DNA of 64,000 nt. Origin: a bacterium. GTDB taxonomy: Archaea > Thermoplasmatota > E2 > JACPAO01 > JAHFTW01. The stretch is from the NCBI GenBank assembly GCA_040390065.1, contig JAZJZE010000004.1, forward strand, positions 76,969 through 140,968, read 5' to 3'. A program made the position numbers and the translations under genes. Within the stretch, counting starts at the first letter, position 1; every line of letters starts with the position of its first letter. Shown piece after piece: positions 1 through 64,000 of the stretch. The notes beneath the pieces were generated by a model. That model was not told where the DNA came from. It made no database searches and saw only the letters and a list, made by a program, of their open reading frames with translations.

Positions 1-192
1 CTCGCCGGGCCACGGGGTCACGTGCCGCCATGCAGAGCGGTTGTCGTGCAGAAGGCCGATCGCGGCGACCATCTCACTGCATGTCACGTCGGCGCCCCAC
101 TCGGCCGCAAGGCTTCGGAAGGCGGCGTCGGTGACGTCGACCATCGGCGACAGGACCAGGGGCAAATGCAGGTCACGGCCCGCGATGCGCAC
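1..192 (-). CDS. dus: tRNA-dihydrouridine synthase (Dus) family, 5' part (runs off window)
   Basis: Manual translation from GTG at 192: VRIAGRDLHLPLVLSPMVDVTDAAFRSLAAEWGADVTCSEMV, matching the Dus N-terminal LAPM..VTD..FR...GA.....EMV motif. Not in the ORF track. Confidence 0.8.
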   Translation of the reverse strand, partial: MRIAGRDLHLPLVLSPMVDVTDAAFRSLAAEWGADVTCSEMVAAIGLLHDNRSAWRHVTPWPGE

Positions 193-234
193 GGGGCCAG
201 CCAGGACGGCCGCCCTTCTTGGCCTTACGCGCGG

Positions 235-594
235 CTACGCGTCGTGCTTCGTCGCCCAGTCGTCCAGGCGGTCGATGAGGGGGACCAGTTCCTTGCCCTT
301 CGCGGTGAGGCTGTACTCGACGCGGGGAGGTGTCTGGTTGTAGGCCTTGCGCAAGATGACGCCGGCTGCGTCCAGTTCGCCGAGGCGCTGGGTGAGGCTG
401 ACGGGGTTCACGGCAAGCGCGCGGCGGATGTCGTTGAAGCGCGCCGTGCCTTCGCGCTGCAGGTACCAGATGATGGTGAGGGCGTGCCGCTTGGACAGGA
501 GGTCGATGGCCGATTGGAAGGGGCAGCAGCTGTGCACCTCGGACGCCGTCGGCGGGACGAGGCGCTGGGTGGCTGGCCGCGGTTTCCTGGGCAA
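235..594 (-). CDS. HxlR-family winged-helix transcriptional regulator
   Basis: CPFQSAIDLL...RFNDI...LTQRL.EL...PPRVEYSLT.KG motif. Confidence 0.9.
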   Translation of the reverse strand: MPRKPRPATQRLVPPTASEVHSCCPFQSAIDLLSKRHALTIIWYLQREGTARFNDIRRALAVNPVSLTQRLGELDAAGVILRKAYNQTPPRVEYSLTAKGKELVPLIDRLDDWATKHDA

Positions 595-673
595 GGCAAA
601 CTGGTATAGTCAGTTAATCGGTATAAACTTTACACCCTTAATAGTCCAGAATCTTAACCATGCTTGAGTCCAC

Positions 674-922
674 ATGACCCGCTTCGTCCCCCACACCGAC
701 CGCTCGCCCCTTCGCGTCCTGAAATCCGAGACGCCGGGGGACGCCCTGTACCTCTGTCGGTGCGGCCTGTCCGGAAGCGGCGTCTTCTGCGATGGCAGCC
801 ACAAGGCGACCCTGGACGAGCAGCCGGGAACCGTGTACCATTACCAACGGGTGGACGGCAATCTCGTCCGCATCGCCGTCCCCGTCGCGCCGGTCGCGGC
901 GCCGATCGAGGTGAAGCCTTGA
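674..922 (+). CDS. CDGSH iron-sulfur domain protein
   Basis: CRCGLSGSGVFCDGSH. Confidence 0.9.
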   Translation: MTRFVPHTDRSPLRVLKSETPGDALYLCRCGLSGSGVFCDGSHKATLDEQPGTVYHYQRVDGNLVRIAVPVAPVAAPIEVKP

Positions 923-1197
923 GCGACTGCCACGACCTTGTGCGCGCCTACCACGTGCCGCCCTCCGTGCAGGAGGTCTTCTGCACGCTGTACCAGCATG
1001 ACCCGATGACGGGGCAGCAACTGCGGCAGACCACGGGCCTTCCGCGACGCACCGTGTACGAGGCACTTCGCCGCCTCAAGCAGATCGGCCTCTTGCGCGA
1101 ACGCGCAAGCCTCAAGGACACACGGCAGACCTACTTCTGGATCGCGGGCGAATCCCTCTCGCGCAACTCGGAAGAGCCCGTCTCCGCGGCCAACTAA
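919..1197 (+). CDS. Small winged-HTH protein (MarR/TrmB-like)
   Basis: TTG start overlapping the upstream stop; TGLPRRTVYEALRRL...DTRQTYF. Confidence 0.75.
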   Translation: MSDCHDLVRAYHVPPSVQEVFCTLYQHDPMTGQQLRQTTGLPRRTVYEALRRLKQIGLLRERASLKDTRQTYFWIAGESLSRNSEEPVSAAN

Positions 1198-2066
1198 GGC
1201 GCGTCCCAATGCACCGAGCGGCGCCAGTCGATGCCGACCGTTCGGGCGCCGATCTTGGGAATCAGTGGTAGCCGCCGTTTGTGCTCCGTCCGGCGCACCA
1301 TGCGCTCGACCTTCTCGACCGTCCCGGTCGACAGCCCGGTCTTGCGGGCGATGACCGGGAGGTCCAAGTTGAGCTCCATGCCACGAAGCACCGCGTCTAG
1401 GTCCTCGTAGGACAGGCCCATGTCCCCTTCGTCCGTCTGGCCAGGATACAATCCGGCGCTCGGCGGCTTGGCGACGATGGCATCGGGGACACCGAGGTGG
1501 CGCGCAAGGACGCGGACCTGCGTCTTGTAGAGGTCGCCGATGGGCTGCAAGTCGACGCCGCCGTCGCCGTGCTTCGTGAAGTAGCCAGTCAGAATCTCCG
1601 ACTTGTTGCCAGTGCCGCACACGAGGTCACCACGCGCCTGCGCCTCCGCGTACAGCAGGAGCATCCGGGCCCGGGCCTTGGCGTTGCCACGGATGCGCGC
1701 CTCCGGCTCCTTCCCCAATGATGCCACGAGGCCGTCCACGATGGGCCCGATGTCGTGCAGGACCGGTTCGATGCCGAAGGTCCTGCAGGCGAGACGGGCA
1801 TGCTCGGCGTCTTGGGCATGCGAGTCGGGCGCCGGCAGCATGATGGCGTGCACGTTGGCCTTTCCGACCGCGCGCACGGCCAAGGCCACGACGACCGCCG
1901 AATCGAGGCCTCCGGAGACGCCGACGACGAGGCCTTTGGCGCCTGCGGCGGCCACGTGGCGGCGCAGGAAGGCCGTGATGCTGGCCTCCCAGCCTTTGGC
2001 GTCGTCCGGGGCGGCATGGCCCAACAGGGCGGGCGGGACGGCCACGAAGCGGCCAAGTAGGGCCAT
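1194..2066 (-). CDS. nadE: NH3-dependent NAD+ synthetase
   Basis: SGGLDS PP-loop, GNAKARARM, GTGNKSE, GYFTKHGDG, LYKTQV, PPSAGL..GQTDE. Start reassigned to ATG 2066. Confidence 0.95.
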   Translation of the reverse strand: MALLGRFVAVPPALLGHAAPDDAKGWEASITAFLRRHVAAAGAKGLVVGVSGGLDSAVVVALAVRAVGKANVHAIMLPAPDSHAQDAEHARLACRTFGIEPVLHDIGPIVDGLVASLGKEPEARIRGNAKARARMLLLYAEAQARGDLVCGTGNKSEILTGYFTKHGDGGVDLQPIGDLYKTQVRVLARHLGVPDAIVAKPPSAGLYPGQTDEGDMGLSYEDLDAVLRGMELNLDLPVIARKTGLSTGTVEKVERMVRRTEHKRRLPLIPKIGARTVGIDWRRSVHWDAP

Positions 2067-2069
2067 CAC

Positions 2070-2888
2070 TTGAAGCCGTGCGTGGGAGCGACGCGCACCT
2101 TCAAGGCGGCCCTGCATGCCGCGTCGCCGCGCCTGGGCGATGTCGCTGGAAACGTCGAGACCGTGGCCAAGGCCGTCGTGCAAGACGGTGCCCAGTTGGT
2201 GGCGTTCCCGGAGATGTTCCTGACCGGCTACGCCATCGGCGACGATGCCCAGCGTCTGGCATTGCGGCTCGATGATGAGCGGCTCGAGCCGATTCTGAAA
2301 GCCTGCCGGAAGGCGAAGGCCCATTGCGTCGTCGGTGGCCCGCGCACGCCGCGGCCCGGTCTGACGCACAACTCGGCCTTCCTCATCACACCGGGCGGCG
2401 AGGTCACCGCGTACGACAAGCGCGCGCTGGCCACGTTCACGACGTTCCAGGAAGGCTTGCACTTCCAGCCCGGGCGCACGTCGCCGGTCTGGCAGACGGA
2501 GCTCGGCGCCATCGGCATCGGCATCTGCTATGACTTGTTCTTCCCGGAATTCTCGCGTCGGCAGGCGCTTGCCGGCGCAGACATCCTTCTGAACATAAGC
2601 GCAAGCCCGACCACGAGCCAGCGCTTCTTCGAAGCCATCCTGCCGGTGCGCGCGATCGAGAACGCGTGCTTCTCCCTGTACAGCAACGTCGTCGGCCCGC
2701 AAGATGGGGTCGTCTTCTGGGGTGGCGCCCAAGCCCACGGCCCCCGCGGCACAATGCTTGCCCGGTCCGAGCCCCTTCAGGAAGGCGTGGCGCACGCCGT
2801 GATTGACCTGGACGACCTGGCCCCGGCCCGCGAATTCCGGCCGACGCTGCGGGACGCACGCCTCGAGGACATCGCGGACCTGCCGTAG
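2070..2888 (+). CDS. Carbon-nitrogen hydrolase (nitrilase/amidase family)
   Basis: Catalytic triad motifs FPE, YDK, ICYD; RAIEN. Start uncertain (2070/2082). Confidence 0.9.
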   Translation: MKPCVGATRTFKAALHAASPRLGDVAGNVETVAKAVVQDGAQLVAFPEMFLTGYAIGDDAQRLALRLDDERLEPILKACRKAKAHCVVGGPRTPRPGLTHNSAFLITPGGEVTAYDKRALATFTTFQEGLHFQPGRTSPVWQTELGAIGIGICYDLFFPEFSRRQALAGADILLNISASPTTSQRFFEAILPVRAIENACFSLYSNVVGPQDGVVFWGGAQAHGPRGTMLARSEPLQEGVAHAVIDLDDLAPAREFRPTLRDARLEDIADLP

Positions 2889-3608
2889 ATGCGCGTCATT
2901 GCATTGCTCTCCGGGGGAAAGGATTCCGTCTGCGCGGTTGAGACAGCGCGTGGCTTCGGCTGGGACGTCGTGGCGGGTCTCACGATGGTACCCGTCTCGG
3001 ACGATGCGTGGATGTTCCACACGCCGAACCTACACGTGGTGCGCGGTGTTGCCCAATGTCTTGGCCTCCCGCTCGTCGAATGCCCCGTCGCGGAAGGCCC
3101 TGACGAGGAGGTGCGCGGACTCGAACAGGCCCTGGCCAGTGCCAAGCGGTCCTTCAACCTCGACGGCCTCGTGTCGGGGGCACTTGCATCCGAGTACCAA
3201 CGCACGCGGTTGGATGCCATTGGCCATCGTATCGGCCTGGCGTCGTTCGCACCGCTCTGGCACAAGGCGCCCCTCCCCTACGTCGAGGGCTTGATCGCGG
3301 CAGGATACGACATGCGCTTCAGTCGTGTCGCCGCCGACGGCGTGCCCAACGAGTGGGCCGGGCAACGACTCGATGCCGGCAAGCTTCGCGCTCTCGCGGC
3401 GAGCCCCGGCAGGCCGCACGTGGCCGGCGAGGGCGGTGAATACGAGACGCTCGTCATGGACGCCCCATGCTATGCCCGTCGCCTCGTGGTAGACGCAGCC
3501 ACGGTCGAGGCGGCGGCAAGTCGCGCGACCTGGCTTGTCACGTCGTGGCACACCGAAGCGAAGGGCGGGCAGGCGGGACCGGCGCGTCAGCCGGCCAAGG
3601 CCGTCTGA
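2889..3608 (+). CDS. dph6: Diphthine--ammonia ligase (diphthamide synthase)
   Basis: LSGGKDS, MFHTPN, SGALASEYQ, PLW, GEGGEYET. Confidence 0.9.
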   Translation: MRVIALLSGGKDSVCAVETARGFGWDVVAGLTMVPVSDDAWMFHTPNLHVVRGVAQCLGLPLVECPVAEGPDEEVRGLEQALASAKRSFNLDGLVSGALASEYQRTRLDAIGHRIGLASFAPLWHKAPLPYVEGLIAAGYDMRFSRVAADGVPNEWAGQRLDAGKLRALAASPGRPHVAGEGGEYETLVMDAPCYARRLVVDAATVEAAASRATWLVTSWHTEAKGGQAGPARQPAKAV

Positions 3609-4000
3609 ACGAGGCCGATCAGGGCTTCTGGTTCGAAGGGCTTCTGGACGATTCGTTCGTGCGATGCGCTGGCGCCCAATTCGCGCACAAGTTCGCGGTC
3701 GAACGCCGTGACGATGATGTGCGGAATGCCCGGGTTCTGTTGGCTGACACGCTGCAGGAACTCGACGCCGTTCATGCCAGGCATGCGGTAGTCGGTGAGG
3801 ATGAGGTCGATGGCCTGGTTCTGCAGAACCTTCAGGCCTTGAGGGCCGGACGCGGCGCTGTACACGTGCGCCTTGTCGACGAACGTCTCCAAAAGCGACT
3901 GGATGGCCTCGCAGATGTCCGGCTCGTCGTCCACGACCAAGATGCTGCGCGCGCCACCCCTGCCCGCTGCCATGGCCTGGAGGAGGAGGTGCAAGGACAT
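3587..4000 (-). CDS. Stand-alone response regulator receiver
   Basis: VVDD, TDYRMPGMNG, TA, KPF. Confidence 0.9.
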   Translation of the reverse strand: MSLHLLLQAMAAGRGGARSILVVDDEPDICEAIQSLLETFVDKAHVYSAASGPQGLKVLQNQAIDLILTDYRMPGMNGVEFLQRVSQQNPGIPHIIVTAFDRELVRELGASASHERIVQKPFEPEALIGLVQTALAG

Positions 4001-4030
4001 ACGGCTCAGAGTGTCACCCCGGGTCCTGGT

Positions 4031-4462
4031 CTAAAGCGTTGAGGGTCGGGCCGTTGTAGCCACATCGCGGAGGACAACGCCGGAGAGCGCCTCCTCGACG
4101 TCGCGCAGCAAGCCCTCCGGACCGAACGGTTTTTGCAAAAGCAGCGTGCCAGGCAGGACGTCCGCCAATTCCGCCATCGCTTCGTCGAAGAAAGCGGTGA
4201 CCATGATGTGCTGCACGCCCGGCCATCGCCGTTGCGCCACGGCGAGGAACTGCACGCCATTCATGCCTTGCATGCGGAAATCCGTGACGATCAAGTCCAC
4301 GTGCGCCGTGTTCATGAGCGCCAGCGCCTCAGGCCCCGAGGCGGCCAAGAGGACCCGGATGTCCGCCATCTCCTCGGCCAGGAGTCCGCCAATCGCTTCC
4401 CGTACGTCCTCGTCGTCGTCCACGACCAGGATCGTGCGACGTTTTCGGTGGCTTCGACTCAT
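4031..4462 (-). CDS. Stand-alone response regulator receiver
   Basis: VVDDD, TDFRMQGMNG, TA, KPF. Confidence 0.9.
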   Translation of the reverse strand: MSRSHRKRRTILVVDDDEDVREAIGGLLAEEMADIRVLLAASGPEALALMNTAHVDLIVTDFRMQGMNGVQFLAVAQRRWPGVQHIMVTAFFDEAMAELADVLPGTLLLQKPFGPEGLLRDVEEALSGVVLRDVATTARPSTL

Positions 4463-4602
4463 CTCATGCCCTGCCTGCTTGCAGGATTAGAAGCCAGGGT
4501 CCACTAAAGGCTTCAGGAAGTGCCATTGCTTGCCGCGACCGAAGATTGGCGATGCGGCCACCTTGGCCCTTAAGATGGGCAGGCCCTCATGGCCGAAGGA
4601 CA

Positions 4603-4839
4603 ATGGTGGCCCCTACCCTGTACCAGTTCGCCGAGTGCCACGAGTGCGGCGCCGTCCGCCGCCTGCTGCGCCAGTACGGCGTCGCCTTCGAAGCAGTGAC
4701 CTTGCCGGCGGGCGACAAGTCGCTGGTGCGGGCCAAGTTTGCCAGCCAATCCGTACCGGTCCTGGTGCACGGCCCCTTCCGCAGCAACGACCTTGGCGAA
4801 ATCCTGCGCCACGTCGAGGCCACGTACGGCGCCCGTTAG
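4603..4839 (+). CDS. Glutaredoxin-like protein
   Basis: CHEC (CxxC) and SVPVL motif. Confidence 0.75.
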   Translation: MVAPTLYQFAECHECGAVRRLLRQYGVAFEAVTLPAGDKSLVRAKFASQSVPVLVHGPFRSNDLGEILRHVEATYGAR

Positions 4840-5780
4840 GCCGGTCGCAGGACGACGCGGTCCACCATCAAGGCGATGAGCAGGACACCCAAGTACTGGA
4901 TCGTGAAGAAGAAGAAGCTGCGGTACGCTTGTGGCGTGTGCCGCCGCAGCATCTTGACGGAGCGCAGGACGAGGACCGCGCCCAGGATGACGGCAACACC
5001 GAGGTAGAGCCAGCCGGCGGCGCGCAGGCCCGGCCCCCCTACGCCGGGGACGGCCAGGACGAGGGACCCGAGAAGTGTCAATGCGCTGTAGACGACGATC
5101 TGTCGGCGGGTCGAGGGTTCGCCGCGCACGTTTGGCATCATCGGGTAATCGGCGGCCCCGTAGTCGTCCTTGTACAGCAGGGCAAGCGCCCAGAAGTGGG
5201 CGGGTGTCCAAAGGAAGACGAGCAGGGCCAGCACCAGGGCCGGCGCCACGGCGGGCCACGCGAGGCTGTTGGTCGCCGCGGTCCAGCCAATCACGGCCGG
5301 GAACGAACCGGCCAGGCCACCAATCACGATGTTCTGTGGTGTCGTCGGCTTCAGGAGGACCGTGTAGATGACGACGTAGTAGGCGATGGCACCCACCGTG
5401 AATGCCGCGGCGAGCCAGAGCTGCAGGACCGCAAGGCAGGCAAACGACAACGCGGCCATGACGGCGGCGTACGTGACGGCATGGCGCACCGACAGCCGGC
5501 CGGACGCCACGGGGCGCGTGCTCGTGCGCTTCATGCGCGCATCGCGGTGGCGCTCCACGACGTTGTTGAGGGCCCCCGACGAGGCGACGCTGAAGGTGCC
5601 GGCGAGGGTCACGGCGACAAACGGCTTCCAGGCGGGCCAGCCTGCGTACGCAACGAACATTGCGGCCCACGCGACGATGAGGAGGAGGAGCAGGATGCGG
5701 GGCTTCGAAATCTGGACATAATCCGCGACGACGGAACGCATGGCCCGCGCTGGCGCCGCGACGGGTCCCTCAACGCCCAT
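4836..5780 (-). CDS. ctaB: Heme O synthase (protoheme IX farnesyltransferase)
   Basis: KPRI, D..MKRT..RP, IGGLAG, FLWTPAHFWAL, DDY. Confidence 0.95.
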   Translation of the reverse strand: MGVEGPVAAPARAMRSVVADYVQISKPRILLLLLIVAWAAMFVAYAGWPAWKPFVAVTLAGTFSVASSGALNNVVERHRDARMKRTSTRPVASGRLSVRHAVTYAAVMAALSFACLAVLQLWLAAAFTVGAIAYYVVIYTVLLKPTTPQNIVIGGLAGSFPAVIGWTAATNSLAWPAVAPALVLALLVFLWTPAHFWALALLYKDDYGAADYPMMPNVRGEPSTRRQIVVYSALTLLGSLVLAVPGVGGPGLRAAGWLYLGVAVILGAVLVLRSVKMLRRHTPQAYRSFFFFTIQYLGVLLIALMVDRVVLRPA

Positions 5781-6429
5781 GGGGTTCCTCGGGCTGGCCT
5801 TCGCCAGGGAAGGGCCCGGCCGGCTCTGGATTGGGTGCGGCCGCGTCGCCAGCTTGCGGATATGTGAAGCCTCGGCTCGCCGAGTGCACGGAGGGCGTGA
5901 AGCGGTACTCGACCTTGCGGCGCACCGGTGCGGGCGGCTTCAGGTAGGCGTAGCACGTGGCCACGGTGAGCGTGACGAGAAGCAGCGTCGCGTTCAGGAG
6001 GTGCCACGTCGTCGCCCACGGCGGGTTGGCGGGCCGCACGAGGACGGTGATGGCGCCGAGCACCGCTTGGAACAGATACAGTCCCAGGGCGACGGCGGGC
6101 AGGACACGCATCGGCGTGGAGAAGTTGCGGCTCGCGGCGGCGACGATGGCAAACGCAAGGATGGGGATGAAGGCCACGCTGACGACGGCGCGGTGGGCCC
6201 ACTCGTACAGTTCCTGCGATTCCGTGAAGGCGATGGGGTTGCCGTTGTACGTGTCGCCGTTGTTCGCTGATGGGAAGGGCGGAAGCCACTTGCCGTAGCA
6301 GGCTGGCCAGTCCGGGCAGGCGGCGCCGGCGCCGTTGGCCTTCACCCAGGCGCCCAGGGTCATGAGGAGCACGACGAGGAGGACGCTCGCCAAGCCAAGT
6401 CGGCGCACCCACGTCACCCGGCGGTCCAT
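5770..6429 (-). CDS. ctaA: Heme A synthase, short (4-TM) archaeal type
   Basis: GAACPDWPACYG, EWAHR, H-containing last helix; about 220 aa; adjacent to ctaB. Confidence 0.85.
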   Translation of the reverse strand: MDRRVTWVRRLGLASVLLVVLLMTLGAWVKANGAGAACPDWPACYGKWLPPFPSANNGDTYNGNPIAFTESQELYEWAHRAVVSVAFIPILAFAIVAAASRNFSTPMRVLPAVALGLYLFQAVLGAITVLVRPANPPWATTWHLLNATLLLVTLTVATCYAYLKPPAPVRRKVEYRFTPSVHSASRGFTYPQAGDAAAPNPEPAGPFPGEGQPEEPHGR

Positions 6430-6482
6430 GGTTCCGGGACGCAGGATGGCTTCGATATGAAACTTGGGGAGCGGCGCTTGCC

Positions 6483-7490
6483 CTACGGTTGGCGCTGGAA
6501 CGTCTGGTTCATGGCGGTCTCTGCGATGTCGACGGCGTAGCCGCGCGTGCGGTCGATGGAGTCCGCGATGAGTGTCAGTGACCCGACGAGGTCCGGGTGC
6601 ATCTGGCCAAGCAGGCTTGGGAACTTGGCACGCCATGCGGCGGCGGCCTCGCCCGCGTCGGCGGCACGGCTTGCTTGGTCGAAGTCGGGCTTCTTGAGCG
6701 AGGCGAAGGCGTCCTCCCAGATGCCGCGCACGACGTCGGCTTGGGCGACGAGCGCCTCGAGGACGGGCTTTGGCGCTGCGCCCTTCCCCATGGCCAGCAG
6801 GTTGTTCGCAATCTTCGTCGCGTGATCGCCCATGCGTTCGACGCTGCGGGCGGCGAGGAAGAGATTCAGCGCTTCGGCCGGCCGTACGTTGAGGTTGGCG
6901 GCCAGGCGGGGCTGTTCGAGGAGTGCGTGCATCTGCTTGGAGACCATCCAGAGCAGTCTGTCGAGTTCGTCGTCGCGCTCCACGACGCTGCGGGCGGTGG
7001 CGGCGTCGCCGGCCTTGAGTGCGCCCACGGCGTCGTCGTACATGAGGCGGGCGATGCGGTGCATGCGCGTCAGCGTCTTGCGCAGGTCCATGTCGCTGAC
7101 ACCGACCAGGTCGTGCAGGGTGAGGCTTCCCGCGGATTCTTCGAGGATCTCCATGCCGATGAGCGCCCGGGTGACGTTGCGAACCTGCGTCTTGGTCTTG
7201 GCGTCCATCTTGGGGCCGGTCTTGACGACGATTTCCTGCGCGCCGGCGAGGTAGGCCCCGACGAGGCGGCGCACGACGTCTTCGGGTGGCCCGCCCGGGG
7301 CGAGGTCGACGGCGATGGAGCGGCCGGCGGCTTTCGCTTCGCCGTGCGGAATCAGGAGGAGCGAGCCATCGGGTTCTTCGTGGATGGCGATGGGGTCGCT
7401 GCGGCCCAGGCGGTTGCGGTCAATCCACTTCTTGGGGAGGCTGACGACGTGCGTCGACCCGCCAGTGACCTGGATTTTCCGTAGTTCCAT
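6483..7490 (-). CDS. Archaeal phosphate uptake regulator (AbrB + PhoU domains)
   Basis: RKIQVTGGST.VVSLPK.W N-terminus; ERDDELDR and ERMGDH PhoU motifs. Confidence 0.9.
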   Translation of the reverse strand: MELRKIQVTGGSTHVVSLPKKWIDRNRLGRSDPIAIHEEPDGSLLLIPHGEAKAAGRSIAVDLAPGGPPEDVVRRLVGAYLAGAQEIVVKTGPKMDAKTKTQVRNVTRALIGMEILEESAGSLTLHDLVGVSDMDLRKTLTRMHRIARLMYDDAVGALKAGDAATARSVVERDDELDRLLWMVSKQMHALLEQPRLAANLNVRPAEALNLFLAARSVERMGDHATKIANNLLAMGKGAAPKPVLEALVAQADVVRGIWEDAFASLKKPDFDQASRAADAGEAAAAWRAKFPSLLGQMHPDLVGSLTLIADSIDRTRGYAVDIAETAMNQTFQRQP

Positions 7491-7605
7491 GAGGTCTCAT
7501 TCTCCTGAGGGGGAAAGAGGATTGGAACAGTGTCTATATAGAATATAGTGATGCTGGGGGCTTCGAAGAAGAGGAGGGGAGAAGGGGAAAGGGAACGGGG
7601 CCGCC

Positions 7606-8802
7606 CTAGACCGTAATCATCGACAAGGCCCGGTCGCCGATGGCCACAACCTTCGCCGGCAACGGCGCGTAGCCGAGAGCCTGCGGGTAGTCGACCTGGC
7701 CGTCGTGCAGGTCCCAGTACAGCCAAGCCTTGAGGCCGTTCAGCTGGTCCGCCGTCGCCTTGCCGCCGTAGGAGGCGAGGCTGCTGTAGACCAAGATGTA
7801 GCTGAAGCTCGAGATTGGGTAGGCGCCGTCTGCCGGCGAGTTCACGATGCTGACCGCCGACCAGTCGCCGTCGGGCGCCGGAAGGGAGTCCGCCGCAGCC
7901 TCGGCGGCCTTGGACGCGCCCTCGGCCGTGGGCCCGACCCACTGGCCCTTGCTGTTCTGCAGCGTCGCGGCCTTGAGGCTCAGCTTCTGCACGTAGGCGA
8001 GGTCCACGTAGCCGATGCTGTTGCTCGTGGACTTGACGGTCGAGCCGACGCCGTCGTTGCCGGCCTGGCCGCCGACTTGGTAGGCCGTGCTCTTTCCGGT
8101 CCAGTCCGGTTTGGACGAGGCCGACGGGCTCACCTTGTTGGCAAACGCCGGCGACATCTTCGCCAAGGCGTCCGTGAAGGCGAAGGTCGTGCCGCTCGAG
8201 TCGCTGCGGTAGACGATGCCGATCGTCGCCGACGGCAGAAGCGATGCCACATCGGGGTTGAGGGTCTTGATCGCGTTGTCATCCCACTTGCCGATGTTGC
8301 CGGCGAAGATTTGGCCCACGACGTCGACTGTGAGGTGGACCCCGTTGGGCAGGCCGTCCACGTTGTAGACGACGGCCACCGGACCAATCGTGTCCGGGAA
8401 GTGCAGGATGCCCGGCGCGTTGGCCTTCTCCGTCGCGCTCATCGGGGCATCGCTACCTGCGAACTGCACGAGCTTGGCCGTGATGTCGGCGCGACCCTTG
8501 CCGGAGCCGCCGCCGTTGTAGCCGACTTGGACGGACGAGTGCTCCTGGTTGAAGCCGATGGCCCAAGCGTCGATGATGGGCTTGGGGAATGTGGCGCCCG
8601 AGCCGGTGATCGAGGTCTGGCTCGACGGGATCGGGTACGGGTTGGTGCTTGGCGCGGGCGGCGGAGGCGGCGGCGCGACCGGCGTGTTCGGGTGCGTCGT
8701 CGTCTCGGATGGCGTCGTGCTGGAGGTAGTGGTTGTGCCAGAGCAGCCGGCCAGCAGGAGGCCGGCGATGGCAAGCAGGGCGATGAGGTGGTTGGTCTTC
8801 AT
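7606..8802 (-). CDS. pstS: Phosphate ABC transporter substrate-binding lipoprotein
   Basis: LLAGC lipobox, GSGATF, GSGKG, FAGSD, RSDSSGTT. Confidence 0.95.
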   Translation of the reverse strand: MKTNHLIALLAIAGLLLAGCSGTTTTSSTTPSETTTHPNTPVAPPPPPPAPSTNPYPIPSSQTSITGSGATFPKPIIDAWAIGFNQEHSSVQVGYNGGGSGKGRADITAKLVQFAGSDAPMSATEKANAPGILHFPDTIGPVAVVYNVDGLPNGVHLTVDVVGQIFAGNIGKWDDNAIKTLNPDVASLLPSATIGIVYRSDSSGTTFAFTDALAKMSPAFANKVSPSASSKPDWTGKSTAYQVGGQAGNDGVGSTVKSTSNSIGYVDLAYVQKLSLKAATLQNSKGQWVGPTAEGASKAAEAAADSLPAPDGDWSAVSIVNSPADGAYPISSFSYILVYSSLASYGGKATADQLNGLKAWLYWDLHDGQVDYPQALGYAPLPAKVVAIGDRALSMITV

Positions 8803-8876
8803 GGGTTTCCTCGGGTGCGATTTGGGCTTCGATTCATTTCATGGCGACGCGTGTAGACTCTGGTTTCTCTATAGTC

Positions 8877-10115
8877 TCACATCCGGCGGCGCAGCAGCAG
8901 GGCCACGACGCAGAGGGCGCCGACGAGGACGACGGGGTCCAGGGCCGGAGTGCGGGCCAGCACCGGTTGGGCGGCCGCCGTGTGCGGGGCGTCCGACTTC
9001 GCTTCGAGGGCATCGATGCGAGCCTGCAGGGTCGCGATGGTCGCCGCCGTGTCGGGGCCAGCCACGTTCGCCAGGCCAGCGGGGGCGTCCGCCGGCTTCA
9101 CCGAGACGACTTGGAACACGTCGTTGACGGCGAGTTCGACGCTGCCCGAGATGTCGGCGGGGATGGTGAACGAGACCAGCACGTTTGCCTTGTCGGTCGG
9201 CGACAGAAGCGGCGTCAGGCGCGCATCGACGATGCGGTCGGCGATCTTCGTCACCAGGAGGCCGACGCCCATCCAGGCGCCGTTGTTCTGCACGGGCACG
9301 ATGATGGAGACCTGCTGTCCGGCCTGCATCATGGCCGCGTTGCCGAGGGTGATGCCCAGGGCCACGACGTTCGGCTGCAGCGACGCCGCGTTGCTGAGGC
9401 GGATGCTGTTGACGGGGATGGCGGTGTTCTTCGTGACGGCGCCGTTGGCCGGGGCCGCGGCGGCCGGGACGAGGTACCAGATCTTGTCGTCGCGCTGCAC
9501 GAGGGTCATCGTGACGGTCTTGGCCTGCGCGCTCGAGGTCACCGCGTCTGCGTCGCTGGGCTTGACGAAGGTGCCGCCGATGCCGCCGTTGGTGGGCGAG
9601 ATGCGCAGCGTCCAGTCGCCCGCGACCACCGGCAGGAGGGTCGTGCCGGCGAAGTTCTTGGCGTAGACCGCTTCGCCCTTGCCGAACGAGCCGCTTGCGT
9701 CCGCGTCTGCGTAGACGAAGGTCACCGGGCCCGTGACTGCGATGGCGTTGACGGCGGGGGAGACGAGCTTGTCCGCACTGTCCACAAGGCTGCCGGCCAT
9801 CTTGCCGATGGCGTCGCAGCTGCTGGCGTGGAGGTCGGCCAGTTGGATGCCGGCCGTGCCGGAGGTATCGAAGACGACGCAATCGGCCTGGGGGTTGCCC
9901 GAGCCGTCCAGGTTCACCATCGAGTAGGTGACGGCGATGGCGTCCTTCTTCGTGAGGGGGGCGTAGTCGAAGTCGCCCGCGCGCACTTGCGTGCCGAAGG
10001 GGCCGACCTGGACCTGCGCGGTTGCGGGCCCTGCGAGGATGGAGGAAGCGAGGAGGAGTGCGGCACATGCCATGAGGATGGGGGCCGTTGTTCGGGGTGC
10101 GGGCGTGGATTGCAT
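8877..10115 (-). CDS. Secreted/surface protein with PGF-CTERM-like sorting tail
   Basis: N-terminal signal peptide; C-terminus TPALDP + hydrophobic + RRRM. Confidence 0.7.
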   Translation of the reverse strand: MQSTPAPRTTAPILMACAALLLASSILAGPATAQVQVGPFGTQVRAGDFDYAPLTKKDAIAVTYSMVNLDGSGNPQADCVVFDTSGTAGIQLADLHASSCDAIGKMAGSLVDSADKLVSPAVNAIAVTGPVTFVYADADASGSFGKGEAVYAKNFAGTTLLPVVAGDWTLRISPTNGGIGGTFVKPSDADAVTSSAQAKTVTMTLVQRDDKIWYLVPAAAAPANGAVTKNTAIPVNSIRLSNAASLQPNVVALGITLGNAAMMQAGQQVSIIVPVQNNGAWMGVGLLVTKIADRIVDARLTPLLSPTDKANVLVSFTIPADISGSVELAVNDVFQVVSVKPADAPAGLANVAGPDTAATIATLQARIDALEAKSDAPHTAAAQPVLARTPALDPVVLVGALCVVALLLRRRM

Positions 10116-10223
10116 GTCGTTCCCGAGCCGACCAGCGAGACGGGGTCCATCATGGTTCTCGACAGAGACTGCGGAATTGTCGGTGAACAACGCCACAATC
10201 TTGTTTCTCTATAGGCAACCTAG

Positions 10224-11009
10224 TTGTCTCGGGCGGAGGTCGCGCGCATCGTGCAGGCGAGGTCCATCCACGTGCAAGGGTTGAACCTGCACTACGGCAA
10301 GACCCACGCCTTGAAATCCGTCAGCCTGGACATCCCGGAACGCCAGGTCACGGCCGTCATCGGGCCGTCCGGCTGCGGCAAGTCGACGTTCCTGCGCACC
10401 CTCAACCGCATGAACGACACCATCCCCGGCGTGCGCGTCGAGGGCGACGTGCGCATCGGCGAGCGCAGCCTCTACGGCAACGGCGTCGACGTGGTCGAAC
10501 TGCGCCGCGACGTCGGCATGGTGTTCCAGAAGCCCAACCCGTTCCCGACGTCGATTCGCAACAACGTCCTCTTCGGGCCGCGTCTGCATCGGCGCCTCAG
10601 TGCCAGCGAGAAGGACGAACTGGTCGAGTCCGCACTCCGACACGCCGCCCTGTGGGACGAGGTGCGCGACCGTCTGGACAAGGATGCGACCATGCTCTCC
10701 GGCGGCCAGCAGCAACGCCTCTGCATCGCCCGCGCCTTGGCCGTGGAACCCGGCGTCCTGCTGATGGACGAGCCTGCCTCGGCCCTCGACCCGCTGGCCA
10801 CGGCCAAGATCGAGGACCTCATCCGCGACCTGCGGCGCGAACTCACCGTCGTCATCGTCACGCACAACATGCAGCAGGCGGCGCGCGTGTCCGACCACAC
10901 GGCGTTCTTCTACATGGGCGAACTCGTCGAATACGGCGCCACGAAGCAGATCTTCGAGAATCCCGCCAACAAGCGCACGGAAGACTACGTGACAGGACGG
11001 TTCGGATGA
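10224..11009 (+). CDS. pstB: Phosphate ABC transporter ATPase
   Basis: [34 protein letters not shown]. Confidence 0.95.
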
Positions 11010-11656
11010 CCCGCGAATTCCATTCCAGGCTCGAAGAGATTGAAGGCCGCGTCGTCGCCATGGCGGCGCTGGCCAAGGAGAACGTCAGGCAAGGCGTCGA
11101 GGCCCTCATGAGCCTGGACGAGCAGCGCGCCAACGAGGTGCGCCACCGCGGCGAGCAGCTCAACCGCATGGACGTCGAACTGGAGCGCGACCTGCTCGAC
11201 CTCCTGGCGCTGCACCAGCCCGTGGCGAAGGACTTGCGGGCCATTGGGGCCAGCCTGAAGATCATCACCTACCTCGACCGGATTGGTCGCTACGGCTACG
11301 ACATCGCCAACGCCGCCTTGGCGCTCAAGGACAAGGAGCCGGTGCGCCGGCCGCCGACCTTCCCCCTCATGGCTGACCGCGCCACGGCGATGCTGGACCA
11401 AGCCATGCAGGCGTACCGCGAACACGACGCGACCAAGGCCCGCCTGGTGCGGCCGCAGGACGAGGAGGTCGACGCCCTGGACGACCAGATCTTCCGCCAG
11501 TGCGTCACCTACATGATGGAGGACGCCCGCGCCATCGGGGCCTGTTCGCACTTCATCCTCGTATCGCGGCACCTCGAGCGCGTCGGCGACAACGCATGCA
11601 AGATCGCCGAGAAGGTCCTGTACATGGTCACAGGCGAGCGCCGCCTGCAGGTGTAG
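11006..11656 (+). CDS. phoU: Phosphate signalling protein PhoU
   Basis: [17 protein letters not shown]; ATGA overlap with pstB. Confidence 0.95.
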
Positions 11657-11657
11657 A

Positions 11658-12569
11658 ATGTCCGAGGCGAGCGACCGGCCGGCCGCCCGCCTGCGGCTGC
11701 GATGGAGAGGCTCCGACCGTCTCTTTGGGGTCACCACCGCGACGTTCGCCCTCGCCGTCGCCGCGGTCTTCGCGGTCATGGTCGTCATGCTCGCGCAGCG
11801 GTCTTCGGCGGCTTGGCACGCCTTCGGCCCGTCGTTCTTGTGGCAGACCGGCACGTACACGTCCGAGAGCGACATCTTCCACGGCGCCCGGCCGTACCTC
11901 TACGGCACGCTGGTCACGAGCCTTCTGGCCCTGGTCTTTGCCGTCCCCGTCGCCGTCGGCACGGCCGTCGCGCTGGTGGAACTCATGCCGCGCTGGTTGG
12001 CGCAGCCTGTCGGCCTGTTCATCGAGCTGCTTGCCGCGGTGCCCTCCATCATCTTCGGCATCTGGGGCGTGGCCGTGATCGTCCCCTTCGTGCACAGCCT
12101 GAACCCGACGCTGACCGGGCAATCGCTGCTGAGCGCCGCCCTCGTGCTGGCCATCATGGTGCTCCCCATCATGACAGCCGTGACGCGCGACATGCTCAAG
12201 GCGGTGCCACGCGCACAGAGGGAAGCGGCCCTCGCGCTCGGCGCGACGCCGTGGGAAGTGACCTGGCGTATCGTGCTGCCCAACGCGCGCTCCGGCATCA
12301 CGGCGGCCGCAATCCTCGGGCTTGGCCGGGCCACCGGGGAAACCATGGCGGTCATCATGGTCATCGGCTTCAAACCGGAGATCTACACCGACCTGTTCCA
12401 AGGCGGTGCCACGATGGCCAGTGTCATCGCAAGCGACTTCGGCGAAGCCCACGCCCTGCAGAAGTCGGCTCTCATCGAGATTGGCGTCCTGATGCTGGTC
12501 GTGAGTCTGGTCCTGAGCGTGTCGGCCCGCCTCGTGGTACGCCGCCTCGGCCGGAGGATGTCGGCATGA
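11658..12569 (+). CDS. pstC: Phosphate ABC transporter permease
   Basis: ELLAAVPSII, REAALALGAT.W, GRATGETMAV. Confidence 0.95.
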   Translation: MSEASDRPAARLRLRWRGSDRLFGVTTATFALAVAAVFAVMVVMLAQRSSAAWHAFGPSFLWQTGTYTSESDIFHGARPYLYGTLVTSLLALVFAVPVAVGTAVALVELMPRWLAQPVGLFIELLAAVPSIIFGIWGVAVIVPFVHSLNPTLTGQSLLSAALVLAIMVLPIMTAVTRDMLKAVPRAQREAALALGATPWEVTWRIVLPNARSGITAAAILGLGRATGETMAVIMVIGFKPEIYTDLFQGGATMASVIASDFGEAHALQKSALIEIGVLMLVVSLVLSVSARLVVRRLGRRMSA

Positions 12570-13450
12570 ACCGCCTCGCCCGCCGCAAACTGACAAGCCG
12601 CGTCGCTGCCGGCGTCTGCATCCTCTTCGCGTTCGCGGCACTCTATCCACTCTACTCCGTCCTCTCCATCGTGGTCTCCAACGGTTGGCGCCACGTCAAC
12701 TGGGAGTTCCTGACGACGGTGCGCAGCGGGCACATCGTGAAGAGCCCGGGTTCGATCGCCTTCGTCACGACGGGCGGCATCCAGCACGCCATCGTCGGCA
12801 CGGGACTCGTCGTCGGCATCGGCACGCTCCTCGGAGCGCCGCTTGGCATCCTGGCGGGCATCCACCTCGCCGAGGCGCGGCCGTCGCGGTTGACGGCGAC
12901 TGTCCGCGTGGCTGCCGACGCGATGGCGGGCATCCCCAGCATCGTCGCGGGCCTGTTCGGCTTCGCCCTGATCGTGGCCACGGCCCCGAACATCTTCACG
13001 CACGACGGCTACAGTGCCTGGGCCGGCGGCGTCGCCTTGGCGGTCCTCATGGTGCCGACCGTGACGCGGACGACCGAAGAGGCTCTGCGCACGGTGCCGC
13101 AATCCCTGCGCGAGGCGTCGCTTGCCTTGGGGGCACCAGGCTGGTACACCATCATCCGGGTCGTGCTCCCGGCCGCTTGGGGTGCCGTCACGACTGGCCT
13201 CCTCCTTGGAGTGGCGCGCATCGCCGGCGAAACCGCGCCCCTCCTCCTCACGGCCGGCACGAGCGGCAGTTTCCTGCAGACGGACCCGTCCAAGCCGGTG
13301 ACCACCCTGCCCTTCGTCATCTACGACTACTACAAGCAGCGCGGCGACTTGGAAGGCCCTGCGTGGGGCGCCGCGTTGGTGCTCATCTCCATGATCCTGG
13401 TGCTGAACCTGACGGTGCGGCTCTTGTCGCGCCGGCGCCTGCCCGTCTAG
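12566..13450 (+). CDS. pstA: Phosphate ABC transporter permease
   Basis: GIPSIV.GLFG, REASLALGA, ARIAGETAPLL. Confidence 0.95.
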   Translation: MNRLARRKLTSRVAAGVCILFAFAALYPLYSVLSIVVSNGWRHVNWEFLTTVRSGHIVKSPGSIAFVTTGGIQHAIVGTGLVVGIGTLLGAPLGILAGIHLAEARPSRLTATVRVAADAMAGIPSIVAGLFGFALIVATAPNIFTHDGYSAWAGGVALAVLMVPTVTRTTEEALRTVPQSLREASLALGAPGWYTIIRVVLPAAWGAVTTGLLLGVARIAGETAPLLLTAGTSGSFLQTDPSKPVTTLPFVIYDYYKQRGDLEGPAWGAALVLISMILVLNLTVRLLSRRRLPV

Positions 13451-14658
13451 ACTTCATCCGCAGGGGCAGGGCCAGCCAATCCCGGACTCGTCGGGCGCAG
13501 GCTCCACGCCACCATCGCCGCCGCGACGAGCGCCACGGCCCCCAGGACCACGAAGGTGTCCAAGAAATCGGACCGCGATTTGAAGAAGCCCGCGGCCACG
13601 GCGCCCGCCCAGCCGCCAAGGTACGCCACGACCAACTGGATGCCGTGGCCGAGTCCACCGCTGCGCCCGGCGAGGCGACTCACCTGGCTCGGAAGGACCG
13701 CCGACAGGACGGCGTGCGCCGCGAAGAAGACGCAGCCGGCGACGGCCACGACCCAGAACGAGGACTCCAGCCGGAACAGGGGCGCTGCGACCGCCAACGC
13801 GACGAGGGCCACGAGGATGGGTTGCCACGCGGCTCCACTGCGGTCGACGGCCCGGCTGGCAAGCCCCATCACCGCGAATGCCACGAGCAGGACGATGGCC
13901 AGCGTTCCGTCGCCGATGTGGACGAGGACGTCCTGCTGGAAGTCGAACATCGTGGCGCGCATGGCGTAGTTGATGGTGAAGCCGGCGAGGGCCAAGCCGA
14001 GGACGGGCAGGCCCAGGCTGCGGCGCGGCTCGGCGAGGCCGGGAATCGGCGGGGGCAGTGGGCGCAGCAGGATGGGCAGGCTGGCGAGGGCGCCGAGGGC
14101 GGCGGTGATCCAGAAGAGCGATGCAAACGGCATGAGCCCCGGGTGCGCCGTGCTGCCGACGAGAAGGGGGCCAATCACGAACCCGAGGAACACGCCAATC
14201 CCTGCCGGGACGCCGACCATCGCCATCGCCATGGTGCGACGCTCGGCGGGAACGGTCTCGCCCACGGCAGCCATCGCCGAACTCGACACTCCGCCGAGGC
14301 CTTGCAGAAGCTGCGCGGCAATCAGCGGCCAAATGCTGTGGGCCATGGCGCTTGCCGCGGCGCCCGCGACGAAGACGAATGTTCCCGCGAGCAGGACGGG
14401 CCGGCGGCCGACGCGATCCGACAGGACCCCGGTGATGAGTTGTGCAAGGGCCATCGTCACGGCGTAGGCGCCAAAGGCGATGCCGGCCAACACGTCCGCC
14501 GACGCCGCCGACGTGCCCGCCGGGACGAGCGTCTTTGCGTACTCGGTGAAGCCGAGGGTCGTCAAACTGAACGCGAAGACGCGCGTGAACACGATCGCGC
14601 TAGCCGTCGCCACGAGCCCAAGCTCCGCCTTGGTAAAACGGCTTCGCGGCGCAGCCAC
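13447..14658 (-). CDS. MFS transporter
   Basis: G.LSDRVGRRPV motif A; about 12 hydrophobic segments. Confidence 0.9.
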   Translation of the reverse strand: MAAPRSRFTKAELGLVATASAIVFTRVFAFSLTTLGFTEYAKTLVPAGTSAASADVLAGIAFGAYAVTMALAQLITGVLSDRVGRRPVLLAGTFVFVAGAAASAMAHSIWPLIAAQLLQGLGGVSSSAMAAVGETVPAERRTMAMAMVGVPAGIGVFLGFVIGPLLVGSTAHPGLMPFASLFWITAALGALASLPILLRPLPPPIPGLAEPRRSLGLPVLGLALAGFTINYAMRATMFDFQQDVLVHIGDGTLAIVLLVAFAVMGLASRAVDRSGAAWQPILVALVALAVAAPLFRLESSFWVVAVAGCVFFAAHAVLSAVLPSQVSRLAGRSGGLGHGIQLVVAYLGGWAGAVAAGFFKSRSDFLDTFVVLGAVALVAAAMVAWSLRPTSPGLAGPAPADEV

Positions 14659-14730
14659 GACGCCCCCTGCCTCCTCCCGGCCAAAAGGGTTGCGTCATCC
14701 ACTCAAATACGGCGGGCCTGATGGACCGGC

Positions 14731-15510
14731 ATGGGTCAGATGCGGTTGCGTCCGGGCGATTGGCTGATGGTTCTCCTGCCAGTGCCGTTCTACGTCCTCC
14801 TTTCGAGTTGGATCGGCCTCACGGGCAAGCCGTCGTTTCCCTGGGAGAAGGGAGCCGCATCGTTCTTCGGGTCCGTGTGGCAAGCCAACATCGGCGCCGA
14901 CGTCCTCTTTGCCCTAGGCAGCGCCGGCGTGTGCTTCGGTTCGCTCTTCGCCGTCGCCTACGCTTGCCGCCGCATGCCGCCCGGGTGGCCCGGCTTCGTA
15001 GCGGCCGGCGCCGCGGGCCTCTCCATCCTTCTGAACTGGCTCGTCTACGGCCTGAGTTTCATGGCGATGTTTCCCGACTGGTGGCAGAAGAACATCAGCT
15101 TCGGCGACGGGGGCAACGGCATGAACTTCCCCGATTCCATGCGCTTCGTCTGGGACTGGGCATGGCCGACCCTCGTGTTCTTCTCCCTCGTCATCCCGCT
15201 CGTGTTCTGGGGCATCCTGGAACTGGTCAACGCGTCGAGACGCAAGGCGGGGACACCCCCAGGATGGACGCCGGCACCCCCGGGGCCCCCTTACGCCTCG
15301 CGCCCCACGCCGACATGGCCACCCGCCCCCGCACAACCCGCGCAACGCCCCGCGGCACCCTGGCCCCAACCGACACGCGCCCCCGCCCCCCCGCGTGCGC
15401 CCATGAAGCCAACCCAACCCGGGCGTATGCCTCCACCGCAAGCTCCGCGGCCACCGCTGCGCCCACCGGGGAGCCCGCCCAGGGCGGGGCCGCCGCAACG
15501 AAAGGCGTAG
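14731..15510 (+). CDS. Membrane protein with Pro-rich C-terminal tail
   Basis: About 4 TM segments then a low-complexity Pro-rich tail. Confidence 0.65.
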   Translation: MGQMRLRPGDWLMVLLPVPFYVLLSSWIGLTGKPSFPWEKGAASFFGSVWQANIGADVLFALGSAGVCFGSLFAVAYACRRMPPGWPGFVAAGAAGLSILLNWLVYGLSFMAMFPDWWQKNISFGDGGNGMNFPDSMRFVWDWAWPTLVFFSLVIPLVFWGILELVNASRRKAGTPPGWTPAPPGPPYASRPTPTWPPAPAQPAQRPAAPWPQPTRAPAPPRAPMKPTQPGRMPPPQAPRPPLRPPGSPPRAGPPQRKA

Positions 15511-15518
15511 GGGCCACC

Positions 15519-15580
15519 GGTTGCTTCCCGTAAATCAGGGGGTGTGCCGTAATGCTGGTTCAGCAGGCCGTAATGCTGGT
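15519..15580. repeat. Left TIR plus subterminal repeats
   Basis: GCCGTAATGCTGGT at 15546-15559 and 15567-15580; inverted copy ACCAGCATTACGG at 28074-28086. Confidence 0.85.
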
Positions 15581-15657
15581 GGGAAGGCAGCTGCGGGCAC
15601 GCATGGCATGCGTCCACGTAAGATGCTCAAAGTTGGGCGCCGGAAGGGGTCTGGCAC

Positions 15658-16524
15658 TCAACGGCAGCGGGTGGCTGGCGTCCAATAGAAATGCTCGAAC
15701 GAAGGCGAAGGCAAACCGCATGCCGCGAAGGTCGTCCCAATTAGGGTTCGGGCTTCGTCTTCCGTCCCCGGAGAACTTTCCGGGCTTCGAAAGATTACGG
15801 TGACGTGGTCGTTTGCATCGACATGTACGCCAGGGTAGGGCGTGTCTCCTGGCGGGCATACGCCTAGAGAACGGTAGTCAAATTCGAACGTCCAGTCGCC
15901 AACGGATTGATGGGTCTTGTTCGGTTGACTTGCCCCGAGTTCCTCGTAGAGTGCGGAAAGCCGCAGTGGTAGTGCCCCCTGCCAGTTGATTGCAGGGTAA
16001 CCATAGGTCGGGGTGTACGGCTGGCGGCTCCATTCGACGGCAAGCTGCGTCCGATTGATGGAAGACAGGGAAGTTGTCCTTTCCAGGAAATCTTCCATTC
16101 CCGCCGTCGAATTTGGTGGTCCGCCGTATTCCAACGTGATGTTAACTGGGTCTGCGCGCCAGTATCTGCTTGTGGGCGCCCTGCCGCCCGGCTCAATCCC
16201 AGCCGATGGCATGTTCGAAGGCATCCAGGAAACGGCCAACAACTTGACGTCGCCATGGAAGGCCCGGCTGACGCTCTGGTTGTAAAAAGGAAGACCTTGA
16301 ATGTCACCCCAGTAGCCCGTCACCGTACCGCTAAACCCGCTGCCAGGCGTGGCACGCTGCTGCGCAGCCACATAGACAGAGGGCTGATCCCAGGATGCGG
16401 CGCCTGGTTCATCCCTGCATCCGAACCCGCCGAGACAACCGGCCACTAGGAGCGCCAGAGGCACAATCGCGGCTTGGGCGACCAGACGACCTGCACCTGA
16501 AATCGAGGCGGAGCCTTCGTGCAT
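15658..16524 (-). CDS. Putative lipoprotein (candidate immunity protein)
   Basis: LLVAGC lipobox; 11 bp downstream of the large secreted hydrolase. Confidence 0.6.
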   Translation of the reverse strand: MHEGSASISGAGRLVAQAAIVPLALLVAGCLGGFGCRDEPGAASWDQPSVYVAAQQRATPGSGFSGTVTGYWGDIQGLPFYNQSVSRAFHGDVKLLAVSWMPSNMPSAGIEPGGRAPTSRYWRADPVNITLEYGGPPNSTAGMEDFLERTTSLSSINRTQLAVEWSRQPYTPTYGYPAINWQGALPLRLSALYEELGASQPNKTHQSVGDWTFEFDYRSLGVCPPGDTPYPGVHVDANDHVTVIFRSPESSPGTEDEARTLIGTTFAACGLPSPSFEHFYWTPATRCR

Positions 16525-16535
16525 GGCCACTTCCC

Positions 16536-19500
16536 CTAGCACGTCATCACGGTCGCTCCGGGGTCCTTCACCTTGGCAAGTAGAATTCCTTGGCCGGACG
16601 CGCTGGAGATGGCACTGCCTGCCAGGCCAGGGCGCGCCGCCGCATTGGGGGGGCCAAGAGTCCATGCGTTGGAGGCTATGTCGTACCGTTGGACGGCGTT
16701 CGTGGCCACGTTGTGGTTGAAGCCACCCACCACACATATGCCTGATGCTCCACTAATCGCGACGGCGTCTTGGACGGCCAGTGGCATGTCCGGAATCGTT
16801 CCCGGCGTCGCCCAGGCGCCGACGCAGGCATCGAAGATGTCAACGGAGGCCAACTCGGATGCCGGAGCGCCCCAACTGTTGCCGCCAGCGACAATCATGG
16901 GGGCACAGAATCCAGGAATGGGAGCCGAACTCAAGGTCACGGATTGCACGTCGGCGCGAGGCGTCGGCATGGGCATCACCCCAAGCGACCACGTCAAGGT
17001 CGAAAGGTCCAGCACCTGTACGTTGCCTTGCGCTCCGCACCCATACATGACGGCACAAGTGCGTCCGCCGAAGACGAAGATTTGGTTGCCCCAAGCCGCC
17101 GCTCCCGCCCCCGCTACAGCAACGGGCATCGGGTTCGGCAGCGTCGTCCAGGCACCCGTCGTGGAATCGTAGGCGTCGACGGTACCGCAAACCTTGGTGG
17201 GGCCGCACGCGTCGCTCTTGCCACCAATGACGTAGTAGACCGTTCCGACGGATACGCCGACGGCTTGGCTGCGCCGCGTCGGCGCCGGAGGCAGGCCATA
17301 CCAAACCTTGGTCACGTCATTGTAACACGCGGCAGCATCGGAATCACTTGTCGGATCGTTGTCATGCAAGAGCCCGTTGCTTACGACCACTGTTCCAGAG
17401 CCCACGCTCCCGGACGGCGGCGCGCACCAGCCCGCATACGCGGCGGCCGGCGCCGAAAGCAATGGCGCCGCCACGCAGGCGGGCGGCGTGCCAACCATTC
17501 CGGCCGGGCACGTTGCGCCGGTGCATGACGCGAGGGCATCTACGAGGGCCGAGCCATCAACGGGCAAACTCAATCCCTTGATGTTCGTCGTGATGCAGCG
17601 AACCACGGGTGGCGGGGCCCCTTCCAAGCAGTTGAGCAGGCGCTTGAGTTGCGGCGCCATATTTGGCACGTCATCGCCGGGCGGCAACTGCGGTGGGATG
17701 CCGATGGGTACGCACGGCACGGTCGGGAATGAGTCGAAGGGCAGGCTGTTGGCCAGGCACGCCACGGTGTGGTTCAGGTCCAGTTGCACGGCCTCGGCAA
17801 TCACGTTGTCGGGGCTGGACAGGAGGATGCTGGCGCATGTTCTGCGCCACTCGCCAAACGTGATGTATACGCCGACGGTGCGGCTGTCTTGCCGCGTCAC
17901 GCCGCCATATGTGGCCGTAATCGTGACCGGGTAGACGCCCGGCAGCGCGTACCGGAAGGAGCCGGCATACACGCCGTCTCCTGCACTTGCATCGGGTGCG
18001 ACGCCGTCGTCATGCAGGTCGACCGTGACGGTCGCGTTCGTGATGGAATCAAGTGTCGTCGCAGTCACGACTGCGCCTGTCTGGGGGACACCATTGAGCC
18101 AGACGACGCCGCGGAGCGTCGCGTCGCTTGCGACCTGTACCATGGTGTCAGTGCGGTCGCCGACGGCAAGACTGCCGTGCATGACCAAGTCGCCTTGCGG
18201 TGGGTCCGCCGCGACGCCGGCATACGTGATGGCAATCGTCCAGTCTCCGTCCGCTGGGTGGTCAACAAAGAGCGACCCAAACGGGAACGGGGCAACGTCG
18301 AAGGCCCCCGACCATCCAATGTCCGTGCCAAGGCCTTGGACGTCCGAGAAGGAGTTGACGGTTCCGTCCGGCCGCGTCACGGCAACCATCGCGCCTTGCA
18401 AGGATGCTTCCGAGTGGACGTTGAGGGTCATCTCGTCGAGGCCAGAGGCGGACACATGGAAGGTGGCAATCGAGTTGCCGCCGGCAGTGGTCATGGCGGC
18501 AACGAGGCGGGCCCGCGTTTCGTCTTTGTGCGGATCATCTGTGTACGCAGCGGCGGGCGCGCTGGCGGACAGAAGCGAGAAGCCGGCCCCGGAGTCGTTG
18601 CAGATTCCCGAGTTGCGGTAGCCTTCGAGGTAGCTCGTCGTGAGGTCGCGGAAGAACGTCTTGTCCATCATGCGCGATGTGCTTCCCGGGGCGTTGTAGT
18701 CGTGCCCGTATCCGGGGTCGTGGCGGATGTAGCTGCAACTCTTGGAGTCGCGGTTGTGGGTTGCGCTGTCCGTGCCGACCGCGCCGTCGCCGCAACTCCC
18801 GTCATGCCAAAACGCTCCCGCTTGGCATACGTCGCCGGCCAGGTGGAAGTAGCCGATACGCGGGTGGTTGTGATACGTGTTTTCAAGGGCGTCGGGCGTC
18901 GGGTACCACGAGGCCCCAATTACGGGGTTGGCGTCGGTCGCATCCATGAGTTCCGGGTCAATTTGGACGTTGACTTTTGATCCATCGCCCCACGCGCTGT
19001 TGCGGGTGGTGGTGCCGTCTCCCCACCACCCGTATTTCCAGCCCTGGTACCGCACGTAGAGGTCCCTGCCGCTGCCGTCAACGTAGTAGCTTTGTTGGCC
19101 CTTGGGCTTACTCGTCGCTTGGCAGCCCGAGCCCATGCTGGTGAGGCTTTGGTCGCAAATGTTGTACTTGTATTGCACGACGTTCGAGCCGAGATTCGGC
19201 GTTCCCATCGTAATGAGGTTGGCCACCATCCTTTCCGGAGTGTGCCCCTCCTGGGCCAGCTTGGTTTCAATCATGTAACGCGCCACTAGACCGCCAGCGC
19301 TGTGCGCAATCACATCTACAGGACCCAAGAATGCGATGTTTACGCCGTCGGAATCTTGCGTCCGTGGCACGTTTCCGAAGTCCGTTTCAAAGTTTCCGTC
19401 TTTCAGGCCCCGTTGGTATCCGGCATGAATTGCATTGATGTGCCCTTCGAGCGTCTGCGTCGAGCTTCGGAGGTCTTGCTTGCCGTTGTATTCCACGTTG

Positions 19501-22157
19501 CTGAAGGCTCGGTTGTCTTTGGCCCATGACCATGGATTTTGGCCGAGGTTGTATTCAGCCGAGGACTTCATCCCTGACGCGAAGTCGTCCGCCCAGTTGG
19601 CAACGTCATCAAGGTAGGCCTTTTCGTTGGCAAGATAACCCGCTGGGTTGAAACCGTGAACGAAGACCAATGGCGGAGCCACAAGTTCGGCCTGCACGGT
19701 CTGCACCGAGAGACGGAAGGTGCCTGCCCCCGTTGGCAAAGGTTCAGCGACGAGGCGGTAAACCGTCTGGTAGTGGCTATCGGTCTGTAGCATGTCGACG
19801 CCAGCCAGATGCGTGCCGATGCCGGTATCCGGCGTCAATGTCCAGCACGACTGGCTCGCGCACAGGTGCAGCGTTCCGTACATGTCGGCATCCGGCATCG
19901 TCGTCCAGTGGCCACCGACGGCGTCGTAGCGTTCGAGGTGAGCGAACTTGACGTAGGCTCCGTCCTTGGCCGGGTCCGGCGGCATGGCCGAGCCCCCTAG
20001 GTCAAGGCGGAAATGCATCCAGAACTTGGAGAACGTCGTCCCGTCAGCGTTCCTGAGGTCCATGTGACGATTGAATTGCCCCCATTCAATCAGGAAATCG
20101 TTCTCATCCGCGCCCGCGTCCGTGGTCGCGTGGACGATGTGGTCGCTCCAACCCATGGGTGAATTGTCGTCGCCCCATGGCGGGCAGATCGATGTCGGTG
20201 GATTGACTTGGCCAGCACAGATGGGAATCGTCGCTCCAAGGGTGTTCGCGCTGCCCGCCAACGTGGCCCACGTCCTGCCAGTCGTTTCGGCGCCCGGCCC
20301 CTCCGGCAATGTGGCGTCGTCGGGCTCGTAAGCCGTCACCTTGTAGTCGTATTGACCCCCATTGACGGTCGGCCCGCCCGCTCCATTGTCCACGAACGCC
20401 AAGCCAGGGCCGGACCAGCGCGGCGAGCCCCAGTCGGTGGCGCCGTGGTCGCGGCGGTACAAGTGGTACGCGGTGGCGGGAAGATAGCCCGTGGGTACGG
20501 GCGTGCTCCAATCCAACTTGTTCTCCAGTGCATGGTCGCCGTAGTGGAACGCCAAGGCTTGCGGAGCGCCCGGCGTAGTGTAGGGCGCGGCGCTTGGGTC
20601 GCCGCTACTGGCGGGACTGGTTCCGACGGAGTTCTGCGCCGTCACGCGGAAGTAGTACGTCGTCCCGGGCACGAGGGCGATTCCCCCCGGACCGACGGTC
20701 GTCGCCTTCGACGTGGTTGCCGACGTGGCCGTCGAATCGACTTCGGCTCCGGCCGCAGTCGAAGCCAGGATGTGATATGTCACGGTTGAGCCGCAATTCG
20801 CCACTGCGGCCCACGCGACGGTTACTGTGCCGGCGCCGGGTCCGGCCGTTGCCGTGACTCCGGTGGGGGCTGCGGGGATGTCGGGTGGCGTCGTGGCTGA
20901 CGCAGTTGCAGGGTCGCCCCAGCCCCATGCGTTGTGCGCCTTGACGATGTAGGACTTGAGGGTGCCGCATGGGATTCCTGTCTGCGTGTAGGGCGACGTG
21001 GTCGCCCCCGGGATGGCCGCGCCGGTGGCGGCGTCGTACAGTTGGTAACCAGTGATGGCGCTGCCACCGTTACTTGTGGCGGGCGTCCAGGCGACTTTGA
21101 TGGAGTGCGACGTCAACGCGGTAGCGGTAATCGAGGCCGGGCTGCCGGGCGTCGTGGCGAGCGTGATGGTGGCGCCGTTGCTGGCGGCACTCGTGAAGTG
21201 GTAGTTTACCGCCTTCACGGTGTACGTGTAGGAGATGCCCGGCGGCACGCCGTCTTGAATCCAGAACGTCGTACCCGAGGCAACACTCCAGACGGAGTTC
21301 GCCGAGTCGGAGCGGTAAATCAGGAATGCCCAGGCCGTATCCCCGCCCCAATACGTCGGCGCGTTCCAATACAGCGTCACTTGGCCAAGAGCGGACTGCT
21401 CCACCGTCAGCGCCGTCGGAGCGCCGGGCGTATCGTAGTCCTTGTCATGGACTTCGGCGCTCGTGCTCTTGACGGTGCTTGTCACGACGGCCTTGACCTT
21501 GTAGTAGTTCTCCTGCCCCGGAGTAAGCCCGCCATGCTGGTACGTGAAGACGTTGTTCGGCGCCGTATAGACGAGCGTATTCTCGTTCCCCGGCGAGGTC
21601 CCCCACCAGACCTCGTAGTTCACGACCGGGTAGCAGAACGTCCCGGTGGCCTGGCCCCATGACACCGTGACTTGCTTGGGGCCGGGACCCCACTGGGCAC
21701 TGGCCGAAGGGACTGTCGGGGTTTGCGGCGTGGCCGAAGGCGGGTCAATCGTTATGGAACGCGCGTTCGAAACGTACTTGGGGCCAATCGGAATGTCGCC
21801 CGGGGCCGTTTCCATGTCGAAGGCATCCCACGTGTAGCTTCCGGCCGTGCAGAATGGCCAGTTCCAATTGTAGCTTGATGGAAAGGACGTCTGGTCTATG
21901 AGCCACGACGATTGACCCGTACTAATGTCAACGCCCGTGCGGATGTGAGTTCCCGCGTCCGCATGACTCGTCCAACTTAGCAGCACGTTGCCCGCGGGAA
22001 AATGCGAGCCGGAAGCCGGGCCGTCAAGGGTCGGCCAGGTCGCTGCCGCCTGGACGCCATGGGCCAGAACGACGACGGCACCGAATGCCGCGAGGGTTCC
22101 TAGCGTGAGGACGGCGGCGGAAACAGGGGCCGGCGGGGTAGGTAGGCGGGACTTCAT
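16536..22157 (-). CDS. Large secreted multidomain protein: FN3 repeats, alpha/beta hydrolase (lipase-like), kelch repeats
   Basis: Signal peptide; about 5 FN3 repeats (P.AP..L...V.W...Y.V.A.N); LVFVHG, DVIAHSAGG, ITMGTPNLG; LHDDG..PD..AGDGVY; kelch GG-Y-W repeats. Confidence 0.85.
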   Translation of the reverse strand: MKSRLPTPPAPVSAAVLTLGTLAAFGAVVVLAHGVQAAATWPTLDGPASGSHFPAGNVLLSWTSHADAGTHIRTGVDISTGQSSWLIDQTSFPSSYNWNWPFCTAGSYTWDAFDMETAPGDIPIGPKYVSNARSITIDPPSATPQTPTVPSASAQWGPGPKQVTVSWGQATGTFCYPVVNYEVWWGTSPGNENTLVYTAPNNVFTYQHGGLTPGQENYYKVKAVVTSTVKSTSAEVHDKDYDTPGAPTALTVEQSALGQVTLYWNAPTYWGGDTAWAFLIYRSDSANSVWSVASGTTFWIQDGVPPGISYTYTVKAVNYHFTSAASNGATITLATTPGSPASITATALTSHSIKVAWTPATSNGGSAITGYQLYDAATGAAIPGATTSPYTQTGIPCGTLKSYIVKAHNAWGWGDPATASATTPPDIPAAPTGVTATAGPGAGTVTVAWAAVANCGSTVTYHILASTAAGAEVDSTATSATTSKATTVGPGGIALVPGTTYYFRVTAQNSVGTSPASSGDPSAAPYTTPGAPQALAFHYGDHALENKLDWSTPVPTGYLPATAYHLYRRDHGATDWGSPRWSGPGLAFVDNGAGGPTVNGGQYDYKVTAYEPDDATLPEGPGAETTGRTWATLAGSANTLGATIPICAGQVNPPTSICPPWGDDNSPMGWSDHIVHATTDAGADENDFLIEWGQFNRHMDLRNADGTTFSKFWMHFRLDLGGSAMPPDPAKDGAYVKFAHLERYDAVGGHWTTMPDADMYGTLHLCASQSCWTLTPDTGIGTHLAGVDMLQTDSHYQTVYRLVAEPLPTGAGTFRLSVQTVQAELVAPPLVFVHGFNPAGYLANEKAYLDDVANWADDFASGMKSSAEYNLGQNPWSWAKDNRAFSNVEYNGKQDLRSSTQTLEGHINAIHAGYQRGLKDGNFETDFGNVPRTQDSDGVNIAFLGPVDVIAHSAGGLVARYMIETKLAQEGHTPERMVANLITMGTPNLGSNVVQYKYNICDQSLTSMGSGCQATSKPKGQQSYYVDGSGRDLYVRYQGWKYGWWGDGTTTRNSAWGDGSKVNVQIDPELMDATDANPVIGASWYPTPDALENTYHNHPRIGYFHLAGDVCQAGAFWHDGSCGDGAVGTDSATHNRDSKSCSYIRHDPGYGHDYNAPGSTSRMMDKTFFRDLTTSYLEGYRNSGICNDSGAGFSLLSASAPAAAYTDDPHKDETRARLVAAMTTAGGNSIATFHVSASGLDEMTLNVHSEASLQGAMVAVTRPDGTVNSFSDVQGLGTDIGWSGAFDVAPFPFGSLFVDHPADGDWTIAITYAGVAADPPQGDLVMHGSLAVGDRTDTMVQVASDATLRGVVWLNGVPQTGAVVTATTLDSITNATVTVDLHDDGVAPDASAGDGVYAGSFRYALPGVYPVTITATYGGVTRQDSRTVGVYITFGEWRRTCASILLSSPDNVIAEAVQLDLNHTVACLANSLPFDSFPTVPCVPIGIPPQLPPGDDVPNMAPQLKRLLNCLEGAPPPVVRCITTNIKGLSLPVDGSALVDALASCTGATCPAGMVGTPPACVAAPLLSAPAAAYAGWCAPPSGSVGSGTVVVSNGLLHDNDPTSDSDAAACYNDVTKVWYGLPPAPTRRSQAVGVSVGTVYYVIGGKSDACGPTKVCGTVDAYDSTTGAWTTLPNPMPVAVAGAGAAAWGNQIFVFGGRTCAVMYGCGAQGNVQVLDLSTLTWSLGVMPMPTPRADVQSVTLSSAPIPGFCAPMIVAGGNSWGAPASELASVDIFDACVGAWATPGTIPDMPLAVQDAVAISGASGICVVGGFNHNVATNAVQRYDIASNAWTLGPPNAAARPGLAGSAISSASGQGILLAKVKDPGATVMTC

Positions 22158-22315
22158 GCAATCAGGCTCCACGGTGGCTCTCGGGGGAAAAGGAGGCAAA
22201 GACGTGAGACACCAAACACGAATCCGAGAGTGCTCAACAACGCCAAGAAGCGCTGTCTAAGCGATTTCTGGAGGCTGATTCGGCAGTTGAACGTTTCGGG
22301 CCGTATCCCATTTGA

Positions 22316-22597
22316 ATGGCAACCGTGTCTGGCACCACAATGCCCCGCCTCAAGAAGGGAGCGCCGCCGCCTGAACCCCTCGTGACGGTTGGCATCAAGC
22401 GGGGTGTGGTGGACAAGGTTGACCACTACTTGGACACGCACCCGGAATCGGCCTTCAAGAACCGCAACGAGTTTGCCACGCACGCGATTGCCGACAAGCT
22501 GCGGGACCTGGAACGGGAAGAGCATGAGCGACTCCTGATGGAAGCCTACAAGTCCGGCAAGGCCGGGCCGTTGGAGCAACTGCGCCCCAAGGCCTAA
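22316..22597 (+). CDS. Ribbon-helix-helix-like regulator
   Basis: VTVGIKRGVVDKVD...FKNRNEFATHAIADKL resembles CopG/RHH; divergent from the large gene. Confidence 0.6.
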   Translation: MATVSGTTMPRLKKGAPPPEPLVTVGIKRGVVDKVDHYLDTHPESAFKNRNEFATHAIADKLRDLEREEHERLLMEAYKSGKAGPLEQLRPKA

Positions 22598-24144
22598 GCG
22601 AAGGCGGGATCTCGAACGCGCGAGGCCACCCGTTGCAGTGTTGCACGCATCGAGAACAGCAGGGCCCCGCCTTCCAAGGATTCCCAACGCGGGTCTTCCA
22701 GTGCCTCCTGGAACGTGGGGAAGTGGTCGCGGCTCAAGCGCTCCAGCCACACGACGGCCTCCTGGTCCTTGCCGCACTCTTTCGCCTCCTCGGCGCACAG
22801 CCGCGCGACTCCGGCTCGCTCGCGGCCTTCCGGCACCAATGGGTAGGCTTCCGTGAAGATGGCCAATGCTGCGGCATGGTGGCCGCGCTGCCGGGCGATG
22901 CTGCCCTCCAAGACGCGGCCATCCAACGATGCGGGGAACGCCTTCAGGCAGCGATGAACCAACTTGGCCGCCTTGGCGAAACGGCCGCGTAGTCGTGCCT
23001 GATTGGCCATGTGCCAGTACGCCGCGCCGCGCCGCTGGCGAAACGTGGCCGGCAGCGAGAAGCCAGTCGGTTTTCCCGCCCAGCGAAGCCACGAATAGCG
23101 AATGTTCGGACGTCCCGCGACGACGGCGCCCGTCAGGAGAGTTGCGGCAAGTGTCCAAAACCACACCGACGGAACAGTGCCAGCCGTCGGGCCTGTAACG
23201 ACCTGCCCGGCCAGCGAAATCTCGCCTGCGGGTCCATCCATGTCGACGTGGAAGGGCTGCATGACGTCCTGGCCCGCGACGAGAAGCGGCGGTGGTGCCT
23301 GCACGTCCAAGCGCTGCGACTGGAGCGTCTGAACATGGTCGCCAACCGTCACGGGCCCCGAGGCGACTAGGGATACTGTGCTCGCGATGAGTTCCGCTAG
23401 GCCTTGCGTAATGACGAGGGCGGGCTTCGCAGAGGGCAGGGTCAATGTTCCGTTCTTGACGAAGAGGTAGACTTCCACGTCGCGTCCTGCGACTGGATTG
23501 TCCGGAAGCAGCGGCGAGGGTTGGGAGCCCGTCTTGAGGTCGGTGCTTTGCCCGCCTGATTGGAGGGTGGCATCCCATTCCCACAGCGAGAGTTGGAAGT
23601 CGCCGCGGACAGTTAGTGCAGTGCAGTCTTGCCAGGCCAGTCCGCGCGACGTGTCGCGCTCCAGGTTTCCGCGCTGAGGTGTCACGAGGGGCACGCGGAC
23701 GACTTTCGCGGCCTTCGTCGCTTCCGTCTGTCCGCAATTTGCTTCGACCGTGGGGGGAACTTCGCCGGTTAGGGAAGCGAGATTCCATCGGTGGCCGGCT
23801 CGGTTTGCCGTCCCGCGGACTGTGGCTTGGTCGTAGTCGGCTGGGGTTGTCGTCGGATTGATGCGCTTGGGCGTGGACGTGGGGTGCAGGGAAATGTCGG
23901 CGGAATCCGTTTCCGCCCGAATGTGCGTAGCGCGCAGCGCGAAGGCTGACGGGGCCAGGCCTGGAGTATCCGTGGCGTCCTCCTCGAATGCCACCGTCAA
24001 GGAGCTGCGGACCGTGCCCTTGGATGTCTGCAAGGAGGAGGCCGAGAGGTGAGCCTGAATCGTCAGGCCCTCCGCCGCTTGCGCTACCGCCGCGAAACAC
24101 AGCAGGAGCACGATTGCCGATGTAGCCCACCGCATTGGTTTCAC
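22594..24144 (-). CDS. Single-pass membrane protein, extracellular beta domain plus cytoplasmic TPR region
   Basis: Signal peptide, TM (VWFWTLAATLLTGAVV), helical TPR-like repeats. Confidence 0.7.
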   Translation of the reverse strand: MKPMRWATSAIVLLLCFAAVAQAAEGLTIQAHLSASSLQTSKGTVRSSLTVAFEEDATDTPGLAPSAFALRATHIRAETDSADISLHPTSTPKRINPTTTPADYDQATVRGTANRAGHRWNLASLTGEVPPTVEANCGQTEATKAAKVVRVPLVTPQRGNLERDTSRGLAWQDCTALTVRGDFQLSLWEWDATLQSGGQSTDLKTGSQPSPLLPDNPVAGRDVEVYLFVKNGTLTLPSAKPALVITQGLAELIASTVSLVASGPVTVGDHVQTLQSQRLDVQAPPPLLVAGQDVMQPFHVDMDGPAGEISLAGQVVTGPTAGTVPSVWFWTLAATLLTGAVVAGRPNIRYSWLRWAGKPTGFSLPATFRQRRGAAYWHMANQARLRGRFAKAAKLVHRCLKAFPASLDGRVLEGSIARQRGHHAAALAIFTEAYPLVPEGRERAGVARLCAEEAKECGKDQEAVVWLERLSRDHFPTFQEALEDPRWESLEGGALLFSMRATLQRVASRVRDPAFA

Positions 24145-24636
24145 CTAGGGAAGGCACTCGTCTCGAATGCCATACGCCACGAAGGGGGGGTACGTGTAGA
24201 TGGCCAGCGACAGCGGGTCGCAAGGCACGCCGGGGACGCCGCCTCCGCCCTTTGCGACCCAGAGGGTGTCGCTTTGGGGGCTCTCGACGCTGGATGCGAC
24301 GGCCTTGACGTAGTAGTAGTGGATTCCCGAAATGGTAGCCAGATTCTCCGAGTATGATGTCGTCGTGGTCGTTGCGGCAAGGGCATCGTCGCGGTAGACG
24401 TTGTAGGAATCTGGTGTTCCAGAGGTGGGGGCGAGCCACGAGATGGTTAGCATCTGCCTGGAGGCGTCGTAGCTGCCGGAGACGCCGCGCGGCGCCGAGG
24501 GCGGCATCACGCACAGGGGCCCGTCGAGGACGATGGCGCAGCCGCCCACCGTGACGGGGCAAGCCGCGACGGAGCCGGCAAGAATCAATAGAACCGCGAT
24601 GCCCAAGTGGAAGCGCAGGAGGACCACCGAATCCAA
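24145..24636 (-). CDS. Small secreted FN3-domain protein with Cys-bracketed C-terminal tail
   Basis: PSAPR...ISW.AP...SYNVYRD...YYYVKAV...ES; tail CDPL...PPF....DECLP. Confidence 0.7.
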   Translation of the reverse strand: MDSVVLLRFHLGIAVLLILAGSVAACPVTVGGCAIVLDGPLCVMPPSAPRGVSGSYDASRQMLTISWLAPTSGTPDSYNVYRDDALAATTTTTSYSENLATISGIHYYYVKAVASSVESPQSDTLWVAKGGGGVPGVPCDPLSLAIYTYPPFVAYGIRDECLP

Positions 24637-24681
24637 CCCATCCTCTCCGGCACCTAAGCGTATTGGCTAGAATGAGCCCAT

Positions 24682-26019
24682 TCATGTGGCGAGCCTCCTG
24701 GACTTGCTCGTTTTCACGGTCATGCTGGCATAGAGCCCATCCAATTCCCGCCAGGCCGCTTTCGCCAGGATTTCGACGCCGCCGGTGAAGTCGATTTCGA
24801 CGCCCTCCCGCTCGGCGAGGTACACGAGACGGGCGAGGTTGTGGGCGATGACCATGCACAAGACCTCGTTGCGGCGGGCCTCGGGGTCGCGTGAGTAGAC
24901 TTGGTCGCCAAGAAACGCCTTGAAGGCGTGATTTCCTGCTTCGGCGTTGCTGCGGCGGTTCGCCTTGGCCACATAGGCGGCGGGGTCGAGGCGGGCGGCG
25001 TTGACGACGCGCTTGAAGGCGCGGTTGCGCTCGTAGTGGTCCGGGTTGGCGTTGCGCTTGAGTTTGACTTGGGCATCAATGCCCCGGCGTTGGAGGTACT
25101 CGAAGATGTACGCGGCCTGGTACGCCTTGTCGCCACCAACCTCCTTCACGTCCAACATCAACAACGCGCGCTCAAGAAGCGGCAAGAGCCACGGGGCCTC
25201 GCCAAACGGACCGGCCTGCGAGTGGATGCCCGCAATCATCGTGAACCTGTATGTCCACAAGATTTCCGTGAAGAGCCACGCGTGCTCCCGGCGCTCACTG
25301 CGGCGATGGTGTTTCTCCTCGAAGAAGGCCGTGAAGTGCTGCGTCGTGAGACCCGTGCCGTCGGGGTGGATGAGCGACTCGTAGCTGCGCACCGGCCACA
25401 AAGTCAAGAGGGCGAGTTTTTCGAGGATGACGTGCGTGTCCGGGTGGGCGAGGAAGCGGCTGATGGTGCTGCGTCCGCAGGCGCCGTAGGGGTTGTGCTC
25501 GACGTGGCCCGGGCGTTGCATGTTGCCTTGGTTGTGGTTGAGGTTGCCGCGCTCCGCCACCCGCATTACGGACTGGTAGACGAGGGCGTGGGTGGCCTTG
25601 AACGGCCGCCCGCGCCTGCGTTGGCGTGGCGCCTCGATGACGGGCAAACCCGAGCGCAGCAAGCGCCCAAGGTATTCCGGCAGAAGGGTGGGGACGAGTT
25701 GCCAGGCTCTTGCTTCAAGGCCGTGGTCGCGCGCCGTGTCGCTCTTGCGAAACACCGCCACGCCCTCTACTGCAACGAGGCCTTCCTGGATGAGGACGGC
25801 CAGGATGTGGCTGCACGGGTGGTCTTGGTTGAACTTGGGGTCCGTGCGGCAGCGCCACTGGTCCCCAGAGCGGTAGACTTGCACACGCCGGCCCGGAGTC
25901 CGCAGGCTGGCGACGTCGAAGTGGTCGGGGTCGACTTGGACGACGCCGTCGGGGCGGTCGAGGATGAGGCGCGCGTTGTGCACGACGCGGCGCGGCAAGC
26001 GCGCCAGGTCCAGGCTCAC
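24682..26019 (-). CDS. DDE transposase (IS4/IS5-like fold) with N-terminal SWIM-like Zn finger
   Basis: WRCRT...PCSHILAV; DGTG, DKAY, RSNAE...K, NEVLCMVIAHNL; GTGA overlap with the upstream gene. Confidence 0.85.
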   Translation of the reverse strand: MSLDLARLPRRVVHNARLILDRPDGVVQVDPDHFDVASLRTPGRRVQVYRSGDQWRCRTDPKFNQDHPCSHILAVLIQEGLVAVEGVAVFRKSDTARDHGLEARAWQLVPTLLPEYLGRLLRSGLPVIEAPRQRRRGRPFKATHALVYQSVMRVAERGNLNHNQGNMQRPGHVEHNPYGACGRSTISRFLAHPDTHVILEKLALLTLWPVRSYESLIHPDGTGLTTQHFTAFFEEKHHRRSERREHAWLFTEILWTYRFTMIAGIHSQAGPFGEAPWLLPLLERALLMLDVKEVGGDKAYQAAYIFEYLQRRGIDAQVKLKRNANPDHYERNRAFKRVVNAARLDPAAYVAKANRRSNAEAGNHAFKAFLGDQVYSRDPEARRNEVLCMVIAHNLARLVYLAEREGVEIDFTGGVEILAKAAWRELDGLYASMTVKTSKSRRLAT

Positions 26020-26654
26020 CACGTCAGCCTCCGGCGCGGCTTCGGGAGCCCCGAGTAGCCCAGCAGGTTGTCGAGGTAGGGGTCGCCGGTGGGGATGATG
26101 GGTTCCGGTTTGGCCCAAATGCCGTCGGGGATGGTCATGCCCGGCCGGCGACCAGACGAGGTGGGTGCGGGGGCGTCCGTGGGTTTGTTGGCGCCCTTGA
26201 GGTTCTTGACGAGGGCCGCCAAGCCCAGGGCGCTGGCCCCGAGGCCGGCGCCGATGAGCCAACCCGGAACCTTTGCGTCGCCGCTCATCGGGGGCGGTGG
26301 GGCGGCCTGCTCGCGGACTTCGGGCGTGGGTTCTGGTGGCTGGTTTGTCGTGTCGGGTGGCGCTGCGGCGGGGAGGGGACACGGCGCAGTGGCAGGCGGA
26401 GGTTGTGGCGTCGCGTCGGGCGTGGTTGGGGCCGCGGGCGGGTCGGGCGTAGGGTTGGCTGGCGCGGGGTCGGGTCCTCGCCACCTCAAGCCGACGACGG
26501 TTGGCTTGCCGTCCGGGCCCAGGGGGTGCTTGAGATCGTGGACGCGGCGGTACTCGTCGTGCTCGGGGTCGTTGTACGTGGCGAGGTGGCCGCCGCGGCC
26601 ATGGGCATCCCGAAACGTCCGGGCGCAAACGGGGCACAGGGAACTCATCAGCAA
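26016..26654 (-). CDS. C2H2-type Zn finger protein with Pro-rich linker and hydrophobic segment
   Basis: CPVC..TF......GHL......H; GWLIGAGLGASALGLAAL; translationally coupled to the transposase. Confidence 0.65.
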   Translation of the reverse strand: MLMSSLCPVCARTFRDAHGRGGHLATYNDPEHDEYRRVHDLKHPLGPDGKPTVVGLRWRGPDPAPANPTPDPPAAPTTPDATPQPPPATAPCPLPAAAPPDTTNQPPEPTPEVREQAAPPPPMSGDAKVPGWLIGAGLGASALGLAALVKNLKGANKPTDAPAPTSSGRRPGMTIPDGIWAKPEPIIPTGDPYLDNLLGYSGLPKPRRRLTW

Positions 26655-26693
26655 ACTCTATGGAGCGCGGCCGTCATATGCAGGAGACAGAGG

Positions 26694-27353
26694 TTGATTG
26701 ATTTGCAGAAGCGACTCTCGCGACGACCCACGAAGCGCACAAGTAAGCCTCACCCATTTAGCGTATCAAAAAGCAAGCGCCGCGGCCATTTCCTGACGCT
26801 GCGCGACCGTGCCTTGATTCTGGAGGGGCCGGAACCCCTGCGCCGGACGCCGGTGCAATACACGGGGCGGCGCGTGGACCGCGAACGCCGCGCCTATAAG
26901 CAGGCGTACCGCCGCGTGTGGCGGGAAGCCATGCGGGACGCCCGCGGTGCCCTCATTGACTTGTCCTTCCTGGCGGAGCACGCCGAAGCGGATTGGCTGT
27001 ACGACCTCGTGACGACCAACGAGCCCCTCTACGAATTAACCGACGAGGCGGAGGGAACGAAGGACTACCGCAGCCGCGTCAACGTCATGGGCTACGACGC
27101 TGCCCCCTTGGAGGCCCTACTGCGGTCCTTGGCGGGTCGCGTGGCGTGGGAACGCTGGCCCACCGTCACGAAGGAGAAACCCGACGCGGAAGCCGTCTCG
27201 GGTCGGGGAGGCTCCTTCGTCGTCGTCCACCTCGCCGCCGCCTTGGAAGAAGGCCTCAACAGCGAGGCCGCGGCGGCGTCGCACCTCGTGCAAATCGTCA
27301 ACCGCGAACCCACCCCCACAGCGTGGCCACCAAGGGCGCCCCGCCTCGCCTGA
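26694..27353 (+). CDS. Hypothetical protein
   Basis: Protein-like composition in the 3' two-thirds of ORF 26403..27353; start uncertain. Confidence 0.5.
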   Translation: MIDLQKRLSRRPTKRTSKPHPFSVSKSKRRGHFLTLRDRALILEGPEPLRRTPVQYTGRRVDRERRAYKQAYRRVWREAMRDARGALIDLSFLAEHAEADWLYDLVTTNEPLYELTDEAEGTKDYRSRVNVMGYDAAPLEALLRSLAGRVAWERWPTVTKEKPDAEAVSGRGGSFVVVHLAAALEEGLNSEAAAASHLVQIVNREPTPTAWPPRAPRLA

Positions 27354-27701
27354 CGGTGCCCCCGCCCAGGCGCCCACGACGGTGCCTTCGCCCGCCTCGC
27401 TGCAAGGTCCGCGGCGGAGGATTCAGAGGATTCAGCACCCAAGCCTTCAGCACCCATCCAACAGGAAGGAAAGAGGGTGCTGAACCGTCCTGGGTGCAGA
27501 AGCCTCCCGTGACAGTTCGCGGGTGCTTGCCGGGCACCGTGGGCACCCTCCAGGGAAGGTGCCCCTGGGAAGGCGAAGCACCCTCCCCGTGAAGCGCGGG
27601 CAAGGCGGCACCGAGGCACCGCGCAGCCAGGGCGGGGCCTTGGTCGAAGGCTGCCGGTTGGCGCGCGATGCCTTGATGAAGCCAAGAAGTCCTCCAGCAG
27701 T

Positions 27702-28040
27702 GTGGCCGATCTCTTGCTGCTGGCGCTTGCCCAGGCGTTGAAGGCGGCCACGCCGGACTGGAAACCCTACGCCAGCGGGACGATGGGCAGCAGCCTGGAA
27801 ATCCGCAACCATTCCGGCCTAGAAGTGCGCGTCGTGACTTCGGCCGGGCAAATCCAGGGGCCCTGGCGTTGGGACGGCGACGACCAACTCCTGGGCAACG
27901 CCGTCGCCGTTGCCGGGGATGAGGCCGCCCCCAGGATTCTCTACGCCATCCTCCAACCACTTGCCGACCAAGTACGGGTCGCCGTCGGCACCACCGCCGC
28001 AGGCGGTGCCGAATCCTTCCAGGTTTTCAAGACCAAATAG
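27702..28040 (+). CDS. Hypothetical protein
   Basis: 112-aa ORF ending just inside the right TIR region. Confidence 0.55.
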   Translation: MADLLLLALAQALKAATPDWKPYASGTMGSSLEIRNHSGLEVRVVTSAGQIQGPWRWDGDDQLLGNAVAVAGDEAAPRILYAILQPLADQVRVAVGTTAAGGAESFQVFKTK

Positions 28041-28148
28041 GGCCTGCCGTAAATCGCCGGGCCCGCTCGCAGAACCAGCATTACGGGAAGCAGTCGGGGC
28101 CACCGTTTCCCTTATCTACAAAACCCGTGTCGGCGCGATTGCGCCTCT

Positions 28149-28224
28149 GGGAGATTAGCCGAGACAGGTCCAAGGCAGCGGACTCTTAATCCGCCATTCA
28201 CCGGTTCGAATCCGGTATCTCCCG
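28149..28224 (+). tRNA. tRNA-Lys(CTT)
   Basis: Acceptor GGGAGAT/ATCTCCC, anticodon arm GCGGA-CTCTTAA-TCCGC, T arm ACCGG-TTCGAAT-CCGGT; no encoded CCA. Confidence 0.95.
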
Positions 28225-28346
28225 CTACTTTACCCGCAAACCCTTTTCCCCCCTCGTTGCTTTCCCACTCTAATGGGACCCAACGGGGAAATCAGGAGTA
28301 GTTTCGCCTCACCCTCGACGGGAAATGACCCCCGGGCAGGTGCCTG

Positions 28347-28901
28347 ATGGCACTCGACAAGACGCTGACGATCAAGCAGCGCCGGGTCGACATCTACCTG
28401 CCCACCTTGGACGCGAGGGGCAAGTGGATTGCGGCCGCTGCCAAGCGCAACCTGAGCCTCTCCGCGTTCGTCTTCCAAGCCATGGAGATGGAGCTCCAGA
28501 AGGACGCCCTGGAGGGCCTGGAGCGGGCCAGTGCGGCAGACTTGGAGAAGGAGCTGACTGACCTTCGCTTGGCCAATGCTGACCTGCGCCGCCGCGTCGA
28601 GGAACTGAACGTCCTGAATCACCGCGCCGAAGCCGACCTGGCGGAATACCGGGCGCAACACATCGTCGGGCCCGAGCCGGTCAAGCACCTCGACCCCCGC
28701 CTCATCAGCATCCTATCCGAAGCCAAGGGACGCGACGGCCGCTTCCGCGCCCTCGACGTGGCCGAACTGCGGCGGGAGCTGCGCCTGAACCCCAAGAACC
28801 CCACCGAATTGCAGGCCCTGTCACGCCAACTCGAGTACCTCGAGGTCCACAAAGTCGTCCGGCGCTCGCCGAAGGGGTGGGTGTGGAATGACAAGGAGTA
28901 A
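28347..28901 (+). CDS. Element DNA-binding protein (RHH-like N-terminus, coiled coil, wHTH-like C-terminus)
   Basis: RRVDIYLP...AAKRNLSLSAFV; heptad region; overlaps the integrase start. Confidence 0.6.
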   Translation: MALDKTLTIKQRRVDIYLPTLDARGKWIAAAAKRNLSLSAFVFQAMEMELQKDALEGLERASAADLEKELTDLRLANADLRRRVEELNVLNHRAEADLAEYRAQHIVGPEPVKHLDPRLISILSEAKGRDGRFRALDVAELRRELRLNPKNPTELQALSRQLEYLEVHKVVRRSPKGWVWNDKE

Positions 28902-29817
28902 ACCTAACGCCGGGCTCCTCGAGGCCTACGAACGGGACGCCAAACTGCAAGGCCTCTCCGACCTGACTCTGAAGGCCTACAAGCACGGCATCGAGACCTT
29001 CCTTGGCTACCTGGGGACTAATCCAGTAGCCAAGGTCACGATCAAAGACCTGGCCGAGTACCTTGGGAACCAGAAAGACCAGAAGCTGGACCCCCGCACC
29101 CTCAGCGGCCGCATCTCGGCCCTGTCCAGTTTCTTCGAATTCCTCGAGTTCGAGGGCAAGATCAAGGGCAACCCAGTGCCCGGCTTCCGTCGGCGCTACC
29201 TTGGGACGCTCCGGCGAGAACTCGGCAAGAAGAAGTCCGACCGGAAGCTCGTCGCGGTCGAGCAACTGCGGGCAATGCTACAGACCGTGGTCGACGCACG
29301 CGACCGCTGCATCATCGGACTGCTGGCCAAGACTGGCATGCGCCGCGACGAACTCGTGCAACTCGATGTGCGCAGCATCGACCTCACCAAACAGACCGTC
29401 GACATCAAGCCGCACCCCAAGCGGACGAACTGCCAGGTGTTCTTCGACGACGAGACTGGTCGAGTCCTGCGGAGGTGGTTGGCGGTTCGCCGAGCACGCA
29501 CGGGAACGGACGCCGGACCGCTGTTCGTCGGCCAGCGAGGAAACCGCATCAATGGGGATGCGGTGAATGACGCCGTCTCAGCCGCGGCCAGGAACGTGGG
29601 CCTGCACGACCCAGAAGGACCCTTGAAGGACCGCTTCACGGCTCACAATCTGCGGCATTTTTTCACCACGCACCTTCGACGTGGCGGCATGACGCGCGAG
29701 CACATAGCGTGGCTTCGCGGCGACGCCGGCAACGACTCGATGGACGTGTACATGCACATCGACCCAGACCAGGTTCAACAGGCGTATCGGAGCGCGATTC
29801 CGCAACTCGGGCTCTGA
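28888..29817 (+). CDS. Tyrosine recombinase/integrase (XerA-like)
   Basis: TGMRRDEL, K, HNLRH, LRGD, Y in MDVYMH. Confidence 0.95.
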   Translation: MTRSKPNAGLLEAYERDAKLQGLSDLTLKAYKHGIETFLGYLGTNPVAKVTIKDLAEYLGNQKDQKLDPRTLSGRISALSSFFEFLEFEGKIKGNPVPGFRRRYLGTLRRELGKKKSDRKLVAVEQLRAMLQTVVDARDRCIIGLLAKTGMRRDELVQLDVRSIDLTKQTVDIKPHPKRTNCQVFFDDETGRVLRRWLAVRRARTGTDAGPLFVGQRGNRINGDAVNDAVSAAARNVGLHDPEGPLKDRFTAHNLRHFFTTHLRRGGMTREHIAWLRGDAGNDSMDVYMHIDPDQVQQAYRSAIPQLGL

Positions 29818-29832
29818 CCGCGAAGGCGCACC

Positions 29833-30780
29833 ATGACAAGGCACAACCGTTCCCGCCCACCAGCGGACGAGCCCGAATTGCCGCCCCTGGAGGTGCGCCC
29901 GCGCGAAAGCGGCCGGGAGTCGGGTGATCAAGTTCGTGCAGCCGTCTACGCAAGGACAAGCTCTCGTCGGCAGCACACTGTCCCCGTGCAGCTTGAACTG
30001 TGCCGCAAACGCTGCCTCGACCGGGGCTGGCGTGTGTCCTATGCAATCAAGGACGAAGGCCTGAGCGGTGCGAGTGCGGAAAGGCCAGGATTCCAACGTC
30101 TTCTCGACCTAGCATCAGATGCCAAGATCGACGTCGTGGTCGTGTGGAAAATTGATCGGCTAGCGCGGAGCCTAGCCCACGCAACGAGCATTGAGGAAAT
30201 CTTCCGCGAGAACGGTGTAGCCATTCACAGTTGTACTGAACCAATCGACACGACCACGGCAACGGGCCGCTTCATGTTTGGAACCCTCGCCAATGCCGCT
30301 CAACTTGAGCGGGAGATCATAGGCGAGCGCTCCCGAATGAGCCTGCAGGATCTGGCACAAAGGGGTCGTTGGGCTCGTCCTCGAATCCCTTTCGGGTATC
30401 GCCGGAGCAAAGGCAAGAACATCCGGATTCACGACGGCGAGGCCGCGGTCGTTCGGGCCGTCTTTGAAGCGTACCTCGCCGGGCAGAGCCTCAATGAGGC
30501 GTCATTCGCCCTGAACCGCGATGGCTTTACGTTCCGAGGCAAGCCTTGGACCCAGGAACGCGTCCGAATGATCATCGACAATCGAATTTGCGTAGGAGAG
30601 TTCAATGTCTCGGGAGTGCAGAAGCACCTGCCCAAGTTGGCCATTGTACCGCGTGAACTGGCGGAATCGGTCTGGACGCTCCGCAGCGAATCCCCCCGAA
30701 GTGGAAAGGCCGCAACGCCTGACGCGCGAGAACTGGCAATTGACTCTGTCTTCAGGCAATACCTAGCCAGCCTCGAATGA
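29833..30780 (+). CDS. Large serine recombinase
   Basis: YARTSS, DEGLSG...RPGFQRL, VVWKIDRLARS, PFGY. Confidence 0.9.
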   Translation: MTRHNRSRPPADEPELPPLEVRPRESGRESGDQVRAAVYARTSSRRQHTVPVQLELCRKRCLDRGWRVSYAIKDEGLSGASAERPGFQRLLDLASDAKIDVVVVWKIDRLARSLAHATSIEEIFRENGVAIHSCTEPIDTTTATGRFMFGTLANAAQLEREIIGERSRMSLQDLAQRGRWARPRIPFGYRRSKGKNIRIHDGEAAVVRAVFEAYLAGQSLNEASFALNRDGFTFRGKPWTQERVRMIIDNRICVGEFNVSGVQKHLPKLAIVPRELAESVWTLRSESPRSGKAATPDARELAIDSVFRQYLASLE

Positions 30781-32205
30781 GGCCGGAACTCCTGGCAGTT
30801 TGGATTGCGCCGGGACGCGAAGTGTTGGTTCGATTGGTGGGCTCGCCCCAATCCGCGACGGGTGCGCCTCCTCTTGAGCCGGACGTTGGCGGTTCTTCAG
30901 GAGCTGATTCATGTGATGGCCAGGATAGAGAGTGGTGTGGGCATCCTTAGGGCGCGTGCAGATGCGGATGTCGCGCCCGCCATGGTGGGGGTCACTTGCT
31001 ACCCGGAGCCGGGTCGGAAAGCCACAGATGCCTCCATGGGGCATTTGTCGCCTGCATACGGGGCCTTCCGAGACTTTTTCGGCCTCGTCAATCACGTCAC
31101 GGCCATGCTCTTCTATCAACTGCGTGCGCTTGGGTTTGCGGCGTGGCTTGCGCATCAACAGCGCAGCCCCCACGAGGCGACGCAACTCTTGGACTTGGGG
31201 GCGTGTGTAGACAGCCAGATGCTGCAACCTAGCGATGCCGTCGCTCTCCCAGCCCGTGACTAGATCATCGTTCACTTCCTCTACGAGACGGTCAATGCTC
31301 AACCCCGGCGCCACGGCGCGACGTCCTCGCACCAGGGCACGTAGCGTCTCGAGCGTCGGCTTGCCGCGCATCTGGGTCAACAGCCCTTTTGCGAATTCGT
31401 CAGCATCTGCGTGCTTCTCGAAGGCCCACGGTGGTTCGCCTTTGACGGTCCGTTGCACCGTTTCGGTCGGCGACAGACGGCGGGTCGCATAGAAGGCGGT
31501 CATGCGCTGCTGACGCGCCAGCCCCTTGCGGTGGTAGGCCTCGAAGACCTCGGTGACGCTCTTGCCCCGTTTTGTGTTCTCATTCTCTGCCGTGGCAAGG
31601 GCCCGGGTAACCTCCGCGTAGTCCCTCGGAATGCGAACGTCCTTCAGCAGAATTCTGTCGTCGAAGTCGTCGCCGTAGCCCAGGAGCTTGCCATCGTCAC
31701 GGAGGAGCCATGCAACTTGGGTACCGCAGCGCATGCAGCGGGCAAAGCGCGTAAGGTCGGAGACAACGAGCGCCCGTACGTCCTCCAGGGCCCGCAATGC
31801 GCCGACCGCGGCCGCAAAGCCCTCCCGGCCCTTGACGAACTGCCAGCCGCGTGAGTCCGTATCCCAGGCAATGGCAAGCGGTACCATGCTTCCAGCCCGG
31901 GTGGCGCGCAAGGTCCGGCGTGTCCAGGCACTGATGGCCAACTTCTCTTCGGCGTCGATGCTCCGCCTAACGTAGCCAATCACGAAACGCTCGGGCTTGC
32001 AATCGCATTCGGTCCCGTGCCGGCCGAGAATGTGTTCGTAAGCGGCCAAGTAGCCTAGCCCTTGAGGTGCCGAAACGTCGAGTCCAAGCCAGAGGATGCC
32101 GCCCTTCTCCCCGGCGTTCACTCTCTTTTGGACCTCCTCCGCGACCTCATCCTCCATAACTTCCCACGGTGTTTCTTTAATATGAAAAACCTTGGATTTT
32201 TCCAA
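30763..32205 (-). CDS. Divergent serine-recombinase-family protein
   Basis: IGYVRRS, DTDSRG, REGF, LVVSDLTRFAR, E.EN; Cys-containing C-terminus. Confidence 0.65.
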   Translation of the reverse strand: MEKSKVFHIKETPWEVMEDEVAEEVQKRVNAGEKGGILWLGLDVSAPQGLGYLAAYEHILGRHGTECDCKPERFVIGYVRRSIDAEEKLAISAWTRRTLRATRAGSMVPLAIAWDTDSRGWQFVKGREGFAAAVGALRALEDVRALVVSDLTRFARCMRCGTQVAWLLRDDGKLLGYGDDFDDRILLKDVRIPRDYAEVTRALATAENENTKRGKSVTEVFEAYHRKGLARQQRMTAFYATRRLSPTETVQRTVKGEPPWAFEKHADADEFAKGLLTQMRGKPTLETLRALVRGRRAVAPGLSIDRLVEEVNDDLVTGWESDGIARLQHLAVYTRPQVQELRRLVGAALLMRKPRRKPKRTQLIEEHGRDVIDEAEKVSEGPVCRRQMPHGGICGFPTRLRVASDPHHGGRDIRICTRPKDAHTTLYPGHHMNQLLKNRQRPAQEEAHPSRIGASPPIEPTLRVPAQSKLPGVPASFEAG

Positions 32206-32596
32206 GAAGTTGGCCTTCTCCCTTCTGGCCGAGAAGCCAGAGGAATTGAAGGGCGTCTACAAGGCAATCAACAGTATGGCCGCAAGTTGGGACGCCATCA
32301 AGAAGGATGTGGCCGAAACCGTCCCGCAGCCGAAGGCGAAGGCCAAACCGTTCGGAACTCCCGGCAAGAGGAGCGCCCTACTGCTTGATGACGAAGACCA
32401 AGCATCAACCGCCACCGCTGACATTTCTGCGGTGGCAGACGATCCAGCGATGCGCAAGAAGGTTGCAGACGCAACGATCGATGCCATTACTGAAGCCGAG
32501 GACAAGCGCAAAGCACAGGATAAGAAAGAAAAGCCGCTAGCCTTGCTCAAGAACGCTAACAACAATCTGGCGATTGCAAGGGCCGCTTCTTCTTGA
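32192..32596 (+). pseudogene. Probable gene fragment (lower GC, Lys-rich)
   Basis: Composition differs from the host; overlaps the start of the neighbour; no clear motif. Confidence 0.35.
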
Positions 32597-32963
32597 CTCG
32601 TCATGAACATTCGGTGGCCGTTGCAAACAAGCGATACCAGTTGCACGTTTGGATGGACATTAAGGGAGGGCCCGAACTGCTTGTGGTATCGCGTGGCGAT
32701 TTGCTCCAAAACTCACCGGAGGACCGGCGCGGAAGTGCATGGCAAGATGCCGAGATTTCGATCGCCAGCTTGTACCATTCCTAGGAGGCCATGCCGACCG
32801 GGGTCAAGGGAGGTTGGCGTCGACCGTCCACGCAGGCGGGAATTTGGCCGCGCTCGAGAACCTGCAGGATACGTCTTCAGGGCCATCTTCGTGCTCGTCG
32901 GCTGGAACGTCTAACCCCCAAGGCTGCGTGGGCGGGGTCGCCGCCCACGCAACCCGTGTTTGC

Positions 32964-33119
32964 TTAGTCGCTGAGGACAGCGGCTGCGATAGCAAGGATT
33001 CCGCCGATGGCGATTGCGCCAAGGACGAATGCTCCTGTTTCGCTCGTAGTGATCCTCGTGCACAGTTTGTCGTAGCACAGGTCCACCTCGCCGAAGTGTT
33101 GGTGCGGAGTGTCTTTCAC
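32964..33119 (-). CDS. 51-aa tail-anchored membrane microprotein
   Basis: GGAGGTGA Shine-Dalgarno before GTG; MKDTPHQHF...GAFVLGAIAIGGILAIAAAVLSD; below the ORF-track cutoff. Confidence 0.6.
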   Translation of the reverse strand: MKDTPHQHFGEVDLCYDKLCTRITTSETGAFVLGAIAIGGILAIAAAVLSD

Positions 33120-33167
33120 GGATTCACCTCCTTCCACCGACCGGGGGAAAGGGGGTGAGGTGGGGGC

Positions 33168-33425
33168 TCATTCCTTGCCCTCCGGGTGCAGCAGGTCTGT
33201 TACGGTCTCGATTGCTGCCTTGTTGGTCTGGAGCGTGCGGAGGAGGACCGCGATGGCATGGAAGAAGTCCTTCCAGCTCAAGTCGAGGTCGTTCTTCAGC
33301 TCCGTGATTGTCTTGAGGTCCGCCGCGTAGAATTCCACGAGAGTGCGGTGCGTCTTGTCCTTGTTGCGTGTGAACAAGGGCACGAGCGACTGAAGCTCTG
33401 GCGGCAGGGTTGTCCCGTCAGCCAT
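33168..33425 (-). CDS. Small hypothetical protein
   Basis: 85 aa, preceded by GGAGG, overlaps the upstream microprotein. Confidence 0.65.
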   Translation of the reverse strand: MADGTTLPPELQSLVPLFTRNKDKTHRTLVEFYAADLKTITELKNDLDLSWKDFFHAIAVLLRTLQTNKAAIETVTDLLHPEGKE

Positions 33426-33540
33426 CGTTGGCCTCCATGATGGCCTTCAGCGCCAGGAGGCCTAGGGCTATGCCGCCGAACAGGATGATGGCCTTCGCCA
33501 CGTCCTCGCCGTTGACGCCGGAACCTTGGGGGTTAGCCAT
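33418..33540 (-). CDS. 40-aa membrane microprotein
   Basis: MANPQGSGVNGEDVAKAIILFGGIALGLLALKAIMEANDG. Confidence 0.55.
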   Translation of the reverse strand: MANPQGSGVNGEDVAKAIILFGGIALGLLALKAIMEANDG

Positions 33541-33938
33541 AGTAGTACGCTGAATGTATCAGTCAGAGTATCAGATAAGGTTTGTCCTCCACGTGATCGC
33601 GATGTGTCGACCTGGCGCATTTGTGAGCTCCCCGTCTTTGCAGGGCTTTGCTTCAGGTGGAAGCGTTCACAAATCCGGCCCTCGCCTTGGCGCCGACAGG
33701 GGGAACGCGAGCCATTCACGCAGCGTTCACACCACGAGGATTGCGGCTTCCCGTGGCTCCCCAAATACCCCACACAGTTCAGCGAGTTCGTGACCGCTGA
33801 CGTCCAACTTCCCTTATGCGACTGGGCACATCCCGGTCGCGGGTTCCCCCAGCAGGCAATGGCGCGCCTCCAGCACGACCACGCGGAGGAGTGCCCGTGG
33901 GCCTAGAAAGCGCCACGCCGGGCTCGCCCCTCCTGGAC

Positions 33939-33972
33939 TTACGGGCAAACTCTAGTGACAATCCGGTCTGCC
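33939..33972 (+). repeat. attR-like site 1
   Basis: TTACGGGCAAAC-N5-TGACAATCCGGT-CTGCC. Confidence 0.8.
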
Positions 33973-34082
33973 CGGCCGTCTTCCCGTAGGAAACCCCGGC
34001 CAGGGGGTTGGCATTCTTCATGCTTGAGGCCGCTCCCAGCGGGCGCGGTCGTTCCGCGCGCAAACGGCATCGTCGGGCATTC

Positions 34083-34925
34083 CTACGTTTCGTCGATTGG
34101 CCTGGCCTCGTCCCAATAGTGGAGGAACAGGTCGCGGCACCAAGCCACGAACGCCGGGTCACCCCCGACGAACGCGTTCCGGAAGTCAATCTGGCCGGCC
34201 GCACTCTCGAACTGCAAAATGGCCAGGCCGTCCGTCACGGCAATAGCGACTGGCCCCCGTTGCAGAAGCCTGGTCTTGAAGACGGGCCCGAAGCGTTTCG
34301 GGAAGGCCTTCAACACCAAGGCGAGCTCGCTTTCGAGCAGGATGGCTCGTGCATCGGCTCGGGAGGTTTTCACGCGCTCCGCGATGAGGGCGTTGAGTCG
34401 GATCTGGTCGCCAGTGGGACCTGGTGCGCCGATGATCCATTGGCCGTAGAACCGGGAGTCAATCGTTTCCGTCAGGCGACCAAACACGGCGCCAATCTCG
34501 AACGGGTCGCTCAGAAGCTGGGCCTTGCCGAGGACGTGCAGGTTCGCTAGGAACGGTCGGGGCAGGGACTCGATCGGATGGGCCTGGAAGAAGCTGGAAT
34601 GCCGCGCCAAGAATTCCAACGATTCCGCGTGCGTCAAGGCTGCGTTTGACACGCCGGCCAGGCGGAACAAGCCGTCCTGCCCCTTGGTCACCAGGCCAGA
34701 CTCGACGAGCCTTGCCAGATTGCGAGAAACTTCGCTTTCCGTGCCTCCAGCGCGGTGCGCGATGTCCGTGTACCGCAGAGGGCCGTCTTGCAGGGACTGG
34801 GCAATGGCGAGCCGCCCTCTGGCGAACAGTTCTTGCGCCAGCCCGGCGGCATCGGCCAAGCGACCCGGTTCGACCGGGAGACTTCCGGAACCACCGTCGG
34901 AATCGCTCTTGAGACTCCGACGCAT
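34083..34925 (-). CDS. ArsR-like HTH regulator with C-terminal sensor domain (archaeal FilR1/DUF1724-like)
   Basis: SEVSRNLARL...GLV.K; AWCRDLFLHYW..A C-terminus. Confidence 0.75.
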   Translation of the reverse strand: MRRSLKSDSDGGSGSLPVEPGRLADAAGLAQELFARGRLAIAQSLQDGPLRYTDIAHRAGGTESEVSRNLARLVESGLVTKGQDGLFRLAGVSNAALTHAESLEFLARHSSFFQAHPIESLPRPFLANLHVLGKAQLLSDPFEIGAVFGRLTETIDSRFYGQWIIGAPGPTGDQIRLNALIAERVKTSRADARAILLESELALVLKAFPKRFGPVFKTRLLQRGPVAIAVTDGLAILQFESAAGQIDFRNAFVGGDPAFVAWCRDLFLHYWDEARPIDET

Positions 34926-34989
34926 AGGGGTTGACTGGCATCACGGTAGATGAAGGCGTCCTCGACGTCTTTTCGATGCGACGTGCACC

Positions 34990-35865
34990 ATGATCGCGAC
35001 CTCCACCACGACGACAGACCAGAACAAGGCCACCGTGCGACGGTTCCTCGAGCGCGTGGTGAACCAGAATGAGTACCAGGTCGTGGACGAGTTGTTCGCT
35101 CCTGAATACGTGCTTCACATCGCGGGCGACCCTGAGCCAAAGGTCGGCCGAGACCACGTCCGCTATGTTGCCAAGATGTTCCGGGCGGCGTTTCCGGATT
35201 GGAAGAATGCGGTCGACCAACTCGTCATGATGGCGGAGGGGGATTGCGTGATGACGCGCTGGAGGGAATCGGGGACCCACCGCGGCGAATTTCAGGGGGT
35301 TGCACCCAGCGGCCGGCGCGTGATCTTGGAGGGCATGGATATGTTCCGTTTCGCTGGCGGGAAGATCGTCGAGCAATGGCTGGAGGCAGACCTGGCCGGA
35401 TTTCGGCGTCGCCTGGTCCAAAGGGTGCCAGGGGCGAGCCCGTTGACCGATTCAGCCCTGCAGGATTGGGCGCGCCGCATGAAGGACGACATCATCAACG
35501 CTCACGACCCGGCTGCGGCTGCGCTCTACTATGCGCCCACGTTTTCCACGCGCAATCCAATCCCAGGACGGCGCCCCGGCCTCGACGGCCTGCAAGAGGC
35601 GCTCCGGGAGTTCTTCATCGCCTTCCCCGATGTGCAGGAGACCGTGGAGGAGGTCGTCGCCGACGGCGACCACATCGCCATGGTCGGTACCATCCGCGCC
35701 ACTCACGGCGGCCCCTTTGCAGGGGTCCCGGCCAGCAACCGCCGCGTGACGTTCCGCATCTTCGAGCAGCACCGCCTCGAGGCCGGCAAGATTGCCGACG
35801 GCTGGGTGTTCATTGACGTGCCTGGGCTGATGCAGCAAATTTCCCCAGCCGCACTGGGCACATGA
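34990..35865 (+). CDS. Tandem SnoaL-like ester cyclase
   Basis: Two repeats of AFPD...AEGD.V...GTH.G.F.GV..SGR.V...GKI. Confidence 0.9.
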   Translation: MIATSTTTTDQNKATVRRFLERVVNQNEYQVVDELFAPEYVLHIAGDPEPKVGRDHVRYVAKMFRAAFPDWKNAVDQLVMMAEGDCVMTRWRESGTHRGEFQGVAPSGRRVILEGMDMFRFAGGKIVEQWLEADLAGFRRRLVQRVPGASPLTDSALQDWARRMKDDIINAHDPAAAALYYAPTFSTRNPIPGRRPGLDGLQEALREFFIAFPDVQETVEEVVADGDHIAMVGTIRATHGGPFAGVPASNRRVTFRIFEQHRLEAGKIADGWVFIDVPGLMQQISPAALGT

Positions 35866-36106
35866 GAAACGGGGCGAACCACTTCCGGGTTCCGTGGAAT
35901 CCTTTTCGAAGAGGTTCAATTCGTGGCCGAGTAGGTCATTCGGCAAATCGGGAAGCGCCTGCAGGACAAATCGGAAGCTCGATTTTGGTTGGATTCGAGC
36001 AGGAACCGCAATCATGGCTGCCTCCCCATGGGGCACCGCATCTTGACTTGACCGCCGCTACCGCGTTCGGGGTTGGATGGAGTCCCAGCTCCACGACTTG
36101 AGGCCC

Positions 36107-36403
36107 TTAGACGAGGCCGCGGTTGTGAAGCTCCTCGGCCACGGCGACAAGCATGGCTGGGCGTTCCACCTCCGGGTAATGCGTTGAGCGCCACTCCGAC
36201 ATGATGAACCCGCTCCGGACCACCTTGGCGTCCCGCTCCAAGCGATTCAATGCGCCCCGAACCCGGGCCACCTGCGCCTGCGTCGCCCATTCCCCATGGA
36301 GCTCGTTGGCAATCTGCCTGGCCTCCATCCACCGCCCCCGATGGGCCGGCCCATTGAGGATTGCCGCCACTTCCCGTTGCGCCTTGCCCTGGCTCATGTG
36401 CAT
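36107..36403 (-). CDS. Small winged-HTH hypothetical protein
   Basis: EARQIANEL...RVRGALNRLERDAKV. Confidence 0.5.
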   Translation of the reverse strand: MHMSQGKAQREVAAILNGPAHRGRWMEARQIANELHGEWATQAQVARVRGALNRLERDAKVVRSGFIMSEWRSTHYPEVERPAMLVAVAEELHNRGLV

Positions 36404-36493
36404 AGATGGAGGCGCCGCGTTCTTAGGATTACCGCGAAACAAACGGGGGTTTTGCGAACGGCTCGGTCTGCGTGAAAGCAACGATTGCACCGC

Positions 36494-37462
36494 CTAGGTG
36501 CGGGTGCCCGTGATGCCCTCGTAGACGGCGCGCACTGCAGGGTCTGCCGCGTCTGGGACCCGGTTGAGGCGGTCCTGGATGAGCGGCATCATGAGTCGCA
36601 GACCGCCGACCTCGTGACTGGCCGGCCCAGCGGGCGGCTCGGGGCCGCACACCAGCACTGCGGGCGCGCAGGCCCAGGGGTTCACATCCGTCGGCACGGT
36701 GTAGTAGGTGACGTGCATGCCGGCTGAGGCCAGTGCTTGGTAGAGGCGCTCGGCCTGCTCGGCTGAAACCCAGGTGTCTCCGGGGGCGTAGACGAGGTAG
36801 GCGCGCTGCAAGCCCTTCGACGCCATCTGGGGTGCGAGGTCGACGGGGGACCGCTGGGAGTAGGCTGCGGGGACCTGGCTAGGAGTTCCGCCGGTCTCCT
36901 GTTCGATGAGGGACTGCACGGCGTGGTCTTCTTGCCACGTGGCAGCCAGGTCGGCTACACCCGCGCCATCGAGCCAGTAGTCGAACGTGCCATTGGGCGC
37001 CTGCGCGACGGCCATGCCAGACACTTCGCCGCCCATGCTCCAACCGTACAGGATCGTGAGATTGACGCTCGGCCAGGCCGCCTTCACGGCCAGGGTTGCC
37101 GCCACCGTGTCGTTGGCGCCCGCCTGCACCTTCCATGGGTGGTCGCCGCGGTAGTCCATTGCGACGGCCAGAGCTCCACCCGCAGCGACTTGTTCGAGGC
37201 CAGTACGGAACAACGTCGCGTTGGTGCCGAATGGATGAGCGAAAACGACGAGCGAGGTGGGGTTAGCGGCGGTTGGGACGGCAAGAAGTCCCGTTGCGTT
37301 CATGCCGTCAACCACGAGCGAGATAGCATGCACGCCTTGCTCGCGAGGAATCGCGGGCAACGGCGGCACCTGGACAGAGCCGTGGTCCGCTTGGCCGGCG
37401 GGACCGGTGCATCCACTAGCCAGAAGGGCTATCGAAAGTAGGAGCAGGGGGCGCGTCGCGAT
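36494..37462 (-). CDS. Alpha/beta hydrolase lipoprotein (S9-like)
   Basis: GWSMGG nucleophile elbow, YSQRSP, D and H; in-frame lipobox LLASGC upstream of the annotated GTG at 37369. Confidence 0.75.
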   Translation of the reverse strand: MATRPLLLLSIALLASGCTGPAGQADHGSVQVPPLPAIPREQGVHAISLVVDGMNATGLLAVPTAANPTSLVVFAHPFGTNATLFRTGLEQVAAGGALAVAMDYRGDHPWKVQAGANDTVAATLAVKAAWPSVNLTILYGWSMGGEVSGMAVAQAPNGTFDYWLDGAGVADLAATWQEDHAVQSLIEQETGGTPSQVPAAYSQRSPVDLAPQMASKGLQRAYLVYAPGDTWVSAEQAERLYQALASAGMHVTYYTVPTDVNPWACAPAVLVCGPEPPAGPASHEVGGLRLMMPLIQDRLNRVPDAADPAVRAVYEGITGTRT

Positions 37463-37618
37463 GGTTCAGGGGGTCGCCAGCGGCCCCATAAGCCTTGGCT
37501 CGGTACGCCCGCTCGCCGGAAGAAGCCATGGCAAGCAGGCCCGGAACCTGGCATGCAGCCCCCATCGACCTGGCATGTACCGGCACGTCACCGGCAGCAC
37601 CGCGTCCGCGCCGCAGAG

Positions 37619-37714
37619 GGCGCAACCGCCAATCTCCCGCCGATTTGCCCCGCACCATGTACAGGAGGTACCGCTAGGATTTACGGGCAAACTTCCTTGA
37701 CAATCCGGTCTGCC
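37619..37714 (+). repeat. attR-like site 2 (91-bp copy of the attR region)
   Basis: Ungapped match to 40650-40740 with about 8 mismatches, ending in TGACAATCCGGT. Confidence 0.85.
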
Positions 37715-38140
37715 GCCCGGCCATGCATGCAGCCGACCGTCGCCTACAGCGCAATCGCTTTGGGAGCTTTGGATTGTACGGCAACCCCGTGAGGGGCGAC
37801 CCTCGAAATCCTTTTCCGGACCGAGGGCCGTGGCGAGAAACATGGTACCGATCCCCTGCCCCCGATGCCAGTCCGGCATGATCCCAGCGGCGGCGGACAC
37901 CCTCCAATGCCTGGCGTGCGGCTACCGAGCGGCAATGGCCCTTCAACCGCTGCCCAACGAGGGGTACATGCCGGTCGAAAGCCGCAACGACGAGAACCAG
38001 CGTCGGTGCCTCCGCTTTTCCGCTAGATGCCGATATCTAAAGAGCGCCGCCTTCCTGTTGATGTGAACCCCCGGAAGGCAGGTGAACCCCCGGTGACCGC
38101 AAGCCCCACCGGAAGGGGCATTGGGCTGTCGGCCGGCGTC

Positions 38141-38464
38141 TTAGAAGCAGGCCTCGACCACGCTCCCGATGGAATGCTGCTCATCAATGCCAAGCGGGAA
38201 ATCGTCTTTGCCAACCGCCGCGCTGTCGATTGGGCCACAGGGCGTGGTGCGGTTATCGACGGCAGCACCTAGGAATTGCCCGGAGACGACCGCCTGCCCT
38301 GCAATAGTTGCGTCGGCGGCCTGGATGGTCCCGGCGCTTTCCGCTCCGCCCGGTAGGGCAAGGAGAAGAAGGATGAGTAGGCCAACAGACAGCATCTCCT
38401 GCTGCATGCCCCGTCCTAGGGGCGGGCTCGATTTCTCATTTGCTAGTTGCCGATAATCAGGCAC
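38141..38464 (-). pseudogene. Possibly truncated secreted/membrane protein
   Basis: Signal peptide MLSVGLLILLLLALPGGAESA then a short remainder. Confidence 0.4.
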
Positions 38465-38628
38465 TCGGGATGGAAATAGTAGTCCGGAGGGTCAAGAGAA
38501 TAGGCGAACCACGTGCAGTATGGGGGCAAAGGGGGATGATCTGACGGGGGCACAGGCTCATCCGCCACGACCATCGGGGCGGCCAATATCAATAGGCATC
38601 CAACGAGAGCATACGCTAGTGTTTTCAT
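38443..38628 (-). CDS. Small secreted Cys-pair peptide
   Basis: Signal peptide + DEPVPP...YCTWFAYSLDPPDYYFHPECL. Confidence 0.65.
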   Translation of the reverse strand: MKTLAYALVGCLLILAAPMVVADEPVPPSDHPPLPPYCTWFAYSLDPPDYYFHPECLIIGN

Positions 38629-39015
38629 GCATTTCACCGGCTGCCCGAAGCAGCCGGCTGACCCGAAGCGGGCGCGCTATTTTGCGCGATTTCGCGGCAA
38701 CGCGCTGGCCAAGCAAACGCTTGTTTGAGCGGCTTTTCGGACCACGTCAACGTTCCATTGCCTGCGGTTCTTCATGACATCGGGTCGACGGCCCGCCGCG
38801 ACGCCGCCGAAGGCAATTTGGCCGTGTAGGCGGCCGCCTTGCCTGGTGAGGCCGCGGGCGGCTAATGGCGGACTTAATTGGCGCGGCGGCCTCGGCGCCG
38901 AAAACCAATGACTGTCCGACAGTATGTTTCGTCTACCATGGTTCCATGGAGCGCGGCTCCGTTGTCCGCCGGAACTCTTTTCGCCTTCGCCCAGGATGCT
39001 CGCGCTGGTCCTACC

Positions 39016-39222
39016 ATGACCATCGCCCGCACCCTCGTCTTGACTGGCTTGCTGATTCTGACCGCCGCTACGCTGGCACCGATGGCCAGCGCCCAGCCGG
39101 ACAACGTGTACGTGTGCGCCTACGGCGTCAACGGCGGCTGCGAACCCGGCCACATCGCCGAGGTCCACGTCAAGGGCCACGTCGTTTACGTCCCGGACCC
39201 GTGCTACACGACCGCCTGCTGA
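39016..39222 (+). CDS. Small secreted Cys-rich peptide
   Basis: Signal peptide ending ASA; mature part about 42 aa with 4 Cys, ends DPCYTTAC. Confidence 0.7.
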   Translation: MTIARTLVLTGLLILTAATLAPMASAQPDNVYVCAYGVNGGCEPGHIAEVHVKGHVVYVPDPCYTTAC

Positions 39223-39283
39223 AGATGGGTGCCATCGGGTGGACAGCAGTCCTAAAGTAGTTGATTCGCTAATAAGCTAATTG

Positions 39284-40084
39284 ATGAATCAACCCGGCGG
39301 GGGCGCCTCCCGAGACGAAATCATCGCCATCCTGCTGGTTGCGGCAGCGGCAGGCGGCCTAGGATATGCCTTAGGCCGGGCCTCGGCAAGGGCTAACCCA
39401 GCACAAGCTGGCTTGCCTCCGCATGCCCTACTTGCCCCCACACCGCTCAAGCAGATTGCCGCCGAAGCTGGGATGCAGCCGCCAACCGCGTTGGCCCACC
39501 TGCGCAAGCTGCAGGACCAAGGCAAGCTCCAACGCATCCAAACCTCCGAGGGACCGCGATACGCCGTCCTTCCGTACGTCAGCTGCGAGTGGACCGATCC
39601 GGACCACGGAATCCAGACCGCCTGGCAAAGCACGCACTCCGTGGACTGGCGGTTCCCCCTCGTGTCGCGTGTCCCGGACGCCTCGGCTCAAGACTTCCTC
39701 TACGAATGGCTTGACCGTGCCCAGGCGCGCGGCCTCCTGCCACCGGCCCGCTCCAGGTTTGAGGCCCAATCCCCCAAGCCGCATCTTCTCCAAGCCGTGG
39801 TCTACGGGTCCTGCGCTCGCGGCCCCGCCCCTTCGAAGTCGGACGTCGACATCCTGCTGTACGGAGACATCCCAAAGACGCAGGTCGAGAAACTCAAGGA
39901 CCTCGGCCACGAGATTGCCCTAAAGGGCGGAAGACCCCCCGACATCCGCTCGATTGACGCGGCCGGCTGGTCCAAAGCAACGCCCGCCTTCCGGGAATCC
40001 ATTCAGCGAGAAGGCCGAACCGTGTACTCGAACGAATTCGGCGGCCTTTTCCTGGAACGGCCCCTCGGCGCCCAACATGCCTGA
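39284..40084 (+). CDS. HTH + minimal nucleotidyltransferase (MNT) protein
   Basis: LKQIAAEAGM..PTA..HL.KL HTH; YGSCARG....SDVDILL. Confidence 0.85.
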   Translation: MNQPGGGASRDEIIAILLVAAAAGGLGYALGRASARANPAQAGLPPHALLAPTPLKQIAAEAGMQPPTALAHLRKLQDQGKLQRIQTSEGPRYAVLPYVSCEWTDPDHGIQTAWQSTHSVDWRFPLVSRVPDASAQDFLYEWLDRAQARGLLPPARSRFEAQSPKPHLLQAVVYGSCARGPAPSKSDVDILLYGDIPKTQVEKLKDLGHEIALKGGRPPDIRSIDAAGWSKATPAFRESIQREGRTVYSNEFGGLFLERPLGAQHA

Positions 40085-40436
40085 GAGTGCACTCCTGCAG
40101 CTCGCGGAGAGCTATCTCCGAACGGCCCGGGCGGCGCTCGAGGCAGGCGATATTGCGCCGGCCTACGAGACCGCGCGCACCGCCTGCGAACTGGCCGCCA
40201 AGGCAATCCTCGACCAGCGCGGGATTCCCACGAGCGGCAAGGAACACAACGTGGCTCCTCAGCTTGTGCAGGCTGGAGCATGGCCCGGCGGCGATCCGGG
40301 CAAGCGACTCTCCAAGTTCCTCAACGACTACACGCGGGGCGTCTACGGCGTTGGCGAGACCATTGCTCGGAAAGAAGCCGAACGCGGCGTCGCCCTCGCA
40401 GAACAGATGATCAAGAAGGCCAAGGGTCATGGCTAG
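40077..40436 (+). CDS. HEPN-domain protein
   Basis: A..YL..A...A..ACELAAKAIL...H...Y.R..Y; overlaps the MNT gene. Confidence 0.85.
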   Translation: MPESALLQLAESYLRTARAALEAGDIAPAYETARTACELAAKAILDQRGIPTSGKEHNVAPQLVQAGAWPGGDPGKRLSKFLNDYTRGVYGVGETIARKEAERGVALAEQMIKKAKGHG

Positions 40437-40649
40437 GCCGTGGCCAGGGAAAACAATGCTCGGCGCGAACCGAACTACAGGGTTCGCGACTCGACCAGCC
40501 GTGCCATGCAGATTCCCAGTTCGACGCGCGCTTTCTCCTCTCCTGCCACCCCGGAGGGCTGCTAACAATCGATGCGGAACTCGCGCAAACGAGACGGCCT
40601 GGCCTGAGCGCCTTGAGTGGACCCTCCGGTTTGGGAATCCGCCGCCGAT

Positions 40650-40750
40650 GGCGCAACCGCCATTCTCCCGCCGATTTGCCCCGCACCATGTACTGGAGAC
40701 ACCCCTACCGTTTACGGGCAAACTTCCTTGACAATCCGGTATCTCCCGCT
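40650..40750 (+). repeat. attR (site 3, full tRNA 3' duplication)
   Basis: TTTACGGGCAAACTTCCTTGAC + AATCCGGTATCTCCCGCT. Confidence 0.9.
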
Positions 40751-40956
40751 CAAGCATCGCCGGCGCGAAGCGCTCGGCGGCTGCAGCCGGGGAATACCGG
40801 TTCGCCGAGGCGCCAGGCAAAGCAGCGCCGATGGTAACCCTGCGGTTCTGCTTGCGGGGCCGCCGCGCCGAATCCGGTCTCTCCCGCTCTCTGGCATTGG
40901 CGCGTGCGACGTATCCGCCCATATCCTGATATCCCGCTTCATCTCAGGCCGATTCC

Positions 40957-42429
40957 ATGCGCTTGTATGCCTGGGCCGTCGCCGCCCTGTCGCTTGCTTC
41001 CTTGCTGGCGGGTTGTTCCGGTTCCGAGGCGCCGTCGTCGACGTCGACGCCGCCGCCCGTGGCCCACTTCCCGGATTCGCCGGCAACGACGTTCTACCAC
41101 TTCGCTGGCGCCGTGCCCGCCGATGCTCGCGTCCTTGGCGGCAACAATTCGGCCTTCCTCGCTGCAGGCAATTACTCGTACATCGGCACGACGACGTATG
41201 AGCCGTCCATTGGCGCCACGAAGTCGGGCGCGCTCTTCATGACGAGCCTGAAGCGCGACATCAACCCGCCCAACCTGCCCGACCAAGGCACGCACATCAT
41301 CCGCGGCCTCGATTCGGGGCACAACTGGACGGACACCGGCCCCTTCATCCCGACGACGAAGACGACGCTCACCGTCAACAGCAACGACCCGTACATGTAC
41401 GTCGATCCGTGGACGAGCCGTGTCATCGACTTCGACATGTGCGGCACCCTCTCGGCGTTCTGCATGTCGTACTCCGACGATGACGGCGCGACGTGGACGC
41501 CGCGCAGCATCGTGACCGGCGAATCCACGGCGCTCGACCACCAGAGCATCGCGGCGGCCCCGGCGGGCGAAGGCGTCACGACCGTCGGTTACCCGAACGT
41601 GCTCGTGTTCTGCGTGAACCGCGGTCTTAGCACCGTGGGGCCGTACTGTAGCACGAGCCGCGACGGCGGCATCAACTGGTCGCCACTCATTCCCGGCTCT
41701 CCCGCCGGCAAGGCGCAGTGCAGCGGTCTGTCCGGCCACGTGCACGGCTCCATCGACGGCCGCTTCTACCGCGGCAATCCGTCCTGCACCGGCCCTGCGG
41801 TCTACCGCAGCGATGACGGTGGCCTCACGTGGAGCGAGCACACCATCAACACGACGAGCGGCTCGCTTCTGCATGACATCGAGGTCGGCATCGACGCCAA
41901 GGGCAACGTGTACGCCGGCTGGATCGCCGACGACGGCCTGCCCTACCTCGCCCTGAGCCGCGACCACGGCGACACGTGGCCCATCCAGATGATGGTCGCC
42001 CCGCCCGGCGTCACCGCCACCGGCTTCCCCGCCGTCGCAGCCGGCGCCGACGGCCGCGTCGTCATGGCCTACATCGGCACCACCCTCGAGAAGGGCTACG
42101 ACGGCTCGCAGACGAAGGCCACGTGGAACGGCTACCTCAGCGTCCTCACCGACGCCTTCGCCGAGAACCCGCTCATCACGACCGTCACGGTCAACGACCC
42201 CGCCACGGACCCGCTCTCGACGGGCGCTTGCGGCAACGTGCGCTGTGGCGGTTTTGGCGACTTCATCGATGTCACCATCGACCCCTCGGGCCGCCCGTGG
42301 GCCGCCATGGCCAACAACGAGCACGGCGACTCTGGTCTCGCGGTCACCATGGTGGATGGCCCAGCCCTGCTGGGCGACTTGAAGCCGCTGCCGCACCTGA
42401 CCCTCCGGGGCCCGGCGACCCTCCCGTAA
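40957..42429 (+). CDS. BNR/Asp-box (sialidase-like beta-propeller) lipoprotein
   Basis: LLAGC; repeated S.D.G.TW boxes. Confidence 0.85.
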   Translation: MRLYAWAVAALSLASLLAGCSGSEAPSSTSTPPPVAHFPDSPATTFYHFAGAVPADARVLGGNNSAFLAAGNYSYIGTTTYEPSIGATKSGALFMTSLKRDINPPNLPDQGTHIIRGLDSGHNWTDTGPFIPTTKTTLTVNSNDPYMYVDPWTSRVIDFDMCGTLSAFCMSYSDDDGATWTPRSIVTGESTALDHQSIAAAPAGEGVTTVGYPNVLVFCVNRGLSTVGPYCSTSRDGGINWSPLIPGSPAGKAQCSGLSGHVHGSIDGRFYRGNPSCTGPAVYRSDDGGLTWSEHTINTTSGSLLHDIEVGIDAKGNVYAGWIADDGLPYLALSRDHGDTWPIQMMVAPPGVTATGFPAVAAGADGRVVMAYIGTTLEKGYDGSQTKATWNGYLSVLTDAFAENPLITTVTVNDPATDPLSTGACGNVRCGGFGDFIDVTIDPSGRPWAAMANNEHGDSGLAVTMVDGPALLGDLKPLPHLTLRGPATLP

Positions 42430-42479
42430 ATCGAGGCGACGACCAGAAAGGTCATGGGGGGCCCCCCCTCGTGGGCGGC

Positions 42480-44063
42480 ATGGCCCTGAAAGCCCTGCTG
42501 GCGGCCCTCGCCGTCGTCGTCATGATTGTCCCTGTTGCCCACGCCTCGGCTGGCGCTGGTCGCGTGAACAGCAGTTCCTTCGGCCTTCCGGGCGCCCCGC
42601 GCTTCGATGCCTACGCCCTGCCGGACAGTTCCCTCAACGCCGACAACGCGGGCGAGCCCACCATCGGCATCCCCTGGAACACGAACTCCCTCTTCTTCCA
42701 GGCGTTCACGGCGACGCATCGGGCGGTCTTCTCCAACGAGACGGACGCCAACGGTGCTCCCAAGGTCACCTGGACCGACGTCACCCCGGCCTTCAGCCGC
42801 ATCAACGTCGACCCGATGCTGTACGCGGACCATGTCACGAACCGCGTCTTCCAGGGCGGCCTCGACGGTCCGTGTAGCGTCATGGGCCTTTCCGACGACG
42901 ACGGGAAGACCTGGCTGCCTTCGCACAACATGTGCAACGGCGCCCAACTCGACCACCAATCCATCGGGTCCGGCCCATGGCCAAAGGAGGACGTCCTGTC
43001 GCGTTCCACCGTGTACCCGCGCGCGACCTACTACTGTTCGCAGCTCGGCACGGACGCCTGCGCCACCAGCCCCAACGGCGGCATGGACTGGCTCCCGCCT
43101 GCGCAGGTCACGGGCTCCTGCGGCAGCCTGCACGGCCACATCAAGGTCAGCGAGGCGGACGGCTTTGCCATCCTCCCCAACGGTAACTGCGGCGGCAAGG
43201 TCGGCTTCGGCTTCACCAACAACGGCGGCATCACCTGGGACTCGCGCACCATGCCGGACAGCAAGTCGGGCGACGGCTTCGACCCGTCGGCCGCGTTCTC
43301 GACGGGTGGCTGGCTATACCTCGCGCAGGCCAACATCGACGGCCTGCACGTGGCCTTGTCGAAGGATGACGGGGCATCGTGGCAGACCATCGGCAACCTG
43401 ACCGCGGATGCGACGCCGGGCACCTGGCTCGACCTCAGCGGTGTCTTCAAGGACCCGAAGACCGGGAACCCGATCAAGTACGGCAGCTTCCCCGACGTCG
43501 TCGCCGGCGACAACACCCGCGTCGCCATCAGTTTCCTCGGCACCACGAACCCGGATGGCAAGCACCCGTTCGACGACTGCAGCAAGGCGTCCGACGAGAA
43601 CATCTGGCACTACTACCTCGCCGAATCCTTCGACGCGGGATCGACGTGGAGCATCACGCGCCTGTCGGAAGACCCCGTGCAGATCGGCGCCATCTGGAAC
43701 GGCGGCGGCGGCGATGCATGCCGCAACCTCTTGGACTTCGCCGACATGCAGATGGATTCCTACGGACGGCTGGCCATCGGCTTCGCGGACGGCTGCCTCG
43801 ACTCGTGCGCCAAGAAGTACCACGAATGGGTCGCCGGAACTGGCAGCCCACCCGTCGGCTCCGACTCGCGCCACGCCTGGGGCACGGTGCTGCGGCAGAC
43901 GACGGGTCTCAGCCTGTTTGCCATGTACGACAAGCCGGTGCCCGTCGTCGTCGGGACGCCGCCGCCCATGACCACGGAGCCGCAGGCAACGCCCGGCATC
44001 GAGGCGCCCCTCGCGATGCTAGCCGTCGCCGCCTTGGCCGTGGCCGTGCGGCGCCGGGCTTAA
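42480..44063 (+). CDS. BNR/Asp-box surface protein with PGF-CTERM-like tail
   Basis: Signal peptide; SDDDGKTW-type boxes; TPGIE + hydrophobic + RRRA. Confidence 0.85.
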   Translation: MALKALLAALAVVVMIVPVAHASAGAGRVNSSSFGLPGAPRFDAYALPDSSLNADNAGEPTIGIPWNTNSLFFQAFTATHRAVFSNETDANGAPKVTWTDVTPAFSRINVDPMLYADHVTNRVFQGGLDGPCSVMGLSDDDGKTWLPSHNMCNGAQLDHQSIGSGPWPKEDVLSRSTVYPRATYYCSQLGTDACATSPNGGMDWLPPAQVTGSCGSLHGHIKVSEADGFAILPNGNCGGKVGFGFTNNGGITWDSRTMPDSKSGDGFDPSAAFSTGGWLYLAQANIDGLHVALSKDDGASWQTIGNLTADATPGTWLDLSGVFKDPKTGNPIKYGSFPDVVAGDNTRVAISFLGTTNPDGKHPFDDCSKASDENIWHYYLAESFDAGSTWSITRLSEDPVQIGAIWNGGGGDACRNLLDFADMQMDSYGRLAIGFADGCLDSCAKKYHEWVAGTGSPPVGSDSRHAWGTVLRQTTGLSLFAMYDKPVPVVVGTPPPMTTEPQATPGIEAPLAMLAVAALAVAVRRRA

Positions 44064-44401
44064 CCCGACCGCATGAACATCTCGTTCACGGTCTGCCCGT
44101 CATGCACGGTGACGGTCTTGTCGAATGGCACTTCGTTGGGCGGAGCGAAGTGGAGGACGTAATCGCCGGCGGGCAGGCTATCGAACAGGAAATTGCCAAA
44201 GTCGTCCGTCGTCGCACCCAATCCGAGCGGTTGCAGGAAGATGGGGATGTGCGCATACGGTTGGCCGGCGTCACTCATGGCGTTGCCGACGATCTTGGCG
44301 GTGTGAGCGGGCGTTGCCGCCGAACACCCTGCGAGGAGGGCGGCTGCGAGCACGGCCACGAGTACCTGACGCACGCCTTGCCATCGGCTGGACGGGCGCA
44401 A
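44060..44401 (-). CDS. Carboxypeptidase-regulatory-like domain lipoprotein
   Basis: LLAGC; TTDDFGNFLFDSLPAGDY. Confidence 0.75.
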   Translation of the reverse strand: MRPSSRWQGVRQVLVAVLAAALLAGCSAATPAHTAKIVGNAMSDAGQPYAHIPIFLQPLGLGATTDDFGNFLFDSLPAGDYVLHFAPPNEVPFDKTVTVHDGQTVNEMFMRSG

Positions 44402-44430
44402 AGCCGTTTCGGTGCCGGTGGCTCCGTGTC

Positions 44431-44591
44431 TAAAGTCCCTCCCGGTCTGACTTCTGTTTCAAGCAGTTGAGGTCAATCCCGTTGGCGAAGGCGTGGTAGA
44501 TCAGGACGGTTAGGTTGTAGGCCAAGACCTTGCAGAGCAGTTCGTTTTCTTGGGCGACGCGGTTCTTTGACCGGAGGAAGTCGCCGACTGC
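44431..44591 (-). pseudogene. C-terminal remnant of a DDE transposase related to 24682-26019
   Basis: Manual translation AVGDFLRSKNRVAQENELLCKVLAYNLTVLIY..ANGID vs LGDQVYSRDPEARRNEVLCMVIAHNLARLVY..REGVE. Confidence 0.8.
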
Positions 44592-44825
44592 CTAGTAAGA
44601 TGGCCACGGTAGAGCTATGCCTAGCTCTGACAAGTCGCTGCGTGTTCACGACGCAGCGGCCGGCCCTTCGCAACCCCTATCGACCTAGCGGAGCGGAGGC
44701 CGCATTCAGCCTTGGAGTTTTCCTCACAGAAATCCAGGGATTTTTCGGGATTGGGCCCGGTGTAGCCAGTGCTGCTAAGACAACAGGAACCCTTCCGTTT
44801 TGGGCTAATTGCCCAGGAAACCAAG

Positions 44826-45413
44826 ATGAAGACCATATTTGCCGTAGGAGTCGTGCTGTTGATGGGGCTTACAGTTGCCCCTCTAGGGAAGGCGGATCCA
44901 GACCCATGCCAAGCCATTGGCCAGCAATGCGACCAGCTTCCGACCAACCTGTGTCCTGGAGTTGGCAACTACCCGTCCTGCGCATTCGGCCTCGCATGCG
45001 CCCACGGCGTGGACGGCTGCCTGCCCCATGTGCCGCCCATTCCAACCTATAAGACCGGCGACGTATCCACAAGCGCCGGGACAAGGCAGTGGTGCTCGGG
45101 GCCCGACGCAACGCACAACGACGTCTGGTGCCACAAGGCTTTCCCCAAGCATGACATCGTGGAATACGGCATGTACTACTCCGCCAATACATGGGGCACC
45201 AACCATGCGAGCTACACCGACCAGTACACCGGCGATTGGTGGTACCTCCAATTCAAGGGCAACGGCATCGTTGACGAAACGTGCAGCGAATCCGGAGGCG
45301 ACGGCGAATGGGTGGCCAGCGACGTCTTCGGAGGCCTCAGCGAAGACACCTCCGCACCCAACTGCGACCGTCTTCCATGGGGCGCCTGGGGAGCCTACGT
45401 GGAATACGCCTAG
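44826..45413 (+). CDS. Secreted Cys-rich protein
   Basis: Signal peptide; 10 Cys; lower GC. Confidence 0.7.
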   Translation: MKTIFAVGVVLLMGLTVAPLGKADPDPCQAIGQQCDQLPTNLCPGVGNYPSCAFGLACAHGVDGCLPHVPPIPTYKTGDVSTSAGTRQWCSGPDATHNDVWCHKAFPKHDIVEYGMYYSANTWGTNHASYTDQYTGDWWYLQFKGNGIVDETCSESGGDGEWVASDVFGGLSEDTSAPNCDRLPWGAWGAYVEYA

Positions 45414-45416
45414 GAC

Positions 45417-46298
45417 ATGACTCAAGCACGACTTGCCGGGGCGCTTGCGGTCATGGTCTTGCTGAGTGCATGCGCAGGACTCGATGACGGCACAACGACG
45501 ACCAAGCATTCGTCCCCGCCAAACCCCTTCCTCTCTCTTCCCAATCACTACATGGCCACAGGACTCCCCAACGACACGTACCTAGCGATAGGTTTCGAGA
45601 TTTCCTCGAAGTCAATGTTCCTGGCTACCTTCCATTACAATGCGACCTGGAAGAACGCCGGTGCATCATGGGAAATGGAGGAAGTCATGCGCCTCGACGG
45701 CGGCCACCTCATCGTCGACCCCTACCAAGGCGGCGGCGCCAACATCCTCTGCGTCAGACCAAGTGCGCCATGCGAAACCCAAGACCTGAATGCGTCTGGG
45801 CCAGCGGATTATGGCGGCACGCTTGAACCAGGCCGCTACGTCGCTCAAGTCGCCGCCTTCAGCGCAACCCGCGCGGCCCTTGCCATTGATGTGGCCTTGC
45901 GCACAAATGCTACGGTCCTCTGGATTCAACATGGAAAGGCAGAATTGGTTCGGCCGAGTCTCCGGTCCACGGACCACTACGTCGCAGAAGTCATGGCCAA
46001 CGAACCATTCTATGCCAGGGTTTCTTCATCAGACCGCGGCTTTGGCGTAAGACAATGGAATATCACGCAGGACTTCAGCCTCGCAGCCAACTTTACACCG
46101 CAAATGGCGGGACCCCACTCGAACATTCGGTGGCATGACGCTGTGTCTGGTACGGACTCCTATTGGGCAGGATTCGTCGGACCTGCAGGGTTCTGGCAAT
46201 TCCAATGCGTCCAAGACCCATCCTACCAACCCGTCGCATGTCTCGTTGGCATCGTTTCGTCGCCCAGATTCGCGAACCAAGCCGGCGAAATCTCGTAG
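45417..46298 (+). CDS. Lipoprotein
   Basis: LLSAC lipobox; 3 bp after the upstream gene. Confidence 0.7.
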   Translation: MTQARLAGALAVMVLLSACAGLDDGTTTTKHSSPPNPFLSLPNHYMATGLPNDTYLAIGFEISSKSMFLATFHYNATWKNAGASWEMEEVMRLDGGHLIVDPYQGGGANILCVRPSAPCETQDLNASGPADYGGTLEPGRYVAQVAAFSATRAALAIDVALRTNATVLWIQHGKAELVRPSLRSTDHYVAEVMANEPFYARVSSSDRGFGVRQWNITQDFSLAANFTPQMAGPHSNIRWHDAVSGTDSYWAGFVGPAGFWQFQCVQDPSYQPVACLVGIVSSPRFANQAGEIS

Positions 46299-46393
46299 GG
46301 TCAACCTCCGACTTTTGTTCCAAACTGGCTCCCTGGCCGACGTTAGACACGGAGCCGGTGCCGGTCATGCCGGGCGCAACGGAGCCGATTGGC

Positions 46394-47182
46394 TCACTCG
46401 TCGTCGCCGTCGGGCTTTGCGCCTTCTTCCTCGGACTGGGGGGGCGCCGACGCTTGGGCAGCTGCGGCTGCGTCGTCCTTGGCCTTTTTCTCGGCGTCGG
46501 AGGCACTGGAGCCGAATTCGGCGCGCAGCTTCACCATGGCGTCCTCGTCCTCGAACTTCTTCAGGAAGTCGGGTTCGACGGCCTCCGTGACGTAGACGGA
46601 CTTGCCGGCGCGGAAGATGAAGTTGCAAGCATCGGAGGCGCGCTTGACGTCCACTTGCAGCAGGATGGGGTCGGGGTTGTGCACGCGGCCGGCGGAGTAC
46701 GCCTTGTCCGGTGTCGCCGACAAGTGGATCATGTTGCGGTCCGACGGGCGCAATCCCGTCTCGAGGACCAGGTCCAACTCTTCCTCGGAGACGGGGAAGT
46801 AGAGCGTGTCGACATTTGCCTCGGGCAGGTCGTCCAGGTTGACGTTGACCGAGTGCGCGTACGTGGCGCGAATCATGCCGCCATCGATTTGGTAGCGGCC
46901 TTTCTCGTCGGTCTCGACGAGGGCCTGGATGTGCTCGGGGCGCAGCCAGCGGGCGTAGTTCGGGCGGCTCGCGCGAATGGAATTGACGAACTCGTTGAGG
47001 TCGACCCAGCCACGGCCATCCATCGTGAGGCCGAAGCGCTCCGGGAAGTGACGCAGGATGCCGGCCATCATGCGGCCGATGCGGTCGATCTCGAAGTCCT
47101 TCATCACGAAGCGACCGGGCGTGTCGCAAAGTGGGCAGTTCTCTCCGCGGTAGAATCCATGTGTTCGGCATTGTGCGAGCAT
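46394..47182 (-). CDS. kptA: RNA 2'-phosphotransferase (Tpt1/KptA) with N-terminal Zn ribbon
   Basis: C..HGFYRG..CPLC; ILRH.P, D..GWV, D.KGRY, IRATYAHS, IHLS. Confidence 0.9.
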   Translation of the reverse strand: MLAQCRTHGFYRGENCPLCDTPGRFVMKDFEIDRIGRMMAGILRHFPERFGLTMDGRGWVDLNEFVNSIRASRPNYARWLRPEHIQALVETDEKGRYQIDGGMIRATYAHSVNVNLDDLPEANVDTLYFPVSEEELDLVLETGLRPSDRNMIHLSATPDKAYSAGRVHNPDPILLQVDVKRASDACNFIFRAGKSVYVTEAVEPDFLKKFEDEDAMVKLRAEFGSSASDAEKKAKDDAAAAAQASAPPQSEEEGAKPDGDDE

Positions 47183-47186
47183 GGCA

Positions 47187-47258
47187 AGGGGAGAGAGGGA
47201 ATCGAACCCCCGTAAACGAGATCTGCAGTCTCGCCCATAGCCGCTTTGGTATCTCCCC
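47187..47258 (-). tRNA. tRNA-Cys(GCA)
   Basis: GGGGAGA/TCTCCCC acceptor, CGAGA-CTGCAGA-TCTCG anticodon arm, GGGGG-TTCGATT-CCCTC T arm, U discriminator. Confidence 0.95.
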
Positions 47259-47388
47259 GGACGCAACCGGTGCGGGGGCGCGGCCGGCGCCGGCCCTTCC
47301 TACGCGCGCGACGGAAAGGGGGTTATATGAAGCGATTGGGAGCGCAAACGCCGCGCTCGCCTATCGCCGGAGCCGGTCGGCCCGTGCA

Positions 47389-48114
47389 TCAATGGCAATT
47401 CGATGACATGGGAGGCCCGATGGGCAATGCGTTGGGGTCCGTTAGGGACTCGTACATCGCTTGCGTATTGCGCACGGCAATCGTAATGTTGCCGTCCCGG
47501 AAGGAAATGGTCTCAGACCCGACTAGGGGGCGGATGCTCCCGTCCCGTTCCTTCATCATGGGATGGAAGAAGAGACGCCCTTCGGCATCCGCTGTCATGA
47601 CAGTATACCAAGGCAATGACGAGCCGCGAACATCTTGCAGGCGAGTCTCTGGCGGGGCCTCAAGGGGTTTCGTGGCCTTGAGGTCAAATGCATAGAGAAA
47701 GAGGTCGAAGGTGACTCCCTTGCCCTTCCACGGAATCTCAATGAAGAATGAATCAGGTACCTGCAGCGTCAGGGAGAGGGATTCACCGTTCGGCCCGCTG
47801 AGATTCATGGTACCTACGTGGGCGTCCGCATGCACGTTTGAGGAAAACAGCACTCCAAGGTCGCGGGTGCTCGATTCGAACAGGCGGCTGCTACCTCTTG
47901 CGTGGTCCGCCTGCTGGACGCAGGTCCATCCTGCTGGGGGTTCGGTCGCGGTAGCGGCGAACTGGCGCCAGGAAGTGCAGCTCGCCGACAAGTTGTACAT
48001 TTGGACTGGGCAAGTGCGGTAGGCAGTGGAATCCGGCGGGCGACCCGGCCCTGAGGGCCCCCCGCATCCAGCCAGAACGACGGGAATTGCAAGCAAGGCG
48101 GCGAGGTAGCGCAT
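47389..48114 (-). CDS. Lipoprotein
   Basis: VLAGC lipobox; 8 bp downstream of the secreted protein. Confidence 0.7.
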   Translation of the reverse strand: MRYLAALLAIPVVLAGCGGPSGPGRPPDSTAYRTCPVQMYNLSASCTSWRQFAATATEPPAGWTCVQQADHARGSSRLFESSTRDLGVLFSSNVHADAHVGTMNLSGPNGESLSLTLQVPDSFFIEIPWKGKGVTFDLFLYAFDLKATKPLEAPPETRLQDVRGSSLPWYTVMTADAEGRLFFHPMMKERDGSIRPLVGSETISFRDGNITIAVRNTQAMYESLTDPNALPIGPPMSSNCH

Positions 48115-48122
48115 GTCCCCAG

Positions 48123-49439
48123 CTAGACAAGGTCAATGTCGATGGCCTTGTACTCGTAGGCGATGATGCCGGCCGCGGACGTAAATACTCCGGACGCGGG
48201 TGCTGTCAGGGCCAGTGTCGAGGTCGTGTCGCCGCTCGAGTCCGTTCCCGTCACCGTGATCGTCGGGCCGGGCGAATCGTAGGTGGCCGTCGATTTGGAG
48301 CGATCCATGCCGCTGGAAAGACCGGGGCCGGACAAGAGGATTGACCGCAGGTGGAGCTTCGTGGGAATCGTGGGGATGTTGGTCCCGCCTCCGCCCACGG
48401 CAAAGAACTGTCCACAGGCGGATGTTTCCAGCGCGTCGCTCTGCCAGGCTTCGACGCCATACGCTAGGTTCGCCTGGAAGTAGGAAGCCGCAGGCGGGCT
48501 CACCAGTGCAGCGTTGGGCGTTGGGGCCCAACCGAATCGGACGCCACCGGTCGCGCTCACGAGGGACCAGGCCCGAAACGTGCCCGTCGAGTCGACCGTT
48601 GTCGTCCGGACCGTGAACAGGGAGAGGTGGGCCGAGCCGTCAGGGCACATGATTCCAGAACCCAGAGACTGGATGACTTGGTTTGCAAGCCATGCGTTCA
48701 GGCCGCCGCCCCCAACGTGGATGTGCAGCGGCGCATTCCAAGTGGTGGCCGTAATCGACGTGTGCGTACCATCCGTGTAACTGTTCGACATGGACGAGCC
48801 ATAGGTCCGCGTTTCGGAATGGTCGACTTCGCTACCCGAACCCACCGCAAGAACGGAGAACTTCACGCTAATGGTGTTGGTAGTGGATGTTTCCGTGTGC
48901 TGTTCCATGGTTGCGGTGTGCGACGAATCCGTCGTGATAGTCGAGGTCGACATGTCGATGTGGAAAGCGTAGGTCAACACCGCCGGGTAGTTGGACGTCC
49001 ACCGGACATGGCTGTCGTAGGCCGCGGCCGTGCACGCCGGCATCGAATTGATGTTATCCTCCATCATGTGCGGGCTGGCAAAGTGTTCGACGAAATCATC
49101 GTCAAACCAGCTATGGGCGATTTCGAAGTTCTGCAGGAGGGTCGTGGATGAAGCCTCATTGTCGTCCCAGGACAAGTAGAGCATGATGTTCTTGTTGGCA
49201 AGCACGTCAGCGTAGCTCTGGCGCTCCTGGTACACCGCAAAGCTGTGCGTCGATCCGACATGGTCAACGAGGTCCAGGACTCGGCCGTCCGTGCAGACAA
49301 CAGATGGGGCTGCGGCCGGCAGGCCCGCGTGGACTTGGGGCAGGGCAGCCGAAAGCGCGAGGATCGAGAGAAGGGCGAGCGACCCCGCTGAGGAAATCCG
49401 GCGGGGGGCGAGTCTTCGAATTGCGGAACAGCCTGGCAT
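48123..49439 (-). CDS. Secreted protein with Ser/Thr-rich beta-hairpin (possible beta-pore-forming protein)
   Basis: Signal peptide ending VHA; TETSTTNTISVKFSVLAVGSGSEVDHSETRTYGSSMSNSYT; start uncertain. Confidence 0.6.
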   Translation of the reverse strand: MPGCSAIRRLAPRRISSAGSLALLSILALSAALPQVHAGLPAAAPSVVCTDGRVLDLVDHVGSTHSFAVYQERQSYADVLANKNIMLYLSWDDNEASSTTLLQNFEIAHSWFDDDFVEHFASPHMMEDNINSMPACTAAAYDSHVRWTSNYPAVLTYAFHIDMSTSTITTDSSHTATMEQHTETSTTNTISVKFSVLAVGSGSEVDHSETRTYGSSMSNSYTDGTHTSITATTWNAPLHIHVGGGGLNAWLANQVIQSLGSGIMCPDGSAHLSLFTVRTTTVDSTGTFRAWSLVSATGGVRFGWAPTPNAALVSPPAASYFQANLAYGVEAWQSDALETSACGQFFAVGGGGTNIPTIPTKLHLRSILLSGPGLSSGMDRSKSTATYDSPGPTITVTGTDSSGDTTSTLALTAPASGVFTSAAGIIAYEYKAIDIDLV

Positions 49440-49535
49440 GGAAACCAAATTTGGGACACGAAGCCCTATGTTAACAGTTTTCCTCATTCCCAGTTTTCCA
49501 GCCATCGACATTACCAGGAAGGCGCTGCCCTGGTC

Positions 49536-49712
49536 ATGCCGAAGAAGGGGCCAATCGGACCGAAGCCGCGCTCAATCGACGGCCTGTTTCGGGTGGTACT
49601 GCCGAAAGATGTCCGCGAGGCGCTACATGTTGATCGCGGCGACTATGTGGTCTTCAAGGTCGAAGGGAATGTCGTTCGAATTGCGCCCGTGGTTTGGAAG
49701 GAACGTGTCTAG
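49536..49712 (+). CDS. AbrB/MazE/SpoVT-family regulator (58 aa)
   Basis: Manual translation RSIDGLFRVVLPKDVREALHVDRGDYVVFKVEGNVVRIAP; below the ORF-track cutoff. Confidence 0.85.
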   Translation: MPKKGPIGPKPRSIDGLFRVVLPKDVREALHVDRGDYVVFKVEGNVVRIAPVVWKERV

Positions 49713-49730
49713 AGGCCAAGCTGCGCCGTG

Positions 49731-50267
49731 TCACTTCACTTCCTCGACCCGCCCCGTGTCGTTGTCGTACAGCAACCCGACCACTTCCAAGTCGGGCATC
49801 AGCGGGTGCTGCCTGAGGAGGCTCATGCTACGGCGCACGTTGTCCGCCGGGTCGGCAAAGCCGCCGAGCCAGCGCTGGAAGTCAGGGCGCATGGCCTCCT
49901 GAAGCGGAACCTGCGTAGTCTTCGCGATGCTGCGGGCGATGCGGAACTCGCCGCGCCCGACGAGGGTCATGCCGCATTTGGTGTGGCCGAGGATGGCGAC
50001 CCGCCGGACGCCGAGGAGGTGGACGGCGATGACGAGGCTGCGAAGTGTCCCGTCGTCGAGGAGGTTGCCCGCGTTGCGGATGACCTTCGCGTCACCGTTC
50101 TTGAGGCCGAGGACCTTCTCCACGTTGTGCCGTGTGTCCATGCAGGCGACGACCGCCAGGCCCAAGGCGGGCGGTGTGGCAAGGTCGCGGTCCTGCGGGT
50201 CCCATTCGCTCTTGCGGTAGCGCTTGTTGCCGTCCAGGAGTTTGCGCAGGATGGCGGGCTTGGCCAT
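49731..50267 (-). CDS. Beta-class carbonic anhydrase
   Basis: CMDTR, RNAG, HTKCG. Confidence 0.9.
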   Translation of the reverse strand: MAKPAILRKLLDGNKRYRKSEWDPQDRDLATPPALGLAVVACMDTRHNVEKVLGLKNGDAKVIRNAGNLLDDGTLRSLVIAVHLLGVRRVAILGHTKCGMTLVGRGEFRIARSIAKTTQVPLQEAMRPDFQRWLGGFADPADNVRRSMSLLRQHPLMPDLEVVGLLYDNDTGRVEEVK

Positions 50268-50311
50268 TGCCCGCGGCAGGTGCGGGCTGATGAAAAGCTG
50301 TGGGGCGGCGA

Positions 50312-50677
50312 TTAACGGCTCAACGGGTCCATGCCGATGGCGATTTCCGTGTACTCGTCAGCCTTGATGACGACGTCCTGCGGGTAGCCTTCGTAGCCGG
50401 ACTTGCCGACCTGGATGTGGTACGTTCCTGGGGCCATGTCGCGCTGCACGAACTTGCCCCGCTCATCCGAGGTGAGGAAGTACGTTCCCGGGCTCACGAT
50501 GACGTTGGCGTCGCCGAGGGGCGTCTGGTGGCCGTCGTTGGCGTAGACGTTGCCCAGCAGGCCGCCCTTCCCGCTTGCCAAGGGGACTGCGCCGGGGTCG
50601 CGGGGCGGATTGGAGCTGCAGCCGCCGAGAGCCAAAGCCAGGAACGCCAAGGCAAGCATGAACGCGATGCCGCGCAT
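50312..50677 (-). CDS. Carboxypeptidase-regulatory-like domain lipoprotein (single domain)
   Basis: LGGC; SDERGKF....PGTY. Confidence 0.75.
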   Translation of the reverse strand: MRGIAFMLALAFLALALGGCSSNPPRDPGAVPLASGKGGLLGNVYANDGHQTPLGDANVIVSPGTYFLTSDERGKFVQRDMAPGTYHIQVGKSGYEGYPQDVVIKADEYTEIAIGMDPLSR

Positions 50678-50714
50678 GCCGGCCGATTCCGTCGGTGGGT
50701 CTTGGGCCTTTTGA

Positions 50715-51677
50715 TTATCCGGCCGGCTTCAGGAGGGCGTAGGTCTCGATCGGTGAGGCCGGCGGCCCGATGAAGATGCTCTGCACAATCTTGGCCTTGA
50801 CGCCGAGGGCCACGCCGACGCCGTTGCAGCCGCCGTCGCCGACGCAGATGGGGTGGCCGGTCGCGGTGCCGATGTCGCGCGTTGCGCCGTGCAGTTCGTT
50901 GTAGAGTTGCGCGTGCGGGAACACGGTCGTCTCGTACGGCTTGGAGAGGTCGAACTTGATGTTGCGGCCAGCCGTCTCGCCTGTCCGGTTGTCGACCATC
51001 TTGGGCTGCAACTGCAAGCGCTGGTACACGGCGTCGACGACGTTGCCTTCCGCGAAGTACGTGTCATACTGGCCATCCGTCGTGCGGCCGATGACGAGGC
51101 CGTAGTTCCCCTTGTTGCTGAACAGGAACTCGGAGACCACGTACGTCACGTTCTTGGCATCCACGTGCAAGTCCGTGGAAAACCCGTCACGGGCCGAGTC
51201 GCCTGTCGTGTCGCCGGTACAACTGGGCTTCTCCACGATGGCGGAGTAGATGACGGCCTCGACGGCGCAGTCGATGAAGACCGAGTACTGGCTGGTGATG
51301 ATGGCGCCGTCCTGGCTGAAGATCCGCCGCGCGGGGGCCTCCACTTCGGCGTATTGGCCGGCCATGACGTCGACGTTCTTGGGCGCGGCCTCGTGGTCCT
51401 TGGCGTTGACCTGCAGGACGTAGGCGCCCGGCTGGAGGTCAGAGAAGAGGAACTGGCCGAGGGTGTCGGTCGTGTCCGTGAGCCCGCTGGGCGTGAGAAG
51501 CACGAGGGCGCCCTCGATGGGGCGGTAGCGGTCATCGATGACGATGCCCTTGATGGCCCCCTTGTCGCCCAGGGGCGGGAGGCCGCCATCGTTGCTTGCG
51601 GCAGGGGATCCCTTCGAGCCGCAGCCGGCAAGGAGTGTGGCCACCAGGAGGGCAACCAGGAAAACGCTCTTGTTCAT
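50715..51677 (-). CDS. Array lipoprotein 9 (carboxypeptidase-regulatory-like + variable domain)
   Basis: LAGC, DDRYRP, DHEAAPKN, GVKAKIVQSIFIG. Confidence 0.85.
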   Translation of the reverse strand: MNKSVFLVALLVATLLAGCGSKGSPAASNDGGLPPLGDKGAIKGIVIDDRYRPIEGALVLLTPSGLTDTTDTLGQFLFSDLQPGAYVLQVNAKDHEAAPKNVDVMAGQYAEVEAPARRIFSQDGAIITSQYSVFIDCAVEAVIYSAIVEKPSCTGDTTGDSARDGFSTDLHVDAKNVTYVVSEFLFSNKGNYGLVIGRTTDGQYDTYFAEGNVVDAVYQRLQLQPKMVDNRTGETAGRNIKFDLSKPYETTVFPHAQLYNELHGATRDIGTATGHPICVGDGGCNGVGVALGVKAKIVQSIFIGPPASPIETYALLKPAG

Positions 51678-51741
51678 CCAAGGGCTTGGTCGCGCTTCTC
51701 CCATATGAATGTTGTAGACATCTTACCGAAGTTGCAGTCCA

Positions 51742-51834
51742 CAGATGCCTTCCAGTTCGTCATCCATCGGGAGCCCCACAGATTGACCAAGGCCGCATAA
51801 CTCCATCGGCGAAATCCGGGGCCGGTCGGGGTGC
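51742..51834 (-). repeat. 93-bp non-coding element, copy A
   Basis: 51742-51792 is the exact reverse complement of 63889-63939. Confidence 0.85.
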
Positions 51835-51920
51835 ATCATGACGATGCGAATCCCTTGCGCCATGGGGGCGGCAGGCTTCTGCGCAGTCCGTGGTTCGGGA
51901 GCAATCCAAACCGCGCCGCG

Positions 51921-52874
51921 CTAGCAGCTTTCGGCCAGGACGCAATAATGGGCGATGTCGACGCTCGGGGGGCCGATGAAGGCGCTCTGCACGAACTTCG
52001 CCTTGACGCCGGCCTGGGCGCCAAGTCCGCGCGACTCGAAGCAGCCGGTGTGCAGCGGGTCCGCGCTGCATTCGGTATCCAGCACCTGCTGGCTTTCCGA
52101 CTTGAAGCTGCCTTGCGGGAACAACGCCGTCTGCATCTTTTCCTTGTTCAGCCACTTCGCATTGCGGTTCTCCGTGTCGTCGAGGGACACGTTGCCGTAC
52201 TTCATGGTGAGCTTGAGGTAGTCGCCGTCGATGGTGAACTTGCTGGCAAAGTACGGATCGCCGCCGCCGGAGTCGCGCACCACGACCTTGAGTGCGCCGT
52301 TCGTGGAGCTCGCCTTGTGGTTGGCCAGCATCTCGGTGACGAGGTACGTGATGTTCTTGCCGTAGGGGCGGTAGTCGACGTCGAAGCCAAAACGGTGCGT
52401 GTCCCCAGAACTGTCGGGGACGCAGCCCGGATTTGCGGTGGCCGCGGGTGTGGCGACCGCGCAGTCGACGAACACGGAGTACTCCGTCGTGATGACGGCG
52501 CCCAGGTCGCTGAAGATGCGGCGCGCCGGAGCCTCGACCTCCGTGTATTGGCCGGCGACGACGTCGATGTTCTTGGGCGCCGCCTCGTGGTCCTTGGACT
52601 GGACCTGCAGGACGTAGGCGCCGGGCTTGAGGTCGGTGAAGAGGAACACGCCTTCGATGTCCGACGTCGTCGTGAGGCCGACGGGGGTGAGAAGCAGGAG
52701 GGCGTCTGGGATGGGGCGGTACCGGTCGTCAATCAGGAGGCCCTTGATGGCGCCCTTGTCGGCGGCCACGGCAGGCAACGTGCTCTCTTGCGTCGAGACG
52801 GTGCTGCCCTTGCCGCCGCAGCCAGCCAGCACGGTCGCGACCAGGAGCGCCACGAGGAGGATACTCTTGCCCAT
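51921..52874 (-). CDS. Array lipoprotein 8
   Basis: Same conserved motifs as lipoprotein 9. Confidence 0.85.
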   Translation of the reverse strand: MGKSILLVALLVATVLAGCGGKGSTVSTQESTLPAVAADKGAIKGLLIDDRYRPIPDALLLLTPVGLTTTSDIEGVFLFTDLKPGAYVLQVQSKDHEAAPKNIDVVAGQYTEVEAPARRIFSDLGAVITTEYSVFVDCAVATPAATANPGCVPDSSGDTHRFGFDVDYRPYGKNITYLVTEMLANHKASSTNGALKVVVRDSGGGDPYFASKFTIDGDYLKLTMKYGNVSLDDTENRNAKWLNKEKMQTALFPQGSFKSESQQVLDTECSADPLHTGCFESRGLGAQAGVKAKFVQSAFIGPPSVDIAHYCVLAESC

Positions 52875-52915
52875 CGAGGTGAACCGGGTGTTCATCCCAT
52901 AAGAACTTATTGGCC

Positions 52916-53887
52916 TTAGCACGCGTCGGCCAGGACGCAGTACTTGGCCACATCGTCATGGGGCGGCCCGATGAAGAGGGTCTGGACGAACTTGGCCTTG
53001 ACGCCGAACTGGGGGCCGAGGCCACGCGACTCGTAACAGAATTGCCCCGTCGGGTCGACGCTGCACTCGGCGTCCATGGCCTGCTGGCTCTCCGACTTGA
53101 AGCCGCCTTGCGGGAACAATGCGGTCTGGATCTTGTCCTTGTTCAGCCACTTCGCGTTGCGGCTCTCCGTGTCGTCAAGCGACACGTTGCCGTACTTGAG
53201 GGTCAGGCGCAGGTAGTCGGAATCCACGGTGAACTTGCTGGCATAGTACGGGTTCGCAGTCTCGGAGTTGCGGATGACGACCTTGTAGGCTCCGTTCGAG
53301 CCGCTGGCCTTGTGGTTGGCCTTCATCTCGGCGACGAGGTACGTGACGTTCTTGCCGTAGGCGCGGTAGTCGGAGTCGAAGCCGAAGCGCGTCGAATCGC
53401 CGGACTGGTCCAGGAGGCAGTCCTCCCCCGTGTAGGGCACGCCGATCCACGTCGTGGAGACGTAGCTGAACGAGCAGCCGATGAAGATGGAGTACTCCGT
53501 GGTCACGATGTACGCGCCCTCCGAGAAGGTCCGCCGCGCCTCGGCCTCCACTTCGGTGTACTGCCCGGCGACGACGTCGATGTTCTTCGGAGCGGCCTCG
53601 TGGTCCTTCGACTGCACTTGCAGGACGTAGGTGCCCGGTTGCAGACCGATGAAGGCGAATTGGCCTTCGCCGTCGCTCGAGGCCGTCATTCCGACGGGTG
53701 TGAGGAGAAGGAAGGCATCGGCGACGGGACGGTAGCGGTCATCGATGACCACACCGGCGATGGCGCCCTTGTCCGCGGGCAGGGCTTCGCGGCTGGTCAC
53801 GAGGGAGACCGATTGGCTCTTGCCGCTGCAGCCGGCAAGGAGGGCCACTGCCACCATGAGGATGACCAGGACAGCGCGCGGGCTCAT
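52916..53887 (-). CDS. Array lipoprotein 7
   Basis: Same conserved motifs; C-domain close to lipoprotein 8. Confidence 0.85.
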   Translation of the reverse strand: MSPRAVLVILMVAVALLAGCSGKSQSVSLVTSREALPADKGAIAGVVIDDRYRPVADAFLLLTPVGMTASSDGEGQFAFIGLQPGTYVLQVQSKDHEAAPKNIDVVAGQYTEVEAEARRTFSEGAYIVTTEYSIFIGCSFSYVSTTWIGVPYTGEDCLLDQSGDSTRFGFDSDYRAYGKNVTYLVAEMKANHKASGSNGAYKVVIRNSETANPYYASKFTVDSDYLRLTLKYGNVSLDDTESRNAKWLNKDKIQTALFPQGGFKSESQQAMDAECSVDPTGQFCYESRGLGPQFGVKAKFVQTLFIGPPHDDVAKYCVLADAC

Positions 53888-53948
53888 CGCCTCGACCGAG
53901 CCGTCCTACGATATGAACCTTCTAGGCGAGTCGTCGGGGTTTTCGGGG

Positions 53949-54911
53949 CTATGCGCAGCCGTCGGGCGCGAGGACGCAGTAGTGTTCGACCGGCGTTGCC
54001 GGCGCGCCAACGAAGAGGGATTGCACCATCTTGGCCTTGATGCCGAAGGCTGCGCCGACGCCGGTGGCCGTGCGACAAGTCTGTGGAACGCTCGGCTGGC
54101 ACACCGTGTCGAAGGCTTGCTGGAAGTCCTGCTGATGGTCCCCTTCCAGGAACAGGATGGTGGCAAACGGTTTCGTGCCATTGAAGGGGACGTTGTTGCG
54201 CTGCTGGTTGTCCACCATGTTGAGGATGCCTCGCAGGTTCGTGATCTTCTTGTAGACGCCCGACTGGATGGGGCCGACGGCGTAGCGTTCGCCCCCGCCG
54301 CTGGAGCCATCGTCCTCGCGCACCTGGAACTCGTAGCTGTTCGGCTGGTTCACGAGGACCTCGGAGACCATGACCGTCCAGTTGAGGGTCTTGTTGAAGG
54401 CCTTCGTCGTGAAGCCGCCGCGGAAGCTGTCACCGGAAAGGTCCAGGACGCAGTTGAAGATGACCCCGTTTGCAACAAAGTTCGCGGCGCAGGGGATGAA
54501 CGCCGAGAACTGCGTCGTGATGACGGCGCCAGCGTCCGAGAAGATGCGCCGCGCTTCGGCCTCGACTTCCGTGTACTGGCCCGCCTGAACGTCGACGTTC
54601 TTCGGCGCTGCCTCGTGGTCTTTGGCTTGGACGAGGACCACGTAGGCTCCTGGGGCCAGGTCCGTGAATGCGAAGAGGCCTTCGGCGTCGGTCGTCGAGG
54701 TGAGGCCGACTGGCGTCAAGAGAACCGTTGCCTCGGGGACGGGGCGGTAGCGGTCATCGATCACGATGCCCTTCACGGCCCCCCTGTCGGCAGGCAGCGC
54801 GGGTCGCGCGGCGCTGGCGGCGGGCGCCGAGCTCTTTGCCCCACAGCCAGCCAGCGTCAACGCGGCGAACATGCATGCAAGAAGAATCGACGCGCTGCGC
54901 ATCTTGCCCAC
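53949..54911 (-). CDS. Array lipoprotein 6
   Basis: Same conserved motifs; C-domain close to lipoprotein 4. Confidence 0.85.
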   Translation of the reverse strand: MGKMRSASILLACMFAALTLAGCGAKSSAPAASAARPALPADRGAVKGIVIDDRYRPVPEATVLLTPVGLTSTTDAEGLFAFTDLAPGAYVVLVQAKDHEAAPKNVDVQAGQYTEVEAEARRIFSDAGAVITTQFSAFIPCAANFVANGVIFNCVLDLSGDSFRGGFTTKAFNKTLNWTVMVSEVLVNQPNSYEFQVREDDGSSGGGERYAVGPIQSGVYKKITNLRGILNMVDNQQRNNVPFNGTKPFATILFLEGDHQQDFQQAFDTVCQPSVPQTCRTATGVGAAFGIKAKMVQSLFVGAPATPVEHYCVLAPDGCA

Positions 54912-54981
54912 GCATTGTCATCGAGGCCGGCTCGTATGAACGACTTGCGGGCGCGGCAACGATGGTTGCGGAAACCGGCGG

Positions 54982-55983
54982 CTACTTCGAACCGAGCACG
55001 TTGTACGTCGCGATGTCGACCGACGGGTCCGGCGCCCCCAGGAAGGCCGTCATGACGATCTTGGCCTTGACACCGAACTTGGCGCCGGCGCCATAGTAGT
55101 CGCGGCAGAACCACGGCTTGCCGCTTAAGGGGTCAGGCTCGGGGGGCAGGGTGCATCCGACCGGGCGAGCCACAGGGGTGATCTCCGAGCCGCCCGTGCC
55201 GTAGTAGAAGAGCAATCCGTCGAGGACGACCTTGTTCGTCCAATTCACGGAGTGCGCCGTGTGCATGTAGTTCCCCGGATTCATCATGATGACTTTGCCA
55301 TAGTCGCCGCCGGTCGTGTTGGCGTACCCGAACTCGCCGCAGCCAAAGGAGCCGCCGCCGGCACAGCGCACGACGAAGACGTAGTTGTCCGCCTGGTTGA
55401 TCTTGATCTCGGAGACGAGGTACGTCAGGTTGGCCTTCTGGGAGCGGAAGTCGACGGTGATGCCCGGGCGGAACGTGTCGCCGGAACTGTCGGGCATGCA
55501 GTAGTTGTCGTCGGCGGCGTAGAACACCGCCGACTGCATGCAAGGCGAGAACACCGAGTACGCCGTCGTGATGGTGAAGCCGCCGCTGCTGAAGGTGCGC
55601 CGGGCCTCCACTTCGACCTCGGCGTACTGACCGACGTGCACGTCGACGTTCTTGGGCGCCGCCTCGTGGTCTTTGGCGTTGGCCTGCAGGATGTAGGCGC
55701 CGGGGTCGACGTTGGTGAACTGGAACTGGCCTTCCGCGTCGGAGGTGGCGGTCAGCCCGATGGGTGTCAGCAGGACCAAGGCGTCGGGGACGGGGCGGTA
55801 CCGGTCGTCAATGACGACCCCCGTGATGGCGCCTTTGTTCGCGTCAATGGGGGGCAGCGTGGAGGTCACGACGCTGGCGCTCGTCTTCGGGCTGCTGCAG
55901 CCGGCAAACAGCATGGCGCAGAACAGCAAGGCCACGGCGGCGGCCTGTCCCACGGCAACGGGTTTCGCATTCATCTTGCCCAC
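54982..55983 (-). CDS. Array lipoprotein 5
   Basis: FAGC lipobox and the same conserved motifs. Confidence 0.85.
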   Translation of the reverse strand: MGKMNAKPVAVGQAAAVALLFCAMLFAGCSSPKTSASVVTSTLPPIDANKGAITGVVIDDRYRPVPDALVLLTPIGLTATSDAEGQFQFTNVDPGAYILQANAKDHEAAPKNVDVHVGQYAEVEVEARRTFSSGGFTITTAYSVFSPCMQSAVFYAADDNYCMPDSSGDTFRPGITVDFRSQKANLTYLVSEIKINQADNYVFVVRCAGGGSFGCGEFGYANTTGGDYGKVIMMNPGNYMHTAHSVNWTNKVVLDGLLFYYGTGGSEITPVARPVGCTLPPEPDPLSGKPWFCRDYYGAGAKFGVKAKIVMTAFLGAPDPSVDIATYNVLGSK

Positions 55984-56054
55984 ACCCTAGTGCAGCCCAC
56001 TGCGGGTTCTTATCCTTTGGGCTCGCGCCGTTTCCTGGAACCCTGCCGTGGCCC

Positions 56055-57023
56055 CTATCCCAGGGTATGGTAGCCGGCGATGGGCGTCGCGGGTTCGCCG
56101 ATGAAGAGGCTCTGCACGAAGCGGGCCTTGATGCCGAACTTGGCACCGACGCCGCGCCAGTTGCAAGTGCGCACGGGCGAGCCGGCCCCTCGGTTCAGGT
56201 CGTCCACGGTCGGGTTGCAGGTCGTCTTGGAGACTTCCTCGAACGTCGAGCGCTCCTGACCACTGAGGAAGACCAACGTCGCGTACTTCTTCGTGTTGTT
56301 CCACGGGTGGTTGTTGTTCTGCAGGTTGTCCACCGTGTTGGCAATGCCGCGCTGGTTGACCATCTTGATGTAGTCGCCGTTGCGCAGCGCGCCCACGGCG
56401 TAGCGTTCGCCGCCCGATGGGCTGCCGTTGTCCTCGCGGACTTGGAAGTCGTAGTCGCCGACCTGGTTGAGCTTGGCCTCCGACACGAGGTACGTCGCGT
56501 TCTTGCCGTACTGGTGGCTGTCGGTCGTGAAGCCGGGGCGGTACGTGTCGCCCGAGGAGTCGGGGATGCAGCCGATGATGTAGCCGTTGACGACGTAGTC
56601 GAAGGCGCACGGGATGAAGACGGAGTATTGCGTCGTGATGATGGCGCCCAAGTCAGAGAAGGTGCGGCGCGCCTCCAGTTCGACCTCCGTGTACTGGCCG
56701 GGGGCGACGTCGACGTTCTTCGGGGCTGCCTCGTGGTCCTTGGCGTTGGCGATGAGCACGTACGCCGCCGGAGCAAGATCGGAGAACGCGAATTGCCCTT
56801 CCGCATCGCTCGTGGCGATGAGGCCGAGCGGTGTCAGGAGGATGGTTGCGTCGGCGACGGGTCGGTACCGGTCGTCGATGACGAGGCCCGTGATGGCCCC
56901 CTTGTCGGCGGCGAGGGCTGGCCGCGTCGCCGTGACCACGACGCTGCTGGTCGCCTTGCCGCCGCAGCCGGCGACGACGGTCGCGACGACGAGCAGGCAA
57001 ACGGCCACGGCGACGAGGCGCAT
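56055..57023 (-). CDS. Array lipoprotein 4
   Basis: VAGC lipobox and the same conserved motifs. Confidence 0.85.
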   Translation of the reverse strand: MRLVAVAVCLLVVATVVAGCGGKATSSVVVTATRPALAADKGAITGLVIDDRYRPVADATILLTPLGLIATSDAEGQFAFSDLAPAAYVLIANAKDHEAAPKNVDVAPGQYTEVELEARRTFSDLGAIITTQYSVFIPCAFDYVVNGYIIGCIPDSSGDTYRPGFTTDSHQYGKNATYLVSEAKLNQVGDYDFQVREDNGSPSGGERYAVGALRNGDYIKMVNQRGIANTVDNLQNNNHPWNNTKKYATLVFLSGQERSTFEEVSKTTCNPTVDDLNRGAGSPVRTCNWRGVGAKFGIKARFVQSLFIGEPATPIAGYHTLG

Positions 57024-57065
57024 CGACAGGAGGAGCCAAGGGGCGCAACGTAAGCTTTGCGTCCG

Positions 57066-57971
57066 CTACTGGTCCGGCGGCCGCATGGGCGCGTACGACG
57101 TGATGTCCTGGACGGGCGGTCCGACGAAGAGCGAGTTGAGGAACGTCGCCTTCACCGCCAAGCGCGCACCCGCCCCCCACTCGGTCCCCGCATATCGGCG
57201 GAACGTGTCCTGGGCGGACCCGACGTAGAAGACCACGGAGCTCACCGTCTTGCAGTCGTTGCGCCAGGCGTCGTAGCCGTCGCTCTTCGGGTGGTCGGGC
57301 GTGGCGTTGCCGCGCTGCAACAGGTAACGGTTGTAGCGGCCGACGAAGGTGCCGCCGTCGTAGTACTTGCCGCAGCCGGAGAGCGGGACGTAGTAGCCGT
57401 CCGATTGGCTCGCCAGGAACTCCACGACGAGGTACGTGGCGTTCTTGCCGGCCTTGGTGTAGTCCGCCGTGAAGCCGACCCGGTAGGAGTCGCCAGATTC
57501 GTCCACCATGCAGTCCATGATGGCCGTCACCACGACGGCGGACGCTGCGCACGGGATGAAGATCGAGTACTGCGTCGTGATGAGGTCCGACAGGCCGCTG
57601 AACGTCCGGCGGGCTTCGAGTTCGACTTCCGTGTAGCGCCCGGTCCCGACGTCGATGTTCTTGGGTGCCGCCTCGTGGTCGGCAGACTGCACGAGTGCGA
57701 AGTACGATCCCGGGTCGAGGTCGCCGAACGCGAATTGCCCCTCGGCGTCGCTGGTTGCCGTGAGGCCGACGGGCGTCAGAAGCACGAGGGCGTCGGGCAC
57801 GGGGCGGTAGCGGTCGTCGATGACGATGCCCGTGATGGCGCCCTTCCCGTCGTGGAGGGGCGGCCGCGCAGCCGTCTCCGCATGCGTTGCTGGCCCGGCC
57901 TTGCCGCCGCAGCCGGCCAATACGAGGGCCACCCTGACGGCTGCTAGCGCAAGTGCTGCGGTCCGCGTCAT
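57066..57971 (-). CDS. Array lipoprotein 3
   Basis: LAGC and the same conserved motifs. Confidence 0.85.
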   Translation of the reverse strand: MTRTAALALAAVRVALVLAGCGGKAGPATHAETAARPPLHDGKGAITGIVIDDRYRPVPDALVLLTPVGLTATSDAEGQFAFGDLDPGSYFALVQSADHEAAPKNIDVGTGRYTEVELEARRTFSGLSDLITTQYSIFIPCAASAVVVTAIMDCMVDESGDSYRVGFTADYTKAGKNATYLVVEFLASQSDGYYVPLSGCGKYYDGGTFVGRYNRYLLQRGNATPDHPKSDGYDAWRNDCKTVSSVVFYVGSAQDTFRRYAGTEWGAGARLAVKATFLNSLFVGPPVQDITSYAPMRPPDQ

Positions 57972-58023
57972 GGTCCCACCACGCGCGGAGCGGCCACGGC
58001 CGTCTTGAGGCTTGCGTCCCGGC

Positions 58024-58956
58024 CTATCCGGACGGCTTCAGGACCGTGTAGTTGCCCACATCGATGGTCGGCGGGCCAAGGAACGTGCTCTGCACGATCT
58101 TGGCCTTGAAGCCGAGAACGACGCCGGCGCCCCACAATCCGGTTGCACCGTGGATGGTCGTGTAGGTCGAACTGCGCGGGAAGATGAGTGTGGTGAACTT
58201 GCCGGCCGGCTTCCACTTCGCCGTGGCGCCGTTGTCGGACTCGCCCGGGCGCGTGTCCGCCTTGTTGGCCTGCATCTGCACGCGGGCGTAGGTGCCGTCG
58301 ATGCACGTGTAGTCTGCGTACTCGCTCGTGACGGAGTCGGTACTGTCGACCGTGCCGACGACGAGGGAGTAGCTGCCTTTCAGGTTCGCCAAGGCCTCCG
58401 TGACCATGTAGGTCGTGAGGTTGGCGTCCGCCGGGGCGAAGGTCGTGTCGAACGAGGCGCGGGCCGAGTCGCCGCTCTGGTCCATCATGCAGCTGACGCC
58501 CTCGGTCTTGCCGGAGTTGGCGATGATGACGGCCTCTTCGGAGCAGTCGATGAAGATGGAGAACTGCGTCGTGATCACGAAGCCGTCCTGGCTGAACGTG
58601 CGACGCGCCTCGACTTCCACTTCCGTGTACTTGCCAGCCGCCACGTCGACGTTCTTGGGCGCCGCCTCGTGGTCCTTGGAGTTGACGAGAAGAACGTAGG
58701 CGCCGGGGTCAAGGGGACCGAAACTGAAACGGCCGCCGTCGTCGGATTTCGCCGTGAGGCCGAGCGGGGTCAGAAGGACCGTTGCATCGGGAACGACGCG
58801 GTACCGGTCGTCGAGGACGAGGCCCGTGATGGCTCCCTTGTCGGCATTGACTGCGGGCAAGGTCTGGGTCTCCACGACCGTCGTCGCCTTGCCGCCGCAT
58901 CCGGCGAGGGCGGTGACGCTGAGGACGGCAAGCACGAACAGGAGGCGCAACTGCAC
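58024..58956 (-). CDS. Array lipoprotein 2
   Basis: LAGC and the same conserved motifs; start reassigned to GTG 58956. Confidence 0.85.
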   Translation of the reverse strand: MQLRLLFVLAVLSVTALAGCGGKATTVVETQTLPAVNADKGAITGLVLDDRYRVVPDATVLLTPLGLTAKSDDGGRFSFGPLDPGAYVLLVNSKDHEAAPKNVDVAAGKYTEVEVEARRTFSQDGFVITTQFSIFIDCSEEAVIIANSGKTEGVSCMMDQSGDSARASFDTTFAPADANLTTYMVTEALANLKGSYSLVVGTVDSTDSVTSEYADYTCIDGTYARVQMQANKADTRPGESDNGATAKWKPAGKFTTLIFPRSSTYTTIHGATGLWGAGVVLGFKAKIVQSTFLGPPTIDVGNYTVLKPSG

Positions 58957-59048
58957 AAGATGGAGGTCATCCTGGACGCATTTAGACCTTGTTGAGCGGG
59001 CCTTGAAACGACGCTGCCGCTGCCTGCCCATCACTGGAGGCAAACCCG

Positions 59049-59981
59049 CTAGGCGGCCGGCTTCAAGACGCCGTACGTGGCGATGGGCGTCTGCGGCGCG
59101 CCGATGAACAGGCTCTGCACGAACTTCGCCTTGATGCCCAGGTGGACGCCGACGCCGCAGCACACCGGCACACCGGCGCCCTGCAACTCCTCACGTCCCT
59201 GCGAATCCGAGAACAGGATGGTGTGCATCTGCTTGCACTTGTTGTCCCACTTCACCGTCGGGCCGTACTCGGGCGGCACCGGCGAGTCCGTTGTGGCGTT
59301 CTTGTATGACATGGTCATCTTCGAGTACACGCCGTCGATGCGCGACACGGCGTAGTAGGCGCCTGTGTTCTCGCAGCGCACTTGCACCTCATACCGGTCG
59401 TGGTGGTTGGCCAACATCTCGGCGACGAGGTAGGTGACGTTCTTGCCGTGACCTGTGTAATCGGAGTAGAACCCGGGCCGGTCCGAGTCATGCGACTGGT
59501 CGGCCGTGCAGTCGTAGACGAAGCCGTTGGCGATGTAATCGACGGCGCAGGAGATGAAGACCGAATACTCCGTCGTGACGAGGTACGAGCCCTCGGAGAA
59601 GGTCCGCCGCGCCTCGAGTTCGACTTCGCTGTACACGCCAGGTCCGACGTCCACGTTCTTGGGTGCGGCCTCGTGGTCCTTGGCATTGACGAGAAGGACG
59701 TAGGCACCGGGGGAAAGGTCGCGGAAACTGAACTGACCCTCGGAGTCGCTGGTGGCCGTGTAGCCAAGAGGCGTCAGAAGGACCGTGGCGTCCGGAACGG
59801 GGCGGTAGCGGTCGTCGATGACCAAGCCAGAGATCGCGCCCTTGCCGTTGGCCAGCGGTTCGTCGGTCAAGACGCGCGGCGTGTTGCCGGCCTTGCCGCC
59901 GCACCCGGCAAGCATCACCAAGGACAGCGCCGCGACGGCTGCGACCGTAAGACCGGTCCGTCGTGCCCCACCCGTTCGCAC
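59049..59981 (-). CDS. Array lipoprotein 1
   Basis: LAGC and the same conserved motifs; start reassigned to GTG 59981. Confidence 0.85.
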   Translation of the reverse strand: MRTGGARRTGLTVAAVAALSLVMLAGCGGKAGNTPRVLTDEPLANGKGAISGLVIDDRYRPVPDATVLLTPLGYTATSDSEGQFSFRDLSPGAYVLLVNAKDHEAAPKNVDVGPGVYSEVELEARRTFSEGSYLVTTEYSVFISCAVDYIANGFVYDCTADQSHDSDRPGFYSDYTGHGKNVTYLVAEMLANHHDRYEVQVRCENTGAYYAVSRIDGVYSKMTMSYKNATTDSPVPPEYGPTVKWDNKCKQMHTILFSDSQGREELQGAGVPVCCGVGVHLGIKAKFVQSLFIGAPQTPIATYGVLKPAA

Positions 59982-59991
59982 GGGTGTCGCC

Positions 59992-61368
59992 TCACACCCG
60001 GCGACGGATGACGATGGCGCCGCCGACCAACACGACGATGACCAGCAGGCCAGCGCCCGGAGAGGACTTGCCGCCCTCTTCCGTGATGGTGTTGACGACG
60101 ACGCGGCCGCCTTCGTCGACGCCGTACGCGGAGCGCGCATCGACGTGGAAGGAGGCGTCGCCGCTTGCAGTCGCCGTGTGGTTGCGGTTCTGCACCGTGA
60201 CGTGGATCTTGTAGTCGCCTTCCTTGGCGCCGCCGCCTTCGACGGTGGCGTCGTCGGCGCGGAAGCGCCAGAGGTACGTGACCTCGGCGGGCTTGTCGTG
60301 CAGGTTGTGCACGTGCGAGTTCTGCGCGACAACGACGGGGAGTTCACGCGGCGTCGAGGGGCCGGTGACTTCGACCGTCATGTTCTGGACGTCGATGTCG
60401 TAGGTGCCCCACGGCGAGTTCTCGGCCGTGTGGATCAGGAGGATGCCGGCTGCGACTTCCGGGTGGATGAACTCCATGTACACCGGGTTGTTGATCGCCA
60501 TGACGATGCGCGGGTGGTAGACGTTCGTCGAGACCAGGCGCATGTAGCCCTCGGAGAACTGGTCCGGGTGCGTGCCGTCGGGGTCCTGGTACCAGTCGAG
60601 GTGGACGTTGTACGCGTCGGCCTTGGTGATGAGCGGCTTGCTCGGGTCCTTCACGAAGTTGAGCTTGATCTTGTACTCGATGATGCCCGTCGGGCTCCAC
60701 AGGACCTTGCAGGTTCCGGACGGTTCGTCAGGGTTGTTGCAGTTCGGGTCCTGGACCGATTCGCCAAACGGCGGCGCCGACTTCTCGCTCCATAGGTACG
60801 CCGTGTAGATGCCCTGCATGATGGTCGGGTTGGCGTCGAGGTTGCTGTCGGGGCCGATGACGTTGCCGTCGCGGACGTACAGGCGGACCGTGAACTTGGG
60901 CAGGAGGTTCGGGTCGGAGTTGGTGCCGAGGAAGTCGCGGACATCGACGTAGATGTACGCGTACGGCGTTACCTTGGGGTCGATGACGACGTCGCGGGCA
61001 ATGCCGCGTTCCGGGTGGAAGCGGGGCTGGCCGTTCTCGATGAAGTTGTATTCCACGGGGCCGGAGGTGGCAAAGCCGTAGATCGTGTTGAAGTCGTAGT
61101 TGGCCTGGCCCGACTGGCCCTTGTCGTCGATGGTCGGGAAGTTCGTGCCGCCGACCTTGAAGAAGCCGTCGGGCTGCGGGACCTGCGTGTTGATGGGGAA
61201 GGCGTTGAACGTGTCGAAGATGTGGAAGTACAGCGTCGTCGGCGTGGACTTGTTGGGGCACATCGACGGTTGTTCGCACGTTGGCGGCACCTGGGCGTTC
61301 GTGGCTGGAAGCGAGGCGAAGATGAAAACGCCAAGCGCCAGAAGGCAAATCATGCTCTTGCCGCGCAT
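59992..61368 (-). CDS. Secreted surface protein with PGF-CTERM-like tail, heading the array
   Basis: Signal peptide; KSSPGAG + hydrophobic + RRRV. Confidence 0.75.
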   Translation of the reverse strand: MRGKSMICLLALGVFIFASLPATNAQVPPTCEQPSMCPNKSTPTTLYFHIFDTFNAFPINTQVPQPDGFFKVGGTNFPTIDDKGQSGQANYDFNTIYGFATSGPVEYNFIENGQPRFHPERGIARDVVIDPKVTPYAYIYVDVRDFLGTNSDPNLLPKFTVRLYVRDGNVIGPDSNLDANPTIMQGIYTAYLWSEKSAPPFGESVQDPNCNNPDEPSGTCKVLWSPTGIIEYKIKLNFVKDPSKPLITKADAYNVHLDWYQDPDGTHPDQFSEGYMRLVSTNVYHPRIVMAINNPVYMEFIHPEVAAGILLIHTAENSPWGTYDIDVQNMTVEVTGPSTPRELPVVVAQNSHVHNLHDKPAEVTYLWRFRADDATVEGGGAKEGDYKIHVTVQNRNHTATASGDASFHVDARSAYGVDEGGRVVVNTITEEGGKSSPGAGLLVIVVLVGGAIVIRRRV

Positions 61369-61481
61369 GCATCGGACTTCGGCGGGACGCATTTAACTCC
61401 TGCGGTCGTCCGACTGAACAATGCCAACGGGAGGCGCCGCGCGACGGATCCACTACAAGGCGCCGTCGTTCGGGGCAGCGC

Positions 61482-63707
61482 CTAGCCCGACCAGCCGCCG
61501 CTTGCCGCCGCGGGCCCGGCATCGACCACGACGGGCGCCGCAGGGGCCGGCGGTGTCCAGTCCAAATGCTCGGCCACGATCTCCGCTAAATCCCGAGCCG
61601 TCATCTTGCCCTCCTGCCCCATGAGGTTGAGGCCGTCGGTCATCATGGTGAGGCAGAACGGGCACGCGGTTGCGACCGTGTCGGCGCCCGTGTCGGCCGC
61701 TTGCTTGGCGCGGATGACGTTGATGCGCTCTTTCTCGTCCTTGACTTCGTACCACATGTTGGCCCCACCCGCGCCGCAACACAGGCCTTGCTTGCGGTTC
61801 TGCGCCATCTCGAGGACGGGCAGACCGTTGTTGGCCTTCGCAAGCACGTTGCGCGGCGTCTCGCCGATGCCGTTGTGACGCATGAGGTAGCAGGAGTCGT
61901 GGTAGGTGATCTTGAGGTCGGCGCCGGGCTTGAGCTTGAGGCGGCCGTCGGCCAGCAGCTTCTCCACGAGTTCACTGTGGTGCACGACCTCGAGTTTGGC
62001 GCCGAACTGCGCGTACTCGTTGCGTAGCGTGTTGAAGCAGTGCGGGCACTGCGCAATGACTTTCGTGACCGCGTGCCCGGACAGCACGGCCATGTTCTCC
62101 ATCATCGATTGTTGGAAGCGGCCTTCCTCGCCCAGCCGGCGTGCGGGGTCGCCGTTGCAGCGTTCCTCGTTGCCGAGGATGGCAAAATCGACGCCGGCCG
62201 CGTTGAGGATGGTGGCGATTGCCCGTGTGACTTGCTGGTTTCGAGGGTCGTACGAGCCGGAGCAGCCGATCCACCACAGGTACTCGGCCTTCTCGCCCCG
62301 CGCGGCCTTCTCCGCCATCGTGGGCACGACGATTCCCGGCGGCAGCCCCGACGTCCAATTGGCACGGTCGGAGGCCGGGAAACCGTAGGGATTGCCGGCA
62401 TTCGTGATGTTGACCAGGAGGCGCTGCTGGTTTTCGTCGAGCTTCGACTCCATGACGAGGCCGCGGCGCATCTCCATGATCATGTCGACGTGCTCGATGT
62501 CGACGGGGCAGGCCGTGACGCAGGCGCGGCACGTCGTGCAGCTCCACAACGTGGCTTCCGAGATGGCGGCTTGCACGGCTCCGCCAGCGGCGTACGTGAG
62601 CGTCGAGGGGTGGTGCGCGGCGCCGGATTTCTTGCCGTCGCGGTAGTCGTTCCACATCTCGGCCTTGAGGTCCTGGATGAGTTTGCGCGGCGACAGGGGC
62701 CGACCCGCCGCCGTCGCGGGGCACTGGTCCTCGCAGCGACCGCAGTTCGTGCACGCGTCGAGGCTGAGGCGGTCCTTCCAGGTGAAGTCGCGGATCGTCC
62801 GGTATCCCACGGGCGGGATGTCGGTGCTTCCCGATTCGATGACCTTCTGCAGCGAGAAGGGCGCAGGCAGCTCGGGGCGGCTCTGCCGCGTCGGGTCATG
62901 GAAGTACAGGTTGAGGGAACTCGTGACGATGTGCTTGAACTTCGTCCAGGGCAAGACGGCGAGGACCGAGGACCAAAGGAAGAAGTGCAGCCACCAGAAG
63001 TACGGATAGGCGGCCAGGATCTGGTCCTGGCGCAGCCCTCCGAGGGCCCCCGACAGCGTGTTGCCCACGAAGGACCATGTCGCGTAGTTGATGCCATCGT
63101 GCAGGACCTGGTAGCGCAGCCGCATCGCCTCGAGGATGAAGCCGGTGACGCCGATGGCGAGCAGGAACACGAGGGCGTACGCGTCGGCCTCGATGCCCAT
63201 CATCCAGCGCGGCGCCTCGGGCGTGGCCGTGCGGTGCAACTGCTTGGGCTTCTCGACGTAGCGCCGCCACAGGGCGTAGCCGGTGCCGACGATGAGGACG
63301 ACGCCGAACAGGTCGAGCACGGCCTCGAAGGCGAGGTACTGGTTGCCGAACAGCAGCTTGCTGCCGAAGAGGTGCTCGAAGATGTCGTAGTCGATGGCGA
63401 CGATGGTCGTGCCGATGAACAACGCAACAAACGCGTAGAAGATCCAGGCGTGCATCGTGCCCGGCCGCTTGTCCTGCATGAATTTGCGGTGCGTCGCCAC
63501 GCCGACCACGAGCCGCGACAGCCCGCGTCGCCAGTCACCCGGTTTCCACGGCTTGCCAAGCCGCCACACCTTGACCATCTCGTAGAAGCCGTACGCGAAG
63601 ATGGCCAACGACAGCGCCGTCAGCACGTACATCCAGATGGGGGTCCCGCCCGGCATGAGGTCGAGGTTGGCCCGGCATGGGAGGTCCGGCTTGGGGACGC
63701 AGTCCAC
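61482..63707 (-). CDS. Membrane-bound Fe-S oxidoreductase (FadF/HdrE-HdrD-like)
   Basis: TM cytochrome-b-like N-terminus, CTNCGRCEDQCP and CTTCRACVTACP, two CCG domains. Confidence 0.9.
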   Translation of the reverse strand: MDCVPKPDLPCRANLDLMPGGTPIWMYVLTALSLAIFAYGFYEMVKVWRLGKPWKPGDWRRGLSRLVVGVATHRKFMQDKRPGTMHAWIFYAFVALFIGTTIVAIDYDIFEHLFGSKLLFGNQYLAFEAVLDLFGVVLIVGTGYALWRRYVEKPKQLHRTATPEAPRWMMGIEADAYALVFLLAIGVTGFILEAMRLRYQVLHDGINYATWSFVGNTLSGALGGLRQDQILAAYPYFWWLHFFLWSSVLAVLPWTKFKHIVTSSLNLYFHDPTRQSRPELPAPFSLQKVIESGSTDIPPVGYRTIRDFTWKDRLSLDACTNCGRCEDQCPATAAGRPLSPRKLIQDLKAEMWNDYRDGKKSGAAHHPSTLTYAAGGAVQAAISEATLWSCTTCRACVTACPVDIEHVDMIMEMRRGLVMESKLDENQQRLLVNITNAGNPYGFPASDRANWTSGLPPGIVVPTMAEKAARGEKAEYLWWIGCSGSYDPRNQQVTRAIATILNAAGVDFAILGNEERCNGDPARRLGEEGRFQQSMMENMAVLSGHAVTKVIAQCPHCFNTLRNEYAQFGAKLEVVHHSELVEKLLADGRLKLKPGADLKITYHDSCYLMRHNGIGETPRNVLAKANNGLPVLEMAQNRKQGLCCGAGGANMWYEVKDEKERINVIRAKQAADTGADTVATACPFCLTMMTDGLNLMGQEGKMTARDLAEIVAEHLDWTPPAPAAPVVVDAGPAAASGGWSG

Positions 63708-63846
63708 GCAGTCGCGAGCGGTGGCTTTGCCTTAGGCGTGCCGATGGCGGAACGGGGTTTTCGCGGCCGCGGCCGCTCCGCCCCCGCATCCGCAGATTTC
63801 ACGGAGGATCCATACCATCACTCGGGAGTGAAATCCATTTCCTCAC

Positions 63847-63939
63847 GCACTCCGACTGGGAGCAGATTCCGCTGATTGTGTTGTGCCCCCTTGGTCAATC
63901 TGTGGGGCTCCCGATGGATGACGAACTGGAAGGCATCTG
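63847..63939 (+). repeat. 93-bp non-coding element, copy B
   Basis: Inverted copy of 51742-51834 (51 bp exact plus 42 bp ungapped with about 13 mismatches). Confidence 0.85.
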
Positions 63940-64000
63940 CGAAATGCCTAGAGGTCATTGCATAACTTCCAGGGTGCCTGCGTCGTTTTCCGGCCTTCGC

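Follow-up and report, generated by a model that had tools for sequence, protein, structure and literature searches.

A probable family of archaeal cargo transposons with a DDE transposase and a fixed insertion position beside BRE/TATA promoters

The window analysed here, a 64-kb stretch of DNA (64,000 nucleotides) from a Thermoplasmatota archaeon, contains an element of 12,577 bp (15519-28095) between an ORF (14731-15510) and a tRNA-Lys gene. The features of the element are listed in Table 1. Its terminal inverted repeats (TIRs) agree at 13 of 15 positions when the A end is read inward (28081-28095), and each is directly flanked by a copy of the same nonamer. The 13-mer box found near the ends occurs three times in the 2.68-Mb genome, always at the ends of the element: twice on the left in direct orientation and once, inverted, on the right. 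A 12-mer, TGCTTCCCGTAA, occurs twice in the genome, once per end, and the nonamer by itself 73 times. A repeat search of the window recovers the same end pairs (including one inverted repeat of 18 nt, 94% complementary) and finds neither long internal repeats nor a further IS copy inside the element. When 35 kb surrounding the transposase gene were scanned blindly for an exact 9-bp repeat adjoining an inverted repeat of at least 10/15, four matches were obtained; the pair bounding the element ranks first with 13/15, the remaining three having 10/15. The duplication, the 13/15 TIRs, the boxes and the non-composite structure had all been described in the initial annotation, and they hold.

An independent Logan contig of 40.9 kb from the same sequencing run covers positions 14000-29600 with zero differences. 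Without the element, the stop codon of the left ORF (15510) and the tRNA would be separated by about 52 nt, the short gene-to-tRNA gap already described in the initial annotation. No empty-site contig was seen in the single run containing this DNA. The left-flank ORF is without homologues in the 40 relatives compared, which limits the comparison of the empty site to its promoter-side half; the exact empty site was not found. On that side, one related 9-mer is present at the promoter of tRNA-Lys in congeners devoid of the element, in line with the single junction expected of relatives without the cargo.

Table 1. Features of the window element and its right flank, and positions of four further elements (locus handles in the first column)
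Positions	Strand	Feature	Basis or remark
15510..15518		Target duplication, left copy, 9 bp, GGGGCCACC	Sequence inspection, repeat search, blind scan
15519..15533	+	TIR, B end (downstream of transposase), GGTTGCTTCCCGTAA	G1, G5, T8 invariant in 10 family ends
15547..15580	+	Two subterminal boxes CCGTAATGCTGGT (15547-15559, 15568-15580), 21 nt apart	ATGCTGG layout also in closest relative, L038
15658..16524	-	Cargo: predicted lipoprotein, 288 aa	No match in Pfam; contig C1 carries paralogues
16536..22199	-	Cargo: surface/secreted protein, 1887 aa; fn3 repeats, alpha/beta-hydrolase-like region (DUF7379/DUF676, weak), C-terminal Kelch propeller	Pfam; host-genome paralogues
22594..24144	-	Cargo: 516-aa protein, N-terminal signal-like segment, weak TPR matches	ORF list, Pfam, paralogue search
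24145..24636	-	163-aa ORF between cargo and transposase	No match in family search
24682..26019	-	DDE transposase, 445 aa; DDE_Tnp_1, putative Tn5-like fold in structure model, N-terminal C...CxH (SWIM-like) module, invariant D220, D297, E360	Profile, alignment, structure model
26016..26654	-	C2H2 zinc-finger protein; C7, C10, H23, H32 invariant; Pro-rich linker and hydrophobic helix	Conserved upstream of transposase across family
26814..27353	+	Gene X, divergent from zinc-finger gene	Homologues at same position in L030, L039; start uncertain (26703-26814)
27702..28040	+	112-aa ORF between gene X and element end; putative protein	ORF list, Pfam
28074..28095	-	TIR, A end (upstream of transposase), GACTGCTTCCCGTAA	Continues into one CCGTAATGCTGGT box (28074-28086)
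28096..28104		Target duplication, right copy, 9 bp, GGGGCCACC	Sequence inspection, repeat search, blind scan; congeners have one related 9-mer
28105..28132	+	Native BRE/TATA promoter of tRNA-Lys, GTTTCC CTTATCTA, initiator GTCG at +25; inferred target signal	Matrix score 8.8 at offset 0
28149..28225	+	tRNA-Lys(CTT), served by targeted promoter	
G000:C43, 5403-18031		Element, 12,629 bp	Exact 9-bp duplication
L030, 3492-13378		Element, 9,887 bp	Exact 9-bp duplication
L038, 3445-14960		Element, 11,516 bp	Exact 9-bp duplication, TIR 14/15
L039, 6668-19082		Element, 12,415 bp	Exact 9-bp duplication, TIR 15/15

The single transposase gene lies deep inside the element, 2.1 kb from the right end, and its start shares 4 bases with the stop of the zinc-finger gene, a coupling already noticed in the initial annotation; the zinc-finger gene is found upstream of the transposase in 12 loci. 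The protein matches Pfam DDE_Tnp_1 (PF01609) with 31.5 bits (cut-off 23). Its top NCBIfam model is that of the IS5 family (NF033579), with 60.2 bits, far under the curated cut-off of 140 (68.2 bits for the second transposase copy); the IS4 model gives 14.5 bits for a cut-off of 115. D220, D297 and E360, which presumably form the catalytic triad, are invariant across 34 homologues, together with a YREK-like R-x3-E-x6-K motif (R356, K367). The top PDB matches of the AlphaFold model (pLDDT 83.8) in Foldseek are structures of Tn5 transposase (4dm0, 1muh, 3ecp), with E-values of 4.6e-4 to 1.2e-3, although the TM scores are only 0.39-0.41 and the rmsd is about 7 Å. The "SWIM" label first given to this enzyme is not established: PF04434 scores 12.3 bits (E 0.13), under its gathering cut-off of 19.6, the matches in 14 of the 34 homologues are all sub-threshold, and just C57, C69 and H71 of the CxCxnCxH signature are invariant. 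A distant relative, P0064, carries PF04434.

Fifteen homologous loci were examined, and further members were sought solely by a 9-bp repeat and an inverted repeat around a transposase homologue. Five elements, including that of the window, could be resolved; they measure 9,887-12,629 bp (9.9-12.6 kb) and each holds 6-9 kb of passenger genes. Five of the ten other loci are on contigs of at most 12.4 kb, and three on long contigs (G017:C2, G007:C10 and G007:C1, transposases 36-52% identical) showed no recognisable ends and no promoter junction. The 9-bp duplication is exact in all five elements; the sequence of the 9-mer varies and its length is constant (in the C43 element the first 8 bases of the TIR recur in the flank, which extends the repeat to 17 bp). 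The family end consensus is GGCTGCGTCCC, within a TIR of about 15 bp (GGCTGCGTCCC.NAA). In a gapless alignment of the ten ends, G2, C3, A14 and A15 are conserved at 90% or more, besides the three invariant positions. The ends are asymmetric and some members have subterminal boxes.

The zinc-finger and transposase genes form a core common to all five elements, and the divergent gene X is present in three. The position and orientation of the core relative to the two ends differ among members, so that recombination or cargo turnover must be assumed. Three of the five elements carry defence systems: Kiwa, type I R-M and McrBC/CARF. The cargo of the window element consists of surface or secreted proteins having paralogues in the host genome; the "large secreted effectors" of the initial annotation are not supported by this content or by the usual cargo of the family, which is defence systems. 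The family was found in one order of Thermoplasmatota archaea only, and all the genomes compared are metagenome bins. Four further members with the same architecture strengthen the earlier proposal of a non-composite unit-transposon family moved by an IS4/IS5-like DDE transposase. From these sequence comparisons, the window element probably belongs, as an intact copy, to a small family of cargo DNA transposons of the "unit" or transporter-IS type, with a fixed promoter register.

This register is seen in all five resolved elements. In each of them, the duplication adjoins the upstream edge of a BRE/TATA promoter, whose gene reads away from the element. The genes downstream are all different: tRNA-Lys (45 nt from the right 9-bp copy), aEF-2, an ATPase operon, a leaderless lipoprotein gene and a DUF7121 gene. 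Insertions occur in both orientations, with one end or the other facing the promoter. A promoter matrix of 16 nt was derived from this genome, using 18 of its 22 anchored regions upstream of tRNAs and excluding the tRNA of the window. On the promoter-side flanks it scores 8.8-13.8 at offset 0, the best value of offsets 0-39 in all five cases, compared to -14.2 to -1.9 on the opposite flanks. The genome-wide fraction of positions that score equally high is 3.7e-6 to 1.8e-4 with the G000 background, whose frequencies were also used for the three loci from other genomes. The promoter of tRNA-Lys in G007 is 94% identical, starting at the first base past the duplication. The tRNA-Lys and EF-2 promoters are conserved in congeners devoid of the element, with a single 9-mer upstream, and are therefore native. 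As far as these junctions can tell, insertion is not random: whatever the BRE/TATA promoter, it takes the same position upstream, and the link to tRNA is a special case. The proposal of insertion at tRNA promoters thus holds for the window element, which does adjoin that of tRNA-Lys, and not for the other four, whose targets are non-tRNA promoters; the survey of homologues, which did find distant TIR/9-bp pairs in 5 of 15 loci, gave a tRNA-proximal position for the window element only.

The same adjacency could result from survival, the transposon inserting anywhere and only the insertions that spare genes and promoters persisting. Intergenic DNA is short in these genomes, the site upstream of a promoter is among the few harmless places, and just five insertions are known. 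However, selection would allow any position upstream of the BRE, yet the five junctions fall on the same nucleotide relative to the promoter matrix and offset 0 is the best of 40 in each case. Even with 50 permissible positions, four further coincidences have, by our own arithmetic, a probability of about 1e-7. We consider this explanation unlikely.

In another reading, the transposase is part of a small nested IS bounded by ends of its own, and the outer repeats come from an unrelated or defunct element or from chance. This would fit a gene that is at least 2 kb from the nearest end and whose position and orientation vary. But a homologue of the transposase is present in all five end-bounded elements, whose scanned ORFs include no further transposase. 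The matches to the TIR with at most 2 mismatches in the 64 kb are the two ends, with none near the gene, and the inverted repeats around the core are GC-rich sequences of 14-30 nt, 70-93% complementary, none with the family motif. Tight IS ends, which would have spoken against the unit transposon, were thus sought and none flank the transposase, which makes a nested IS very improbable.

Slightly less credible still is that a tyrosine recombinase inserted the DNA beside tRNA-Lys as an integrative island, with the 9-bp repeats as att cores. Islands often adjoin tRNA genes, and a gene of the Phage_integrase family lies just downstream of the tRNA (28888-29817), outside the element. However, the repeat is upstream of the tRNA promoter, not in the 3' end of the tRNA; the 9-mers of the five elements vary in sequence, never in length; the inverted termini are conserved; no integrase was found among the scanned ORFs of the elements; and the other four are not next to tRNA genes.

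Finally, the size, TIRs, target duplication and archaeal host recall casposons, of which the aEF-2 gene adjoined by one member is a known target, and the subterminal repeats and site-specific insertion recall Tn7, but the Pfam scan of the element ORFs detected no Cas1, family-B polymerase or TnsA/B/C, and no recombinase in the window element besides the IS4/IS5-type DDE enzyme, so that a casposon-like or Tn7-like nature is extremely improbable.

For the preferred reading, a DDE transposon with a promoter register, the following mechanism can be proposed. The transposase would bind the TIRs and, in some members, the subterminal boxes. Staggered cuts 9 bp apart, to which the element would be joined, would give the duplication, probably by cut-and-paste chemistry. 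The duplicated 9 bp stop exactly where the promoter of the neighbour begins and, since the gene reads away from the element, promoter and gene are left intact. The passenger space hosts defence systems (three members) or surface proteins (the window member). The promoter might be recognised by its DNA sequence, by DNA bending or by bound TBP/TFB. More tentatively, the basal transcription machinery might serve as the landing beacon: the transpososome, perhaps via its C2H2 zinc-finger partner, might recognise the TBP/TFB-bound or TBP-bent BRE/TATA and integrate at its upstream edge. If so, this would be a prokaryotic DNA-transposon counterpart of Ty3/TFIIIB targeting, and cassettes of 10-12 kb for defence or surface proteins would gain a harmless landing site before essentially every gene.

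To our knowledge, cargo transposons with IS-type enzymes are poorly known in archaea. No description of this family was found in the literature searched, nor of promoter-edge target choice for any prokaryotic transposon. The family suggests a route by which whole defence systems and surface-protein operons could move, without the help of plasmids or viruses, inside Thermoplasmatota genomes and from one to another. Promoter-edge targeting, if real, would give a testable model of how a transposase recognises a promoter or the TBP/TFB complex, could supply archaeal genetics with a natural "safe-harbour" system for insertions, and would allow mobile islands to be spotted in archaeal metagenomes by the simple combination of TIR, 9 bp and promoter.

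Compared to known systems, the family resembles the IS903 group of the IS5 family in its DDE_Tnp_1 transposase, its best NCBIfam model, its short TIRs and its 9-bp duplication, 9-bp direct repeats being described for IS903B (PMC9769513). It differs by the low score of the transposase with the IS5 model (60 bits versus 140), an extra N-terminal Cys/His module, the coupled zinc-finger gene, the promoter-proximal position, and a length of 10-12.6 kb including passengers, whereas these IS measure about 1-1.5 kb and have none. Tn5/IS50 (IS4 family) offers the best structural match of the predicted fold, at a TM of about 0.4, and a YREK-like motif. Tn5 also makes a 9-bp duplication, but sequence identity is about 11%, the NCBIfam IS4 model scores poorly, and two IS50 copies make up the composite Tn5, whereas the window element has one transposase in one pair of ends. 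The definition of transporter IS (tIS) or unit transposons given in PMC9330008, one transposase and passengers enclosed by one pair of TIRs with a target duplication on the outside, applies to this non-composite element; in contrast to tIS, the family is archaeal, with large cargo including defence systems, asymmetric ends, boxes in some members and apparently promoter-directed insertion. Tn7-like transposons, in which defence cargo is reported to be common (PMC8649781), likewise insert at a "safe" site by a housekeeping gene and have several subterminal repeats. Unlike them, the family lacks TnsA/B/C/D in the Pfam scan of the element ORFs, it targets a whole class of sites, promoters, instead of a single attachment site, and both orientations occur. 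Casposons are described as large archaeal TIR transposons with target duplications (PMC4046053, PMC4779613); the family differs by a DDE transposase as recombinase and by the absence of Cas1 and PolB in the same scan. An analogy in outcome, a gene-sparing integration at a fixed distance, is with a different kind of element. Ty3 and TRE5-A are eukaryotic retrotransposons that integrate at a set distance from where transcription starts, guided by TBP/TFIIB-like factors, and thereby spare genes. These are retroelements with integrases and are specific to Pol III genes, whereas the targets of the archaeal family include protein-coding genes and its contact with such factors is only hypothesised.

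The element described here belongs to a family of transposons whose inverted termini are conserved, whose target duplication is always 9 bp long and whose members each encode a single DDE enzyme alongside variable cargo; the junction of these elements is fixed at the upstream BRE edge. The duplication, the 13/15 terminal inverted repeats (TIRs) and the repeated subterminal boxes that the initial annotation described in the window are confirmed by several analyses. In the 2.68-Mb genome (G000), the 13-mer box is present at three sites only, all at the element ends, and the 12-mer core of the terminal repeat is found only at the two ends; the 9-mer of the duplication by itself occurs 73 times. 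A blind scan of 35 kb around the transposase, for exact 9-bp direct repeats adjoining inverted repeats of at least 10/15, returns four pairs: that of the window comes first at 13/15, and the other three reach 10/15. A 40.9-kb Logan contig from the probable source run is identical to the window over 14000-29600. Neither a second IS copy nor a long internal repeat was found inside the element, which agrees with the earlier statement that it is not a composite of two IS copies. The family terminal motif was not found elsewhere near the transposase, and the inverted repeats around the core (zinc-finger gene and transposase) are unremarkable GC-rich matches. Codon-position GC is a weak marker of the boundary: GC3 is 0.64-0.82 in element genes vs 0.81-0.94 in the nearest flanking genes, and ranges from 0.51 to 0.94 in host genes elsewhere.

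Coordinates of the elements and associated features (window positions unless a contig or locus is named; flank = promoter matrix score, share of the genome scoring as high, and offset; shares computed on G000 only for all five flanks)
Feature	Position	Strand	Details
Window element	15519-28095		12,577 bp; duplication GGGGCCACC; TIR 13/15; flank 8.8, 1.8e-4, offset 0
G000:C43 element	5403-18031		12,629 bp; duplication GGGTCGCAA; TIR 13/17 (first 15 nt: 11/15); flank 13.8, 3.7e-6, offset 0
L030 (G012:C24) element	3492-13378		9,887 bp; duplication CGCCCCACC; TIR 12/15; flank 12.6, 1.1e-5, offset 0
L038 element	3445-14960		11,516 bp; duplication CTCGGCGAC; TIR 14/15; flank 10.6, 5.3e-5, offset 0
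L039 element	6668-19082		12,415 bp; duplication TTCCCCCAC; TIR 15/15; flank 10.7, 5.0e-5, offset 0
Window duplication	15510-15518, 28096-28104		exact copies at both flanks
Window TIRs	immediately inside duplication		left GGTTGCTTCCCGTAA; right, read inward, GACTGCTTCCCGTAA
Subterminal box CCGTAATGCTGGT	15547, 15568 (left); 28074 (right)		right copy inverted, running on into terminal repeat
Predicted lipoprotein	15658-16524	-	
1887-aa protein	16536-22199	-	fn3 repeats, weak alpha/beta-hydrolase region, Kelch propeller
516-aa protein	22594-24144	-	weak TPR matches
163-aa ORF	24145-24636	-	
Transposase	24682-26019	-	DDE_Tnp_1, 31.5 bits (cut-off 23)
Zinc-finger gene	26016-26654	-	stop overlaps transposase start
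Gene X	about 26814-27353	+	
112-aa ORF	27702-28040	+	
MFS transporter gene	13447-14658	-	PF07690, 1.5e-29
Membrane ORF	14731-15510	+	259 aa, Pro-rich tail; between MFS gene and element
Tyrosine recombinase gene	28888-29817	+	Phage_integrase and N-terminal SAM-like domain; 660 nt downstream of tRNA-Lys
Genes right of recombinase	29833-33906		GC3 0.65-0.71
C43 17-bp direct repeat	G000:C43 5394-5410, 18032-18048		stretches L003, L099
Paralogous cargo pair	G000:C1 87773-91507		large protein plus lipoprotein
TIR-like motif	G000:C6 76428-76447		9-mer GGTTGCGTC (read inward)
Double transposase copies	G007:C10 77432-79896; G007:C1 261662-263748		full-length homologue, then directly a partial copy
KwaA/KwaB pairs	L030 11454-12934; L038 13351-14881		directly inside B end

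Homologues of the transposase are present in 13 of 40 relatives and in 8 of the 38 genomes of the order, G000 included, and none was found among 159 genomes of the same class outside the order. G000 has a second copy, 58% identical, on contig C43. A collection of 5.8 billion proteins contains at least 66 homologous proteins, and the named ones are from Thermoplasmatota MAGs. The initial annotation proposed testing such homologues for distant TIR/9-bp pairs; these were sought in 15 loci using direct-repeat and inverted-repeat criteria only (the family TIR is of the GGCTGCGTC type), and the ends were resolved in five of them, including the window. The ten ends of these five elements (n = 5; all genomes of the comparison are metagenome bins) give a gapless alignment in which G1, G5 and T8 do not vary and G2, C3, A14 and A15 hardly do; the terminal consensus is GGCTGCGTCCCTnAA.

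Five of the other ten loci lie on contigs of at most 12.4 kb, which are too short to contain both ends, and one has a truncated transposase. Three copies on long contigs, with more distant transposases (G017:C2, G007:C10 and G007:C1), have no recognisable ends. The double copies seen in G007 are tandem remnants, and no element ends were found in this genome. On G009:C49, a 5,978-bp candidate (TIR 14/15, duplication 8/9) was rejected because its left end would leave out the conserved zinc-finger gene. A single-end scan of the loci (TIR-like motif, 9 nt, promoter) recovered only known ends. Applied to the whole genome, it gave the two known ends and nine other matches, which are read as chance or solo ends since about five are expected by chance at this threshold (an estimate). 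The best of these is located on contig C6, upstream of tRNA-Gly(GCC) at 76494: its TIR-like 9-mer is exactly 9 nt from a promoter scoring 10.1, which is the geometry of the family junctions. No matching second end was detected within 40 kb of this motif, which may be a solo end or a chance match. In the C43 element the direct repeat is 17 bp long, since the opening 8 bases of the terminal repeat recur in the flank past the duplication; this 17-mer occurs nowhere else in the genome and may have been left by a previous insertion into the same target.

One flank of each of the five elements has a C-rich stretch, then an A/T-rich octamer, right after the duplication. The tRNA promoters of G000 are very regular, with GAAACC followed by a TATA box of the TTTATATA type; counted from where this motif starts, the initiator (A)AGTCGGCG follows at exactly 24 nt. 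A 16-nt promoter matrix was derived from 18 of 22 anchored tRNA upstream sequences, aligned on the initiator GTCG, the tRNA of the window being excluded. Offset 0 has the highest score among offsets 0-39 in all five elements, and the opposite flanks score from -14.2 to -1.9. The promoters serve tRNA-Lys(CTT) in the window and, in the other elements, aEF-2, the first gene of an A-type ATPase operon, a leaderless lipoprotein gene and a DUF7121 gene, all of which read away from the element. The proximity to a tRNA promoter proposed initially is thus true of the window element but not of the family. The A end (upstream of the transposase, on the right in the window) faces the promoter in the window element and the B end does so in the other four, so both orientations occur. 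Survival bias might leave elements next to promoters, but by itself it does not account for the same nucleotide register in five independent events. Promoter mimicry by the TIRs was considered and discarded, the matrix scores at the termini being at most 5. The integrase-family gene downstream of tRNA-Lys lies outside the window element and is not needed to account for it.

Judging from alignments with congeners, the target promoters are native. The tRNA-Lys gene was found in twelve congeners, with the same promoter wherever the upstream region aligns (in G007, 94% identity starting at the first base past the duplication), and the EF-2 promoter is conserved in the same way. As the alignment was read, a single 9-mer ending in CACC precedes the tRNA-Lys promoter there; its identity to that of the window is 8/9 in G011, 7/9 in G008, 6/9 in G003, G012 and G002, and 4/9 in G007. 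The DNA upstream of this 9-mer is not conserved between species. Only the promoter-side halves can be compared, because the membrane ORF on the left of the window element has no homologue in 40 relatives and no true orthologue of the C43 right-flank ORF was found. In the reads, window DNA was detected in the probable source run only (the "joints" in other runs are 20-35 nt matches and were ignored), and no contig of that run joins both flanks; its contig spans the element. The single related 9-mer at congener promoters is the nearest approach in these data to the empty site that the initial annotation wanted to find; no exact empty site, excision product or transposition event was seen.

Of the 12 congeners searched, 10 have MFS gene DNA no more than about 2.5 kb from tRNA-Lys(CTT), and in G003, MFS-homologous DNA is about 30 nt from the tRNA promoter. 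The ORF at 12685-14721 (+, 678 aa) was discarded as an antisense artefact of the MFS gene. The membrane ORF may be what remains of a previous insertion into this hot spot. The tyrosine recombinase is XerA or else the integrase of a distinct island at the tRNA; the genes on its right have a lower GC3.

The initial annotation described a SWIM-DDE transposase. The DDE part is supported by the Pfam match, while the SWIM match is below threshold (12.3 vs 19.6 bits; seen in 14 of 34 homologues), so that the N-terminal module, which retains C57, C69 and H71, is "SWIM-like" at most. The best NCBIfam model is an IS5-family equivalog, at 60 bits, far under the cut-off of 140. D220, D297 and E360 are invariant in the homologues, as is an R-x3-E-x6-K motif; these residues would be the catalytic triad and a YREK-type motif, respectively. 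The structure predicted with 34 homologues (pLDDT 83.8) best matches, among solved structures, that of Tn5 transposase (E 4.6e-4, TM about 0.4). The transposase sequence has no significant match in the PDB, and tblastn against plasmids returned none. The 12 loci with a C2H2 zinc-finger gene ahead of the transposase are the window and 11 matched ones; in the product of this gene, C7, C10, H23 and H32 are invariant, the linker is Pro-rich and a hydrophobic helix is usual. A complex prediction for the two proteins scored 0.00, which speaks neither for nor against an interaction. Gene X is divergent and upstream of the zinc-finger gene in the window, L030 and L039, and has no usable match in the ESM Atlas.

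The long ORFs of the window element are on the minus strand, except two. Paralogues of all three large cargo genes (26-34% identity) occur at other places in the genome, among them, on contig C1, a pair that keeps the order of the 1887-aa protein and its lipoprotein. The products look like ordinary surface proteins of the lineage, and the term "secreted effectors" used initially is without any support; a genome of this lineage is the probable source from which the cargo was captured. In the C43 element, the cargo comprises McrBC, a type IIG-like methylase, a CARF protein and a protein weakly matching a TIR-effector model; L038 has a type I R-M system together with KwaA/KwaB, and in L030 a KwaA/KwaB pair is accompanied by a 2OG oxygenase and other genes. 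Known defence systems are thus present in three of the five elements; the nine ORFs of the L039 cargo have no Pfam or PADLOC match. The same location of the Kiwa pair in L030 and L038 suggests that it was inherited with the B end rather than gained twice. ATGCTGG boxes are also found in L038, the closest relative of the window element: one follows the A-end terminal repeat, and inside the B end, both elements have two copies at a spacing of 21-23 nt. L039 has a repeated 11-mer of its own, and C43 and L030 have no subterminal repeats of at least 8 nt.

Transposition could proceed by Tn5-like cut-and-paste chemistry, with target cuts staggered by 9 bp, the transposase binding the termini and the boxes. 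A target selector would read the promoter; the candidates are the Cys/His module of the transposase, the zinc-finger protein and gene X, and the signal might be the BRE/TATA sequence, the TBP-induced bend, or TBP/TFB themselves.

The literature, searched mainly at the abstract level, yielded no published account of the family and none of a prokaryotic transposon that targets promoter edges; the target rule is unusual and testable. No Tn7 or casposon genes were found among the element ORFs scanned with Pfam. The window element differs from the IS5 family both by its score, under the family threshold, and by the "compact IS" criterion. By the definition in PMC9330008, it is of the same kind as transporter IS or unit transposons, in the IS4/IS5 superfamily. 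The IS903-like IS5 elements are the nearest in duplication length, according to PMC9769513, and Tn5 appears, from the structural model, to be the nearest in the fold of its transposase.

What the first reader, a model, noticed from the sequence alone, without database searches (positions are those of the whole stretch)
28209..40750. Integron-like architecture: one tyrosine integrase and three serial attR-like sites dividing a tRNA island into cassettes
Seen: TTACGGGCAAAC-N5-TGACAATCCGGT occurs in direct orientation at 33939, 37681 and 40712. Sites 2 and 3 share 91 ungapped bp. Only site 3 continues into the full tRNA-Lys 3' end. Sites 1 and 2 switch after the 8-bp T-arm core AATCCGGT to a shared CTGCC(GCC)CGGCC. 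A near-inverted arm (TTTACCCGCAAA) follows the tRNA. Only segment 1 encodes recombinases. Segments 2 (regulator, SnoaL, hydrolase) and 3 (secreted peptides, MNT-HEPN) are pure cargo. Inference: the integrase may add or excise integrase-less cassettes at these sites, a tRNA-anchored gene-capture platform without integron attC hairpins. Simple tandem accretion would be expected to leave the full 18-bp core at each junction.
Basis: partly seen in the sequence, partly recalled or inferred. Interest (0 to 1): 0.85.

Follow-up and report, generated by a model that had tools for sequence, protein, structure and literature searches.

The report
Tandem gene modules at archaeal tRNA-Lys
A 12.5-kb island behind a tRNA-Lys gene of an uncultured archaeon is a chain of three DNA modules joined at integrase recognition sites, only the first of which carries the integrase, a known way for mobile DNA to pile up and carry passengers that is seen here in an unusual form.

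Summary
The 29-bp motif occurs three times in direct orientation (0 expected by chance) and nowhere else in the 2.68-Mb genome. Only site 3 carries the full 18-bp tRNA-Lys(CTT) 3' end. Sites 1 and 2 keep 8 bp of it and then share CTGCC(GCC)CGGCC.

The motif is a genuine att arm of a XerA-like tyrosine integrase that always travels with a conserved upstream gene (Orf184). Three relatives share the geometry: a 12-bp quasi-palindrome, 10 bp, then the identity block starting at AATCC of the T-loop.

A sister genome (G010) has a parallel array at tRNA-Lys(TTT). Its internal sites keep only 9 bp, matched to that tRNA, its distal site has the full 3' end, and the contig has no integrase.

Arm homologies switch exactly at the 8-9-bp core, as expected for chimeric junctions P(i)+overlap+P'(i+1). 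Segments 2 and 3 hold no integrase remnants.

[quoted passage not shown] It is not an integron: IntI membership, attC hairpins and cassette orientation all fail.

The passengers' left arms do not rebuild the tRNA, so only whole-array excision keeps tRNA-Lys intact.

The parts
28149..28225 (+). tRNA-Lys(CTT), intact. Its last 18 bp (28209-28226, AATCCGGTATCTCCCGCT) are the attL core, supplied by the island side.
   Evidence: ARAGORN, Rfam tRNA at 62.7 bits, the only tRNA-Lys(CTT) found in the genome.
28229..28241 (+). P' quasi-palindrome TTTACCCGCAAAC, starting 20 nt after the start of the core.
   Evidence: The +20 position holds in G040 and about +21 in G032.
28347..28901 (+). Orf184, a conserved partner gene of the integrase that overlaps its start. 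Predicted helical N-part, long coiled coil and a C-terminal winged-helix-like domain. Proposed DNA-binding accessory factor (inferred).
   Evidence: No family in Pfam, NCBIfam or PHROGs. Homologues lie directly upstream of the integrase in G001, G040 and G032 x2. Model pLDDT 76.6. Only weak winged-helix fold hits, none at E<=0.001.
28888..29817 (+). Tyrosine integrase, 309 aa, XerA/XerC-like (SAM-like N-domain plus catalytic domain).
   Evidence: PF00589 at 84 bits, PF02899 at 40 bits. NF040815 XerA at 157.8 bits, below its cut-off of 220.
29833..30780 (+). Short serine recombinase (resolvase plus recombinase domains, 315 aa). Role in this array unknown.
   Evidence: PF00239 at 136.8 bits, PF07508 at 41.6 bits. 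Ccr/XisF-like N-part. A 50%-identical homologue sits in the G001 element.
28227..33959 (.). Segment 1: the integrase-bearing, tRNA-restoring 'anchor' element (Orf184, Int, serine recombinase, a 480-aa ORF at 30763-32205 on the minus strand, and small ORFs). GC dips to 54-60% around 32.1-33.6 kb.
33938..33977 (+). Site 1: arm (palindrome, N10) + AATCCGGT (33960-33967) + CTGCCCGGCC. Read as a chimeric junction: right arm of segment 1 plus left arm of segment 2.
33968..37701 (.). Segment 2 (3.7 kb): archaeal-type wHTH regulator (34083-34925 -), tandem SnoaL protein (34990-35865 +), ORF 36107-36490 (-), S9-type hydrolase (36494-37369 -). No recombinase.
   Evidence: The SnoaL protein has no close homologue in 12 genus genomes (best 39% over one domain).
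37609..37722 (+). Site 2: ~100-bp right arm (90% identical to that of site 3) + AATCCGGT (37702-37709) + CTGCCGCCCGGCC.
   Evidence: (D1).
37710..40732 (.). Segment 3 (3.0 kb): small ORFs, two with signal-peptide-like N-termini (38443-38637 -, 38878-39222 +), an HTH-nucleotidyltransferase (39281-40084 +) and a HEPN protein (39954-40436 +). No recombinase.
40640..40750 (+). Site 3: ~100-bp right arm + full 18-bp tRNA 3' end (40733-40750). This is the terminal attR of the whole array.
40751..40888 (+). Native downstream spacer plus an old, degenerate fourth copy of the tRNA 3' end (40871-40888, one mismatch). The same 'tRNA, ~140-170 bp, remnant' layout occurs in G007 and G001 without any island.
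   Evidence: (D3).

Best explanation
The locus is a tandem array built by site-specific recombination at the 3' end of the archaeal tRNA-Lys(CTT) gene. It holds one complete integrative element (segment 1: Orf184, a XerA-like tyrosine integrase, and a tRNA-restoring left arm) followed by two integrase-less modules (segments 2 and 3).

Each junction is chimeric: the right arm of the module on its left (a 12-bp quasi-palindrome, 10 bp, then the start of the core), the 8-bp exchange region AATCCGGT, and the left arm of the module on its right.

Segments 2 and 3 are sibling modules. Their inferred circular att sites are alike: a ~100-bp arm, then AATCCGGT, then CTGCC(GCC)CGGCC. Their left arms do not contain the tRNA acceptor end. 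They could therefore join the array only at a site distal to the tRNA (an attR-type site), never at the tRNA itself, without destroying it.

The consequence follows from the sequence. Recombination of attL with site 1 or site 2 would leave a broken tRNA-Lys(CTT). Only attL x site 3 (the whole array) restores it. Site 1 x 2, 2 x 3 and 1 x 3 would release the passengers harmlessly.

Shown: the architecture, the arm homologies, the family-wide att geometry and the parallel array in G010. Inferred: that Int (probably with Orf184) made these joints, that strand exchange lies within the 8-9 bp, and that the modules can still move.
For: 1) Motif specificity. There are 3 of 3 exact copies with 0 expected by chance, and none elsewhere in the genome.

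2) The motif is an att arm of this integrase family. In the window (3 sites), G010 (3 sites) and the G040 attR, the palindrome lies at -22..-11, followed by N10 and then the identity block starting at AATCC. G032 fits within about 1-2 nt. A second palindrome lies 20-21 nt into the attL side in the window, G040 and G032. The G040 and G032 integrases are only 36-37% identical and target tRNA-Gly and tRNA-Ser.

3) Homology switches exactly at the core. Sites 2 and 3 are alike from -90 to +8 and unrelated after. Sites 1 and 2 are alike from -20 to about +18 only.

4) An independent second case exists: G010 at tRNA-Lys(TTT). Two internal sites share only (A/T)ATCCCTCA with that tRNA. The distal site has the full 16-nt end. 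The right sides of the two internal sites are homologous at equal offset (an 11-mer and a 9-mer in register). No integrase was found on the 15.7-kb contig. The core covaries with the neighbouring tRNA: CCGGT against CCCTCA.

5) The ~100-bp arm type is attached to three different cargos (71% identity over 73 nt to G010).

6) Segments 2 and 3 and the G010 island hold no integrase or Orf184 remnant (best tblastn E = 0.12).

7) Site 3's non-functional tRNA remnant is perfect (10 of 10) while sites 1 and 2 share the same different 10-13 nt. That argues against independent decay.

8) Literature precedents. Effective recombination sites sit at the 5' end of the identity block, and archaeal att sites can be as short as 8 bp (PMC8371274, section 17). 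Tyrosine integrases work with a ~10-bp core that does not rebuild the tRNA (PMC10865867, abstract). Tandem accretion with chimeric internal att sites and integrase-less CIMEs is established in bacteria (PMC5704250, passages).

9) AAG makes up 87% of Lys codons in 774 long ORFs and there is a single tRNA-Lys(CTT), so breaking this tRNA should be costly.
Against: There is no direct evidence of recombination.

The motif family was found in only 2 of 197 genomes of the class, so generality rests on two loci.

The left arms of segments 2 and 3 share only 10-13 nt, and a clear palindrome at +20 is missing. Site 1 has only a degenerate one and site 2 has none. Sites 1 and 2 are therefore attR-like on both counts, and pairs of such sites may not be substrates.

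The G010 contig carries no integrase, and no close Int homologue was found in that 65%-complete genome.

Both genomes are metagenome bins. A strain-chimeric join at the 30-33-bp identical stretch cannot be excluded without reads.
Confidence: 0.6

Rival explanations
1. Dead scars. Segments 2 and 3 are what is left of older, once complete integrative elements that entered tRNA-Lys one after another and lost their integrase ends by deletion. Sites 1 and 2 are then fossil junctions with no present activity.
For: Serial integration followed by decay is the commonest history of tandem islands (PMC5704250 passage). tRNA-Lys loci of this genus carry many tiny relic repeats of the tRNA end. Segments 2 and 3 have host-like GC content. 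Internal sites lack a clear left-arm palindrome.
Against: No integrase or Orf184 remnants were found. Segments 2 and 3 begin only ~115-120 bp before their first genes. Two independent deletions would have to end at the same base right after AATCCGGT and leave the same 10-13 nt. G010 shows the same rule again with a different core. The palindrome-N10-core block is identical in sites 2 and 3 (0 of the 10 mismatches fall in the last 33 of 101 positions; my estimate, about 0.02 by chance). Site 3's useless tRNA remnant is undecayed.
Confidence: 0.22
2. A true integron-like platform. The integrase routinely captures, shuffles and expresses single cassettes at a dedicated site next to its gene.
For: The modules are integrase-less and each has one inferred recombination site. 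All sites are co-oriented. The same arm type carries different cargo. The observed order is compatible with repeated insertion at the junction next to segment 1.
Against: The integron-integrase model scores 41.9 bits against a cut-off of 265. No attC-like fold is seen: z-scores range from +0.59 to -1.28 in 4 of 4 sites. The modules hold 3-6 genes on both strands with their own regulators. No common promoter was examined or seen. Only 2 arrays were found in 197 genomes.
Confidence: 0.08
3. Artefact or local duplication. The internal sites arose by copying of the site-3 arm (gene conversion or duplication), or by the assembler joining strain variants at the shared 30-33-bp stretch.
For: The genome is a 50-contig bin, 89% complete. 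Sites 2 and 3 are 90% alike over 101 nt.
Against: Site 1 has a different upstream arm, so it is not a copy of site 3. An independent assembly of another species (G010) shows the same layout. Each module occurs once, and the flanks of the sites differ on both sides.
Confidence: 0.05

Closest known systems
Tandem accretion of integrative elements with cis-mobilizable elements (CIMEs), e.g. ICESt1-related elements of Streptococcus thermophilus and the tRNA-Lys composite island of S. agalactiae (PMC5704250, passages and its reference list)
   Same: Several co-oriented att sites lie at the 3' end of a tRNA-Lys gene. Internal 'chimerical' att sites are present. Modules have att sites but no integrase, next to an integrase-bearing element. 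The whole composite or its parts could excise.
   Different: The host is an archaeon with a XerA-like integrase plus Orf184. No conjugation genes were seen. CIMEs are described as decayed elements that keep attL and attR, whereas here no decay remnants were found, and the passengers' left arms lack the tRNA end, so internal sites share only 8-9 bp with the target.
Classical tRNA-targeting genomic islands with tyrosine integrases (Islander-type; three tRNA sublocations of Williams 2002 as cited in PMC8371274)
   Same: An intact tRNA is rebuilt by the island. A displaced 3' fragment forms a direct repeat at the far end. The integrase gene lies next to attL. The identity block starts in the T-loop.
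   Different: Three serial right-end sites instead of one. Two of the three have a truncated identity block.
tRNA-dependent lysogeny of mycobacteriophages (PMC10865867, abstract)
   Same: A tyrosine integrase recombines sites that share only a ~10-bp core overlapping a tRNA gene, and this core does not rebuild the tRNA.
   Different: There the phage brings a replacement tRNA gene. Here the (inferred) solution is to sit distal to a tRNA-restoring element. No tRNA gene lies in the island.
Integrons
   Same: Integrase-less gene modules, each bounded by one recombination site, lie in one orientation beside a single tyrosine recombinase gene.
   Different: The integrase is not an IntI-type enzyme. 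There are no attC hairpins, no evident attI/Pc arrangement, multi-gene modules on both strands, and a tRNA anchor.
Xer-exploiting integrative elements (IMEX) stacked at dif (recalled from memory; seen in no call)
   Same: Integrase-less elements accumulate in tandem at a short site recognised by a Xer-type recombinase.
   Different: Here the Xer-like enzyme is carried by the island, and the site is a tRNA 3' end with long accessory arms, not dif.

Membership tests
tRNA-integrating element with tyrosine integrase | Intact target tRNA at one end, with a direct repeat of its 3' part at the other end | tested here: met
   The tRNA is intact. The 18-bp repeat occurs at 28209 and 40733 only.
tRNA-integrating element with tyrosine integrase | Tyrosine recombinase gene inside the element, next to an att site | tested here: met
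   PF00589 at 84 bits, gene at 28888-29817, 660 bp from attL.
tRNA-integrating element with tyrosine integrase | Excision and integration activity | not testable with these tools
No strain with an empty site and both flanks conserved was found.
Orf184-Int element family of Thermoplasmatota (defined here) | Gene order tRNA -> Orf184 homologue -> integrase | tested here: met
   Seen in the window, G040 and G032 x2. G001 has Orf184-Int without a tRNA on its contig.
Orf184-Int element family of Thermoplasmatota (defined here) | att geometry: 12-bp quasi-palindrome, N10, identity block starting at AATCC of the T-loop, and a second palindrome about 20 nt into attL | tested here: met
   table: window s1-s3, G010 s0/sA/sB and G040 attR fit exactly. 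G032 attR fits within 1-2 nt. The attL palindrome is at +20/+21 in the window, G040 and G032.
Tandem accretion / CIME-type composite | Three or more co-oriented att sites, with internal sites that are chimeras of neighbouring elements' arms | tested here: met
   The homology switch at the core is shown. The same holds in G010.
Tandem accretion / CIME-type composite | Integrase-less module flanked by att sites | tested here: met
   (window). (G010).
Tandem accretion / CIME-type composite | Module derived by decay of an integrase-bearing element that keeps full attL and attR | tested here: not met
   No remnants were found (best E = 0.12). The internal sites carry only 8-9 bp of the target.
Tandem accretion / CIME-type composite | Demonstrated cis-mobilisation of the composite | tested here: inconclusive
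   G010 has a ~205-bp repeat (tRNA end, spacer, site) on both sides of its cargo. This fits either transfer of a composite or insertion into the second unit of a mini-array. The two cannot be told apart.
Integron | IntI-type integrase | tested here: not met
   TIGR02249 at 41.9 bits against a cut-off of 265. NF011946 at 20.6 bits against 435.
Integron | attC sites that fold as imperfect hairpins | tested here: not met
   DNA folds of 4 sites: z-scores +0.53, +0.25, +0.59 and -1.28. Only a 6-8-bp inverted repeat with a 31-42-nt loop is seen.
Integron | Mostly single promoterless ORFs in one orientation behind a common promoter | tested here: not met
   The modules hold several genes on both strands, including regulators. 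Promoters were not examined.
XerA (archaeal chromosome-dimer resolvase) | Score above the NCBIfam equivalog cut-off | tested here: not met
   NF040815 at 157.8 bits against a cut-off of 220. The genome has 5 other PF00589 hits elsewhere.

The most novel reading that the evidence does not exclude
An archaeal 'anchor-and-passenger' gene-capture system. Integrase-less modules carry a complete but non-tRNA-restoring att site (arm palindrome + 8-9-bp overlap + own left arm). They insert only at decoy tRNA-end sites distal to a tRNA-restoring, integrase-bearing anchor. They are exchanged individually by the anchor's XerA-like integrase with Orf184. Because any partial excision from the tRNA would destroy the only tRNA-Lys(CTT), they force the anchor to leave only together with all its passengers. 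The genus-wide mini-arrays of tRNA-end copies would then be the landing pads of this system.
Probability: 0.3. Interest if true: 0.75.

Novelty: new variant of a known kind. Interest (0 to 1): 0.55.

Why it matters
Mobile elements of uncultured Thermoplasmatota are barely described. My search for Thermoplasmatota integrase and att literature listed no paper on such arrays among the 12 shown.

This locus gives a defined att architecture for a XerA-like integrase with a conserved partner protein. It also gives two natural examples where the part of the tRNA identity block needed for exchange (8-9 bp) is separated from the part needed only to rebuild the tRNA.

If the modules are active, the locus shows how integrase-less DNA can be stacked, carried and possibly enforced on a helper element in archaea. 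That is a route to gene capture distinct from integrons. It would also supply short, portable sites for genetic tools in archaea.

Tried and rejected
**Searches that found nothing useful**
- Other strains or copies of the motif:
  - Genome contigs gave 17 stretches. Sixteen are in bacteria, about the number I expected by chance; I did not inspect them. One is the G010 contig.
  - Metagenome contigs gave 0.
  - Viral contigs gave 0.
  - The scan of 40 relatives gave 0.
  - The class scan of 197 genomes with up to 2 mismatches gave 9 genomes outside G000 and G010, each with a single 2-mismatch hit, against 7 hits of the reversed control. I read 6 of those 9. None had the inverted repeat or a tRNA end.
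- Integrase relatives in metagenome and viral collections: one locus at 28% identity, and none.
- Cargo context. The SnoaL protein has no close genus homologue. The G010 kinase has 55% and 51% paralogues in G012, with no att motifs nearby.

**Ideas considered and dropped**
- That CTGCCCG+G+CC is the 3' end of another tRNA. No tRNA of the genome ends so, the acceptor would start with C, and site 2 has a 3-nt insertion.
- That the ~100-bp arm is a known RNA or a hairpin site. Rfam finds only the tRNA, and the folds are no better than shuffles.
- That the G010 spacer duplication proves transfer of the composite. Insertion into a two-unit mini-array explains it equally well.
- Naming Orf184. The profile search of PDB gives only coiled-coil and weak HTH hits. 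The fold search gives no hit at E<=0.001. The ribbon-helix-helix guess from its sequence is not borne out by the model.

**Limits**
- Complex prediction, the search of protein representatives, the search for homologous proteins, the listing of cluster members and the atlas were not used.
- Supplements of papers were not opened. Those of PMC8371274 may list this integrase family.

Full report
**1. The observation**

The 29-bp pattern occurs at 33939, 37681 and 40712, all on the + strand and without mismatch. None is expected in 100 shuffles. In the whole 2.68-Mb bin (50 contigs) the arm 12-mer and the 29-mer occur only there. The 18-bp tRNA end occurs only in the tRNA and at site 3. AATCCGGT followed by CTGCC occurs only at sites 1 and 2.

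The tRNA is an intact tRNA-Lys(CTT) at 28149-28224/5. It is the only one of its kind found in the genome.

Sites 2 and 3 share 101 ungapped nt at 90% identity. Site 3 alone runs on into ATCTCCCGCT. Sites 1 and 2 run on into CTGCCCGGCC and CTGCCGCCCGGCC. TTTACCCGCAAA follows the tRNA.

**2. Genes**

- Segment 1 (28227-33959) encodes:
  - Orf184 (no family in three libraries);
  - a 309-aa tyrosine integrase of XerA/XerC type, overlapping the end of Orf184;
  - a short serine recombinase;
  - a 480-aa ORF on the other strand, and small ORFs.
- Segment 2 holds an archaeal-type wHTH regulator, a tandem SnoaL protein, an unknown ORF and an S9-type hydrolase.
- Segment 3 holds small ORFs, two with signal-peptide-like starts, and an HTH-nucleotidyltransferase/HEPN pair.
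- A tblastn search with the segment-1 proteins finds nothing in segments 2-3 (best E = 0.12).

The organism is a Thermoplasmatota archaeon, going by the title of the sister contig.

**3. The motif is an att arm of this integrase family**

Integrase relatives in other genomes of the class are 36-51% identical. Each sits behind an Orf184 homologue. In three of five loci they lie directly behind a tRNA gene: G040 at tRNA-Gly, and G032 twice at tRNA-Ser.

I found the far ends of two of these elements.
- G040 (22 kb): TTTACCAGTAAA, 10 nt, then 20 nt identical to the tRNA end starting at AATCC. The same palindrome lies 20 nt into the attL side.
- G032 (13.4 kb): TTAATATTAA at the same distances, within 1-2 nt.

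The window's three sites and the three G010 sites have the palindrome at -22..-11, then N10, then the core. The window's attL has its palindrome at +20.

The two palindromes are thus placed about symmetrically around the first ~10 bp of the identity block. The review of archaeal tyrosine recombinases states two relevant points (PMC8371274, section 17). Effective recombination sites lie towards the 5' end of the identity block. Archaeal att sites can be as short as 8 bp.

**4. A second, independent array**

In G010 (same genus, contig of 15.7 kb) the other isoacceptor, tRNA-Lys(TTT), is followed by these features in order:
- a ~190-bp spacer;
- site 0: arm motif + TATCCCTCA, then unrelated sequence;
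- a BNR-repeat gene;
- site A: arm + AATCCCTCA, then unrelated sequence;
- 5.8 kb with PP2C, a Ser/Thr kinase, DUF3224 and an HTH-FHA gene;
- site B: arm + the full 16-nt tRNA end;
- a second copy of the spacer;
- a degenerate site with the tRNA end.

The internal sites again share only 9 bp with the tRNA, and those 9 bp are those of this tRNA, not of tRNA-Lys(CTT). The right sides of sites 0 and A are homologous in register (bins; sequences). The arm of site A is 71% identical over 73 nt to the window's site-2/3 arm. The contig holds no integrase. The 65%-complete genome has three other PF00589 hits but no close relative of Int.

**5. Reading the junctions**

Call the left sides a (site 1), b (site 2) and b' (site 3). 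Call the right sides x (after the tRNA), y (site 1), y' (site 2) and z (chromosome). The array reads: tRNA-core-x [seg 1] a-core-y [seg 2] b-core-y' [seg 3] b'-core-z.

In any tandem array made by exchange within the core, an internal junction is the right arm of one element plus the left arm of the next. The circular sites would then be:
- a-core-x for segment 1;
- b-core-y for segment 2;
- b'-core-y' for segment 3.

The observed similarities (b~b', y~y', both unlike a and x) are what this pairing predicts for two sibling modules behind a different element. The similarities end exactly at the two edges of AATCCGGT.

Independent deletions or neutral decay do not explain this. Site 3's useless tRNA remnant is perfect, while sites 1 and 2 share the same alternative sequence.

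The a-arm and the x-side belong together in the G001 relative. There, a sequence like the a-arm lies ~18 nt from a palindrome just upstream of Orf184-Int. I did not resolve what that G001 site is.

**6. Consequences (inferred)**

The y-type arms cannot rebuild the acceptor stem. Insertion of such a module into the tRNA itself, or excision by attL x site 1 or site 2, would leave a broken tRNA-Lys(CTT). That tRNA is single-copy, and 87% of Lys codons in 774 long ORFs are AAG.

The modules could therefore only have entered at an attR-type site, and the anchor can only leave cleanly with all passengers (attL x site 3). Exchanges among sites 1-3 would move the passengers without harm.

A tyrosine integrase working on a ~10-bp core that does not rebuild a tRNA is documented in mycobacteriophages (PMC10865867, abstract).

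**7. Background of the locus**

tRNA-Lys genes in this genus often carry extra copies of their 3' end 70-230 bp downstream, with no genes between.
- Two of 10 tRNA-Lys(CTT) loci fetched have one: G007 at +173 and G001 at +142.
- Three of 8 second tRNA-Lys-like loci have one or two: G007 at +102, G003 at +118 and +229, G011 at +110.
- Shorter repeats were seen by eye in G005 and G006.
- The remnant after site 3 is homologous to those of G007 and G001, down to the CGCCG before AATCC.

These loci are old, repeatedly used recombination hot spots. In the mini-arrays the cores are full length. The 8-9-bp cores occur only in the two gene-carrying arrays.

The G010 spacer duplication (about 83% mean column identity over 223 columns) fits either import of a whole composite or insertion of the cargo into the second unit of such a mini-array.

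**8. Comparison with known systems**

The closest known kind is tandem accretion of integrative elements with integrase-less, att-flanked CIMEs and chimeric internal att sites. It is described for streptococci, including a tRNA-Lys composite island (PMC5704250, passages). Tandem integration in archaea is mentioned in the review (PMC8371274, find passage).

The locus fails three tested integron criteria:
- integrase family;
- attC-like folding;
- cassette organisation.

It differs from the CIME description in two ways. No decay remnants exist, and the passenger arms lack the tRNA end. I therefore file it as a new variant of a known kind.

**9. Limits**

- Earlier notes were closed.
- No further strain or metagenome copy was found.
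- Both arrays come from metagenome bins.
- The Orf184 function rests on a medium-confidence model and weak winged-helix fold hits.
- The role of the serine recombinase is unknown.

Noticed in passing
window 40751-40888; L034 (G007), L040 (G001), L113, L115, L116: Gene-free mini-arrays. One or two extra copies of the tRNA-Lys 3' end lie 100-230 bp behind the tRNA in several genomes of the genus. Each unit starts with a hairpin-like sequence. These may be relic or minimal att-only units.
   Followed up: partly
window 30304-30317: A 14-nt exact inverted copy of the end of the att core plus the first 4 nt of the chromosomal flank (40741-40754) lies inside the serine recombinase gene (pair I22). 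By my rough estimate, one such 14-nt pair somewhere in 14 kb is about what chance gives. That it involves the att junction is unexplained.
   Followed up: no
L078 (G001:C229) 2895-2962: The closest relative of the element (Orf184, Int at 51% identity, serine recombinase at 50%) has an arm-like sequence and a palindrome only ~18 nt apart just upstream of Orf184, with no tRNA on the 17.1-kb contig. It may be an unintegrated (attP) form or a different target. The contig ends do not overlap.
   Followed up: partly
window 28347-28901 and homologues in L078, L080, L081, L082: Orf184 is a conserved, unnamed partner of this integrase family. It has an invariant YLP and W near the N-terminus, a long coiled coil, and a C-terminal winged-helix-like part ending in W.W.
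   Followed up: partly
window 39281-40436: The HTH-nucleotidyltransferase and HEPN ORFs overlap by about 130 nt as listed (39954-40084). The true HEPN start is probably further downstream.
   Followed up: no
G000 contigs C5, C11, C13 (own genome): ARAGORN reports unusually long tRNA calls: tRNA-Ile 92 nt, tRNA-Asp 96 nt, tRNA-Pro 87 nt, and one with a 4-letter anticodon. This fits intron-bearing archaeal tRNAs. Not examined.
   Followed up: no
G000 contig C5: 216451-219186 and 244361-244879: Three further tyrosine-recombinase domain hits cluster on contig C5, one about 4 kb from a tRNA-Met. These may be other integrated elements.
   Followed up: no
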